Origin: Ramazzottius varieornatus
Lineage: Eukaryota; Animalia; Tardigrada
Length of the DNA: 64,000 bases
NCBI GenBank assembly: GCA_001949185.1
Contig: BDGG01000003.1
Location: 190,679-254,678 of the forward strand
Reading direction: 5' to 3'
This document shows positions 1-64,000 of the stretch, piece by piece (position 1 is the first letter of the stretch; every line of letters begins with the position of its first letter). The notes below the pieces were generated by a model, which was given only the letters and a program-made list of their open reading frames with translations, was not told the DNA's origin and ran no database searches. The position numbers were made by a program, and so were the translations under genes.

Positions 1-450
1 TAGCCGATGTCTGATGCTGAAAGGCCATCACTCCGTTCTCAACAAAACAACCAACAGCTTTGATTCCAACTTTAACGGTACGACCCTCCACTGAGTATCT
101 TGATTGCTCCTTCGAAAACTTTTGGCTAACGGTTAATCTGTGTGGCCAACAATATTATTAGGAAACGGGGTATTAATGTTCTCGTAGGTACGGTACGGGA
201 CTGCATGTCACCCAACAATACGGCCCTTTATTTCCCGACATCTCAGTTTCCGAATGGAGCGCCTACAAAGGACGGTTGTTACAACCATATGGTCTTCAAT
301 CAACCAAGCGCTGGCAACGGCAGCCTGTCTTTCAATGGCACCCTGTGTCTTTGCTCGGAGAAAGAGTGTAATGCTGCGTATCGAACCGAACTGAGTGCGG
401 TATTCTTCCTTACCTTAGCTATGGCCGTGTTCTCCGCCCTAAACCGCTAG
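1..450 (+). CDS. Ly6/three-finger (quiver/sleepless-like) GPI-type protein, last two exons (5' end outside the window)
   Basis: Exon 1-77 (SRCLMLKG..NFN-G), GT-AG phase-1 intron 78-187, exon 188-450 with RDC..GC..GTLCLCSEKECN followed by a hydrophobic C-terminal tail. Confidence 0.75.
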
Positions 451-2228
451 TAACCGCACGTTTTCCCCAGCATCGACACCCAGACAGGATTTGGCCTTTG
501 TCTGCACTATCGATACACAGTAAAACTTTGATACGGTTATCCAATCGGAAATTCCCATAAAGTTAGCACATTTCTTACGACGTTTCCCTACGGGAAAAGA
601 AGACCTCAGCCTTCAGAACCAGAATGCGAAAGGCACCTCCATTGTGCGTTATATGATAGGTTTTCAGTTGTTGACGCGCGACCAAAACTCGTTTTGGCAT
701 GCTTTTGCCTTGCCGCAGGAGCCCCGCCATCGAATCCCGACCTTTTCCGCTCGTCGCCAAGTTGGGGACAGAAGGCGACCTTTCGCAACCCGATCTCGGT
801 ACCAAACTAGCATCCTCTTTAATGTGGCCCTTTGCCATCACCAAATCCCTTACAGGCTACCGAACACCCGAAAATCGCTTTTTATTACTGCATTTTGCAG
901 TTTAGGACGAGAGGATTGCCGATCCTTAGGTTCTCTTGTGAAACAGCTCGTATTATCTAATCAAATCGAATGCAGGTATGTTCTTGTAACGTAGACTTGC
1001 TTCGTGATAGTCGTTAGTGAATAACCACTCCTTGTGCAGATAAGGGACTGAGAATTTACAACAGTAACAACAATCTGGGTGACTTCCGGAATGCTGAGAA
1101 AGTGACGATATGGACAGCGCCTTCTACTGGTATGTGGAGCAACGGCGTGTGGGCTCCCGAGCTCCACCGCATCAATGGGCAGTTTTACGCGTACGTAGTA
1201 AGTTTAGCTGACAATGGTAACAACATCAATCACCGCATGTACGTCTTGAGGGCCGACGATAGCAATAATCCGATGGGGGCATATACTTTTATCGGAAAAA
1301 TTGCGGATGCGGGAAAGGATTGGTGGGCTATTGACGGGACTGTCATGCAGCATCGCAACGGCAGGAACTACTTCATCTATTCTGGCTGGGTAAAACGAAA
1401 ACTTCAACCGGGTCGTTGGTCCAAGTGGCGCACACCGTCAGCCAACAACAACGCAAACGTGCGCCGCTTGGGTAAATGGTCTGGGTATAAATCCGTTGTC
1501 GGCTAACAAATAAAAACTACACATGAATCCGCGTGTGGAATCTTACCGGGTTTCTCTCGACGAAGGATAAAGCGTACAACTACGACCCGATGGTCCAACA
1601 TCTGTTCATCGCCGAGATGGCCAGTCCAACTTCCATCGTCCCCGGTACAGCAACCTTGATCAAGAGCCCAGTTTTCCGTTGGGAGACTGACGGACAAGCA
1701 GTGGTCGAAGGACCGGCTGTAGTTGAACACAACGGATCGTATTATCTGTTATATTCGGCCGGCGCATCGTGGACAGAGTACTACAGCACGGGTGTGATGG
1801 CTCTCGACGGGAACTCGAACCCTTTGAACCCGGCCAGTTGGAAAACTACAGACCACACCATCTTCCCGCGCAACGAAGCTGATGGCGTGTTCGGACCTGG
1901 TCATGCATCCCCTAACGAACCTAATTTTACAAAACTACAGTAAAATACAAAGAAGGGTATTTTAGTGGGGATCTTCCAATGGCAGATATAGTGAAATTTC
2001 AACATTTCGGAAAGAATCAAAGTATTAGGATTTGTATTGGAAATTTTCGAGAAAGCAGAAAAAAGGAGTCAGATTTGCAGCAGAAAATTCAACAAAGAAG
2101 TATTGCTGCCGCAAAAATCAGCAGCGTGAAACGAGCAAATTCAACAGTATCAAAGATACCGCGTAGGCAATAAATTAGTAAATGATCAACGCGAATATCC
2201 TTTCCCAGTAACTTGAATCGAACATGAA

Positions 2229-3050
2229 CTATAACAAAGAAAGTCCGACATAATGTCTGGGACCGTTGCGAGTTAGCTGACGAGTACCGTGAACGTCTTT
2301 GTCGTGTGAAAACACTTCTTTTACCGCCAAGCCAATCCGACGTGACAGCGATCTCGTTTCCTTCTCCGTCGGCCGGCTGGGATCCATCCCCAGAATATCA
2401 GAGGCAACTCTATGGAGCACGAGCAACGCAGGTGTCTCTGCTCCTGAAATAATAGAATAATAAAATAACAGCACAGCGACCTTACCGTGACAGTGGTGAT
2501 GTTTTTCTCACATACAGGAATGCTGCTGAGCCAAAAAAATGGGACATGAGCGAATGAATTGAAGCAGATCGCTTTCTCAAGTGGCGCAGGTTTGTGTTCT
2601 TAATGGGTGAAAGTTTGCGCCACTTAGGAAAACGATTTGGTAAAAATCATCTACCCACATTCCAAATATACAAGCCAATTATGTCTTGAAACTTTCACAC
2701 ACCTGGGTCTTCCTTCAAAAGACTACTGAGTCCGTTAATCAACCGCTGGAACTCCTTCGAGGCTTCCTTCTTTGACTTGTAGGTTTCGCCGCGTTTAGGA
2801 CGGCTGTCGTATTCCTTCAAACAGTTGACCATCCTCCAGTATTCAGCAATTGCGTCCCCGCTTTGTAGCAACGATTCCTCAGGCTCCCGTGTGTCCTTTG
2901 ATTCCGGGTATCCGTACCACTACACGTGGTACAAAATACGAGTACCAAGGCCTTTCTGTCCTTCATGGCCAACAATGCGTTCAACGGTATATTTTCGCTT
3001 ACTGTTTTTCGGGGCTGAAACTCTCATATTCCCCTTCTGAACAAACCTAC
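2229..3050 (-). pseudogene. Chromodomain-protein gene carried inside the transposon
   Basis: YTVERIVGH...ILYHV*WYGYPESKDTREPEESL (about 2991-2835). TAG at 2920-2922 replaces the usual K, and TWEP has become TREP. A probable downstream exon lies at ~2444-2229. Gene limits are approximate. Confidence 0.75.
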
Positions 3051-3807
3051 TGGCACCCATATTCAATAAGATCCTGACGATAAATTCAGACACTACTAAG
3101 CGATGGCGCGATAGTGATAAATTTTCCGGAGAGCAAGCTGGGACAGATAGTATCACGAGGCTGTAAGCAATTCGAACGGCGCAGCAATGGAATTGAACAT
3201 CTGCGCGTGTCTAACGGCAAGACAGATGTCGGTCAGCCTTTGCAGCACTGCAACGACCAGATCCAGTCTGAAGACAGGCAGGGAGAATTTTTCTGAGAAG
3301 GTGCGCCTGTTCCGTATATTGAACATCCTTGTTTACTTTCTCATTGTTTCTTGCGGAGCCAAGCCTGGCTGCTTGTTATTCATCCCGTAACATTCTGAAG
3401 CATGTGTGGGGTGGTATTTGACGTATACAGCGTGCTGCAATATAGTATGCAAATGTCCGCGTGTATTTCGATACGTTGACGTCACACGCTGCCATATTGT
3501 TCGAATGTGCAGGCAACTCCGGGCCAACTTACCTATTATTAAAAAAGCTAGAAATACGAAATCACAAATCTCAAGTTTAGTCTGTACTTGGCTCCCGTAT
3601 ACAATGCTTGGAGTCTAGTCATTCCTGTATGAAACTGTGCTGTGCAGTAACCATCGGATTGCGATGGTGAAAGCATCGGACTGCGATGGTGCAAGCATCG
3701 GACTGCGATGGGAGTTGGCCTTGAGCTGCACCTGCAACACAGAGGCCACCGGTCAAGCAAAATGTGGGCCACCACGACGACCTAGTTGAACACGGTATAA
3801 GCCACCG

Positions 3808-6038
3808 ATGTCTAGCGAGTCTAATTTAACAGCATCCATTGAAGTAATTTATGTGATTTCGTTTTCGGGATTTTTTCAGGGAAGGAAGAAGAATGCGCCA
3901 GCCAAGCGGAGCTCACGTATGGTCAATACCGAACGTGCAGAGTCCGACCGCAACAAGCGCAACGAACTGAATAACCGCCGGTTATTTGAGAGCACAGATT
4001 GCCGTAAGCGACAGCATCGGAGTGCGGATGGGGAGGACGAAGAGAGCGATAGTGAGACCGCGCCAGGTCCTATTGTAAAGTCAGCAGTTCAATATAAGCC
4101 CAAGATATCCTTTCGAAAGAGCACAAACAGATCGCGTTCGAGCTCGGCGTCGTCTGTGGAAGGCAGCCGTTCATCCAACTCATCGTCCAACGCGGCCAAA
4201 GACAGACATAATAAGAGTGATATAGACCGCGACCGAAGCCATTCCAAGAGTGCAGAATTTGGAGAGGTTGAGAATGAAGATGAGTGGAGCGAAAACGACT
4301 GGACGCGTTGACCAGAAGGCAAGTCAACCCCAGTCATTCCTAAAATATTTCTTTGAAATATAAGTGTGTTGATGGAGATATTTTGGGTGATACGATATCA
4401 AAAATGAGTGCGCGGTTAAAATACTCGACAGAAAACGTTTTCAAGTGGCGCACGTTCATTGGCAATAGATCCATAAATATGCGCCACTAGGGTAAACCAC
4501 GATGTTAGGCTTGTGTGCCGGGTCCGCGGACGACCTAAATCAGTTTCAGCATGTTCGTGATTGACGGTTTCCAGTATTCGATCTGGTGTTGTTGTAGCGC
4601 GCGAAAATGTTGGACACAGCTCAGACTCCGGACTGGACTCAGAGGAAGATAGTCGTCGGAAGAAGACGCGGGAGTCTGGTAAATTCCATTTTGGGCGTCG
4701 GCAAATTATCTGAACAAAGTTGTCATCCCAGGAGCCGCACGCTTTCACTGTAAATTATTGGAAATGTGCGCCACTTGGATATGCGATCGTTTTCAAATCA
4801 TTTAGTGACGGCTGAATTTTCGTAACTTATAACAGTGCAACATTTTTTCTAACACCAGAACTAATTACTGACTGCTTTTACAGCAGATACAAATCTTGCC
4901 GGAAGTCGGAATGGTCTTCCTCCGGACGAGCAACCTGACTGGATGGTCGACAGAGAAAGCGGTATGGTAACTGAAGCACCGTAATTTGATACGCCGGTAT
5001 TAAATAGGGTTTTGCAGTGATGCCGGCCATCATTCATCCGACTACTCTCCCATCACGGACGGTATGGATGAAACGGAGAAATGCAAAGTTTATCGTTCCT
5101 TTCATTTGAAGAAGGCTAAAGGTAAACCAAGGAGTGATTAGTAATATATTAAGATCTTGGCCGGAAAGGCAAACGATTGGGCAGATCGGCACACAAACTC
5201 GAGCAGGACGTTTCTTAAGTGGCGCACGTTTCCCTTGTTGCTGGTTGGAAAGCCTGCGCTGATTACAATCTGATCTTGTCCTGCCTGTTTTCCGAAGTGG
5301 CGCACGTTGGCCGATATTAGTGGCTGGAGGCGAGCACCACTTCGAGAACCATTATCTCGGAATTACTATCCTGGAGTGACGCAAGCTTACGGTACTATTG
5401 GCTGAAAGTGTGCGTCACGTGCAAAGTGATCTGGTCGAATTGTCTTCCCAAGTGGCGCAAGTTTTCGATATTATTGACCGGTTGCGAGCGCCAATTTGAG
5501 AAACCATTCTGTCGGAATTATTATCCCCAAGTTGCGCACGTTTACAATGTTATAGCCTGAAAGCGTTCGTTATTCGAAAAGAGATCTATCGCGTTTGTAT
5601 GCCGAGCTCCGATCTGTTGGTCTCTATTCTGCAGAGTACGAGCAAATACTGAAGGAACTCGGAGCCGTCAAAGAGCGTAAGCCGAAGCTTAAAGGTACGC
5701 GATCATCCGTCCCGTGGTATTGCTCAGCTCGACATTTTCGAAAATACTTATGCCTGTGTTCTGTCCTTAGTGCCAGAAATTAAATGGTCGTTCCTCAAAG
5801 ACGAGAAGAAAGTCGATAAGACGATCTACCAGCGCCTGGGAAAATCCGACATCTGGGTGAAGAAGCGAAAATTACAAGAGCTGCAAGAAAAAGCGAAGGA
5901 TATGGACGAATACGCCCGCAAGCTGATGTGGAATATCCTGGTTCCTTCGGAAGATGTTTTGGCACTGGCAGATAAGAAGGTGAAAGGTATCGGATTCGTA
6001 AAGATGTTCGGAAAGAAAAACTTCGAAAATTTGTTAGG
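3808..6038 (+). pseudogene. Multi-exon gene with an S/R/D/E-rich N-terminus and a BEN-like domain, truncated
   Basis: Exons ~3880-4318, 4575-4678, 4884-4961, 5018-5121, 5634-5694 and 5771-6038 with mostly GT-AG borders. The last exon reads IWVKKRKLQELQEKAKDMDEYARKLMWNILVPSEDV, resembling the first helices of a BEN domain. In-frame TGA at 4309; no further exon found. Confidence 0.45.
5205..5580. repeat. Tandem array of ~77-bp hairpin units (AAGTGGCGCA-N~25-TGCGCCACTT), intronic
   Basis: Motif variants start at ~5217, 5295, 5373, 5450 and 5530. Alternate units resemble each other more closely (~155-bp dimer). Confidence 0.7.
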
Positions 6039-6777
6039 TAAGCCATGAGCATATCCTTCGCTTTGTTGCCTTCGGCCCTAATGTGGACGCGACGTCGCAG
6101 TCCGAAACCACCCTGGTCGCAGTCCGATGTCGTGAAGAGAGATTACTGTATTCCCTCGATTGTTTCGCGAATCACGTGATGGTCGACGTAAATATTACCC
6201 GGCGGGGCTAGAAAGGTGCCCGCGGGTTAATAAAAATAGTCTCAGTTCTGTACGAGAGGATGAAGATCTGTGAACCTGATAGCTTCCTTGTTCTCGCCGT
6301 AGTATTTTCGGTCTGATTCATGCACCGAAGTTTTTCTCTGCGTGTTCCATATTATTGTCTGTTCCCTTTCACGGCCTTTTCTCGCAATTGAAGGTCGGAT
6401 CACATAGCGTGCTGCTACTACAGCCATAAATATTTGAAGCTGAAATTCCGAACGGATCGTCAACCAGATTTGTGCACTGCATTCTGAGGCTACGTAATTG
6501 CAAGTCAGATCAGTAGGCTATGAAATGGTACGTAAATACCTGCCCTTGTTTTTGCGCTGCTAATTCAGACTTTGGGAAGTGCGCCGCAAATACATTGATT
6601 TAGTCGCCGTATTTGAAACATGAACTTTCATAGAGAAAATACTCCCAAAAATTTGCAGGAAAATTAAATTTCTCGTTTATTATGACCATTAGGGATCGTT
6701 TACGACCTCACTCGATGGAAAGGAGAACTGGATCGTATACCACGCTCTAGACAGACGGGTGAGCATGATTCTACTCA

Positions 6778-9223
6778 CAAGGGGATTACGGCAGTCCTCC
6801 GCGTCCGACAGCCAGTTTGATACCATAGAACGGTAGAGGAGAGTCTTCTCTACGAACTAAGAAAGAGTTGGCGTACCAAGTGGAATCCTGGAAGACACGG
6901 CAGGAACTGGAAGTAAAGCTAGATTTTGGGGCGGAACTGCCCTGATTTCTTACAATCAAGGCTCTTGATTGCCTAACGATTGATTTAGCTACTGATTGAC
7001 CAAAACTGCTTTCACCAAGCTCCGAAATCGGTATTGCGCACTTGCAAGAATTCTCCTTCGATTCCTGTTTCTTCCCAATTGACTACTGATCAAAATGGAA
7101 TCTGTAATTCCGCTCAACATATTGAGACTGCTGGAGGTAGACTATGAGCAGCGCTATCAACCGACCGCTTCTCCGAGTGAATCTGACAAGTTATTGAGGC
7201 TGATCATCAAAGGTAAATTTCAATTGATTCTGGATATGAAGGTAGTGTAAAAAGTATACTAAACTTACCGTTCTTACAGAGTTTTTGGACAACCATATCG
7301 TCCAGTTTCACGCCCCCGCGGTCAATGTCGAGGAAGACCTGGAGTACGAACGGCAGCTTGACGTATCCACATTCGAAGAACTGGAGGAATCTGTCCCCAA
7401 TGGAAACCTGTTGAATGGCCACGACGAAGCTGATTTTGAGAGCGTTCAAGATGACCGCCTCTACGAGCCTGTCTCAAGTGCAACTGAACCGTCGTCCCAT
7501 GAGCTCTTCATTCCGAGAATACCAGATCCAAAGGTAGAAGCGAGTCAGGCAGCCAGTCTTGATTACAAGAAGCGTGCTGTGAGTTACTGGCGGAGCACGA
7601 AAAGGAAACGTCGTGCTTTGGCAAGTGTTTAGAAGGTCTTCAGCAAGGTTACCAGCGCGCGACAGCTGGGGAACGTCAGGTTAGAGAAGGTGGCTCGCGG
7701 CCAGACAAACTGAAAGCTTCACGTTTGGAAACGGGCAAACAGTTCTTCTTGGCCAAGAAAAAGCCACACGTCGTAAAAGACATGGACATACGAAGATGGG
7801 CCGTCACAGCAAATCGAGAAATTGGCTTGGAAGATTTCACAGCATCTCCTTATTGGGTTGGGAAGTTTAAACAGTGAGTTTTAAACAATAATAATTATTT
7901 GTACGCTAATGTTTCAGTAATGCATGTTTCGCTGTTCGTGGCAGTGCTCATCAGAATTAATTTTGTTTCGTAGGTACTACGGTATTTGTGACCGAAAAAT
8001 CACAGCGTTCGTCACGGCAAAAAATCTACGAGAAGCTCCTGATGTGAAGAAGGATGCAGACGAGTGCGTGGCATACGTGCGATCAAGAATCCAAGCTTAC
8101 GGGTTGGACTGTCTGTGGAATGCTGATCAGTCAGGGTTCGAGTATGAGATGCGGCCTGGCCGAACTCTGGACTTCATCGGAGCGAAGCATGTCCTGGCTT
8201 AAACCCAGTCCGAAAACTCGATGACTCACAGCTATACAGTTATGATGGCCGTTTCGCCGGGTAATCGGAAGTTTCTTCCCGTGCTTTTCATCACATTGCA
8301 GGAAGATAAGGGCGTTTTCGGACCAATCGTGTCCAAAGCTTTGTTCAAGGCTAGGAACCTGCACGTCACTGCTTCCAAGTCTGGACAGATGACAAAAGAG
8401 CTATACATTGAATGGTGCGAAAAAGTGTTCTTCCCTCAAATGAACGGACACTGCTTCTTCTTGGCGGACTCCTGGAAAACGTTTGCTGACCACGACGCTG
8501 TTGAAGAAGTCAAGCCGGAAAAACTGGAGTACGAAATGATCACCATCCCACCCAAGGTGACTGGTTCCATTCAACCGCTTGGCGTGCTTTGGTTTCGCAT
8601 GTACAAGGGCTACTTTAGAAAGATCTCTAACTGGATCTTTCTCAACGACGAGCCTGTACAAGTTCACCATAGAGACGTAATTTTGAAACTACATTCTCTC
8701 ATTTACCAGCAATTCACTTCTCCTCGATTCGAGAATTTGATTGCACAAGCCTGGCACTTGTCAGGATATACTGACAAATCTGTTAAGTACATCAACCCTA
8801 CCGAATTTTGCTTTGAAGAGCTGAACGGCCATTGCGACCACGACAACTGCAAAAACTCTTTGCTTTTGAAATGTGGTTGGTGTAAAGCTCCTCTTTGCTT
8901 CCATCACTTTTACGATGTTTATCACTTTTGTAAAATCTTTCTTCCTTGATGTTTTCTCATTAGTCGATCTGCGTTTTGGTAAATCAGAAAATCAGTTTGG
9001 GTCAATCAGTAGCTAAATCAATCGTTAGGCAATCAAGAGCCTTGATTGTAAGAAATCAGGGCAGTTCCGCCCCAAAATCTAGCTTTACTTCCAGTTCCTG
9101 CCGTGTCTTCCAGGATTCCACTTGGTACGCCAACTCTTTCTTAGTTCGTAGAGAAGACTCTCCTCTACCGTTCTATGGTATCAAACTGGCTGTCGGACAC
9201 GGAGGACTGCCGTAATCTCCTTG
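6778..9223 (+). mobile_element. Tc4/Tc5-like (pogo-related DDE_1) transposon with ~230-bp TIRs, inside a GH43 intron
   Basis: C-TCA|CAAGGGGATTACGG ... CCGTAATCTCCTTG|TCA-G, a TNA duplication at a CTNAG target. TIRs 6778-~7008 and ~8994-9223 are nearly identical. Confidence 0.92.
7095..8949 (+). pseudogene. Tc5-like transposase, inactivated
   Basis: WNADQSG, THSYT, SGQM, LADSW and IQPLGV (third catalytic D replaced by G), plus a Cys/His-rich tail. Stops at 7630 and 8200; contains introns. Confidence 0.85.
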
Positions 9224-9761
9224 TCAGTCCGATGAACTGAGTCAGAAAATAGAAATCGTGTTTTTCACATATTTAGGACGGCGGATGGGGTAACCGGACA
9301 CCTCGAGCTCAGAAGTACTTCTTCGACGACACCGGCTTCCCAGTCTTTCCTCCCGCGGTTGGATCCCATCATGAGCTTCCGTTGCCTTCCGGCACGAGGC
9401 TGTAGAGAGAATTACGTGTGCGTTTGGTTAATTTAGTGCAAAAAGCGGCCCATGAGATAAGCGCATATAATCGCACGTAATAACCTAGTGGAGTGGGACA
9501 GTGTTTGAATAAAAATGCCCCATTTTTAGCTTTTCGGTGCGTTGCTCATTGACAGCACAGTACTTCAGAAGTCTTCGGTTCACGTTCTTATCAATTATCA
9601 TTGTCCTATCGTCTCTTGTTTACTTCTATCAACAAGATAACGTAAGTTAACTGAAGAGTTCAGCTGTTGTCCACTCATGCTAACGAAATAGGGAGTATCG
9701 ATTCCGGCATTAGAGTAAGTTTAGTTTCATCGCAGCGTGTTCTGACTGATGAGCTAGGGTA

Positions 9762-10407
9762 ATGTCGCAAAACTTGCTGCTGGTTGGCGTTGGGTTGACC
9801 CTCACTTTTTTTCTGTCCATTGGAACGGGTAAATATTCTGCTAGCGCTACTAAAATTACAGTCTTTGAGGGTTTTGCCAACTCTGGATCGAATGCGTTGT
9901 GTTGCAGGTGGTGCTCTGCACTGTAACACATGCAACGTTGGGCAATCAACGTGCAAGAACAAGGCAGATTACCATCCAGAGGAATGCTCCCACGAAACTG
10001 TGTACTGTATGAAGGCAGATGGTGTGCATGAAGAGAATAACGGGAAAACTGGAGAAATTACCAGAAGCACAGGTCAGTTACACTGGACATGCGCTTGAGA
10101 AGTCTGCCACCGAGTCGACCACGCTGTTACATGTTCTACAGGTATCTGGAGAGCATGTGGCGACCCGGAAGTTGCCAAAGTCTTATTCAGCGAGCCCGAC
10201 GTGAAAAAGCATGTTCATGGGTGTACGGTGAATACGGGTGTGAGGACGGATATCCCTATTGTACACTCATTGGCTGTGAGGACCGTTAGCTACCGTGGCA
10301 CGGTTTGTTTGTGTTCTGGTGATAACTGCAACGGCTCGCACTCGGTGACGCATCCGGTGTCCTCAATTCTGTTCTTACTTTTAATAATCGCCTTCATTTG
10401 CATCTAA
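9762..10407 (+). CDS. Ly6/three-finger (quiver-like) GPI-type protein
   Basis: Exons 9762-9828 (signal peptide MSQNLLLVGVGLTLTFFLSIGTG), 9908-10071 (ALHCNTC..C..C..YC) and 10142-10407 (RAC..GC..CLCSGDNCN plus hydrophobic tail). Both introns are phase 1. Confidence 0.82.
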
Positions 10408-12242
10408 CGGGTCAGCTGATAGAACGACGGTGAACTGATGCGGTACTTGTGAGAGAGCAACCTTTATAAAGTCCGCTCGCTCGAAATCCGTGCTGAGTTC
10501 GATGATCTCGAAACATGAAAAACATTCAAAGTTGACGATAGTGCTCACCATGCATGCCTACTACAGCCGGATACCTGGTACTTGATTGCTTGATTACATC
10601 AGTTGAAGCATTGTGTAATCTAGATGTTACGTAAGTTTGACCTTTGGCCTTTGGCCTGGCATGTCGTGTGGCGAATGTTAAGCGGGCCTCAAACTGGAAC
10701 CGAAATTATTTTGTACGGATTTCGAGCTGGTAGACTTAATCTGTGTACTCTGTTGACAAAAGAATTACTGTTCAAGGCTTCAGTTAATGTCTAGCTCCAA
10801 CAGAGTGAATAACTCTGACGATTCACACCATTGAACGGGACGTTTTGAAAGCCGACAGGCCTGCCCAAGCTGGTGTTGCCGTGTCCCACGACTTTGAAAC
10901 AGGATAACGTTGTCGGGCGGCATTCCTTCATCTGAGAGTCTTCTGCCTGTGCGCAGGTCAACTTGTCGTTCTTGCGGACGTTGCACCGGATACCGTCACC
11001 TGTCGAATTAAAACAAATTCAAAAATCGTCTAGCATATAATGAAAACGGTGAATGCACGTCGGTAGAGACTTAATGTGAGAAAGTAATAAGCAGAGAACG
11101 GTCAGGGCGATGGCAACAGGGATAATCTTCCCGATAGATATCTCCACTGGACAGACGGTTGCTGGCGGGCAAGCAAACCTCAACGAAACTTCAGTATTCA
11201 AAGCTCTCAAACCCTGCAGTTGCCGATAGTTCGTTTTCAACATCACTGCTTCAGTGTGAGCAGCTTTTGCTCGCGCCATTCCCAAAGGAACATGGACAGA
11301 AAAGTCTGATATCCAGATCGTAAACCGCCAGGCCTTGCGGCACGCTTACATCGTTGGGATTGTATGGTAATCGGGGATGATTGCAGGGTCTGATGATTAT
11401 ATCCGTGTATTCATATTCGCCTCTGTATGCACCGGCCAACGATACTAGAGACCCATCGTTTTTACACTTTCGTCCTCGTTAGGTCATCGGCGAACAACAC
11501 ACCCACATTCAATTCTCAATTGTTTCGCTACATGCAACAGTCACGTGTTTACAATCATCAGACTCGGTTGATCCTGCTCACGTTTTACGGAACCATGTTT
11601 CTTTCAGCGCCAGGTTCGATAAACTGATACAGGAATTCAATGGGGGTCATTTTACATGTAGTGTTTCAAGCGATTTATGTCAGTACTCCAGTACGAACCA
11701 TATGGGAAAACATCGCAGGGCTCCGAAAAGTTTTAGCGTCGCCACAGTCATGCTATAGATATCGCAAAATTTCACTGCATCCGATACTTACGCCCCTTCA
11801 ATAAATAAATTCAATAAATTGTCCCCCTGGCAGAGCAGGGATTTATTCCCTGACCACCCGGTGAAAATTTCCCATACCTGGATTTACTGTGTCGTATGCA
11901 CCGAATTCTTGCAGCAAGTTTACGACAACCAGCAGGACTCCATGTGTTTCGTGTGGCAAATCGGAAACTATCAAAGAGCGTGGGTCTTGTTTGTCTTCCT
12001 GTCGAAAAGATACCACTTCAGCAAACAATCGTCTAACTAATCCATGAGCGCGGAGTATTATCAGCTAACGATAGGAGGCCTTCTTCTCACGGTAAGACAA
12101 CTTGCATCATTGTCGTATAGCTCAAGCAGTGGAACCAACAAAGTCTGTCTACAGAACAGTCTTGCTTTTAAAGAACCTTCGCAGATTATTAGACTTTTGC
12201 AGTTCCTAAGTTTTTCAGCAGACACGAACCCGACAAGCTAAA

Positions 12243-13473
12243 ATGTCAAACGTAACCAAGCTCTCACTCGTGCTTGTTGGTCTGGTGACTATTTCGATCC
12301 CCTTTCTCCCTACAGGTATGTGGCGCTGTGTGCCTCGATCGTTGTCCGATCATAACAGGGATGAGCAGTTCTGGAACGGCGTAGCGTTTTTGGACCAGTT
12401 TTCCGCTTCGCTACGCTATATAACGAAACTATAGCGGAACCGGGCATACTCAGAACTATTCAGAGCAGCGAAGCGATAATGATCTTTAGCGGAAATAGCG
12501 GATTTTGAGCCTTGCACAAGGAATTTTACCATAGCGGTAGCAAAGCGGATAGCGGACCCTTGTACCTCCTAGCTGGTCACAGCGAAGTGCTGCTGTCTCT
12601 TGAAAGCGGTAGCGAAGCGGACTGAAGCAAACCCCATAACTTGCTCATCCCTGGATCATAGTATAAGTCCAGCGTGTACAGCTCACAGTCATAGTGCGGT
12701 GTTTCACAGGCAGTGCCCTGAGGTGTTATGTTTGTGACGGAAGGGGATGCGAAAATGCAGCGGGATACAGCACCGTTTCTTGCGGTAGGGGGTATGGACC
12801 GGAGGAACGTGTCCGGTGTCTTAAGTTCGTCGGGACCAACTATAGATACGTGCCCAGCTTGGGTGTCTACAACATCAGTACGCCACATTGAGTAGACACG
12901 ATGCGCAACATCCTACGACGACACGAACACGAAGGCCCGACCACGGTGGAATCGGTGAATGGTGTGTGTGGAACGTTGAAATAATGAGTGGAGCGTATAA
13001 AACTGCACGTTGACGTGAGCGGCGTTACGATGGAAGGGCGTTTATACGCTCCACTCAGGATTTCAACGTTCCACACACATCATTCACCGATTCCACCGTA
13101 GTCGGGCCTTGTTGTTCGTATCGTCGTAGGATGTTGCGCATCGTGTATAGTTTCACCCCGTTACTGATATTGTATTAATTTTAATTGAACAGTACACTGC
13201 AAATTGTGTCTTGTAGTAACCGGTACTCAGCGCTCGTGTGCAACACGTGGATTCATGACGGCGTATTTCGGATCTTATTCAACGAGTGGTTATATGGCTG
13301 CATGGAACCAGAATATCTCGGTGGACAACAACTATAATATATGGCGAGGCGAGATGCACTACTGTTCGGGCAATGGATGCAACGGTTCCTCCGTCGTCAG
13401 CATCAGCATTTTGGTGTTTGGTGTAGCCAGCTTCTTGTCAGTTTTGACGGCCTGGCCCACCGTGAAGCGATAA
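12243..13473 (+). CDS. Ly6/three-finger (quiver-like) GPI-type protein
   Basis: Exons 12243-12315 (signal), 12710-12877 (ALRCYVC..C..C..RCLKF) and 13217-13473 (RSC..HYCSGNGCN plus hydrophobic tail). Confidence 0.82.
12356..12653. mobile_element. hAT-type MITE in intron 1 of the Ly6 gene
   Basis: TIR CAGGGATGAGCA/TGCTCATCCCTG; TSD GATCATAA/GATCATAG (7/8); internal TAGCGG repeats. Confidence 0.8.
12897..13145. mobile_element. Fold-back MITE with ~105-bp inverted arms, in intron 2
   Basis: CACGATGCGCAACATCCTACGACG...GTGGAGCGTATAAA mirrored by TTTATACGCTCCAC...CGTCGTAGGATGTTGCGCATCGTG; flanks GA and TA. Confidence 0.8.
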
Positions 13474-15312
13474 CACTTGGTGGCTAACTGAAGATACCTA
13501 GCGCCAGCTGTGATTAACAGAAGCACGGTTTCATCCGTGATAATCGCGTCTTTATTCAGCTCGGGTCTTAAGTTTCATAGATTGGTTGCTTCTGGCGACA
13601 TAAAGTGTTGCGCCAGCAAACCTCCATCAAGCTCCTTTCCGCCAGTTCTTTGTTCATTCTGAGATTCGGTCGCGTCATAGGTGGCAAGGTCGCGTAATAT
13701 AAGAGGTTGTAGACTACCATCACAGCAGCTAGCGACGTTGTGATGTAACGGCGCTACTGTACGTACACGCACAGACGAGAAATTTCGGGCCAGCAAAAAC
13801 TCTGGACCAGGCTATTTCGCTACGGCGGTACGGATGCACGTTAGTACGCGACTGATTTACAGTGCCAGATTAAAGTGATTGTACCACAGCTGTTCCATAT
13901 CCAAACCACAACGCCGTATCCAGCGTAAAATGATCTCGCTGGCGCGGTGGATGGTAGTTTGAACGAGAATTTATCCCGGCGGATTATCCAGCCATCGATA
14001 GGTTTTTCATCCCCCGTCCGATAGGTTTGATATCCGTTGCTGTTCCAAACGGAAGTTGCGCGAGATGCAGCTTGGTTCGGCTTGATACGGAGCTACATGC
14101 GTACCCTTCATTTTGAAGGTACGACCTGCCGTCGAGTTTTCATTGGTCGGCTGACAATACCGGCAAGTCGTAGCTGGCTTAGTTCTGGCATTCTTTTCAC
14201 CAACAAAAAGCGCAAGTATCCGGCACAGCCATTGCAGCTCCACTGCATTCCGAATTTTGCCAGCCATTCTATCGTTTACTTTACGCAAGAGAACTTAGCA
14301 GATTTTCACGAGCTGCTGATGACTTTGTGTTTGGTCGACCATTACTTCTCCTTGTTGTACTAATCCATGGATCATCTTCGGGATCTTCACGAAAGGAGGA
14401 CGGGAGAACACCAAATAAGAAGCAGGTGCAGGACTGGAGTTTACAGGCCAATGCAGGTAAGTAACTTCCATCGGCGCATTGCCTCGATCAGCTGGTTTTG
14501 CCAAGTCGATGCTCCTGATATCCTGACGTTGACAGTATTCGTCTCGTTGCTGTTTCAGATTCTTCGACGACAGACGAGGTAAGCTGGGTGTTCGAACGGA
14601 TGGACGGATGTCTGGTCGACCAAAGATTTGTCTGGAGGGGCATCCCGGGAATTCACTTCGTCTTACTGACTGATGATTGTTTACCTTTCGTCGATTCTCG
14701 TCCGCTACTTGTTGGTAATTCTAGTTGTTTTCTCGGTTCTTCGTTAGCGTCTACTGGACCTAATTCGACTTTGTTTCACCTCGTTTACTGATTTTTCGTG
14801 TATGTTTGCACGGAAACGATTAAAATTCTGAACGAAACTGTCGTCGGTCGTGAGGGGGATAACCAGAGGAACGGCGGTTGTATCCGAGCAGGAGGAAAAT
14901 TTGAACTGAGGAGGATCAGCGAGGGTGAGCGAGCACTTGTATTATCTAGTTTCCCCTCTAGTTATCGTGCTCTCTTTATCCAGACCAGATCGCCGTAACG
15001 TCCTTCCAATTTAAGGGTAGATTTAGAACACGGCTGGTACATCGGAGTTAGTGATGTTCTAATATGGAATAATGACATCTAATATAATAAAAATAAATAT
15101 CAGCCGTCTGCTAAAGTCTTACTAACTCCGAACTACTATAGTAAAACCTCTGCCTGACTTACTAAAATATTACTATAGTAGAAGTTTTGGAGGTTCGTTA
15201 TTAAAATATATTTTAATATCGAAGAGCTCGACAGAAGATCTAAAGAATCAGAATCACATCAATCAGGCTAGCAAGAATGCTCCCCAGTATTTGCTCGGAC
15301 CGTCTAAAGTGC

Positions 15313-18300
15313 TTAATCGTCAAGATCGGACAAGTATTCTGAATTTCGGAGACAGAGAATTTTTCTTTCGAGATTGTGACCAGCTAGTCTGTTTCCCTTC
15401 CCCATAGTCGCCGCCGATGCGATAGAGAAGACTCTTTCGGGCGCACTCGAAGCAGTGGGAATGGCCAGGATGTCCAAAGCGAGACGACTCAACAGAGGGA
15501 ACTTATCAGCATTCTGTATCCAGAAGACTTCCGGGTTGTCTTCAACGTTGTCGTCGGAGCCGACAGGAAGGCTTACGTAGGTCTGAACTTCCAAGTCAAA
15601 TGGAGATTTCTGTTGCGTGACTTCTGAACTTGCATCGATGAAGAAATCCAAGTCGTCAATACCATCTGGAGAACTGTTCGCATTCAGTGCAGTCGATTCT
15701 AGCAATGTTCCTGAAAAGCAGCGAGGTGCTACGTTTGTCACCCCCATAGAAACTAGGTATGACATGTGACCGGTATGTGTTTACCTTGCGTGGGCTCCTC
15801 ATACCACTCAATGTTTTTCAATGACAGCCATCTCGAAGCAAGACTAGACAGTCGCTGTGGCAATGTAAGTCTCAGTTTCTTATGGAGAAATGTGCTCGCA
15901 ATGTAGACAGCATCGAACTTTGAGTTGCAATCATCTATCACATATCCGAGCACGCGCGACAGCTCTGAATCCATGGCAAGAATGACCTGAACGACAAACA
16001 CGATCACCGTGCACCACCATAAGTAAGATAGATTTCGATTGTAGTTTTTAGTAAGATTTTCCGTAGGAAAGTGTATGGCGAGAAAATTAAAGCTTGAAGT
16101 GACATACTACAGCACATTTTGTTATTTTTCTGAGTTGGCGCTAATTACCCCTTCGAATGGGTTCTCAATATGGAAGCTTGAAAAGTCGAGTTTGAGAAGA
16201 GCATCGCGAACTGACTCCAAATGCCTGACTAGTCCGTTCGTGTAAAAGTGAACTCGGTGGATGGTCGCTTCCTTATCCGCGCTGAGTTTGTCCGTAACCT
16301 GTGAATACTCAATACATATGACATCGAACCAAAAATTTCTGACTTCATCAGAAATTATAAAGGGATAGCTCAAAGACTTGCTGACCGTATTAAACTTCTC
16401 CAGTAGACGTATGATAAATTTTATGATGAGCCATTCACCAGGAGTTAAACCAGGGATCTTCAAGCGACGAGCCATGATCTCTTCCACGGGTTCTCGTACT
16501 TCATCAAGTCGTCGCAGAAAGAGCAGAGTAGAATTCCATCGGGCTGAGACATCTGCGATTAATGTCAGCCCGGTAGCTTTGAGAAGTTCACCCGTGGTTA
16601 CGTGAGACATTCGGAAAGTCTTGACTATAATTCTGGCTTTCTTGATGATCGGCTTTAGCTTTTCATTCTTCTCGAATGCTCGAACCGCGGTCTGCAGTCG
16701 ATGGATGGTACAACTGTGACGCTTGATTCTGCAACAGAAAAGAATTCACACTGACGTGCGGTTGACCGTAATGCTCGAAAAGCAGAACATTCATTTATTC
16801 CATATGGACGTGTGATGTGGAAGCTCGGCAAACAAACTAGACAGAAAGGTTTTCTTGTGTCGCGCAGTTTGACAGTGTTATCGCCTGAAAGCGTGCGCCA
16901 CTCGAAGATCCATCTTGTCAATTTTTGTTTGCCTAGGAATTATATATGGACAAAGCGCAGTAAGAGAAAATTACCTTCCGTCAAACTCGGTCTCGCATTC
17001 ACCCTCGAACCTCATGTACTCATTGACCTCTTGCTGCGTGTTCGCGTCTTCCATTTCAACTGAAACTACGCTCAGCAGTGCTTCTTCCTCCTCTGACTCG
17101 TCAGGATTTACCGGACTATTCGACTGAACGAGGTCTTCGACTGAAAGCGGCCACCATGTTTGAACCGTTGTCCGTCACTACGGCGGATATCTTGTACGAA
17201 GGAATCTCCCACCCAGCCAAAATCTCCATCGTAAGCTTGAATAATCGAGCGGCACTGTGTGGACTCGGAAAAGTGCGACATGCCAGGGTCATCCTTCGCA
17301 TCGTCTTCGTGGGATGATCATACATCCGCACCGTTACCGCCAGCTTCGACTCAGACATTCCGCGTTTAGTCCAGATGTCTATAAATAAATAACACTAAAC
17401 GTCAATCTCAGTCAAAATAGTAACCGCTCAACATTAAAATTAACTGTCATGTCAGTCAGAAATTTGGACGACATCATTTTTCCAGCTGGCGCACACTTTC
17501 AGCCAGAAAAACCGGAGCAGGCGTCACTTGGGACAACAGTTAATGTCATTAAGTCTGCTCGTCATAATGGCGCAGACTTTCAGGAAATAACAGTGAAAAT
17601 GTGCGCCACGTAACGAATAGTCTTGCAAATTTGTTTGAGGCCGTGCTAATTCCGATTCACCTGTAGAGAGAGATATCTTGGTGGCACGACAAAGCTCTGC
17701 CTTCATGTTACCAAGCTTCTGCTCATAGACCTTATCCATTTCCGTATTCAGGGCTTTCCTTCCAAAAGCAGGGGAACGAGGATCATGCTTCACGAAAGCA
17801 CGTTGGGTAGCCGGATTCGCGCATAAGGATGGAGTCGCCGTTGTCCGTAAAACCCACAAGGCCCGTTCGCGCAGGATCGTTCGATATCTACAGTCAGAAA
17901 GCACAAATAATTAGCCTGAAGTAGATCGACGGAGAGAGCAGAAAGAAACAGCAACAAGCAACAGCAAAGGCCGACTTACCTCAAACTTCCCTGCTCGTAC
18001 GGGTTTGACGATTCGAATTTCAGCTTGGACTGGATCATGGCAATGCCTGTTGCTGGCTTGTCCTGCTTCTTCTTCTTGAGGTCTTTACGAAGCTTTTCCT
18101 GCTCTTCATACTTGGCAAATGCGTCGGGATGACGGTTCTTCAGATGGGACACAGCGTTTCCGGTGTTGCCAGCAGGCTTCGCTTCATGGCTACAGGATTT
18201 ACACGTTGACGTACCCGTCTCAGCATCCTCAGTATAGTACTGCCATACTGCAGAAGCTTTCTTTTGACCACCGGGTAGTTTACGCTTTTGGGAAAATCGA

Positions 18301-18485
18301 CTGGAAGACGATGTCGAAGGCGGTCGAGACGACTCATCTTCGGAGTCTGAACCGTCGTCGGTTTCCGCAATGTCGATTACTGGTGGGCTTGCTGCTATTG
18401 CAGCTGCTACAGGAACTTTCCCTCTTTCCGGTGGTAGCTCCTTCTTTGCGCCTTTTATAGGCTTTGTCCGCGACGGTGGTCTCAT
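15313..18485 (-). pseudogene. hAT transposase, multi-intron, with an apparent frameshift near 17140
   Basis: BED finger (VWQYY..CKSC..HLKNRH), STDIWT, VTDNGSNM, CTIH, RWNST, and the C-terminal dimerisation motif FW..FPLLSRLALDILAIPTASSAPERVFS. Confidence 0.88.
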
Positions 18486-18812
18486 GACTCTCTGACAATC
18501 TAGCAGTTCTTTGCAAATAAGAGGAGAACAGACAAACAATTTGTCGAAGGCAGTAGGCCAGTAGCAACTCCTGTAGTACAGCTTGCATCCTGCACCTACA
18601 CTCTCTAACATGGCCGGTTAAAGTGTCGCACCGTATGCAGCTGCATGATATCCTACGGTATTCATTCGCAATTTCGCAGTACGGCAGTAGCCCTACTGTG
18701 CCGCTGTAGAGGCATCGGTATGGTGTGGCGCACTTTATAGGGCGTGGTCGCACATTGAGCAACCAGCGCACAGGCAGTTTTTTGAACCAGCGGTGCCGTT
18801 AACCGGATAGTA

Positions 18813-20251
18813 TCAGGTGATAAGGTATGACTTGTCGCCTCACACCAGTCTTACATTGAAAAATCCATATCTCTCTTTTAGCGCGATCGTTTCGTCTCGG
18901 TTTTTTTTGTGTCGATGCTAGTGTTCGTCTACTATCTTTCGCTGCTTCGTTTATGTTAGTTTGTTGCTTCTGCCCTCTCTGTGGAGTTATTGGCGCGCCC
19001 ATGGACAAGAGCAAGTTACGGACTATTTTCGAGTATGAATTTCGTCGCGGCACCAACGCAGCACAGACAGCCCGGAATATCAACAATGTGTTTGGTGAAG
19101 ACGCCACTAACGAACGTACGGTGGAACGATGGTATGCTCGTTTCCGTTCGGGAGATTTCAGTCTCGAAGATCACCCTCACGGAAGGCCAAAACTGAAAGT
19201 GAACAACGACGAGCTGAGAAAGCTGGTGGAGTCCGATCCTTCCCAAACGTCTGCCGTATTGTCTCAACACTTCAACGTATCACCCGTGACTATCGATTTG
19301 CACCTTCGTCAGATCGGTAAGGTGAAAAAGTTGGAAAAGTGGGTACCTCATCAACTTAGCGCACTCCAGAAAAGGCATCGTGTGGACGTGTGTCTTTCTC
19401 TCCTCAACCGTTCCAGAAACGAACCTTTCCTGCATCGAATTGTTACGTGTGATGAGAAGTGGATTCTTTACAACAACCGGAAGCGGAAGAAGGTAATTTT
19501 GAGCCCAGGTGAAGTCCCGAAACTATTCCAAAGCCTGAGCNNNNNNNNNNNNNNNNNNNNNNNNNNNNNNNNNNNNNNNNNNNNNNNNNNNNNNNNNNNN
19601 NNNNNNNNNNNNNNNNGATTCTTTAACAACCGGAAGCGGAAGAAGGTAATTTTGAGCCCAGGTGAAGTCCCGAAAACTATTCCAAAGCCTGAGCTTCACC
19701 AACGCAAGATCATGGTTACTGTTTGGTGGACAATGGAAGGGATAGTGCACTATGACTTTCTTCCTCCTGGCAGAACAATAGTAGCAGACTACTACTCTCT
19801 GGAACTGGAGGAAATGATGAAGAAGCTGACCGTCAAGCAACCAAAGTTGGTCAATCGTGACAAGCCCCTGCTGCTACACGACAACGCAAAAGCTCACTCC
19901 GCGAAAAAGACTTATGCCAAATTACGCGAGCTCGGTCTGGAAACTCTTCCTCATCCACCATACAGTCCTGACTTAGCTCCAACAGATTATCACTTCTTTT
20001 TGAATTTTGATAACTTTTTGAGAGGAGGAAAATTTAATTCCGAAGAAGCTGTGAAAAGTGCCTTCGAGAACTTCGCCGGTTCTCTTTCTCTCGAGTTCTT
20101 CCGTAAAGGCCTATCTTGTCTACCGGAAAAATGGCAAAAGTGTGTCGATAGTAATGGTGAATACTTCGATTGAAAAGGATTAGATTCAAACTGGGGAAAA
20201 TTGTAATAAAATTTTATGTTGGTGGCCGACAAGTCATACCTTATCACCTGA
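18813..20251 (+). mobile_element. mariner (DD34D) element
   Basis: TA|TCAGGTGATAAGGTATGACTTGTCG ... CGACAAGTCATACCTTATCACCTGA|TA. Confidence 0.95.
19001..20173 (+). CDS. mariner transposase, probably intact; spans a gap with duplicated flanks
   Basis: HTH, GRP, WVPHQL, TCDEKW, LHDNA and YSPDLAPTDY motifs; no stops outside the gap region. Confidence 0.9.
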   Translation: MDKSKLRTIFEYEFRRGTNAAQTARNINNVFGEDATNERTVERWYARFRSGDFSLEDHPHGRPKLKVNNDELRKLVESDPSQTSAVLSQHFNVSPVTIDLHLRQIGKVKKLEKWVPHQLSALQKRHRVDVCLSLLNRSRNEPFLHRIVTCDEKWILYNNRKRKKVILSPGEVPKLFQSLSXXXXXXXXXXXXXXXXXXXXXXXXXXFFNNRKRKKVILSPGEVPKTIPKPELHQRKIMVTVWWTMEGIVHYDFLPPGRTIVADYYSLELEEMMKKLTVKQPKLVNRDKPLLLHDNAKAHSAKKTYAKLRELGLETLPHPPYSPDLAPTDYHFFLNFDNFLRGGKFNSEEAVKSAFENFAGSLSLEFFRKGLSCLPEKWQKCVDSNGEYFD

Positions 20252-22273
20252 TAAAATATATTTTACTTCAGATGACGAACAGCTTAATAATAATAAAATA
20301 TCGCACTTCTACTTTCGAGCTACTAAAATATTAATATCGGGTTCCGGAGCCTAAACCTGTTTACTAAATGTTACTAAATATAGTAGATGCTCAAACCATC
20401 TACTTTAATATAATATTACTATATTAGAACATCACTAATCGGAGTACGAAACGTAAGCTTAGGCCAGTCACCAGCCAAGTACTCAAGTTTAATGTGGGAG
20501 TACACGCACGACGAGATANNNNNNNNNNNNNNNNNNNNNNNNNNNNNNNNNNNNNNNNNNNNNNNNNNTTTTCGGTACGGCGGTACGGAAGCACGTACGT
20601 ACGCGACCGATCCACAAATACACTTTTCGACACTTTTCTACGTTTGAATTTTTATTTTTCCGCCTGGCAATCAATTTTTACTGGCCCACAATATCTCGTC
20701 GCGCGTGTAATACACTTTTCGACACTTCTCTGCGGTTGAATTTCCATTTTTCCTTCTTTTCCGCCTGCCCCATGATTTGTACTGGCCCATTATTTCTCGT
20801 CCTGTGTGTACTGTGTATGTTTGTTAGAGATCTTCAGCCCATAATCATATGGTCGCTGGTAGGCTTTTTTGCTCGATCCGACCAACGACAGGCCCAACTT
20901 TCGTCAGAAAGTAGTATATTTGATCCAGACATTCAGAACGCGATCCTTTGTATCCGGGTATATCGCGCCATGTTCACCGATCGTTTTGAGTTTCATGTCT
21001 TCCCGTGGCTGGAGTTTTGTGTGCAAAATTCTCAAAAGAGAACTTGAGAAAAATGTATATCTCAGTTAAGCGTTTCGCCTTCCTTCTTGCAGTTTTATTT
21101 GCGTTGAGTCCTTTCGCGTTTCCCACAGGTAAGACTCGGTTTATAATCACCCTCTGCATGGGTTTGCTTCTTACATATGTGCCCGTCTTTGTAACAAGTA
21201 ACGCGTTGAGGTGCATCACGTGCAATGAAATGGAGCAAGATGCGCATGCAATAAATGTAACCGGTATGCGCGCACAGCCCGTTTGCGCCGGGTATGACGG
21301 TGAGCCCCTTAGATGCCTCACGTTCACTGGGCTGAATTACGTAAATTTCAACGGTAAGACCAGCTCCGCAAACTCGATTGGTGGGTTTGTCCAAGCTTTC
21401 TGCAATAGTCCAGAATAGACTTGCGAAGACACTGCTTTACGTCTTTTAGTGGACGCAACCCAGCGAAGGTGAGGCACATTGAGGTTTAGGAGAGCGTACT
21501 TTGGAAACTTTCTTGCCATATGAGTTCACGCCATACAGCTGCATACTGTATAATCGCGCTTTGCTACGGTTGGTAACTCATTTCAGGCATACTGGGCCAG
21601 CAACCCGTCGGTTCGGTGGCTTTAGCCGTCAAACATGTGACAACTTGATGTATGGCGAGAAATTTACAGGCAAGAAGCGCCCTCGGGGACGAGGTGCACG
21701 TCCCAGCTACAGGTTGTGTCAGCCAAGTTGGCGGTGTGGAAGTTTTCTTCCCTTCAAAAAATTGAGTGTCAATGCTCTTTGGTTTATTCTATTTCAGTCC
21801 TGTTTTGTAGAAGGGTGTATTCTTGGGTTATTTCTAATTGGTCAGGACGAATTGTTTTCGGTTCTGACCCCAGGTGTGTGTCCGAGGGTCTTTGGGTAGT
21901 TCGATAGAGCAACTCATGTACTGCGTAGCGCATGTTAGGAAAGTGGTTTTTGACCGCTGGTCTGGGAGATAGGCAGCCGGAAGCTAGAAGTCCAAAAACA
22001 TGAAATTACCATAATTACATGACAAAACTGGGCAAAATTAGCTGTATTGAAATTCAGCAACCACAGTACCGAAATTTCGCAAAAGTAGGACTGCAGTGTT
22101 AAAATTAATATACGGAGGATAATGGTAGGGAAACTGAACTGTGGCGTAGATAATCAAGGAAACACAGGTCACGTGCTGCCAACATGTAATGCATTTCCTA
22201 CCTTGTATACTGCCGCTTATCTATTTCAACTCCTTTCTCTTTAGCCTACTCGTACCCCTGCCTTGCCTGTCTA

Positions 22274-24242
22274 CAGTGTACGCCAATATGGTCACCCGAA
22301 ACTGGGCGGAGTTTTTGGGCGTTAACCACAACCCCGACAACTAATGAACAACAGCCAACTGCTGGATTTATTTATTTTACAATGAGCAGAACACTAACAG
22401 TAAAACAGAAACGTATACCATAAAACAGGAAATCTCATGAGGTAAAACACGAAAGACAACCGAAAATGAAATTATGAGTTCAGTAAGGGATGCGAGCACC
22501 GGAGTTGTTGATACACTCAGTCATTCTGCTGTACATCGAGCTCACCAGGTTACTGCAGTACTCGGGAGTAACAATTACCTTCCATGCTTCCTGAATTAGA
22601 GTGTCAAGCTCCTCAAGATCTTTCGGTCTTCGATCACAGATATACATATTCATTTTTCCCCAGACATTCTCGATGACATTGAGGTCTGGCGATCTAGACG
22701 GCCATGTCAACACCTAAAAGAAGTACGAAAAATTTGTGTACTTATGTTTATCCAAAAACAAAATATATTGTGTAACATGGGCGTATCAGATAAAAAACAC
22801 TATTGTTTTACGAGAAAAAAACTTTGAATGAGTCCGCTCATCCGCCTTTGCGCCTAACACCCTTCCGCAACGTTTTCGCTCGATTCAACAACCGATTGGT
22901 CTGCTCTAGTAAATTTGAAAATTGAAAACAGAAATATTTAAATACTGTTTAATAGAAAGCGTACTTACTTCTATTCCTTCTCGCCAGAAAAATTGACCCA
23001 TCCGTCTAGAGGTGTGTACTGGACACTTGTCTTGCTGGAACACCAAATCCCGACCATGCTTCTCAAGATACGGAAGTAGTCGCTCGAACAAAACTTCTTC
23101 GTAGGCGCCCGAACCTATTCGACCGTCAACTCGAATTAACGCTACAAGTCCACATGCTGTGATGGCACCCCACAACATTATCCCGCCTTTAATGCGCGTA
23201 CCTACGGCGACTTGCAAGTCTTCATCGTGACGGTTTTCCTCCTTCAAGTACCAGCACTATAACGATAAGTGATAAGTATATCGAATTTATCAGATTCATT
23301 AAACGCGTTAACGTGTTAAATTTAACAGGCACCTTGCGTTTTCGACGAAAGCCTTAAACAATTGACCAAGGAAATAGAAAAATCGTTCCGAATGACAAAC
23401 TTGCTTCTCGAAGACCTTAATACTTCGAGAGCAGAGACTCATGAATTTAGAAGGTTAAACGAACTGATTTTCAGAAGGTTAATATTATTTACCTCGATCT
23501 TACCACCGTGCAAGTTGAAACGAAATTCGTCACTGAAAACCACATCATGGAACAGGGTGGGGTTTTCCAGGAGTTGTTCACACTGAAACAGGCACCAGAA
23601 CACCCGGTTGTCTTTGTGCTCCTGGGTTAACTCGTCGAGAACAGCTTTGGATCGACGAGTCTTAAACTCACGAAGCCGATTCAGCAACGTCCGGTGGGCG
23701 AGTCCAGCTTCGAGGGCATCGTGGCCGCACTCAGCTCCCGCTTTGACTGAACGAGCCCAAGCATTTCGGCGTCCTGCTCCCCGCTCGTGATACGAGGTCG
23801 TCACTTGGGTTTCACCACTTTCCGCTTCTTGGTTTCGGGATCATAATTCTCGATTGCGTTCTTCACCCACTTGTGGTCTTTTCCCATCACACGCCCAACA
23901 GCACTCAGATTCTTGTTTTTCGCTGAAAACAACTTAAAAACAACGCTGACAAGGGTTGGGTCCACTGGCATACCACGAACCATCTTGAATTCACGAGAAG
24001 ATATTAGAATTTGCGACCCAAAGGATCCGGAGCTGAAAGGATCGCTCGGTAATACAGCTTAGTATATCGCACTACCGGTTGTTGCGCAACAGGTTCATTA
24101 GCAATCAGCTGTGCCTATTTACGTTTAATCAACCATGTCTAATCAACCAGATCACTTTTCCTGGTTTTTAACTGGTCGTCTGCGGCTTGGCTGACGCCCA
24201 AAAACTCCGCCCAGTTTCGGGTGACCATATTGGCGTATACTG
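22274..24242 (-). mobile_element. Tc1-like (DD34E) element with a defective, intron-containing transposase (23983-22480)
   Basis: TA|CAGTGTACGCCAATATGGTCACCCGAAACTGGGCGGAGTTTTTGGGCG ... mirror|TA. Motifs FSDE, FQQD and WPSRSPDLNVIENVW. K*RPR stop at 23801-03 plus a frameshift. Confidence 0.92.
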
Positions 24243-24631
24243 TAGATGCGTCTCATATACGGCTGACTTACTGGCTTCTCTGCTTGTTCCCGTTTGTAGT
24301 AAATATGCAACATTTCATCCAAATGAAGCGAATACCCACCACGAAACATTAATTATACATTATAAGGCTATCGAATATCAGGCTGGGGGCTTTTTAATTA
24401 CCTATGGATATTCCGGAGGGGAAGAAACTTCAAAGCAATTTCCCCAAGTTCCTATCGCTGCCCATGGTCGCCCAATTTAATTGGAGATACAACTCGTCGA
24501 GCTCTACAAGCTCATGACAAAATCGATTTTTTCCGAATTATTTCAAGTATAAACCCTTCTATAAAACAGGCCTCATTTCGAGTAAATACAGCTCACAATC
24601 TGAACTTGTTTTCTGTGTTCGTAAGTTAAAT

Positions 24632-24676
24632 CAATCAGAAACGGGGGCACCTTTGGGGTGCCCCCGTTTCTGATTG
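24632..24676. repeat. Perfect 20-bp stem hairpin
   Basis: CAATCAGAAACGGGGGCACC-tttgg-GGTGCCCCCGTTTCTGATTG. Confidence 0.85.
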
Positions 24677-26283
24677 TTCTCACAACTGAAACTTTCTCAC
24701 GCAGTTTCGAATCAGTGCTTTGCTCGAAGGTTCAGGAATTCAACGATCATGTGCTGCTGCTCGAAGGTTCAGGAATCCAACGATCATGTGCTGCTCGGGG
24801 TTTTGTCAGTGTGGTTGGAGCATCGGAATCGGTAGACAGCTGTGAACGCGTCTTGAGCTTCAGAGTTGCACTTGGAGATCGGACACAGTATTGGAATGGC
24901 GACCTTTGTTTGTGTTCCGACAGCCGTAATGCTTGTAACACAAGTGCCTGTCATACCCGGCAGTCTTACTTTGATTCATTTAACTGTGCTCTTGTCTCTG
25001 TTCCGGTTTTCCCGCTCGTAAACCCAGCGGCGAACGATGCTGCAAATATCAGTGTAACAGTATGTTTACGTAAGATGGTATGTACTATGGTGGAGCTTTT
25101 CTACTCTTCATTCTGTAGGCAGTAAAGTTTTACAGTACACCTACGATGGGAGATTATGGAACAGGCGGAAGAGACGACAAAATGGAAAATTAATCGTGGA
25201 GAAAGCTGAGAAGCATCGAAAAGTGTATTAGAGTGAGTCGGCCGTGTACGTACACTGTACGTGCATCCGTGTCCCTACTGTTCTCATTTGCATTCTCGTA
25301 TCTCCTGAACTCGCTGTCTAACTTCGATAACCACAAGGCTATTCCGAAGCAGATAGCTTGAAATCTTCAAACGAGTGACGGTCGAGCCGATTCGTCGAGC
25401 CGATGGGCACTGTTCATGACAATTTTCTACCGTTAAATTTCACTGCGTTACGTCATATGCTCGCTTTTCGTTGCTGGCTCGCATTTAGCATGTAAATTTG
25501 CCGTCCTTTCCGCTGTCTCATACTTTTTACTGTCCCATACTTACCCATCTTACGTGTAATAAAAAGAGTATACGACCTCTTCGCGAAAGTTTCGTATGAA
25601 ACTTCTCCTGGAGATTGCTTCTGCCGCAATCAACGGAGCCATGTTTTCGCTACATCTGGCAATTTCGTTGTTTCCCTGAAGCTATCACGTAACGAGAGAG
25701 CGAGACCCCAAAAACGACGCTCATTTCGTTGTTCGAACCGGCGAGAGATTGCGGTTGGTTGATTGATTGAAGAGTCGGCTCGACTGTCACGCGCCTGTTT
25801 CGTCAAGCTGTCTGTTGCAAAAAAGCCTTAAGATCATCAAAGTTGGACAACGGGTTCAGCAGATACAAGGATGCAAATGAGCATCATGAGGTGGCGGTGT
25901 AATATATGACGATGACTGTATAAGCTGCATTTTGAGTGGTTTGAACCTCGTGTCATTCGACCTCACAAGACTAATAATGCCAAACGGTAAATCTTCAGTA
26001 GCATGGGAAAGCAAAGTTCCTGATATCGATGCCAAGATTGCTACATGGCGGGCCAGGCATCGTATCACGACCGCGATAAAAGGTGTTTACTGCCTGTAAT
26101 GTTTATACAGTTCATAGGAAAAGTGCGCAACGGTTGGAAACCAGGCCGGCTCTCACACCCCAGTCTCGTGGCCTTCTTCCACCTATATGCTGACCGTTTC
26201 CAGCCAAAATATGCTGGTGTGTTAAAAGAATTCGCCCAAGTGAATATTCACCCAATTACCATCAGCTACTCTTCAATGTCACA

Positions 26284-26970
26284 ATGTGGGAAAGCGGGCA
26301 TCTCGTTTTAGGAATGGTTATGGCTCTTGTCTCAATGTCAGGTAAGTTCGGATATTTGCCGATTAGCATAACACTACATTGTAGAATTTTCTAATAGCTG
26401 GTATCGCAGTTGCAGTGGGAAAGAAGTCAGAGGGTCTAATCTGCAACGTCTGCAACTCGATGACAGAAGGAAAAGTAACAGCATGCAGAGAGCCATCGAC
26501 GTACTTTTCGGTCAACTGTACGGCAAAGATCCCCCACTTGAAGTACTGTGTCCTGATTAACGGGAATCTCACTACGGTGGAGTCCAACGGCTTCAGGAAT
26601 GAAGTTATAGGTACGGACATCGTAGCCATGCTGATTGACTGATTACTACTGTATCGGGCATCTCTATTTCGCAGGACCCAGGAGAAGTTGCGAATTCGAT
26701 CTGGATCGGTATGAATTGTTCTCGAAAGACCAGAAGCCGGGCTGTTTCAAGAGAACCATCGACAAACCGCACTATTTAGCTTACACGCATTTCCATTTCG
26801 ACGGTGAAATCTGTCTGTGTAACGACGAGGATAACTGTAACTCGGGCGACACCTGGGTACCCAAGCAGAAAGTGGGTACCAAACACGGCAAAAGTTCAGC
26901 ACGCACGAACACATCCCTTCGATTGATATTAGTGGTGTATTCTTTTATTTTTCTTGTTCTTTCATGGTGA
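26284..26970 (+). CDS. Ly6/three-finger (quiver-like) GPI-type protein
   Basis: Exons 26284-26341, 26398-26610 (LICNVC..C..C..YC) and 26675-26970 (RSC..GC..CLCNDEDNCN plus hydrophobic tail). Confidence 0.82.
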
Positions 26971-27463
26971 GGAATCTTTCACCTTTTTCCCTGATGTTGG
27001 TTTTCGTAGCTTGGGCTGTCTGAGCTTGCAATGCAGTACTCTGCTGATCGTGTGAAGTACGGAAGAAATACGATAGGACATGTGTACCGAGTGCCGTCGT
27101 GAAAATGATATGTACTTGGGATTTTTCATACTAGAAGTACGGATACCGCCACCGCGAAAATAGCCTTGACATCAACAATGGCAGTTATGACAAATTCGAC
27201 CTGAACAATGGACACATGAGTCAGAACGCGCAGCCATTACGTCGGATGAGACTATCGGCTAGTTTTCGTCAACACAAAGCAGTGATAGTTGGATCCTCAA
27301 GTCATTTTCTCTTCTACAATTATTTTGACTAGGCGATCGTTTCCAACTTTTAGTTACTGATGCATGGATGTTCTAACGTTTAGCTTTACCACGTATACAC
27401 AATACACTACGGCTTTTTATTGCTGTCTGCATATTCCCAGATATTGTATAAACTGCCGTCAAA

Positions 27464-29076
27464 ATGGAAAAATGGTATTGTAACGGTACGTTAGCTGGAT
27501 GCCTTTTGGGCGGGGTATCTGTCTCGCCTATGTTTCGCACAATGCTGTTTTCTAGGTGTGTACGGAATAGTCTTTCCCGTATTCTTCTCTGTTGTGATAT
27601 ACGGTCGTTATCCGGTACGTTTCACAGTCACATTCTCGAACCTTTTCCACATGGATCTTTCTGTTGGAAGGCAAACATCAGAAATTTGTCAACTGATTCT
27701 TACAGCAGCAGCAAAGGAGCAGTCAGTCGGCATTCTGTAATGGTCCACCGGGTTACAAAGCCGATGTACTTTCCGGTTGTGAGACGTACCACTATTGCCA
27801 CTCTGACGGTACTCGCGAGAGCTTCTCCTGTCCCTTTGGTATGGTCTTTGACGAGATGCGGAGCACCTGCGACACATGGAACAACGTCAACTGCCCAGGT
27901 CCCACTGGTGGCATCGTCAGTGCCAGCAGCCCAGAAGGTACATCGCCGAACCAGCCACCACCCGCCAGTGACGTGCCACCCAATCCTCCTGCTCACCTTC
28001 CCAGTAGCCCTCCCAACCCTGCTAACCCTAACGGTGGTACGCCTATGGACTTCCTGGCGGCTTTGCTGTTTCCTCCACTATCTAACCAACAGAACCTCGG
28101 CGACTTTGTGCACACAGCGCCATCGGGTGTCCGGCAGTCCTTCATGCGAGTAGCGGGCGAAGGTCAGCTGTCACCTAATCAGCCATATCCACCTTACGTC
28201 GAGCCGTTATCCAATACACCATATCGACCGGTTCCTCAAGAGCACCCCTCATACAATGAAGGTGGCAGCCGTGGAGGAGGAGGTAAATTTTCTGACGAAA
28301 TACAGTAAAATACCGTCTAGACGTTTTCGCAGAGCTGAGATTTATCTTAACGTCCGAAACATTTCCATTTTTCGTTTGAAATTGAAATTTTAATTTCCTT
28401 TCAGTTTTTTGCAGCTTCGTTTACAGTAAACAATTTTCAGCGGTAAAATACACAACTTGTTGTTAGGTATGGGTGGAATGGGTCGCGAGTCTCCCGCGTC
28501 GAATAATGGCGGGTACAGAGGGCGCAACATGCGGCCTTCGCCAGCCATGAATCCTCTAGAGATGCCACCGAGTAATCAGCACGGATATGACAGCGGACCA
28601 GTGCCGCCACATTTAATGGAGCGGGTGGCAGGTCCCTTGATCAGCGCCCCTCAGTCCCCTGCCCTGTCGTACAGTCACATGTTCGGGCAGCTGAACATGC
28701 CCACGGCCAACAATACCTACAGCATACCGCCGTCACTCCAACCCATTCCTGGTCTGACCCCCAACGCGCAGATCGAAGCCTTGAGACCGATATGGCAATC
28801 GCTGAGACGAAACCCATACCAGCCGCACTTGCGAAGGATGGCTTCGCTGATCGCTGGCGGAACTGCGGTACGAATCGAACAAACTGTTTTAACGTCCTCG
28901 TACAGCTCCCAACAGTGCGGATGTTATTTCAGATGGATATGGGAATAGTGAATGGAAACATGGTGAACGATCCACTTGGAACGAAATCGGCGGTCGATCC
29001 CGCACTCGACCCAGCTTTGGCAGGAGCAAAGAAAAGCAAAGCGTTAGATGACGGTCTAGTTGACGCCAGAAGATAA
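27464..29076 (+). CDS. Chitin-binding type-2 (CBM14/peritrophin-A) protein with a long Pro-rich tail
   Basis: Short hydrophobic N-terminal exons, then CNGPPGYKADVLSGCETYHYCHSDG..FSCPFGMVFDEMRSTCDTWNNVNC (six-Cys pattern). Later exons run to 28282, ~28467-28868 and 28933-29076. Confidence 0.78.
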
Positions 29077-30129
29077 TCATCGCGCTTTGAATACAGCCCA
29101 TCGAAACCGCGCAATATAGTTTTACTGCTTTTGTCGGCAAATGTTTCATTTTGAATGTACTGTGGCTATACTGTGGCAGGTGATGAAATTCCACACTGTT
29201 CAGTGCGAGTTGTCCCTCTCTCTTTTTTGCGGGTTTGAACCTATCGAAGGGAACGTGAAATTTGAGTGTTGTGAGCGTTAGCGTTCGGAGATTTCGAAGA
29301 TGGTTGGGTATACTGTACATACTTTGTAGTGATGCTTGGAGAATAAAAAGCACATGACGTACTAAAACTGGCTCTTTGATTGTCGATCAACTGAATCCAG
29401 ACGTATCAAAGCTTGATGCCATCGTGGCGTGTTTGGATGAAACCAATGCGGTCAAGTTCAAGTTTAATCCTGGTTGAAGATGAACTGGACGGGTAAGATC
29501 ATCCATCTTTTGATCTGTATCGTTCATGACATTAAATGATGCAGCTATCCCCAAGATCTGTCACATTCACCTAAAGACGTTCATAGCTGACAACTACCTC
29601 TGTATGGACCCACAACGCCCATCTAAGCATTACAACACGGTGTAGGAAACGTGAGCTGTGTGCGTTCATTAGCATGGAGCCATGTTAATGACAACCGGTC
29701 GCCAAGATGGCGCATGTCATCGCACCCGCGCAAGCTGACGTGCGAGCCACGCTAAGCTCCTGGAAGAACGGCCAGCTCTGCATGAGCCGGCACGACCGTG
29801 GCCTACAAGGCAGCGGTCATTATTTTGCGACAACTTCTTAGCATCCAATTAACGACCCCTCATTATGATGCTGGCCGGCAAAGAAGAGGCGCACTTGCCC
29901 TATAAAGAGCGCTTACACAACACTTGAGCGTCTTTCCATACCATCTTTCGCATTCGAGCTCCTCATTAACCGACAGTATCGTTTCCAAGTTTCTCGCGCA
30001 TATCATCTCGCTGTCTTCGCTGCAGCATTCCATTATGAGGGCAGTTCGGTCCGCTTGCTGAGTCTTGCTAACGTTCTCGTTTTTCTTCTCGTATCATCTT
30101 CCCATACTACACTTCCTATTCGAGGAACG

Positions 30130-30979
30130 ATGGTCTGTCAGAGGACTTCGCTGTTGTTCTGGCTCGTGTGGATAATATCATGGTGCAGCATCGTGGTCCA
30201 AAGTCTGCCGGCGCCTGGCTCGCATGGAGCGGAGAATAGCGGCAGCAACCACAACAGCAACAACATTCGGCCCGCCAACCTTCAAGCAGCGCACAACTCT
30301 GTCCAGAACCATCCTCCATACAACCCACCGCAGCAGTTCCATTCGGGGAACCAGCAAGGAAGTGTTAACGGCCCAAATTCTATTAACATGGAAGCCGCGT
30401 CATCGAATTCCTATGGAAGTTACTCTGGGTAAGTGCGCAGCTGTTGTACGTTGAACCTTTTCGTGACTGTATCTGACGAGACCTCGTAAGTAACGTATAC
30501 GGTTTGTGCACAGTGGCGGTGGTGGTTACGACGGCGGCAGTAACTACGGAGGTGACAACAATTACGGCTTCGACTGCTATGGGAAGAAACCCGGAATGTA
30601 TGGCGACGCAAGCTACGACTGTAAGGTCACCCTTTCTATCCCTAACATCTGCCATGGAACTGGGAAGCCACTCTATAATTTCAGGTCGGATATACCACGT
30701 CTGCCAAGCGGACGGCAGATCAGACACGCTCTATTGTCCGAAATGGACCCGCTTCAACAACTACAACGGTGTATGTGACTGGCATTTTAAGGTAAAGATA
30801 ACTATTCAGAACGAGGAAGTGAATATTGTGGAAAAATAACGACAGTGATCTTCACTTTCTTCCTTCAGGTGGATAACTACTGTAATCCTCTGTACAAAGA
30901 AGACTCCTACGGCTCCGGCGGTTCCAACTACGGTGGCGGGTCCACTTACGGAAGTAGCGGCGGCGGCGGAGGGTACTAG
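30130..30979 (+). CDS. Secreted Gly/Tyr/Ser-rich CBM14 protein (cuticle-like)
   Basis: Signal peptide; spliced FDCYGKKPGMYGDASYDC-RIYHVCQADGRSDTLYCPKWTRFNNYNGVCDWHFK-VDNYC; GYG-rich ends. Confidence 0.82.
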
Positions 30980-32269
30980 ACTGTAGACATGGCTTTGTAC
31001 ATTCCTGCTCAATTATCCGCTGTAGATACATGGACGAGAGCCGCCAGCCACGTGAGACTGAGTTCTCAACCTTATAATTCATCAAGTGCCCGTACACAAT
31101 GGGCCTTACAGTACTTACCGGGTTTGTCTGACATTGTTATGCCATTGACTTGTGCAGTGGCTTAAGAGCTGCAGACGTTGTGAGATAATCATGCGGCGCT
31201 TGTGGACATCTCGTTGTGCATGGTGGTGGATTAGCTTGTAAACGCTTAATCTTTGAGTAAATAACTGGGGCTCAAGTATGTGTCAAGTTCAAGAAACAGC
31301 TAAGCGGAAACTTCGCTCCCTGCTCTGGGTTTCACCCTGCAGCCAGTAAATCCGGGTTTGTTAGCATACTAGTGTCCGTCCGGATTGCTGAATATTCTAC
31401 TCGTCTTTTGACAACCAAACCCAGACGATATGGAAATGCGCAGGTTGAGTGGTATGACTTGTAAGCTACTCTTGGTGTCGGTTCAGCACAGTACTCGTGC
31501 TGGAGCTCCAGCTAGCTCGTGCAGCTAATGTGACATACGTTTTGGTCGTGCGTTACTGGAACCAGTATCACAGACTGCAGGAAAAACCGATAAATTTAAA
31601 GCTCTGTGAATTTGGCCGCGTTGTTTGTGCGGAATCTAAGACTTTCTAGTTTGGGAGGAAGCTCAGTATCAAATCGTGTCTAGTCATAAGAGCTTCGTTC
31701 TTCAGAAGATGTAAACATGACTAATTTTCTTTTCTGCCACAAGAACAAACTCTTTGTCGCCCCAAACAAGAGAAATCCCGGAACTAATTTATTATTTTGA
31801 AATACGAGTGATACTGGCGAGATACCAGTCCAACGAGTTGTAACCAGCAGACGTTTTGAAGTGGGTAGGGATAGTGAGGATGACACCGTGAAGCCTGTCA
31901 TCTTGACACTGTGTCGAGCTGTAAAGCCGGTAGCGAGTAAACAGTCCACCTCATAAATAACCAACAGCAACAGCCTGCCGCTCGTCGACCGTCCCGTAAA
32001 CAGCCCAGCGAACAAAATCTGTTTGCGCTCACTTACCGATATTCATGATGCAAAGTGAAGAAAGAACTTGACACGTCCACAAGAAGCTGACCAGCAGCCG
32101 AGTTGGCCTTATAAGCTGTCGCGGAGAAATATGAGCTCTCACTTGTATCGTAAACTTGTGCTCTTCAACACCTTCCAGCTCTTGGTCAACGTACTCCAAC
32201 ATTACACCTGGAACTACCGTGGAATCTTTTGTCTCAGTCGCAGTCTCAGTCTCACTTTGATTGTCCACC

Positions 32270-33227
32270 ATGAGTCGACCATCCGTCCAGTTACCGCTAC
32301 TCCTTCTGATAACATGTAGTCCTTTTTTTATAACGGGACAGATACATCGGTACTTCGATCAACCTCTGCAAATCCTATCTCACCGAACCGAGATCGACAC
32401 GCCGGCTGGAGGACCTGGTAGCGAGCCTATTGCTGCGGCCAGCTCGTATTCAGGCGGGTAAGTCCCCACATCAACCCCGCAACCTGTTTGGCACCAATAC
32501 GTTCTCATTCAATTTTTGAGTTCATATGTACTTTCGGCTAGCCATTTGGATGGTTCATCGCTACGCTAGACGGTTGTTGAAGCTGACTGGTTGATATTCT
32601 GCGATTTTCAGACAAATGGCGGCTCCGCAGTACGGTTCTTCCAATATGAAACCATACCAAAGTAGCGTCAGTTCATACGGGTACGTCGCTATTTTCGAAG
32701 TGCATTTAGTTCGGTATACTGTAAAACAACCGAAGTGGTATAAATCTTTTTTTTCGAACAGTGGACAAACCTCCCAGCAGCCGTACGGTTCGGGTTCGTC
32801 CGGCTACAGTTCGAACAACAACGTGCAAGGATACCCTCTGACGTCAGGGAGCCAGGACTACGGTAACAGTCACGACAGCAACCCTTCGGCCTACGGTTTC
32901 AACTGTTACGGCAAGCCACCGGCGCTGTACGGAGATGCCAACTACGACTGTCGCATCTTCCACGTCTGCCAGGCCGATGGACGCGGTGACACGCTACACT
33001 GCCCCAAAGACACAAAGTTCAATAACTACTTGGGTGTATGTGACTGGGAGTTCAAGATTGACAGGACTTGTATGCCATTGTACAAGGAAGAGCAGTACAG
33101 CGCCGCAAACTCCGGCTACGAATCTGGACAAGGCAGTTATGGAGGTTCGTCGCAGAGCAGCTATGGCGGGTCACAAGGAAGTTATGGCGGACAACAACAA
33201 CCACAAAGATATCGACGGCGGCGATAG
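32270..33227 (+). CDS. Paralogous Gly/Tyr/Ser-rich CBM14 protein
   Basis: FNCYGKPPALYGDANYDCRIFHVCQADGRGDTLHCPKDTKFNNYLGVCDWEFKIDRTC; SYGG repeats; short upstream exons. Confidence 0.82.
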
Positions 33228-33799
33228 TCGATACTGCTTTCTGTGTCTGATTTCCTCATGATAACTTGAGTTCTCAGCTATTCTCGACATACTGTAGTTC
33301 ATCAAACGAAACTATTTATTTGACGCTAAGTTGGCGCATGTATGCCTTGTAAAAGCAAAAAAACAACCATACGAAAAGAGGAGATTCGTGGTCGGATCAC
33401 GCTTCGGAAGTCAATCTTTCATTGTGACTGATGTATATTATTACTATTCTTCGACACGTCTCTGCATGGTGGCAAAAAAGGTAGCGGAAGGATCGTGACA
33501 CCGTCGGCGCACCAGGAAGAACATACCCATTTCTGCTTGATCCGCAAGCTTCTGCAGGGGTTGTGTGGTGCAGTAATTCTCCGATGTTCTCCACTTCCGG
33601 TTTATTTCCGGGTTCCGTACAAGGCGTTGTATATATAAAGCATACATTGTTATTATTGCACAAAACGTAGAAGCTACAAAGCAGCTTATGACTGTTAATG
33701 TAGTTCTGTTTCGTAACTGCCCGATTACCTTTTTGGTACGGGATGAACACTTCAAAGAAAGTCGAAAATTACCCATCGGGCTATTTAGAGCATATTTAG

Positions 33800-34776
33800 C
33801 GCGCTAACTTTACGGTACTCGGAAACCTAACCCATGCTTCACCACAAGCAGTTTGGTCTGTACTTTCCGCAGACGTCCTTGCGTCCATTGTTATCGGCGG
33901 CGGTCTCAACGTCAGCTTGCTTTTCGTCTTTATCTGGCACAGAACCCTACGCAATTCTTTTTCCGTGTATGTAACCAATGCATTACTCACCAGCATCATC
34001 AACGTTAACCTTCTCATGCAAGGTCCATTGTCGATCATCGACAAATACTATCGTCGTGGACCTTCGGTCTCCCACTTTGTTTCTTCCAAAACTACATTGA
34101 TTTCACCTAGCAAAGCTACTTGCCGGTCGCCTGCGCCCTGATCGCCCTAAACCGCGTATGGGCCGTCATCTTTCCCTTTTCTTACCGCACCCACCATTCG
34201 GCTAAAACCGCCATCTTGATCTGTGTCACCGCCTGGATCCTGACAAACATCGGCAACATTCCGGTAGCCGTCGTGACTTCAAAAATCAGAACCCGAGCTG
34301 ATGGTACTCTGCAGTGTAGCCGCGATCTAGACTCTATGGGAATATGGAGCACCATTTGGGAAATCGTTATGTACGTATTACCAATCTACACAGTAATCAT
34401 GGCTTATCCCATCGTTTGCTACAAGTCTTTCTTCACTGACCGGAAACCGCGAGTTCTACTCCAAGGTCCTAGTGGTCAGGCTGATTCTAACGCTGTTAGT
34501 GCTGTGAAAACTAATACAACAAGTGTCCGGGCATTGGGCGTCAACGGGAAGCCGGGCGGGTTCCTGATCTCAACTCTCATGACACTGAACGTGGCTATCT
34601 GTCTGCTGCCGAAAGAGACGTATTACACCATCATGATGCTAACTGACGTCGAACTACCGCTGTTCTACGCGGTGGCCGAACGACTCGGTCCCATCGTCGA
34701 TCCGATACTGATTGTGCTGGGTAACACGGAACTTCGCAGAATGGCATTCGGGCGAATTTGTCGTCACTGCAAGTGA
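33800..34776 (+). pseudogene. Intronless rhodopsin-like GPCR pseudogene
   Basis: TM1 (GLN), LRNSF, WTFG..C, ALNRVWA in place of DRY, and DP in TM7. Frameshift near 34055, TAG near 34108, no clear start. Confidence 0.75.
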
Positions 34777-35569
34777 TATCAGACTTACGGATCAAATATG
34801 GCTACACGCACGACGGCTACACGCTAGCTACGGCGGTACCGTGATTTGACGTAAACAATCAGGAGCTTGATTCGGAGGTTCACTCTCCAGCAACGCGCGG
34901 TTCAGCAGCACTACAGTGCCTACGAGGCACCGACGAGTATTTCTCTTCATCTGTTCATCTTATTTACAGAAGGCACGGTAGAGCCGCGCAAAATTTTTCA
35001 TATGACGTTGCTGTTCTTCTGAACTGTGGAGCGGTGGTGACTTTTTCTTCTTGAATTCTGCAAAATACTTTCGTGGAGAAGAATGGCACGTCTTGCCTGT
35101 TTCTTGTTAGCGTCCGCGTGCTTGGCAATACTGGTTTCAACCAGAAGTGAGGCAAAGCCCGGGAAGTGTCCGTATGCGGAAAAGAATCCTGGAGCCGGAC
35201 ATTGCGTATACAGAGTTGTGTAGGAGACGACGCGTGCCCCTGGGAGCAGAAATGCTGTCGCTGGTCCTTTGAGCTGCGGGAGTTCCTGCAAAGATCTCCC
35301 TGATTCAACGAGCGTCATTGAAAGACTGCATCACTAAAGTGTACGCCTTTGACCGCTACAGTAATCTGTAGACTTCTTTCCGAAAGCTCGTTGTTCATGT
35401 TATACCGTCAACACCGATAATAATCAGGCCGAGCGAACGAGGCCCTCAGAAGTCTCATGAAGTCTCATGTTTCGTCAAAACGATCTGACTGTCAAAAATC
35501 GCAAACACACTACTGAAAAAACCTGCGCCATCTGATCGAGTAATTGGTTCGGAATAATTCGCAAATTGC

Positions 35570-36190
35570 TAGTGCTGACAACGATACGGTATACCGATAT
35601 CGTATAGAAATATATCGAATCTTTGCGATAAAATATGCGGCAGATATCGTATCGAAAATATCGATATGAAGCTCACATTGTATAACGGAATAAAATATTC
35701 GGCGATATCGTATGGCGCCATATCGATATATTATCGATATATCGGTATTTTGCTGAATGGCAAACTCGCCAGACGTATCTCGTTTACGGAAGACCATGGT
35801 TGATTTCAAAGACTTGATTTTGGCCATGGTGTACCGAGCACACCCCGCCCATCCGGTTCTGGAACCAATTTTGTCCAGGTTTCCATGTGTTTGAAGTCTT
35901 GGTACAGTCATGTCTTTGCTGCATCCGACGCTTTCGATCTTACTGATACTTTATGTGGAAATCGGCGTCTTGAGTTTTTGGGCTTGAACCAGTGGAGTTG
36001 CGAAAAACTAAAATTCCGGAAATATCGATATGTCGCTGCGATATGATATGATATATCGAAAATACGGTATCGGAAAAATATCGTATCGAAATATCGATAT
36101 CGAATGAATATCGAAGACCGCAATAAAATATCCGCTGATATTGTATCCGAAAATATCGTATCGAATTTTATCGTATTTTTGCCAGCGCTA
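35570..36190. mobile_element. hAT-type MITE rich in ATCGATA/GATATCG motifs
   Basis: TAGTGCTGACAA/TTGCCAGCGCTA termini; TSD CAAATTGC/CAAATCGC (7/8). Confidence 0.8.
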
Positions 36191-36204
36191 CAAATCGCAA
36201 GCCC

Positions 36205-36865
36205 CAAGGACGTATTGAGGTTGGTGGAACGCTATCGCAAACTTTGCAGATCCGCAATTTCTTTCTAGGATACTGCTCAAAATTTTAGTCCGCAGTAAAT
36301 TTTGTCGAAAAGTCGGAAAATTGCAGATCTGCAGCATTTTTTTCACTGGATTTCTTGAAATTGCTGGGGGCAGTTTCGGTAATATTCAAATAATATTTAT
36401 ACCTGCTGGTGAACTGGTAATTTGACGAGGAAGTCCTATGCGGGCTTATTCGGAATATCGGGAATTAGGCTACAGTTGCGGTACCCTGAATTTCTGCAGT
36501 TGTGAGGTGACAGTTGGGTATTTTGATGGATACAAACGTGTAAAAAGTTTAATACATGGCAAAAAGTTAGGAGAAACTAAGTACAAAAACTGGCATCCGT
36601 ACACAGAAAATCAAAATGGCTAGCTCGCGTGCGGCGTCCCACCTGTACAGTCACAGTACTTCGCGCATAAGCGTGCTGCAAATTCAGCTGTCACCCCTTC
36701 AAAGTCAGCTTAGAGCCACCCGCGCCTCCTATAATTCCCAAAAAAATCCAGAAATTGCAGATCTGCAATTTTCTCGAAGTCCGTCTTGAAAAATTGCAGA
36801 TCCGCAATTTTTAAAACCGAAAAGTTCCGCAATTGCAGAGTTGCTCCCCCCTCAATACGTCCTTG
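36205..36865. mobile_element. TIR element (MITE) with TTGCAGATCCGCAA subterminal repeats
   Basis: CAAGGACGTATTGAGG/CCTCAATACGTCCTTG; TSD not clear; related short copy at ~40507-40652. Confidence 0.7.
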
Positions 36866-37063
36866 GTAACATCTAATTTTTCGGTTGATTGATCCGTCAG
36901 TTTTCTTATTGATTGACGAAAAAGTCTTTTCTCTAGCAGAATTTCTTGATTTTCTTCCGAGGTCCGACTTCCTCCGAGTAGTTTCCTTGAACATTCGTAA
37001 GACCTGCCTTGCACCATTCTTGCCTCTTGAAACATACCTGTGGCCGAGGGATCAGTTGGGAAG

Positions 37064-39423
37064 ATGACTTTGCGAGCAGCTCGCTTCAACCTCCGCCATG
37101 TACCTCGGCGTTGTGCGCCACCAGACCAGCTTCGCTGTGTACGATCAGCACACTTCGCCAGGATGACCGGGATCTTCCAGCCATTCGTCGTTACTCCTCA
37201 TAATCAGGGGAAGAACGAAGATGCTGAGTACGTTCTGTCGCGGAGCCAGAAGGTAATCACTGTGAATGAACGCTCAACTCAATTCAATGTAAGCTTGCAG
37301 TTCTCACAACATAGGCTGAATGGCGCAGTTAGTCATGTGACTCGAGTAGCCTTACCGTCCTCACGTGGTGAATTGCGCGACCGGAAGTGAAGTACGGTGT
37401 TACGTTATTCTTCCATTTGCAGCTCCTCATATCGAGTGGCATGATATCGCCGGCATCTTCCGCCGGGACGTTTCATCTTCTTCCCATGTTAACGCGATCA
37501 CTGGAGAAGCTGACAAAGATCATTGACCAAGAACTGAAAGCAGTTGGTTGTCAGAAGTTGACCATGCCCGCACTGCAAGACGCCTCAATATGGAAATCAT
37601 CAGGCAAGCAATGCCGGAGCCGGCCAGAGCTCATACGGACGAAAACATTCTGTTGTCTTTTTTTCACGGTGCCACGCGAAGTAGACGAATGTTGTTTCAC
37701 ATCGTACCGTTTCAGGAAGATGGAAAGGCATGGGAAGCGAAATGCTGAAATTCAAAGACCGGCTGGATCGAGAATGCTGCTTAGGACCGGTAAGTAAAAC
37801 AATTATTCTCTGTCGCAAACTGGCGCAAAATGACTCCTTTGACTACTTAATCTTGTTATTCGTTTATCTTGGGGTGTTTTGTCACTCGGAATTTTTTGTC
37901 GAATTTCAGACCCATGAAGAGGCGATAACAAGATTGGTAGCGACCAGTCTTCATCGAGCATCTTACAAGAAATTCCCATTGAGACTTTACCAGGTTGGCA
38001 AATTGTGAGTTCCATATCAGTTTTCCCAGTGAACCTTCCGCAATACTTCGTATGCTACTTTCGTGTTTACTTACGGCGAAAATTATGCTCACAGACCACC
38101 TCGAAGTTTCGGGACGAAGGGAAGCCTAAACATGGTCTCTTGCGCGCCCGAGAATTTATGATGAACGGCAAGTATCTTCGTCTTCTATACTTCTTATGTT
38201 TCAATTTTATTAATGTTTGTACGCTTGTTTTCCGTCTTTAGATTTATACACATTCGATAACTCGGAAGCAGCTGCCCGAGAAAGCTATGTAGCTATCTGT
38301 TTAGCTTATGACAAAATTCTTCGGAGGCTGGAGCTTTCATACGTCAAAGGTGATTCCAAGGCTGAAAATTCGAAACTGCAACCACGAGCAGTGACGTTAG
38401 AAGTTCCTTTGAAAACCGTGCGATGTGGTATGCTTGAAACCACCGGTTCTTTCTTACTGTAGCGAAAGGGAGCGTCGGTTCGATGGGTGGCTCGGAGTCC
38501 CACGAATTTCTTCTTCCCTGTGATACCGTCGGCGAAGACACCGTTCTTGTTTGTCAATCCTGTCACGCCGCCATCAATGCCGAACTCCAGTCAGACGGGA
38601 CAGAGCCATCCTGTCAAGAATGCTCATCGAAAAACTCAACTTCGGGTCGCGCAATCGAAATAGCACATGCCTTCCTCCTTGACAAGAAATACTCCGCGCA
38701 GTTTTCCGCCGAGTTTACTTCCCCCGACGGAAAGCCACAGTAAGAAGAAAGCGTCCGTTATCTTTGTTTTTGTTTTCTATTTTGTTTCAACAGTGTGTTA
38801 TAATTTTCCAGCCCGCTGCAGATGGGTTGTTTCGGCATCGGGGTAACCAGGTTGATTTCCGCCGCGGTAGAAGTCCTTTCTTCCAGCGAAGAAATACGGT
38901 GGCCTCGTGCCATTGCGCCATATTTGGTCTGTGTTATCTCGCCAAAGGTAAGTAAAATATTTAGTGAAAAGCAGTTTGATGAAAATTAGAAGCGTGAACA
39001 TGACAGGCGAATTTTATAGGCCGGTAGTAAAGAGGCGCTGGCGGTTGGACCACTTCCGGAGATTCTCTCGCAGCAGCTCTCCGAGTTGCCTCATATGGAC
39101 GATGAGATAGTGTTAGACGACAGGCAAGACCTGACCATCGGGAAAAGACTAATGGACGCAAAGAAATCCGGATATCCAGCTATCGTCGTCATTGGAAAAA
39201 CGGTAGGACTACTGTGCTGCAAAATTTTTGTCGTCTCCACGCTCAAAGAGCCAACCTTTAATTTTGATCTTAGGCAGCGGAAGATGTTCCCAAATTTGAA
39301 GTGCGTTTCCGTCACGACCCAAATTTGGTCCTTTCGTTAACTTCTAGCGATTTGCTGGACTTCTTCCGGGCACAGGAAGTGCTGCTTTCCGGCATAGGAA
39401 CCGTTGCGCTTCGAGGCTCTTGA
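37064..39423 (+). CDS. PARS2: Mitochondrial prolyl-tRNA synthetase
   Basis: Arg-rich presequence; WKSSGRW, LGPTHEE, PLRLYQ, KFRDE..GLLRAREF, MGGSESHEF, MGCFGIGVTR, WPRAIAPY and DDR..IGKRL; about 11 exons. Confidence 0.92.
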
Positions 39424-39690
39424 TTTCGGCACAATTTTAAAACTTTAAATTTTTATTGTTCAGGTTTTCGATTCAGATAAAAATATGCCACACGATGGAA
39501 ACCGTATAAAAGAGGTAAAAATACAATCCCTTTTTTCGAATGGAGGAAAAAGGTAAAATAAAAACATTGGCAAATAAAAAAACGCATTCGTTCATGCGAA
39601 ATCTGTATCACATTCGATAACTGACAAATTATGATAAGCTACCGTAAATTCTGCAAGACTTGGAAATTTCAGTGACACTTCACGGAACAC

Positions 39691-42600
39691 TTATCCCACG
39701 AACGAGGCAGTCCGACGGGGTTCTTCGGCCTTCTCCTTGACATTGTCCAGTTGGTTCAAGCTAGCTGTGTTTTGCATTGAAGCTCCCTCTACGAAAGAGA
39801 GAATATTCACCGTGAAGATGAAACGAGAATGAGAGATCCGGTAAACAAACTCGACAAGATCGTTTTCCCAAGTGGCGCACGGTTCCGAACAGTAACACTG
39901 CACACGTGCGCCACTTCATCACACAACACGGTTTTTCTCTAAAGGCGCGCGCTTTTCTAGTGATAGTGGCAGGAAGCGCGCGCCATTGGGAATACTGATC
40001 TCGTCGAGTTTGTCTGCCTAAACTCCAGTTGTGAAGGGATGGAAAAAAATGTATTTACTAACGAGGTTTTGCTATGCTTAGGCTTTGGAGATCCGGAAGG
40101 GTTTGAGCGGCGAGCGGTAGCTTGGCCGTGTCGCGGGAGGAGGCTTCCGGATGGAGCTCGGCATGGGAGGACGCTGCCTGCTGTGTCTCCTTGCTGGATG
40201 GCGAGAGGACAGCCTTGTCTTCGGACAGCTGCAATCAGAAGAAAAAGCACTAATAGCACAAATACGGGGTACCCAACTGACTCAGAAAGGAAAAAAGGAA
40301 GCATTGAACACCGGAAGTAAAGTAGATGGTAAACCGCTGGTGAGTACTCGCACAGTAACCTTCTCGAAAGTACAATAAAAGTACAGTTAAAAGTAGTGCG
40401 CGAGTGCGGGTAAGAGGCCAAATTACCCTAAGGAGAAACCAATAAATCAGATGCGCCAATAAATGGAAAAGTTTGAGGTGAGCATAGAGTCGAGTTTGCG
40501 CACTTGTACGGGCGTATTGAGGTTATTTTGCAGTTCCGCAACTTTTTCCCAGGATACTGCTCAAGATTGCAGATCCGCAACTAAAAATCGCGAAACTTCC
40601 GCAATTGCAAAATTACTCCCCCCCCCCCCCCCCGCCTTTCACAACGCCCTTGCACAGTATCCACTGGTTTACCGAGTACGAGCACAAACTACCGAGTAAA
40701 ATGTTGATTGGTGACTGAATCGGATTTTGTCACTTACTTCCTTTGCCTTTTTCCCTTCTTCCGTGTTACGGTCTCCCGCTTCATTCTCGTTTCCAGCTTT
40801 CTTCTTATCCTTCTCCTTATACTTCGCCAGAGCTTCAAGATCGATGTAGTCTTCCCTCAGTCCACCAGAGAAAAAAGGATGGTTGAGCAACGTTGCCGCG
40901 CTGGGTCTCAGTGCCGGATCGTAAATCAGGCAACTCTCGATAAACTGCCCGAAAATCTTAGCCTCTTCCTTCTTCCACTTGTACTCTTCGATCAGCAGCT
41001 TCTCTATGCTCTGCGAGTACAGGTCAGCAGGGTCGAAACACTTGAACTGGCCGCGTCGGTTGAAAAACTTGTGGCAGTACTTGCCTCTGGTGGCCAACTT
41101 CCGGCTGGGACTTCCAAGTCTTTCGATCATCTGGGCAATGTGGTCTTCGTCCGTCGCGTAGTCTTCTCCATGACGAGGGTTGAAGAGGTAGTCGCCTGTG
41201 GCCAGCTCGAAAGCAATGCAGCCGAGCGACCACACGTCGACGTTGGCGGAGAACTCGGCACCCATCAGGATCTCGAATGCACGGTACTCTCGAGTCTGGA
41301 TGTCATTGGTGAATTTCTTGTAAGTCCAACAGGCGTTACCCATGTCGACAATCTTGATGAGGGGATCACAGTCGTAATCCTTGGCTGGGTCAGGCGCGGA
41401 ATCTAGAGAGAAGATAACATAAAATACCAAGTTGTGTTTTCGACCAAAAACTGGCTGCAGAGAACTCTTACAATGTCACCACTTCGCGCAACGCGCTAGT
41501 GCGTGTTCGTTAACACTTAAAAGACCAAGGGGGTACCCCGGTTGCTTGGCGCACCCCAAATTCTGCGGAATGGCTTCTGTTGAACCTTTTCGTCTCAAAT
41601 TTTCGCGTTCGCTATCAGAAACTTTGTCGCTTCCAGTTAAAAAAGACGTGAACTGGCTAGCAGCTTTCTGAAAATTTCGAGAGAATATCTCGTTTTTGAC
41701 CAGCTTTTGTCTTGAGTTGACAGACCAAATTTTTACTTAAGAGCTGGCTGACGATAAGCCTCCTTAAAGACTGGACAGAGAGCTAGTACATTGGTACCGT
41801 CTTAGAAGCTTCAGTATGTTCCATGCTGCGTGACCGGTAGTCACAGCAAGAAAGGAAAAAATCTGGCACTTTGGTTCACTTAGTGGCGCATTTTACTCGA
41901 AAAATGCGAAGCGTACATGTGGTGATTGGCCCGATCTGACCCCACCCTCACGATCTCAGCCAGGTAAAAGTTGGGCAAGGGGATCTAACCCCCCTTGTAC
42001 TCCCAGAGCTCGGAATTGCGTGGTCTTCTAAGTGTTAATTTATTGTTCGTTACCTGAACTGGTACTGGTAGTAGCTGCTGTAGGGCTTTGGCTGGCGTCC
42101 AGGACACTGGAGAAACTTTCAGCGGCAGCCGCAGCCGAGGCATCGCCTTTCGGGGAAGGCGTCAGAAGTGCGGCTTTCGGATTCAAATTCTCCAGGTTTT
42201 CTTTACTGAAATGAAAAGCAGAGACCATGCTTTTTGGCATGGGTAAATTCTCGTTCGAGAACTTCAGTGCTTCTTTAGCCATCTCCGTCTTTTCCTTGAT
42301 GCCAATTGCTAATGCGATGTTTTCCGGCTTCAAGTCCGTGTGGATCATCTTGGCCTTGTCGTGGAGGTACGCGAGACCTTCAAGGACACGCTTTGTGATG
42401 TTCCGGCTGGTTGACAGCTTCAGACCGTTGGATCCAGCTCGTCGGCCGACGCTGAAAAGGCTGGGACCGGTGATCTCCATGACGAGGACGACGTGGTGAC
42501 CGAACGGACCGTCCAGCTCGAAGCTCTCGTACATGTGGACGATGCGCTCTTTGCAGGGATCGTTTGGATCGGCTTTGGCGGCGTGCTGGAGAAGCTCGAT

Positions 42601-43444
42601 CTCGTCGCGAGCTGTTTCCGTGTAGGTGGTTGCGCTGCGTACTACCTGGAGGTGAAAGATATGAGATTAGCGGATGCACGTGCAAAGTCGGAAAAGAATA
42701 TCGCACGACTTCCGGCAATGCAGGCAAATGGGGAAGAGGCCTCAGCGCCGTTCCACAACACGTCCACGAACAGGGCCGTGCAACCACACGTCTGTGAACA
42801 CGGCCGTGCCGCTGTTATTAGAGACCACCCAACACGACGTCACGAACCGTAAACATTGATCTGTTGATTGCCTCAATTCGAAACCACAACAAACCAAAAT
42901 CATAGACAAGAACGGGACATCTTCCCGTGAGAAAAATATCTCCCTGGCGCTTGGAAATCGTGCGCGCTTTGGAGAGAAGGGCAGATCGAGATGTAGCGAT
43001 CGATCCAGGAACATGAAGGGATGAAATTTGGGGGAATACCGGAGAAAACCACCGCGGGGAACGATGATACATGACATTATTATTCCCGAGTATTATCTAA
43101 GTTACCTTGAGTGCCTTGAAATCCTGATCGACTTGATCAAAAGCCATCCAAACGGTGGAAAAATGTCCCCATCCTAGTTTACGAATAATCAGATAGCGGT
43201 TGTTTAGGAAATCCTTGGGTTTGAGGGGATGATAGCCTCCCCGCTTGTAGTCGCGCAGATCCTCTTGCTCGCTGCCCGAGCCACTGAAAGTACTGACGGT
43301 ACTGCCACTTCGACTGCTACCGGAATCGTTTTCAGAATCGGAATCTCGAGAAGAGTTAGAACCGCTGTCCTGACTTTCGTCTTCGCTGGCATCGTTCTTG
43401 TCCTCTTCGTCAGTTTTGGTCGATGGAGTTGCCTTATCTCCCAT
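39691..43444 (-). CDS. SRPK: SR-protein kinase (SRPK family)
   Basis: DYKRGGYHP, KLGWGHFSTVW, ETARDEI, IHTDLKPENI, spacer insert, DMGNACW, DIQTREYR and FELATGDYLF. The last exon assignment is less certain. Confidence 0.9.
40507..40652. mobile_element. Short relative of the 36205-36865 MITE, in an SRPK intron
   Basis: Shares GCGTATTGAGGTT, AGGATACTGCTCAA, TTGCAGATCCGCAA and a poly-C/CCCTTG end. Confidence 0.6.
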
Positions 43445-43952
43445 GTTCCCAATCAAAGAAGCCGGAAATGAAAAACACTGTCAGAAAACGTAAGCCATTG
43501 ATACAGACCTATTTCGATGGGTGTTTGAGCTTCCGCGAAAATGTCCGAAGAAGATTTAGAAGTCTACGGAGTGGAACAAATGTCTCCAAGCAACTTTTCC
43601 ATCGAAATTTCGTGGTCTAAAGAAGGAGAACACGCCAATCAAAGAATCAAATTAACACAAATAACGTGGTAGTATCCATGGTAACGTCATGCGTGTTTCA
43701 AATGGGGCACGCACGGTGCTCGGTATTCGGTCCAGCATTGATCTTGTACGAATTTGGCTTTTACGAGACTTGGACCGGAATTCTTAATAACAATAAACTG
43801 AAGCGGATAACAATAACAGAGGAAAGATAGGAAGAGCAGAATGGTTTTATACAAAAACAACCCGGAAGTCTGGTGGGAAAAATTCACGATGCGGAAAGAG
43901 GTGTACATACCGGTAAGACACCGAAAAAAATAGTCGTTCTAACAACGCAATA

Positions 43953-46411
43953 TCATAAACTTTCCTCATCGTCAATATGGAAGCTCACGTTCTCGGCGGG
44001 CTTTGTGTTCTCTTGATCTTCAACGTATGAGGTCGAAGGTACGTAATGACGAAGGCAAAAGTCACTGATACGAGTCAGCGCTTCCCGCATCTTGTCCTCC
44101 GGTAACGTCAGTACAATGCGGAAGTAACCTGGATAATCGAAGCACTACCAAAAAAAAATATATCAAAAGTCAAACATATTCAGGAGAACACGACAAGGGG
44201 ATAAAACTCTTACATACCTGGCCAGGCAAACAAAATACGCTTTCTTCGTTGACAAGTTGAGAAGTGAAGGTCAGATCATTTCCTTGAAAGCCGGGGAAGC
44301 ACTCCATGTTCACCCTGGTCATAATATACATGGCTCCAGCCGGCATGATGGGCGTCAAGCCCGGAATTCGTTTCATTGCTTCGAACGCCATTACTGCATT
44401 AGTCTGAAATATTCAAACAATTTGCAAGGTGGTAAAATTTCTTTGAGGAAAGAAACGGAATACGTGACGACAGCCGGATAATGCTAAACTCGGGGACGTA
44501 AAGTGCACGAAAGTTCTTACCTCGATAGTGCGTATGATATTGTCGAAGAAGGCTTGAGGCACTGAGGTGAGGATCGAAGCTAATGCTCCTTGAACAAGTG
44601 CGTTAGGTCCAAGAATGCGTTGTGATAGGCTGTTCAGTCCTGGTCGAATTTCCGCCTGGAAGATATCGTCACGATCGTGAATGGTTATCCATCCCATCCT
44701 CCACCCAGGGCAAATGAACCTTTAGATTTTCACAATGGAATTAACTTTGTGGTCTGGAACGTGTAAGATTATTTCCTGTTGAGAGTTTCACATACTTTTT
44801 AGTAAGGCCGTTGCAAGACAGGATCGGCACGGTTTCTGTCAAGGTCGCCAAAGGGTGGAAAGTGTGTCCTGGAAAGACTAGGTTGTCATATATCTCATCC
44901 GCAATGATGGGGACCTTGAAGTAGTCCGCAAGTTCGAGAATATCCACAAGGTGTTCGCGGGAGTAAACCGAGCCGCAAGGGTTGGAGGGGTTGTTGAGGA
45001 CGATGGCCGCCGTGTCTTGGTCGATCAGCGAAGCCATGTGATCCAAATCAACTTCCCAATCTGATTCTGGCTGCAAGTATGGGGAAATTGTCAAGCGCCA
45101 GAAGGCATGAGTCAATGTCAGATGGATAACTTCCAGGCAAACCGGAAGTGCTCTTGCGAACTTGACGAACCTGCAGTCGATATGATCGGCATTCGATGCC
45201 GAGGGAACAGGCGATCGTCTTGTATATCGAAAAGCCGGGACAGGGTATCAGAAGGTTCGTTCCGCGGTCGCATAATACTGATATACACATTTCTACTGCG
45301 TGTGAGGCGCCACTGGTCAGTATCACATCCTGAAATAACGAAAAAAACCACCAAACTATTTCTGGCTAAAGTATTTTACTGATTCTCGGAGTATAAGGTA
45401 CGCCGTGCGTCCTTCCACGAAGACGGTCATTTGACTGACGTCTTGGCACGATATTTTCTCACAGTAAATCATCCGTGTTTAGAATTCATACATATTATTT
45501 TCGGTTCAAATGAGAACCGATAAAAATGAGATTCAAATGAGCTGTCGTTTCTGGGGAGGTTGTCGCTTAGATTCGCGACTGCGTTTCTTGACGACCTACC
45601 TTGGCTGTGATAGGAGCTTCCGGTCGGCTCGTATACTGCGCCACCGCTTCCCTTGCGGTCGGTATGCCGGTAGAGGGCGCGTAACCATCGTATCGCTTCG
45701 ATTTCACGGCCTGAATAATGGCATCCACCGCTTCTGCTGGCGGACTGAGATTCTTGAATATGGTTGGATCTCCTGTCAACAAACCTTCTTTTTGTTCGCA
45801 ACGATCAAACTAGTGATATTTCACGTTGGGGAACTTACCGATTGAAAGTGCGATCATAGGTTTTTCGGGGTTGGGTTCGAGCTTCATACCGTCAACAATT
45901 TGGCGAATCGGGTTGAGGGTATTTTTCGCCATGAAAGAACTTCGTACGGCCCATTCTGACCGGCTGACTGGACGGGAAGACGGTACCGGTAAATATATCG
46001 AGTCGCTTTCTGGCGGGGAATACGAGGCTTCAGAGCCGAACATACTGGAATCGGACTCGATATCGCCGATGTTTGCCGCATAGCTAAGTTCCGTTTTGAC
46101 CCTCTCTGTAACATGAGCCAGAGAATATTTACACGTCAAAAAGCAACTATACTGAGCAATGCTCGGGTTGATAATTATATCTCAATGAATCAGTCAATTC
46201 CGTTCTTCCTACCGTAAATATTGGCGGGAAGAGACTCAGTGCGCTTTCCTTCGAAGCCAGCAGGAACAGGTTCGTCTTTGCTCGTATCCTGCCTGTGCCG
46301 TTTCCGCGTGATGTGGTCGCTGCCGGTTCTGTCAGGAAGAACGGTCGCCAGATGCATTCCAGAATATTTTCCAGTATCGCTAGAGGGCGTTGCTATCCTT
46401 ATTCCGTCCAT
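43953..46411 (-). CDS. TAT: Tyrosine aminotransferase
   Basis: [67 protein letters not shown] and YFRIVL. The N-terminal exon is less certain. Confidence 0.92.
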
Positions 46412-47959
46412 TGAAGAAAATTACGCGGTTGAATTATCCACTCATCTACAAACGAAAACAGAACCACATTTGTTCGGACTCGTATGCACGAAAGAAAGCT
46501 TCGCGTTTGAAATGGACTAGTTTGAGAGTCATATGAAGGACGACCAGCCTGCTCTAGTCGTACGCAGCGCAAACATCGCTCCACCGAGAAAGCGAAAGAT
46601 TATTATCGTTGGATAAACAAGGGCAACTTCAGGCTTGATGGTTGGAATGATAGTTTGACCATGTCTTCCACCACGCTGATCAATATCGGTGTAACGAAAT
46701 TTAGCTCGATCATGCAACAGGTGATCGAATTCCCGATAACCACAGCGGGACCTCGTCACCTCGTCGACCGTTACCAATTATTTTCTCAACAGTGGCAGTA
46801 GTGGCCGAGCCGCCACCTGTTGTCAGGTATTTGCGGTGAACTGGCTTTTTTCTTGCCCATTCAAAAATTAGTGTCAAAAATGCGCCCTGCAGGTGATCAC
46901 ATGACATTACACATTGATCAACGGCAGCATGCTCCACGTGATCATTTGCAGGGTAGCATCGTCGACATTGTATTAGAAAGCTTACCGTTTGGACTGCTGT
47001 CCAGCAGCTCTTGACATCAGATGTACATACACCGGTTTCAGAATTTCGAAGGTCGAATAGAAAAGATGAGAGCGGAACGGGTTGTGGAGCTCAGTTCTTA
47101 ACCGTGCAATGAGGAGCCTCAATGCGAGCAGCAGCTGCAGGATGGCGGAAAAAACACAATGAACGGAAAAATGGTTAGCCAGAATGTGCAAACTAACGAA
47201 GCACAGGCACTGATGTGCTGCTGAAGCGCGCGTCTGTCGGAGCATGGCAAGCCAAAACGCGCAAAATTATAATGCCAGGCCATAAATTTACCGGAGCCAG
47301 GTCCCGTATATAGGAAACCTTGACATCGAATCCCGGTAGATTGCTTTTTCAACTATTGAGCTAATAGGTGCAGTCAATCAACCGAAGTGTGGTTTTGTTT
47401 CTTTTTCATACCCAAGCTGCGGTGGAGGTTGATTGAATGATCTTACCACTCGGTCAGATTAACAATCTGATACGTCACAGAATGGTTACGTCATGACTAA
47501 AAGCTGCCCTGCATTATGCTTTGACCCATGACGTCAAGGATACTTCACGGCGTCCTTCCTTCCAGCAACGCGCGCTTCAGCAGCACATCAGTGAGCACAG
47601 GTTCATAAATGACCGCTGAACAGCCTACGTCGTTGAGATAGAAATTAAGAGAAATGACTGGACATCGCGGTAAATCGACGTTTGTGGCAAAACGATCGCA
47701 GAGATTGGTCAGACCAGAGGGTATATAGAGTGCGCCCATTTCCGTATCTAAGGAGAACTTTCTGACTCATCGATCCGCTCACTGGTTCGCCGAGAGCCAT
47801 ATGACTAAAGGACCTCCATTAAGAACGTATGAGGCATGCGACGACATACCCAGTAAGGTTTGAGAGGCATGGCAGTGCGTGGCAGATGGCGGGGTGTAGC
47901 ATCAATAGCTTCGGTCATGTCGATCTCGACTACTAACGTATGAAGTGGAACATGCTTGA

Positions 47960-49193
47960 CAAGGGGATTATGCCTGTCCCGACGTCCTGACAAAACGATA
48001 GAGAAGAGTCTCTTCTATGGTCTGACTCAGGGATAAATCCCTCACCATCCTGGAATAAACTACGGGACTCGGAAGTGACTGTTTTAAACTAATGCAGTGA
48101 CGGAAGCTCCTTGATTGGGTGCTTGATTGAACAGATGGCAACTCAGCGGCTGTCTCAGCTGTTCCGTCAAATTAGGACTGGGTGGCCAGATTAGGACTGG
48201 CTGTCGCGCATCTTCAGCGAGTTTTGGCACGGTGTCCGGTCTTCCTGATGATCAGCTGAGCAACTTGTTCGTATTGTCGGTCAACACCCGCAATCAAAGA
48301 GCTTTACGTGATCCCGGCATTCTGGAGCCGACAATGGACTTTCATTTCCGAGTGCTGTAGTTTATTCCAGGATGGTCGGAGGGATTTACGAGGGACCATT
48401 CAGACCATGTGACTCGTCGATCACGAAACCGATACTTTTATACGATAGCTGAGGCCCTTAGCTCTCTACAAAGTATCGGGAGGACCGGTGAATAACCACT
48501 TCCTGGAACTGCAGGAAATCCCGAAGGTGCCTCGTCCACCGTAGAACCCGTGTTATAGCCTGTATAGCGTTACACAAGACGATCCAAAAACTGGTCCGTT
48601 ATCTAGGGAAACTCCAGAATTCACGTGCGGACGGTGTAAAATGATATTCCGAACCTNNNNNNNNNNNNNNNNNNNNNNNNNNNNNNNNNNNNNNNNNNNN
48701 NNNNNNACTCGTGTTCAAATTATTTTCTGTAGTTTCCGACGGAAGCTGTTACAGCCGTCCAATACGTATTAGCAACTGCGGGAAAAAAGTCTTCCCGAAA
48801 AGTTCGCTTTTCGTTGGTGGCAGCCCGCATGGGGTTCGAAATATCACTTCACACCTTCCGCAAGTGAAATCTGGAGTTTCCTTAGATAACGACCAGTTTT
48901 TGGATCGTCTTGTGTAACTCTATACAGGCTATAACACGGGTTCTACGGTGGACGAGGCACCTTCGGGATTTCCTGCAGTTCCAGGAAGTGGTTATTCGCC
49001 GGTCCTCCCGATACTTTGTAGAGAGCTAAGGGCCTCAGCTATCATATAAAAGTATCGGTTTCGTGATCGGCGAGTCACATGGTCTGAATGGTCCCTCGTT
49101 AGCTCTCTCGCTCAGATCATAGAATGGATTCTCTTTTATCGTTTGCCGGGACAGTTTGACTGTCGGGATGTCGGGACAGGCATAATCCCCTTG
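47960..49193. mobile_element. Non-autonomous Tc5-like fold-back element (spans a gap)
   Basis: CAAGGGGATTATGCCTGTCCCGAC/GTCGGGACAGGCATAATCCCCTTG termini share their start with 6778-9223. ~270-bp inner inverted arms (48388-48656 and ~48832-49099); extra ~45-bp IR pair at 48034-48388. Flanks TGA and TCA do not match. Confidence 0.8.
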
Positions 49194-50010
49194 TCAGTAG
49201 GTGTTACGACTACCGTGGTGAAATTGAGCGGTAAGTTCCTGGTCGGGTCTACTGGACCGATGAAGTCGCGTCGTCAGCCTCGTGCCACAGTGTTCAGATC
49301 TCCCACTGAGCGAATATTTGAAGGAATTTTACAAAGACTTGATTATGATGACCGGGAGCACAGCTCGAGTAGACTGTCAGGCCCAGGATGTAGAGCCTCA
49401 AAGCCATCCAGTTTCCAGGGCTGCTTTTTCAGTTTACCACACTGAACTGTTACGCACTTACGCTCGCTGCTGTACGGTAGATTTAGTTGCACCATGTGGC
49501 AAGTTTCGTACTGTGAAATCAAAATTTGGTTTTGGTATCGCCGGAGTATCCGATAGCGTTGGACGTACTGTTGCAAACGCATCAGAATATGCTTTATGTT
49601 TAATCGAGGTTGACATGGAATTGATTTCTGTGTGGTAACATCCCGTCATCAGCTGATTGAGTTGAGGGTGGTAATACGTGCCGCAGGTAGGCATTCCGTG
49701 CTTTCTTCAAGCTATGGTTAAAGGTCCCACGGTCAAGTTATTAACACCAACGTGACAAAGAATATACATAAATTGAATGCCGCACTCAGGGTGAAACCAA
49801 CCTCTCGAAGCATGGATCTCTCATATCCCTGCGTGAAGGCGAAGAGTACCCCACGCCATAATGTTGTGTCCTTGAATTATTAGTATGAAGAGATGCTTCC
49901 AAACATAGGGTCTGTATACTTCATCAGTCTTGCCGGAACACCTATATATCTCGACCAGAGGTACCATGGTGCGCTTGGTCACAACTCGAAGTGGACGGAG
50001 CATCTTTAGA

Positions 50011-53000
50011 ATGACTTTGCTGATCCCGATATCCATCGTCTACTTTGCGTTTCTCCATCGGGAAGTGTGCTGTCATCTGAACTTTATCAGTATGTCAATA
50101 CAACTGGTTCCTGGAACATCGTATGTACCTGCGGTTGAAGTGGGCCTCCAGCGCTTTAGTCGCCTGTACCCAGAGTTGTTTGCTAACTTTACGTACACAC
50201 AAATCTTCATTCGTGACGTTGAGCTGAACACGACTTGCGGAGTAGGTGGTCGCCAGGCTGTCGTCGACCACTTGACCCGGCTGTACGTTGATGGAGAACT
50301 TCAAAAACCAAACACGATTCTCATCGCTCCCTGTAAGTATCGCGCAGTTTCAGGCTTTGTACAGGGTATAGCTGTAGCTTACTCGAAAGCTGGATCGAAC
50401 GCAGTTCTCATTCCAGTTCCATGTCTACCACCCATAATTCCGATAGGAGATTTCGCTCGGGGTAAGCGTCTATTCTCTCTATTACTGTGTTAGTGACAAT
50501 TTCCTTCTGTCTCCTTCATCGTCCGTCCGCAGAGCTGGATTTTTTAATGCTCGACTGGTAAGCGAAAAGCCAGTCAAAATTGTGAAATGCAAAATCAGAC
50601 CTAGCTCAAGTACCTTTATTGATTATCGCTACGTAGTGCACCTGCGGACAATGCATTATCGAACCGGAGGCGGTTTCCCACGTTGGTGAGCTTTAGCTAC
50701 GCGGATGTTTCAGTTCACGGAGCGGTTTTTGTGGCGGCCATGCGTCACTTCGGATGGAAAACGGCGGTCATCATCAGTGGTTTTGGATCCATGAATCGCA
50801 CCGACAGTGGTAAGGTCTTGACGATGACCAGCGGGGTTGTCGCGGAGCTGACTAGGGTCATACCGGAAATCAATTTTCTGGCTCTGAACACGGATCCAAA
50901 GAAAGGTGGCTGGCACACCGCTCTTAGAGAAGCTCAAACGTACTCACGCAGTAAGTATCCATCCCCGAGTTAGAGCACGTATGTGTTGATGCGTTTTTCA
51001 ATAATATCCTTTCCTCGCAGTCATTCTAGTCTGCACCATCCCGCTGGCTGTGCGGTCCTTTCTGGTACAGTGTGTTTGCACCTCAAAACAAAGACCACCC
51101 GCAACATTCTGAACAATTCTGCGGACACCCCTTACGGTTTTCCAGGTAGCTGCAGGCGAACTGGGCATGTCGGACGGCAACTACGTGCGTAAATCTGATG
51201 CCTACAGTGGTTAGAGTTTTTGATTCGGATCCGAGATCGCAGTCACCTATCTATCGCGTTTGCAGGTCTTCTTCAGCTTCTTCAACATGCGCATTCCCCG
51301 GGAAGGAACGATGGAGTGGGAGTTTGGCGATAAGTCAGATGAGGTAAATTTTACTGCCCAAAACCCGGTGTGCAGTCTTTGCACTTACGATCGAGCGAAT
51401 GCCCAAATTCAATCTGAAGAATTTCAGGTCATTCGACCTGTGATACCGAGCTTTTTCGTCATCAGTTCTCCGTCGATGGACTGGACGAAAATCTCCAATA
51501 TTACGAAAGAGATCGCCGAGCGACGAAAAGTCTGGATCACGAGAACTCCTGAACAACAAGCTGTCATTGAAAATCCAGAATGGGAGGTACGGTTCGGTCG
51601 CCCGAAATGTGTGCAGAACTTTCCGCTTTCAAAACACGAAAATTATTCATAGTTGACTAGCCCTGCCAGCCCTGCCCACACTGCCAGATACCTTCGCTTT
51701 GATTACTCGATTGCATTACTTGAAGCATCGTGTGATGTATGTACAGACCACTCGTTCGAAATCGGTACACTGTTCTTCCATTTCAAATAGGAAAAATTAT
51801 CATAAACACAAGAGTGCTCGCCATGAAGTTTTTCGATTGTTGGTTCAATCGAGCGCAACAACAGAAGCAACCTGCTGCATTCCTTTTTCGCTCTTCGAAA
51901 ACAGAGACATTAACCAGAACCTCGAAGAATGGAAGAAGCCTTCGACAGTGTTGCATTCGGTCAAATGCAATGTAAAGGATTAGTCAGAAGTTGACAGTTC
52001 GATTTCTGCTTTATCTTCTTTCAGTTCAATGAGATTGCTACGACTTGCTTCGAAATGACTGAAATGATTTCGAAAGTAAGGATAGCTCTCGAGTATCATC
52101 TGTTAAGGCCTTGTCGCGCATTTTTGACAGTTGATTTCGATTCGTAGGTGTTACACTCATTCTCAGAAATCACGTCGGGCAGCAGCCCGAAAATATTCAA
52201 CCGTACCGCTTTAGGCCGCGAAATGGCTCAGCTATTCTATAACCAGTCAGTTCACGGCGACGTGTTTGGCAGAGATATCTCCATTTCGTCGACGGGCATG
52301 CGTCGCTTCGTCGTAGAAGTACAACAGTACAATCTTACTCTAAAACGCTACAAAGTTAGCGCTCCTTCTCTTTTCCTACTTCCGGTGATGCGTTTTCGTT
52401 TTTCCGCTTGGCCATCAGATAATTCCTTTCACAGAAAGTCATGGTGTTTGACACGGATGACAGACAAATTCAACTGGTACCGGGAGCTGAAATAGTGTGG
52501 AAGGGCGGTCAGATTCCTGCTGACCGACCGCAGTGCCTGAATGAGAAGGCCTGCATCTTGGACAGTTCTTTGAAGGAGCAGATTCGAACCACCTGGGTAT
52601 CAAGTGTCATTGCCATATTGACAACTCTATGTGGGCTTGCACTGTTGATGTACGTATACACACTCAACAATTACAATGCCCGCGAAAATAAACTTCCGAA
52701 AGTGCGTAGAGTGGACTGGTGGAGCTCATTATATTTTGATTAGCCATGTTTGCGAATCTACAAATGAACTTTTGTGAATTGGCTAAAAATCAAACGGCTA
52801 AACTTCAAATTGCCTGTCCGTTCTACCCCTTCTCGGAGGTCAATTACCGCGCACACTGTACATGTTCTTAGCGTGTTGGGGGGNNNNNNNNNNNNNNNNN
52901 NNNNNNNNNNNNNNNNNNNNNNNNNNNNNNNNNATTTTTTAACCTTTTGGGGGGGGGGGGGGGGGGGTTTACTACACAGCCATCGATTTGACGCTTCTCT

Positions 53001-53114
53001 TTTTTTTGCGGCAGAAAGAAGTACCGAGCTTTCCATCTGTCTGCTTGGATGCTAGACGGAGCGTTCCTCGTGCCCAGTTCGGCCAAGAGACGCTTCTCGT
53101 CCGTTCGGCGCTGA
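50011..53114 (+). CDS. Single-pass receptor with a natriuretic-peptide-receptor (ANF_receptor) ectodomain and short cytoplasmic tail
   Basis: Signal peptide; PAVEVG, IGDFARE, LSNRRRFPTL, MRHFGW, AAGELGMSDGNYVF, IVWKGGQIPADRPQC; TM VSSVIAILTTLCGLALLI; final exon ~53014-53114 KKYRAFHLSAWMLD..VRR*. Confidence 0.75.
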
Positions 53115-53152
53115 ATATCATTTGGTCAATAGTTGATGCTCCTGTTACTGTA

Positions 53153-54827
53153 CACTGAGTCCCATAAGTATCTGTCCATCACCGTCGCAACCACAAAATT
53201 CCTTTTTTCTCCCTTCGCGTCAACCCAAATCGATTCTAGCTTTCCTACGTGAATAGTAGAAACCTTCAGCAAAGTTTCGGTCACAGTGGATTATAACGTG
53301 AGCTGACTGTCGTGGTGGTAAAACTCGGAGACCTAAAACGTGACACAAAACGTAAACCCGACTTTAGCAGACCGACTCCATGAAGAAACTATTTTCTCCC
53401 CAATCCCAAACTAGTTTCGCCCTTTAAAATTCACGGGTGTAGACAGATGCTAGGGGTATTAAAATCAGCAAGCAGTCAGCTGATTTCATTGTCTCAGAAG
53501 TTTTAGTAAGATTGCTTCAAAATGGGTCGCAAGCTGAAGGAGTACAGCGACGATATCCGAAATCGTGTCATCAAGAAGCACCTCGATGAAGTTCCAAACA
53601 GGGAGATCGCTTGGCAGATGCTTCTTCCACACTCTAGCGTCGACTCCATGATCAAGAAGTATAAGGAGACCGGTAGCGTCCAGAACAAACCTCGGTGTGG
53701 AAGAGAGCGAATCACTACCCCGATGACGGACAGACTTATTGTGCGAAGAGTCCTGAAAGATCCACGCATATCTGCTCCAAAGATAAAAGAGGAGATCCAT
53801 TTGGGCTTATTCATGTCGATTTCAAAGGAAACAGTTCGTCGCCGGATTCGGAAGAAAGGCCTGAACGAAAGAGTGGCTCGAAAGAAACCGCTCATTAAAG
53901 AGCATGCTTGACAAAAGCGTCTTGACTTCTGCAAAAGCTAAGGAGAAATGCCGATTTCTTTTTGAGGCAACGTCTTATGGTCGGAGGAATCCAAGTTCAA
54001 CTTGTTTGGAACGGATGGAAAGGTTATAGTGTGAAGAAAGCCAGGTGAAGCTTACCGGCCTGAGTGCACAGTTCCGACGATCAAGCATGGTGGTGGGAAC
54101 GTCATGGTATGGGGTTGCTTTTCGTCCGCAGGTGTCGGGAATCTTGTTATTGTGAGGGGAGACATGGAAAGGTTCCAGTACAGAGATATCCTGAAGAACA
54201 ATTTGAAGCAGTCGGCGAAGATACTGAAGTTGAAGCGTGGATGGCTGTTCCAGCACGATCATGATCCCAAACATGATTCGGTTCTTGTAAACGCCTGGCT
54301 CAAAAAAAACCATCTCGATTTGCTGTTCTGAGCTCCGTACACTTCAGACTTGAATCCCATAGAGCATTTTTGGGCATAAGTTGAAAGAAAACTGAGGGAA
54401 AAACATCCAAAGAACATTGGCCAGCTCGAAGAAGCTATCGATGAGGTCTGGTTCGGAATTGAGCCTGAGGATTGCCGAAAACTCGTTCATTCGATGCCGA
54501 CACGTATTGGGGAGGTGAAAGAGAACGACGACTTTTCATCGAGCTATTGAACGTTGAAAAGTAACAGCAAAGGTTGGTCAGAAACATTTTTCCCCCGAAA
54601 AGGTAACGATGCGCAACAGATGATCGTCTCGTGTTAAAACCGTCTCGTGTTAAAAAATTGCTTGAGAATTTAGTCAGATGGATCTTATCAATACTTGCAT
54701 TAAATGAACGAGCAGTTCTCAAGCTCCATTTGGACTGTATGTGGTTCGGTTTTGAACGCTTGGGACGGAAGATATTTGCAGCGAAGTAAAGTTGAGAAGG
54801 GTGGACAGATACTTATGGGACTCAGGG
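53153..54827 (+). mobile_element. Tc1-like element with a dead transposase (53522-~54540)
   Basis: TA|CACTGAGTCCCATAAGTATCTGTCCA ... TGGACAGATACTTATGGGACTCAGGG|TA. Motifs ARKKPL, WSEESKF, TIKHGGG, FQHDHDPKH and DLNPIEH; at least five stops. Confidence 0.92.
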
Positions 54828-55931
54828 TACCTCCTTCTTTCGGCGAATACTGTAACGTGCGTCCCGCAGACGTTCATCCTTTTATCGTACTTTTAGCAAA
54901 ATCTCGTTAAACTCTGGGGCATAGGCCTGCCGCCAACATGCGTCTACTGCTCAGAAAACGCTTGAGTGAGATACAGTATAACCAGTGTTGTTTCGAATAT
55001 TGTAATACATAACTGAAAATGACGGGTTTTGGCCTTTTTGGATTTTTGGACTTTCGATACAACAATTCAAACCGAGAACCGTTTGCCAACGTATTTGGAT
55101 ATTAATCAGAATTCAAATTCAAATGGGGAATGGTCAGAGTATTTTAATTCGTAATTCGAATCACACAATGGCTTAATTTAAATAAGCACAATTGGAATGA
55201 GACACTACGGTCGATTTGAACTGGCGCATTAGTACCGCAAAATTACAAGTTTAAGTTTGCCAGTTAAATCTACAGCCGTCAGCATCAAGCCCGCAGTGCA
55301 ATCCGCCAATTTGTCCCCGGATTTAGCGCATTCAGAGGCCAGCACATCGGGGCTTATTTTCGCAGTCTGCCTCTCAAGACTACGTATCATTGATCGTTGA
55401 TTTGATGAGACAAATTCGCAAAGTATCGCCGGAAGTGAAGCCATAAAATTTTCGAGTGACTTCGTGAAACGCTCAGAATACATTGCTGGTCTATCATTTT
55501 GAGACTGACATCTCAATCATCGTCAAGAATCAGAACAACGGAAAGCGGAATTCCGATGGCAGAAGATGGGTAAGAAGCCTTTCTTGAGCACATCTTCCAA
55601 AAAATCCGTCGTGGACTTGAATCCTCCGAGAATTCCGTGCCTTCACCGCCACCGTCTGCAATGAGCTGAGCATTTCTGTTGGAACTCCAAACGCTGGAGT
55701 CCCAAATGTAAAGACGTCTGCAGGGGGAAGTAAGAACGTCATACTATATTGGAAATTGAAATTACCAAACGACGTCGTGATAATTCAAATAATTCGAATT
55801 GCTGTCGGAAGCTGAATTCCGATTAATCGTAATCTTCAGTCCAGTAACGATGAATTACTGACAATTTGAATTACGGCTCCTAAACAGGTAGGTCGGATTC
55901 GAGCAATCTGAATTTTCGCATGTAAGTGCTA

Positions 55932-56794
55932 TAGTGATGTTGCCATACATGAGTATTATATTAAATTAGAACTTATTAGATGCTTTTTGCATCTAATATA
56001 TCATGTTAACATTTATTAGATGCCTCGGTCGAGGTGGGATATTTATTAGTATTGAATCAGATGAAAGCCGGAGCTAGAATTATCATATTAAAATCAAGCC
56101 GCAGGGCGCTCCGTATTAAGATTATTAAAGTACAGATTTTGGCTTCAGTTGATTAAAGTAATGCTTGATTTGCGTCCGCAATAAGCGTGAAACTGTACGC
56201 AGTGTGCTGCAGGCCAGTAAATCTTGCGCATCAAGCACCTTCGCGTGTGTTGCACTCACGAATGTTCGAATGTGGTAACTTGGTCGAAGGACTGCGATTT
56301 TGCAGGACTGCGATTTCGGGGACTCACTTGCATACCCGCCATTCACGCTGTAAAAAACCTGTTGCAGCGCGATCCTGCAATGCGGACTGTCATTCCAAGG
56401 ATGCCAGAACGGCTTGAAAGAGGGACTTCCCCGAGCACCAGGCAGAAGAGACAACTGCCGCTAAAACTGCTGTTATTTTTGGACGGTTCCTTGGTAGTAC
56501 TTTTAACTGATAATTCATGACGTTCCTATTGCTGGACATGGATGAAACTGTTTTGCTGGTGAAATTCTTAACGAAGAAAGTTATCTTTTCCCGTTGACAT
56601 GTGGATCTAAAAATAACTGAAATATTTTAATATATTATAATAAGAACCCAGCGACGCAGTTTAATATATTAACATTATATTAGATGCTCTGCGGTCGGGG
56701 CATATTGTATTAAGATTATATTAAAACTCTGGCAGCCCGGGCTTATTAAATTAAGATTATATTAGGTCGCGATACCCTTATGCCAACATCACTA
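55932..56794. mobile_element. Non-autonomous hAT element
   Basis: TAGTGATGTTG/CAACATCACTA termini (same first 10 nt as the 15049-20437 hAT); perfect TSD AAGTGCTA. Confidence 0.9.
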
Positions 56795-57599
56795 AAGTGC
56801 TAGTGAGTACGACTTAGGTACAACGTTTGAGCTTCGGTTCGGCTCGTTACGTCAGAGTGACGCTGGCCGTTGTACGACTGTTTCCACAAAACCCACTGCT
56901 CGGCGGCACGGCCGCATTCCATTATACAGCTGTGGAATTCGCCTGTGTCAGCTGCTTCCACATGGGTGTTTCCTGGAATTTTCATCATGCAGACCTTGGA
57001 TATTCTACCACTACATGTTAACAGCGATAGTGTTCGGAAAGAATAGTCTTTCCTATTATTGAACCGGATGAGTAAAAGCTAAATTGAAACGATATGCAAA
57101 TTATCCCTAGAAGACTTGTAGTATGCACGACTTGTACAAGCACTTCTAGTACCAGATGCATTATAAGTTGGATAAAATGCTAGAATATTAATAAATCTGT
57201 CCGTGCCAGCCTTCGTTCTCCTAGCGCCCTTTCCGTACTTGCATCTAATGCAGAAAAAACTCACATACAGTCCACTCGCTCGAGATGTATTACCTAATTT
57301 CACGGTTTCAATTCTGGGCCCGCCATACGTTCACCAAAACGCGTACCAAGCCACCATTCAAGATTACATAACATATACATAACACCATGCTTCGACCGAT
57401 GTAATCAAGTAATCAAGTCTCATGCGTCTGGCTGAGCTGCGGCAAGGCCAGCAGGCTCGTTGATTTTCCTGATCTTTCAGATTTGAGACCGTCAAATTAG
57501 GTAACACATCTCGAGCGAGTGGATTGTATACTAACTACTAAAACAAAGAACGATGCGGAGGAAACACCCCTTATTGCGAAATCCCGACGCGGAGAATCC

Positions 57600-58100
57600 C
57601 TAGCTCGAAGAGGATGGGCTCCTATAGTCTTCTCGTCAGCCTGCCGCGTGCCTCTTATAGCGACAGGTCTTACGTTTTGCAGGACTTCGTTGTTCTTCTG
57701 TAGTTGAGGTTTTCGTGCTGTGGTGGAAGCAAACGAAGAGGTGGTGGCAGTCCGCACTACAGGAACGACAGGCTTCGGAGTGTTCGTAGCCTGTTGAGTA
57801 CTGAGGACACCAGGACTGGTCGATGGGGTATGTGTCATTTAACGGGACGGGCAGCCAATGGGGTGGGCTGTTCTCCAGAATGGACAATCTCTTCAAAATG
57901 GCTTCATGGCTATCCCGTTGGATCTCGATTTCCCTGTCGGGCTTCTGATTCCCACCTGCAGAGGTTTCACATGGTCTCTCATACCTTCGTTCAAACAGGC
58001 CTGGAAATTGTTCAGCCCACCATCGAGGATTCAAATAATGAAGAGCTCGATGGCGAGTGTTGCCTCTATTGGCATCTCCAGTCCCGAGAAATCAGGAAAC
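57600..58100 (-). mobile_element. Possible Gag-like (BEL/Pao-type) retroelement remnant
   Basis: CRSCSADCHHLFVC fits a CX2CX4HX4C knuckle and is preceded by a degenerate Cys/His knuckle. No LTR pair or pol found. Confidence 0.3.
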
Positions 58101-58588
58101 TGAGCTTCCGACAAAGCCAAGCTCGTCTAATCCAGGTTTTTCCCATTTCTAGACGACCAAGGTTAGAAGGAATGTGTCGCATCAGCCAGATTGTATTTGG
58201 ACCTCGCATGTTACATATGTTACTACCACTGAAAGCGAATGCTTCGGTCTCGTTTTGGCTTGACTACCGTACATGTTTTATGATACAAATCTATTTCTTG
58301 CTCGTAACAATTGCAGCATCGTTGTTCGTATTTCACCAGGTTCTGGTTCTCGGAACAGTTAGACCAGATCTGTGATTCTGTCGTGGTTTAAAAGAAAGAA
58401 CACAATTACCCGAACCCCCTGTATCCTTATCCACCCGCGTGGATCAGTCGTCGGTATCTCAATCTGAACGTCCTTGACCGCGTACGACCCTCTCTTTCAC
58501 GCAGACTTTGTAGTCTGTATGGCGAGCGAGCACTAGTTCTCACAGGTTCTTCTCGGACCTCCAACACCAACACAGATCAATCAACCAC

Positions 58589-59461
58589 TTAGATCTTTGT
58601 TGCATTGTTGGGAGACAAAGTAACTGCCACGTTCAAAGTCAGAAGTGATAAGGTCAGTAGTTGCCCTCCAGCTTGCCCACGGGAACGGCAGGCACCCCTA
58701 CAACCGTTTTTCCTTGTTGGAGCATTGGTGATAGAGCCTAACTTTTGCTTAGGTGGATGGGGAATGAAGCCAGTGAGCGCAATGCGGTTACGAGTTCTAT
58801 TAATTGTTCGGTAGCAGATGAAGGGATACATGATGAACGTCACTAATAATGGTAGGTCGTACACTACGACGGTACTGACAACCTCCCATACCCGTAGCGC
58901 ACGAACCAGTACGGAGAAACAATGATAACGCTCCTCATCCACCGTTTTCGGGGCGTTAAAGTCCAGTATCAAACCAGGTAAGATCCACAGGTGAACGTGT
59001 AGCCACGCTATAGCACACACCAAGATAGGCTGTTTGATGCTGTCGGAACGGTGGCAGTTACGATATGTCAGGCGAGAAACCACAGCCCAGAAGCGGTTGA
59101 GAGCGATAAGTCAGTGGGCGTGGTTAACCACCCCACCGCATATTTTGACGAGGTATCTGTGCGCGAAGCAAAATGAGTGGGGAATCGGACCGAAGGATAT
59201 TCGGGCATTGACAACCGCGATAGGTTAGTTCAAGGTCAGAGAACTGAGGTTGGCCAGACACAAGCTGACCGCATAAACGTTGAAGGGAGTACGAGCTGCC
59301 CTGTGCTTCGCAAACATATAAACGAGGAGTAGGTTGAGATAAACAGCTAGAAGCCGCGTGGTTAACTCGAAGATGTCATTGGATGTCCAAGCTTTGATCA
59401 CCTCGAACGCACTGCTGGAGCGGATTTGGTTCCATGCGAAATTCCTAGACGAGTTATTCAT
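58589..59461 (-). pseudogene. Intronless rhodopsin-like GPCR pseudogene, 3'-truncated
   Basis: MNNSS.., LNLLL, RTPFNVY, LAN, ALNRFWA, YPFICY and LLTLNV. Stops at 59225 and ~59111; TM7 is missing. Confidence 0.75.
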
Positions 59462-61253
59462 GCTGACGAAAGTCACGGCCTGCCGATTAACTATGAACAA
59501 CTGAAAATCATCCGCTTAAAGCCTCCATCGTAATATTACTATACTGCATATTCAGTTCATTTCCTGACATCGCACAAGGATAGGCCACGTCAAACTTTAT
59601 ACTCCGAAGACCAGCTTCCAGCGGTTTAGTACCACATCATGACAACCACAAAAAACTGACATCCAGGCTGATTGTGATCAAGTTGACGGATTTTGAAAAT
59701 TTATAAGAAATCTATCTGTCTATCATTCTTTACGGTCAAGCTTGAGTTCGTTCGATAGATCGTTTTTCAGTCTTTCGATTTGCATATGCTTGATTGTCGT
59801 AAATTGGATTGCTTGATTCGCCTCTAGCTGTCAATTGACAGGCAGTGTGGTGAACGTTTGGCGGCCTTAAATCGAAACAGAGAATTTTTGTACGGATTTC
59901 GAACGAGCTGACTGCGTCGAATGCACATATTCCTGGTAGCGGCAAAATGCCGATTTGTCTCTGCGTCCTATCCGTGGCTTTCGATGCACTCTATGGGCTG
60001 TGGCGCTCTTGAAAATTGCTAATCCTTCGTAAAGTTCACTTTAAAATGAGCCGTTGCGGTGTCCAATCGCCTCCATCCCTATTTTCTTATCACGTATATT
60101 TTCTCTGACGAAACCAACTCACAGAGACTTACAAGCGATTGCTGCCCGAAACAATTTTACACGGATGTACACCTAAGGGAGGAATGGTGCAGGTTTGCTT
60201 TCTTTTGTAGTTTGCTCTATTGGTTCGCCCAGAATCTTGATTTAAAGTCATGGTTTTGGTAGAAAAAATGGTGCAGGAGTTGCACGATCTGCCCAAAGAA
60301 AACGCGGCATTGCGTGCAAAGGTTCTTTGGAGGTCATCGCATTTGACTCAGGAAAATTTACGTAGGATCCACGATATTTTTCAATCTCGAGCAAAACCCG
60401 ATTCAACCTTTATACTTTAAGAAAACCTGCTCAACAAATTAGTCTACGGCGTATAGTGCAGGTTGCTTATTACCCAGTCCAGCACCAATGTTCGGGTGGA
60501 AGAAACCGTTGCGGAACACGGAACACGGAACACGGAATCCGACCGTGAATCAAGAAGAAAATTACCCGTAGATTTCAAACATGAACAAATTGCCGTCAGT
60601 AATGCCCTGGCTGGCCCGAAGCACTGGGAAGCGTAATCGGTGCCCGGGCAACACAGGGCTTCCACTCCGGACAATCATTCAATCAAATTTTCATTTGACC
60701 CGGCTTTCATTTTACCTTGGTGGGCTAATAACGGCCAATCAAACCACCATGGCCAGCAGCGGTCGTTTGACCTAACGTTTTTTTTCAAACTCGCTCGCGT
60801 TGTTCAACTTCTCAAAGCTTCCAGCGATTGCTTTTATAAACTTCGATTCTCAAAATTAACTAGCTCTCGTTTGTTCAAACCATCTGCGCAAAGTGCAACT
60901 TCTCTGATGGTATGGTTTCGCCACACCACACTGGAAAAAAAACCACAACTTTTGATTTCGGTTGCAGAACACCAAACCGAAAACAGTAGCGATAGTTACA
61001 CGCCGAATTTTTGATTTCGGTAGCGAACCGAACCCAGAAGCTTTCGGTGTTCCACTTCACAAAAAGGGCGTACGTGCCTTGATCTTGACCGAAAGCGAAG
61101 CACGACACGCTCCTGGCGAAACGTGCAAGGCAAACGGACAGGACCTGTAGAATCAAGCACGCTTAAGTTAGATTACCTCCGGTGTGTACATGGTTAGCGC
61201 TCGATTTCTGTTTGCGCATCTTTGTCGCGCTAAATTTTGTCCCCGTGCGGTTA

Positions 61254-61369
61254 CTGTATGCTCTCCCGAAATTCACGTACGTCACTGACTCTCAAATCAT
61301 TGGGGAACTCTTTCTCTAGTTTTACACTCTGAATGGAGTGACGTACGTGAATTTCGGGAAAGTATACAG
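61254..61369. mobile_element. 116-bp MITE with a TA TSD
   Basis: TA|CTGTATGCTCTCCCGAAATTCACGTACGTCACT ... AGTGACGTACGTGAATTTCGGGAAAGTATACAG|TA. Confidence 0.75.
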
Positions 61370-63327
61370 TACCAGGTATAGGACTCACTTTTTCGGTTTT
61401 TCGATTTGATGTGGTGTAATGCACCAAAAGAGCTGTGTCCGATCCACACCACAATGAAAACTGTTTACCTTTTCGCACCGCAAAATTAGTTTCGGTGTGG
61501 AAAAATACCAAGCCAAGAGACATCACACCACACTTGGTAACACTTCTGCCAGGTCTGGAGATTTTCTGCTCAAGTGATCAACCCGCATTTCTGGGATGAA
61601 GCGTATCAGACATTTCGGTGATCCACTTCAAGGAGCAGAATTCTGAAGTATTCTTTAATTTTGTTGTATTAGAATACTGTTGGAAACCCCATCTGTTGGG
61701 CACTTCTTGGGTCCAAATCCGACATTGAGCCACCAGGTTCCTAACGACGGTTCGGTCTTACAAATCTGGTGAAGGAATCTTCCACTTAAGATTGATTTAC
61801 GAGTCCTGTGTTGATAGTGGATAGTAGCGTTCTGTGTGCTATTAAAGCTGTTGTTTGTGTTGGGCGAGCCGTACCCATACTCTAGACAGTTTTTTCTCCA
61901 AACAGAATACTTTTCTGTTGTAGGATTCGAGCGTAGACCGTTTGCCTGACCAGCGTAGCCAACTTTCTTTGCGGGTGGAAACTCACCCGTCTAGAAATTT
62001 GGAGCCTTCGACTGATAAAAAAACATAACCGGACTATTGGAACCAACTAATCCACTGGTGTACCAGTAAGATCCATCGCCGAGGTAAATATCTTTTAGGT
62101 CGAGGCTACGTGCGCGAACTTCCCGAACTTTTCTCCGTGCACGAATTACAGCTCGACCTTTTACTCCGCGCAGGGAAGTCGACTAACTATACAAGACAAA
62201 TTCACGAGCAGTTGTGTTCTACTTCTTTATGTTAGGGGAAGTTTACTGACTACACAAGAAAGAGATTCACGAGCTTCTTCATTGAGGAAGTTCCCGTATA
62301 GCACCCATCGTCTGTTACTCTGTGTTGTATCCTTCTATCTGTAGTAAAAATTGAAATCGAGCGGTTCGTGTACGGAGTAAACTGTTGTGCGACAGTTCGT
62401 GCACTGAGTCACTGGGTATCTTTAAGGTCCGACGACAATAAAATACTGTGGAACCTTTACTCGAGGAAAAGCTCTTTCCGAAGCGGTGATCCGGTGGTGC
62501 TCTGACAGAAATCTGGGAAAAGTATGGGGACAAGTTAACAGTGCGTATTTCTAAACTCAAATCGGTGCTGGTAACGTCGATGCAGAGCGCAATGTTAACC
62601 GATCTTGGTTGTTGCGTTTGATGGCAATGTTAACGTTCAAGCAATTCCTGTGGACGAACCGATAAATCCGTGCACTTCCGGTCAACGTTTTCAAGCGCAA
62701 ACGTTCGTCTAGAGGAAGAACGAGCTTACCGCTTGTGTGCTTCCCCTACCCTCGAAAACGTGTTAAAAAGGTCCCAAACGGTTCGCAATTTGACCCTATA
62801 TCTACGAAGTTGCCTGCCACTGACTGATATTCCAAAAAATTCGTTCTCTTGGGCACTCCTAATCCGATAACCAACATGCGAACTGAAGGCGAGCTATATG
62901 CGTGTTTTGATGAGCGTATGATGGAATGATGTATCGTTCAGTTGATATCATGGCTGATCGATCATTGTGCCAAAAAGTTATTCTGGAAAGTTGATTTTGT
63001 GGTTAGTTGATATTTAAAGCTGATCAAAACGTCAGTCAGTATTCTGCCCAAACGATATTCCTCTACAGACGAATTCTTTCATCCGTCGACGCGATGGACG
63101 TCAGCAGGGCTGGTTAGAATTTAGAAGACCGATTCAAGTTTGTGAAACTGCAGGCACTTAGCACAATGATATCGACAATGAACAAAGTTTCCGTACCGAT
63201 TTCTTCAGATGCCAAATTTATCTACAGAAAGATTCTTCCAACTAAAGTTCCTCAGATCTGTTGTGTTGTCCTCCTTTAATGTCCGTGCATACTGTAGGCT
63301 CCGTTGTATAAAACTTTCGGTCATTGT

Positions 63328-63972
63328 TCACAATGCGGCGTTGCTTCGTTTGATGTTGCAGGCGTGACACAAAACGTGCCCGTCCAGAGGATAGCAGCCA
63401 TGGCCTTCCTGATCCGAATGTAACGTCAGGCCGCAGTCTTCACACTTGTAACATCTGAAAAACCGTGCCCGTTTCCATACTAAAATTTGGCGACTTGGAT
63501 AACCCTGTTCGACACTACGTACTGTGGGTGGAAGTTACGTTCCATAGAGATGACTCGAACAGCTTCCTCGGTTCCCTCTCTCGGCGCAATGGGTTGTCGA
63601 CAGACCGAACAACGTGGGGCAAACTTCCTACAACAAACGCAGGGAAGACGCGTTTTAGAAGCACTCATTCTCCCATCAATCATAGACGACGGGCTAAGTA
63701 CGGCAATCAAGAAGAGTCTTCAACGTACGCGTGAAAGTCTTTGATACAATAGATCTGGTTGGCGGCATCGACCTACAACACAGTCAAACAGTAGCCGAGT
63801 AGGTCTTTGATTACATAGCGTCTCGTGCCATGTCTTGAAAGGAAGCGAGATATCGAGTATTACAAGCCGAACGAGGCTGGCTTACGGTGAAGGGTACTCC
63901 ATCCAAGTTGGTTTCACAGCCGACACAGACAAAGCATTGAGGATGATAAGGCTTTCCGGTCGCACGAAGTAT
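63328..63972 (-). CDS. LPP/TRIP6/zyxin-family LIM protein, C-terminal exons (gene continues beyond the window)
   Basis: [45 protein letters not shown], and [19 protein letters not shown]. Confidence 0.88.
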
Positions 63973-64000
63973 CTGCAAAGACCATCATCTGAATTTACGA

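Follow-up and report, generated by a model that had tools for sequence, protein, structure and literature searches.

The 4785-bp insertion that interrupts an exon of a GH43 glycosidase gene in the tardigrade Ramazzottius varieornatus is probably (about 0.6) a non-autonomous tardigrade copy of a CACTA/EnSpm (CMC) transposon which lost its transposase and kept two accessory genes. One of them codes a chromodomain protein and the other a protein with a predicted BEN fold. The assignment to Ramazzottius agrees with named gene models that are identical to those of this DNA. The coordinates of the element and of its components (Table 1) refer to the window, the whole 64-kb stretch of DNA that was analysed.

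The insertion is flanked by a direct repeat, ATC, and its outermost bases are CCCTAA (1910-1915) and TTAGGG (6689-6694). The inverted match between the ends is perfect for 6 bp only, with agreement at 12 of the 16 outer bases. Among the 7 CCCTAA and 2 TTAGGG sites of the window, only the pair at 1910/6694 has a 3-bp direct repeat. In silico deletion of the element and of one ATC leaves the GH43 frame open across the junction, and GH43 structures of bacterial type align up to that point. All these boundaries had been proposed in the initial annotation, frame repair included, and were found again in the sequence. This copy, now a relic, inactivated the GH43 gene. Its position in a gene exon does not suggest targeting to heterochromatin. 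A connection of TTAGGG with telomeres was considered and dropped, as its support was limited to six bases.

Table 1. Components of the insertion and of the interrupted host gene (window positions).
Feature	Position	Strand	Remarks
Host GH43 glycosidase gene, segment preceding the insertion	1021..1909	+	two exons, MITE in intron; Pfam 6.8e-19 and 2.1e-15
Target duplication ATC, left copy	1907..1909	+	direct repeat
Inserted element, whole	1910..6694	.	4785 bp
Left end, CCCTAA, imperfect inverted repeat	1910..1925	+	12/16 vs right end
Chromodomain gene, exon 2	2229..2443	-	about 70 residues, predicted helical, without family match
Chromodomain gene, intron	2444..2702	-	contains MITE; spliced joint in X6, missing from DNA run X1
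Nested hairpin MITE	2545..2655	.	ramVar1-7/-23/-6 kind, approximate limits
Chromodomain gene, exon 1	2703..3060	-	ATG at 3060; Pfam Chromo 2.9e-9
BEN gene, first transcribed exon seen	3517..3794	+	probably non-coding in this copy; X6 record 10, 0 differences
22-bp tandem repeat	3652..3711	+	2.7 copies
BEN gene exon, charged low-complexity linker	3880..4318	+	stop 4309-4311
Nested hairpin MITE, BEN gene intron	4415..4505	.	approximate
BEN gene exon	4598..4678	+	inferred boundaries; match to RvY_11272
Nested hairpin MITE, BEN gene intron	4690..4805	.	approximate
BEN gene exon	4884..4961	+	inferred acceptor 4884 or 4887
BEN gene exon	5018..5121	+	frameshift near 5049 vs two sister gene models
MITE-derived hairpin cluster, BEN gene intron	5175..5587	.	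includes 155-bp tandem unit 5286-5587
BEN gene exon	5635..5694	+	likely coiled coil
BEN gene exon	5771..6037	+	first two thirds of predicted BEN fold
Fragment of another genome-wide repeat	6144..6230	.	at expected place of last BEN exon; many loose ends at 6144, 6179
Right end, closes in TTAGGG	6679..6694	-	inverted match to left end
Target duplication ATC, right copy	6695..6697	+	direct repeat
Host GH43 gene, continuation past the insertion	6698..6772	+	frame reopens on excision

The CCCTA found at both ends agrees with the CAC/CCC start of CACTA/EnSpm elements (CMCWR consensus, as quoted in PMC3227409 and PMC1636069), and the ATC of this single insertion agrees with their 2-3 bp duplication. 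The CMC-like family suggested at the outset is favoured by these two features and by a CACTA-type transposase piece that is joined, in the gene model RvY_00158, to a chromodomain exon that shares 90% identity with positions 2976-2698 of the window. Seven curated Hypsibius families (hypDuj5-5664, -3849, -1120, -6062, 3-305, 4-1829, 4-2984) likewise start with CCCTA(A/G)T and have short inverted repeats and a 3-bp duplication (PMC11071193 supplement, Tables S1-S2). They differ from the element in that they measure 289-1863 bp, have no genes described and are labelled PIF-Harbinger, DNA or Unknown. According to PMC1636069, the ends of animal CACTA elements share a CCC core, and the TRC elements of Schistosoma (SmTRC1), Tribolium and Aedes combine CCC starts with spliced transcripts, as observed here; the inverted repeat of the Tribolium element starts CCCTAGTA and shares CCCTA with the insertion. 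The CACTA-type piece of RvY_00158, found in the same gene family context, is a further likeness. The same paper gives these animal elements perfect repeats of 10-54 bp (6 bp here) and 2-bp duplications (3 bp here, which counts against the assignment), and the element differs from them also by its two stand-alone accessory genes and by having no transposase in this copy. Loss of the transposase with retention of the second gene is found in the Caspar CACTA derivatives, which are plant elements with unrelated cargo (PMC11071193 File S1). Subterminal repeats are typical of plant CACTA elements and TnpA systems need dense motif clusters; in the outermost 300 bp no motif exceeded shuffled sequences, of which 124, 141 and 500 in 500 equalled or passed the top-ranking 6- to 8-mers, and this counts against a CACTA/TnpA-type reading. 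The internal hairpins were rejected as subterminal repeats because they are genome-wide MITEs.

The initial annotation recognised no DDE transposase. This agrees with the six element frames scanned, which have no Pfam transposase, and the element does not match the transposase part of P0068. Searches of viral contigs and phage records with P0068 were negative as well. The piece in RvY_00158 is a 647-residue stretch similar to DUF4218 (E 1.7e-4; 21.8 bits, which does not reach the 27-bit cut-off) that carries H-x3-H at 438-442, then a Glu. The H-x3-H motif is common to EnSpm, Mirage, Chapaev and Transib (PMC12730594). C-x2-C is not in the RvY_00158 model, which looks incomplete, and its join to the chromodomain exon may reflect a distinct nested element or a mistake in the gene model. 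Judged by neighbouring gene ids on one scaffold length, on which co-location at the other loci rests, the chromodomain/BEN pair recurs: besides this copy (RvY_06494/06495) it occurs at RvY_11272/11276 and at RvY_00156/00158, three loci in all, and is thus not a one-off capture, the finding that would have spoken against the first reading of this DNA. Near-identical copies of both genes exist elsewhere in Ramazzottius, and read depth and alleles show further copies. Among the loose ends listed for reads at 97% likeness, all belonged to MITEs and none to the flanks of other copies.

Ends of Harbinger elements usually begin with G, and the PIF/Harbinger duplication has 3 bp and is often TWA; that of the element has 3 bp but reads ATC. 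Assignment to another superfamily, such as PIF/Harbinger, in which the second gene codes a DNA-binding protein, is unlikely, and this judgement extends to a composite of nested elements in which the RvY_00158 transposase is an unrelated later insertion. A Harbinger transposase accompanied by a Myb/SANT gene had no Pfam match in the element frames or in the relatives scanned. The length of the duplication and the filing of most CCCTA tardigrade families as PIF-Harbinger argue for such an assignment, but most of these labels come without Repbase similarity (PMC11071193) and CCC ends are known for animal CACTA (PMC1636069). Nesting is favoured by the truncation of the chromodomain exon start at the RvY_00158 join, by the three gene ids between RvY_11272 and RvY_11276 and by the first 68 residues of RvY_11272, which are not in the window. 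Against it, a contig at about twice the flank depth covers 2915-3700 and so bridges the space from one gene to the other, and the genes are not set apart by any inverted repeat or duplication inside the element.

The minus-strand gene was correctly described at the outset as an intron-containing chromodomain gene: its intron is spliced in X6, a probable RNA run (X8 and X9 are likewise guessed to be RNA), and its product matches the Pfam Chromo profile when the in-frame stop of exon 1 (2920-2922) is read as X. The sister protein P0008 matches the same profile with E 5.6e-14. The best match among solved structures is HP1 (E 1.2e-8), with whose aromatics a Tyr, a Trp and a Tyr align that are preserved in the relatives and that presumably are the residues of a methyl-lysine cage. 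By profile and by these three aromatics the domain is an HP1-like chromodomain, predicted to bind methyl-lysine. Position 2889 codes for Arg in this copy and for Trp in the sister copies. Metagenome relatives have open frames at 62-66% identity; two metagenome loci retrieved with P0008 aligned over only 29 residues at 55% and were judged chance matches. The model of the chromodomain protein is poor (pLDDT 38.7) and the weak similarities to winged-helix-like folds that it gave (Z at most 6.0) were set aside. Note that P0069 is a retroelement chromodomain.

The plus-strand gene had been annotated as divergently oriented, multi-exon and BEN-like. Its exon structure is supported by X6, in which introns 3795-3879 and 5695-5770 are removed, while its BEN identity holds at the level of the fold and not in Pfam, where none of 14 relatives nor the window exon matched BEN or DUF4806. 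PDB sequence searches with BEN alignments gave nothing significant. The BEN fold is predicted from the model of the relative P0026 (41% identical; pLDDT 88-98 across residues 261-410), whose top four matches among 48,161 chains are BEN domains with Z-scores of 7.2, 6.9 (rmsd 2.6 over 92), 6.1 and 5.7, followed by 4.6; the search tool grades values under 8, thus all of these, as middling. On the viral side the best match, with a probability of 0.98 and E 0.03, is to a bracovirus BEN protein. The predicted fold of the relative resembles NACC1, BANP, BEND3, Bsg25A and the bracovirus protein, from which the family departs by an identity of 9-11%, by having no Pfam match, by a DNA binding that is predicted and by the missing last helix region in this copy. 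This region, whose helix is the DNA-contacting one in BEN domains (PMC10080584), is present in full BEN relatives; the last BEN exon was not found in 6038-6694, where its profile scored below 0 bits (controls 23 and 27 bits). The BEN-like fold of Tn3 TnpA DBD1 can bind transposon ends, as reported in PMC9579193. The BEN family comprises 49 hits, after the repetitive 1312-aa P0038 was dropped from 50; the folding alignment was built without P0002 and P0003. It is made of several dispersed subfamilies of near-identical members, the other subfamilies also having several copies, 94-98% identical, on different scaffolds. Twenty hits were looked up and all nine that had a name are tardigrade "hypothetical" proteins. 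Full-length Hypsibius relatives have a Tudor-like + BEN layout.

It is improbable that the element is a Pack-type CACTA derivative that copied functionless host chromodomain and BEN genes. The introns in both genes would fit such a capture, and the Hypsibius Tudor-like + BEN relatives could be host genes. Yet relatives at 62-70% identity retain open frames and invariant blocks, the BEN subfamilies are dispersed and near-identical, and no conserved host donor was seen among the nine named hits. Of the 19 coding differences listed for the copies, 17 alter a residue, as expected without constraint; this is also what Pack-type capture predicts, but any copy, once inserted, would be expected to change free of constraint. 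The decay of this copy, noted from the beginning, is confirmed by a stop in each gene, by the frameshift and by the missing last BEN exon (Table 1), and the copy is unable to make either full protein. Rfam gave no match, and leads from an atlas search (IS605-type or nameless matches) were rejected for low feature overlap. That the insertion is an artefact of assembly or duplication whose ends match by chance is very improbable: the perfect inverted repeat is only 6 bp and none of the contigs listed spans the entire stretch, but the left junction is crossed, from flank into element, by a 2546-bp DNA contig with 0 differences over 950-1938 and by contigs of X8 and X9, while duplication, inverted ends (about 4e-6 by chance for both at a given junction pair) and frame repair all coincide.

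If the insertion is a non-autonomous CACTA/EnSpm copy, a transposase from another copy would recognise the CCCTAA ends, excise the element and paste it with a 3-bp stagger, after which this copy would have decayed free of constraint. The BEN protein of an intact element would bind the element's own DNA via its last helix and would play the part that TnpA has in plant Spm, in assembly of the transposition complex or in sustained transcription. Through its three aromatics the chromodomain protein would bind to methyl-lysine histones, tying the machinery to silent chromatin. The accessory proteins might counter silencing of their own copies, a doubtful role that is nevertheless rated above the steering of new insertions, which is unlikely. 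The Tudor-like domain of the longer BEN relatives may be replaced, in the Ramazzottius branch, by the chromodomain gene.

By analogy, a tardigrade CACTA lineage carrying its own stand-alone HP1-type reader and BEN factor could tentatively be regarded as an animal counterpart of the anti-silencing role of plant TnpA/VANC or as a chromodomain targeting device of a cut-and-paste transposon. As in plant Spm (TnpA) and VANDAL (VANC), a separate transposon DNA-binding gene would accompany the transposase, with plausible self-regulation; TnpA, reported as restricted to flowering plants, differs by its tandem helix-turn-helix motifs from the predicted BEN domain and chromodomain found here without motif clusters (bioRxiv 10.64898/2026.08.24.746577). 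Chromoviruses (chromodomain Gypsy) are also mobile elements with a chromodomain, linked to heterochromatin targeting, but theirs is fused to the integrase of LTR retrotransposons, whereas here it is coded by a separate spliced gene of a cut-and-paste element (PMC12477816, PMC4290129 and PMC6839031). Among the papers listed by literature searches none describes chromodomain or BEN genes in a CACTA element; BEN genes in animal EnSpm entries may be on record.

Chromodomain-guided behaviour is known from LTR retrotransposons, and the separate regulators of Spm are reported as a feature of flowering plants. Both ideas would be extended if an animal CACTA lineage does carry chromodomain and BEN genes, and two small proteins open to testing would become available. 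In that case a large tardigrade protein family would be explained as transposon-borne BEN proteins, and several of the tardigrade repeats that are filed as PIF-Harbinger may be derivatives of CACTA elements.

The 4785-bp element occupies positions 1910-6694 of the window and is flanked on either side by an ATC direct repeat. It begins with CCCTAA and ends with TTAGGG, and has a terminal inverted repeat that is perfect over 6 bp and imperfect over 16 (12/16). No other CCCTAA/TTAGGG pair in the window is flanked by a 3-bp direct repeat. The boundaries proposed in the initial annotation are confirmed in the sequence, and the left junction is crossed without differences by a 2546-bp contig of the DNA run X1. 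The proposal that excision repairs the interrupted GH43 glycosidase gene (Pfam 6.8e-19 and 2.1e-15) also holds: in silico removal of the element and one ATC leaves an open frame across the junction, which the alignment to solved GH43 enzymes reaches. This gene, possibly gained from bacteria, is broken by two insertions. The second (6773-9228), 75 bp behind the element, has inverted repeats of 240 bp at 98% and a broken transposase (DDE_1 plus Tc5 C-terminal); the ends of the element at 47957-49196 resemble its ends. A hairpin MITE with very high X1 depth lies in the GH43 intron (about 1390-1510). Contigs of the further runs X8 and X9 (1035-2836) run from the GH43 flank into the left end of the element, show differences of about 1% and bear sister-copy alleles inside the element, the X9 contig skipping 1625-1873; they may be chimeric and come from a different genotype, or may reflect gene conversion.

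Genes and mobile elements located in the window
Feature	Position	Strand	Content
GH43 gene, two parts around the element	1021-1909 and 6698-6772		Contains introns; solved matches are arabinofuranosidases and xylosidases
Chromodomain gene	3060-2703, 2443-2229 (exons)	minus	Pfam Chromo 2.9e-9 (stop codon 2920-2922 set to X)
BEN gene	within 3517-6037	plus	At least 7 exons
hAT element pieces	15313-18617		Broken; dimerisation domain, BED finger
Mariner-type transposase	18860-20173		With N gap
Inverted-repeat element	22270-24246
Inverted-repeat element	25283-25881
Inverted-repeat element	47957-49196		Another nested inside, 48388-49099
Tc1/Tc3-type fragment	53510-53911		Helix-turn-helix
Inverted-repeat element	57265-57529

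Spliced products of the element match the Ramazzottius varieornatus gene models RvY_06494 and RvY_06495. The minus-strand chromodomain gene with an intron was correctly recognised: it has a Pfam Chromo match, and its intron is removed in X6, a probable RNA run, and retained in X1. Every X1 contig covering 2922 carries a sense allele there. The chromodomain of the sister model RvY_11276-1 is intact (Pfam 5.6e-14), with HP1 as its top solved match (E 1.2e-8). Metagenome relatives have open frames at 62-66% identity and conserve the Tyr, Trp and Tyr aligning with what we take to be the HP1 cage residues. The C-terminal 70 residues of the protein gave no family match in similarity and structure comparisons.

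Of the multi-exon BEN-like gene, the gene itself and its splicing stand, and a BEN fold is predicted from the model of a relative; Pfam BEN found no match in the window frames, the exon and the relatives scanned. In one contig of X6, 3517-3793 is followed directly by 3879-4316, without any difference; it appears, then, that this gene or an identical copy is transcribed and spliced. A profile of exon 5771-6037, searched against 1.84 billion proteins (E up to 0.001), gave 50 matches, one a repetitive chance hit; among 20 looked up, the nine named are all from Ramazzottius or Hypsibius and 11 are unnamed ENA/Logan records. A structure was predicted with 51 sequences for P0026, a relative from Hypsibius that shares 41% identity across 90 residues; its C-terminal domain is modelled confidently. 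Against 48,161 chains the four best matches of this domain are BEN domains (Z-scores: NACC1 7.2; Bsg25A 6.9, rmsd 2.6 over 92; BANP 6.1; BEND3 5.7; next row 4.6); a second comparison gave Z 7.9 with NACC1, and among viral proteins a BEN protein of a bracovirus matches best. The Z values are middling, yet four independent BEN entries head the list for the modelled fold. Full-length relatives have an N-terminal domain weakly resembling Tudor domains (Z up to 4.0), which the element's gene lacks.

The copy is decayed, as had been noted, with the chromodomain stop, a BEN stop at 4309, a BEN frameshift near 5049 relative to RvY_02322 and RvY_11272, and a missing last BEN exon (profile below 0 bits; last-exon controls 23 and 27 bits). 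In the LIN-14 BEN domain the last helix contacts DNA (PMC10080584). A deep spliced X6 contig of a BEN paralogue (record 13, 5771-6510) skips 6038-6229 and may hold the exon absent here.

That other copies share the cargo holds for the gene pair, found together at three loci (06494/06495, 11272/11276, 00156/00158) as judged from gene identifiers and the lengths of the scaffolds; the terminal match comes from this copy. RvY_02322 is a fourth BEN copy (95% identity), and further BEN subfamilies have dispersed copies at 94-98%. X1 depth, which does not equal copy number, is 26 in the flank and at least 45 inside the element, where distinct alleles are about 1.4% apart; a further contig (5168 bp) has a chromodomain gene of about 80% similarity whose intron is shorter. 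Among 19 coding differences listed between copies 17 alter a residue, as would be expected of freely drifting inserted copies. The gene model RvY_00156 combines 32 BEN residues with part of a kinase; a truncated copy may end there next to a kinase gene of the host. Residues 1-68 of RvY_11272 have no counterpart in the window, which suggests extra sequence inside that copy.

The initial annotation recognised no transposase in the element, and the candidate transposase part of RvY_00158 indeed leaves no trace in the window. The C-terminal 93 residues of this 740-residue model are 90% identical to 2976-2698, and its upstream part matches DUF4218, presumably a CACTA transposase domain, below the cut-off (E 1.7e-4). 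The join lies inside the chromodomain exon. It is compatible with a deletion that fused the chromodomain gene with a transposase gene upstream of it, and also with a nested insertion or an error in the gene model. By the motif criteria of PMC12730594 (H-x3-H, C-x2-C), the upstream part has H-x3-H ahead of a Glu, and C-x2-C was not found in the model.

Animal CACTA ends have a CCC core, with CCCTAGTA beginning a Tribolium element, and 2-bp duplications (PMC1636069), whereas the duplication here is 3 bp (ATC). The plant consensus is quoted as CMCWR (PMC3227409). In the accessible part of the tardigrade repeat library (PMC11071193), 12 consensus sequences start CCCTA; seven from Hypsibius start CCCTA(A/G)T, are listed with 3-bp duplications and are mostly labelled PIF-Harbinger, without Repbase similarity. 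Searches of that part did not find the element's first ten bases. Hypsibius families with this label that start CCCTAGTA have eight bases in common with the CACTA repeat of Tribolium (Tables S1-S2) and may be misfiled. Intron hairpins of the element's genes, considered as subterminal repeats, were rejected as such, being ramVar1-7/-23/-6 MITEs of the same library part. The outer 300 bp contain no subterminal motifs above shuffles.

The CMC-like part of the initial proposal is retained, on the CCC ends and the CACTA-type piece of RvY_00158; its targeting or anti-silencing module remains a prediction. Our main reading (probability about 0.6) is that a CACTA transposase supplied from elsewhere moved the element in trans. 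An element of another superfamily, or nesting, is unlikely; the 3-bp duplication stands on its side and the CCC ends on the other. Passive gene capture is unlikely too. An artefact, given the X1 contig across the left junction, hardly comes into consideration.

A CACTA derivative without transposase is an already known kind. An animal transposon of the cut-and-paste class with a two-gene cargo of chromodomain and BEN genes did not come up in searches of the literature, Repbase and bioRxiv supplements aside. The BEN protein would bind the element's DNA by analogy with plant TnpA, which binds the DNA of its own element (bioRxiv 10.64898/2026.08.24.746577); in Tn3 the transposon ends are bound by a fold resembling BEN (PMC9579193). 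The chromodomain protein is predicted to read methyl-lysine. Protection of the element from silencing would be a more likely role for it than the steering of insertions, because the window copy landed in an exon.
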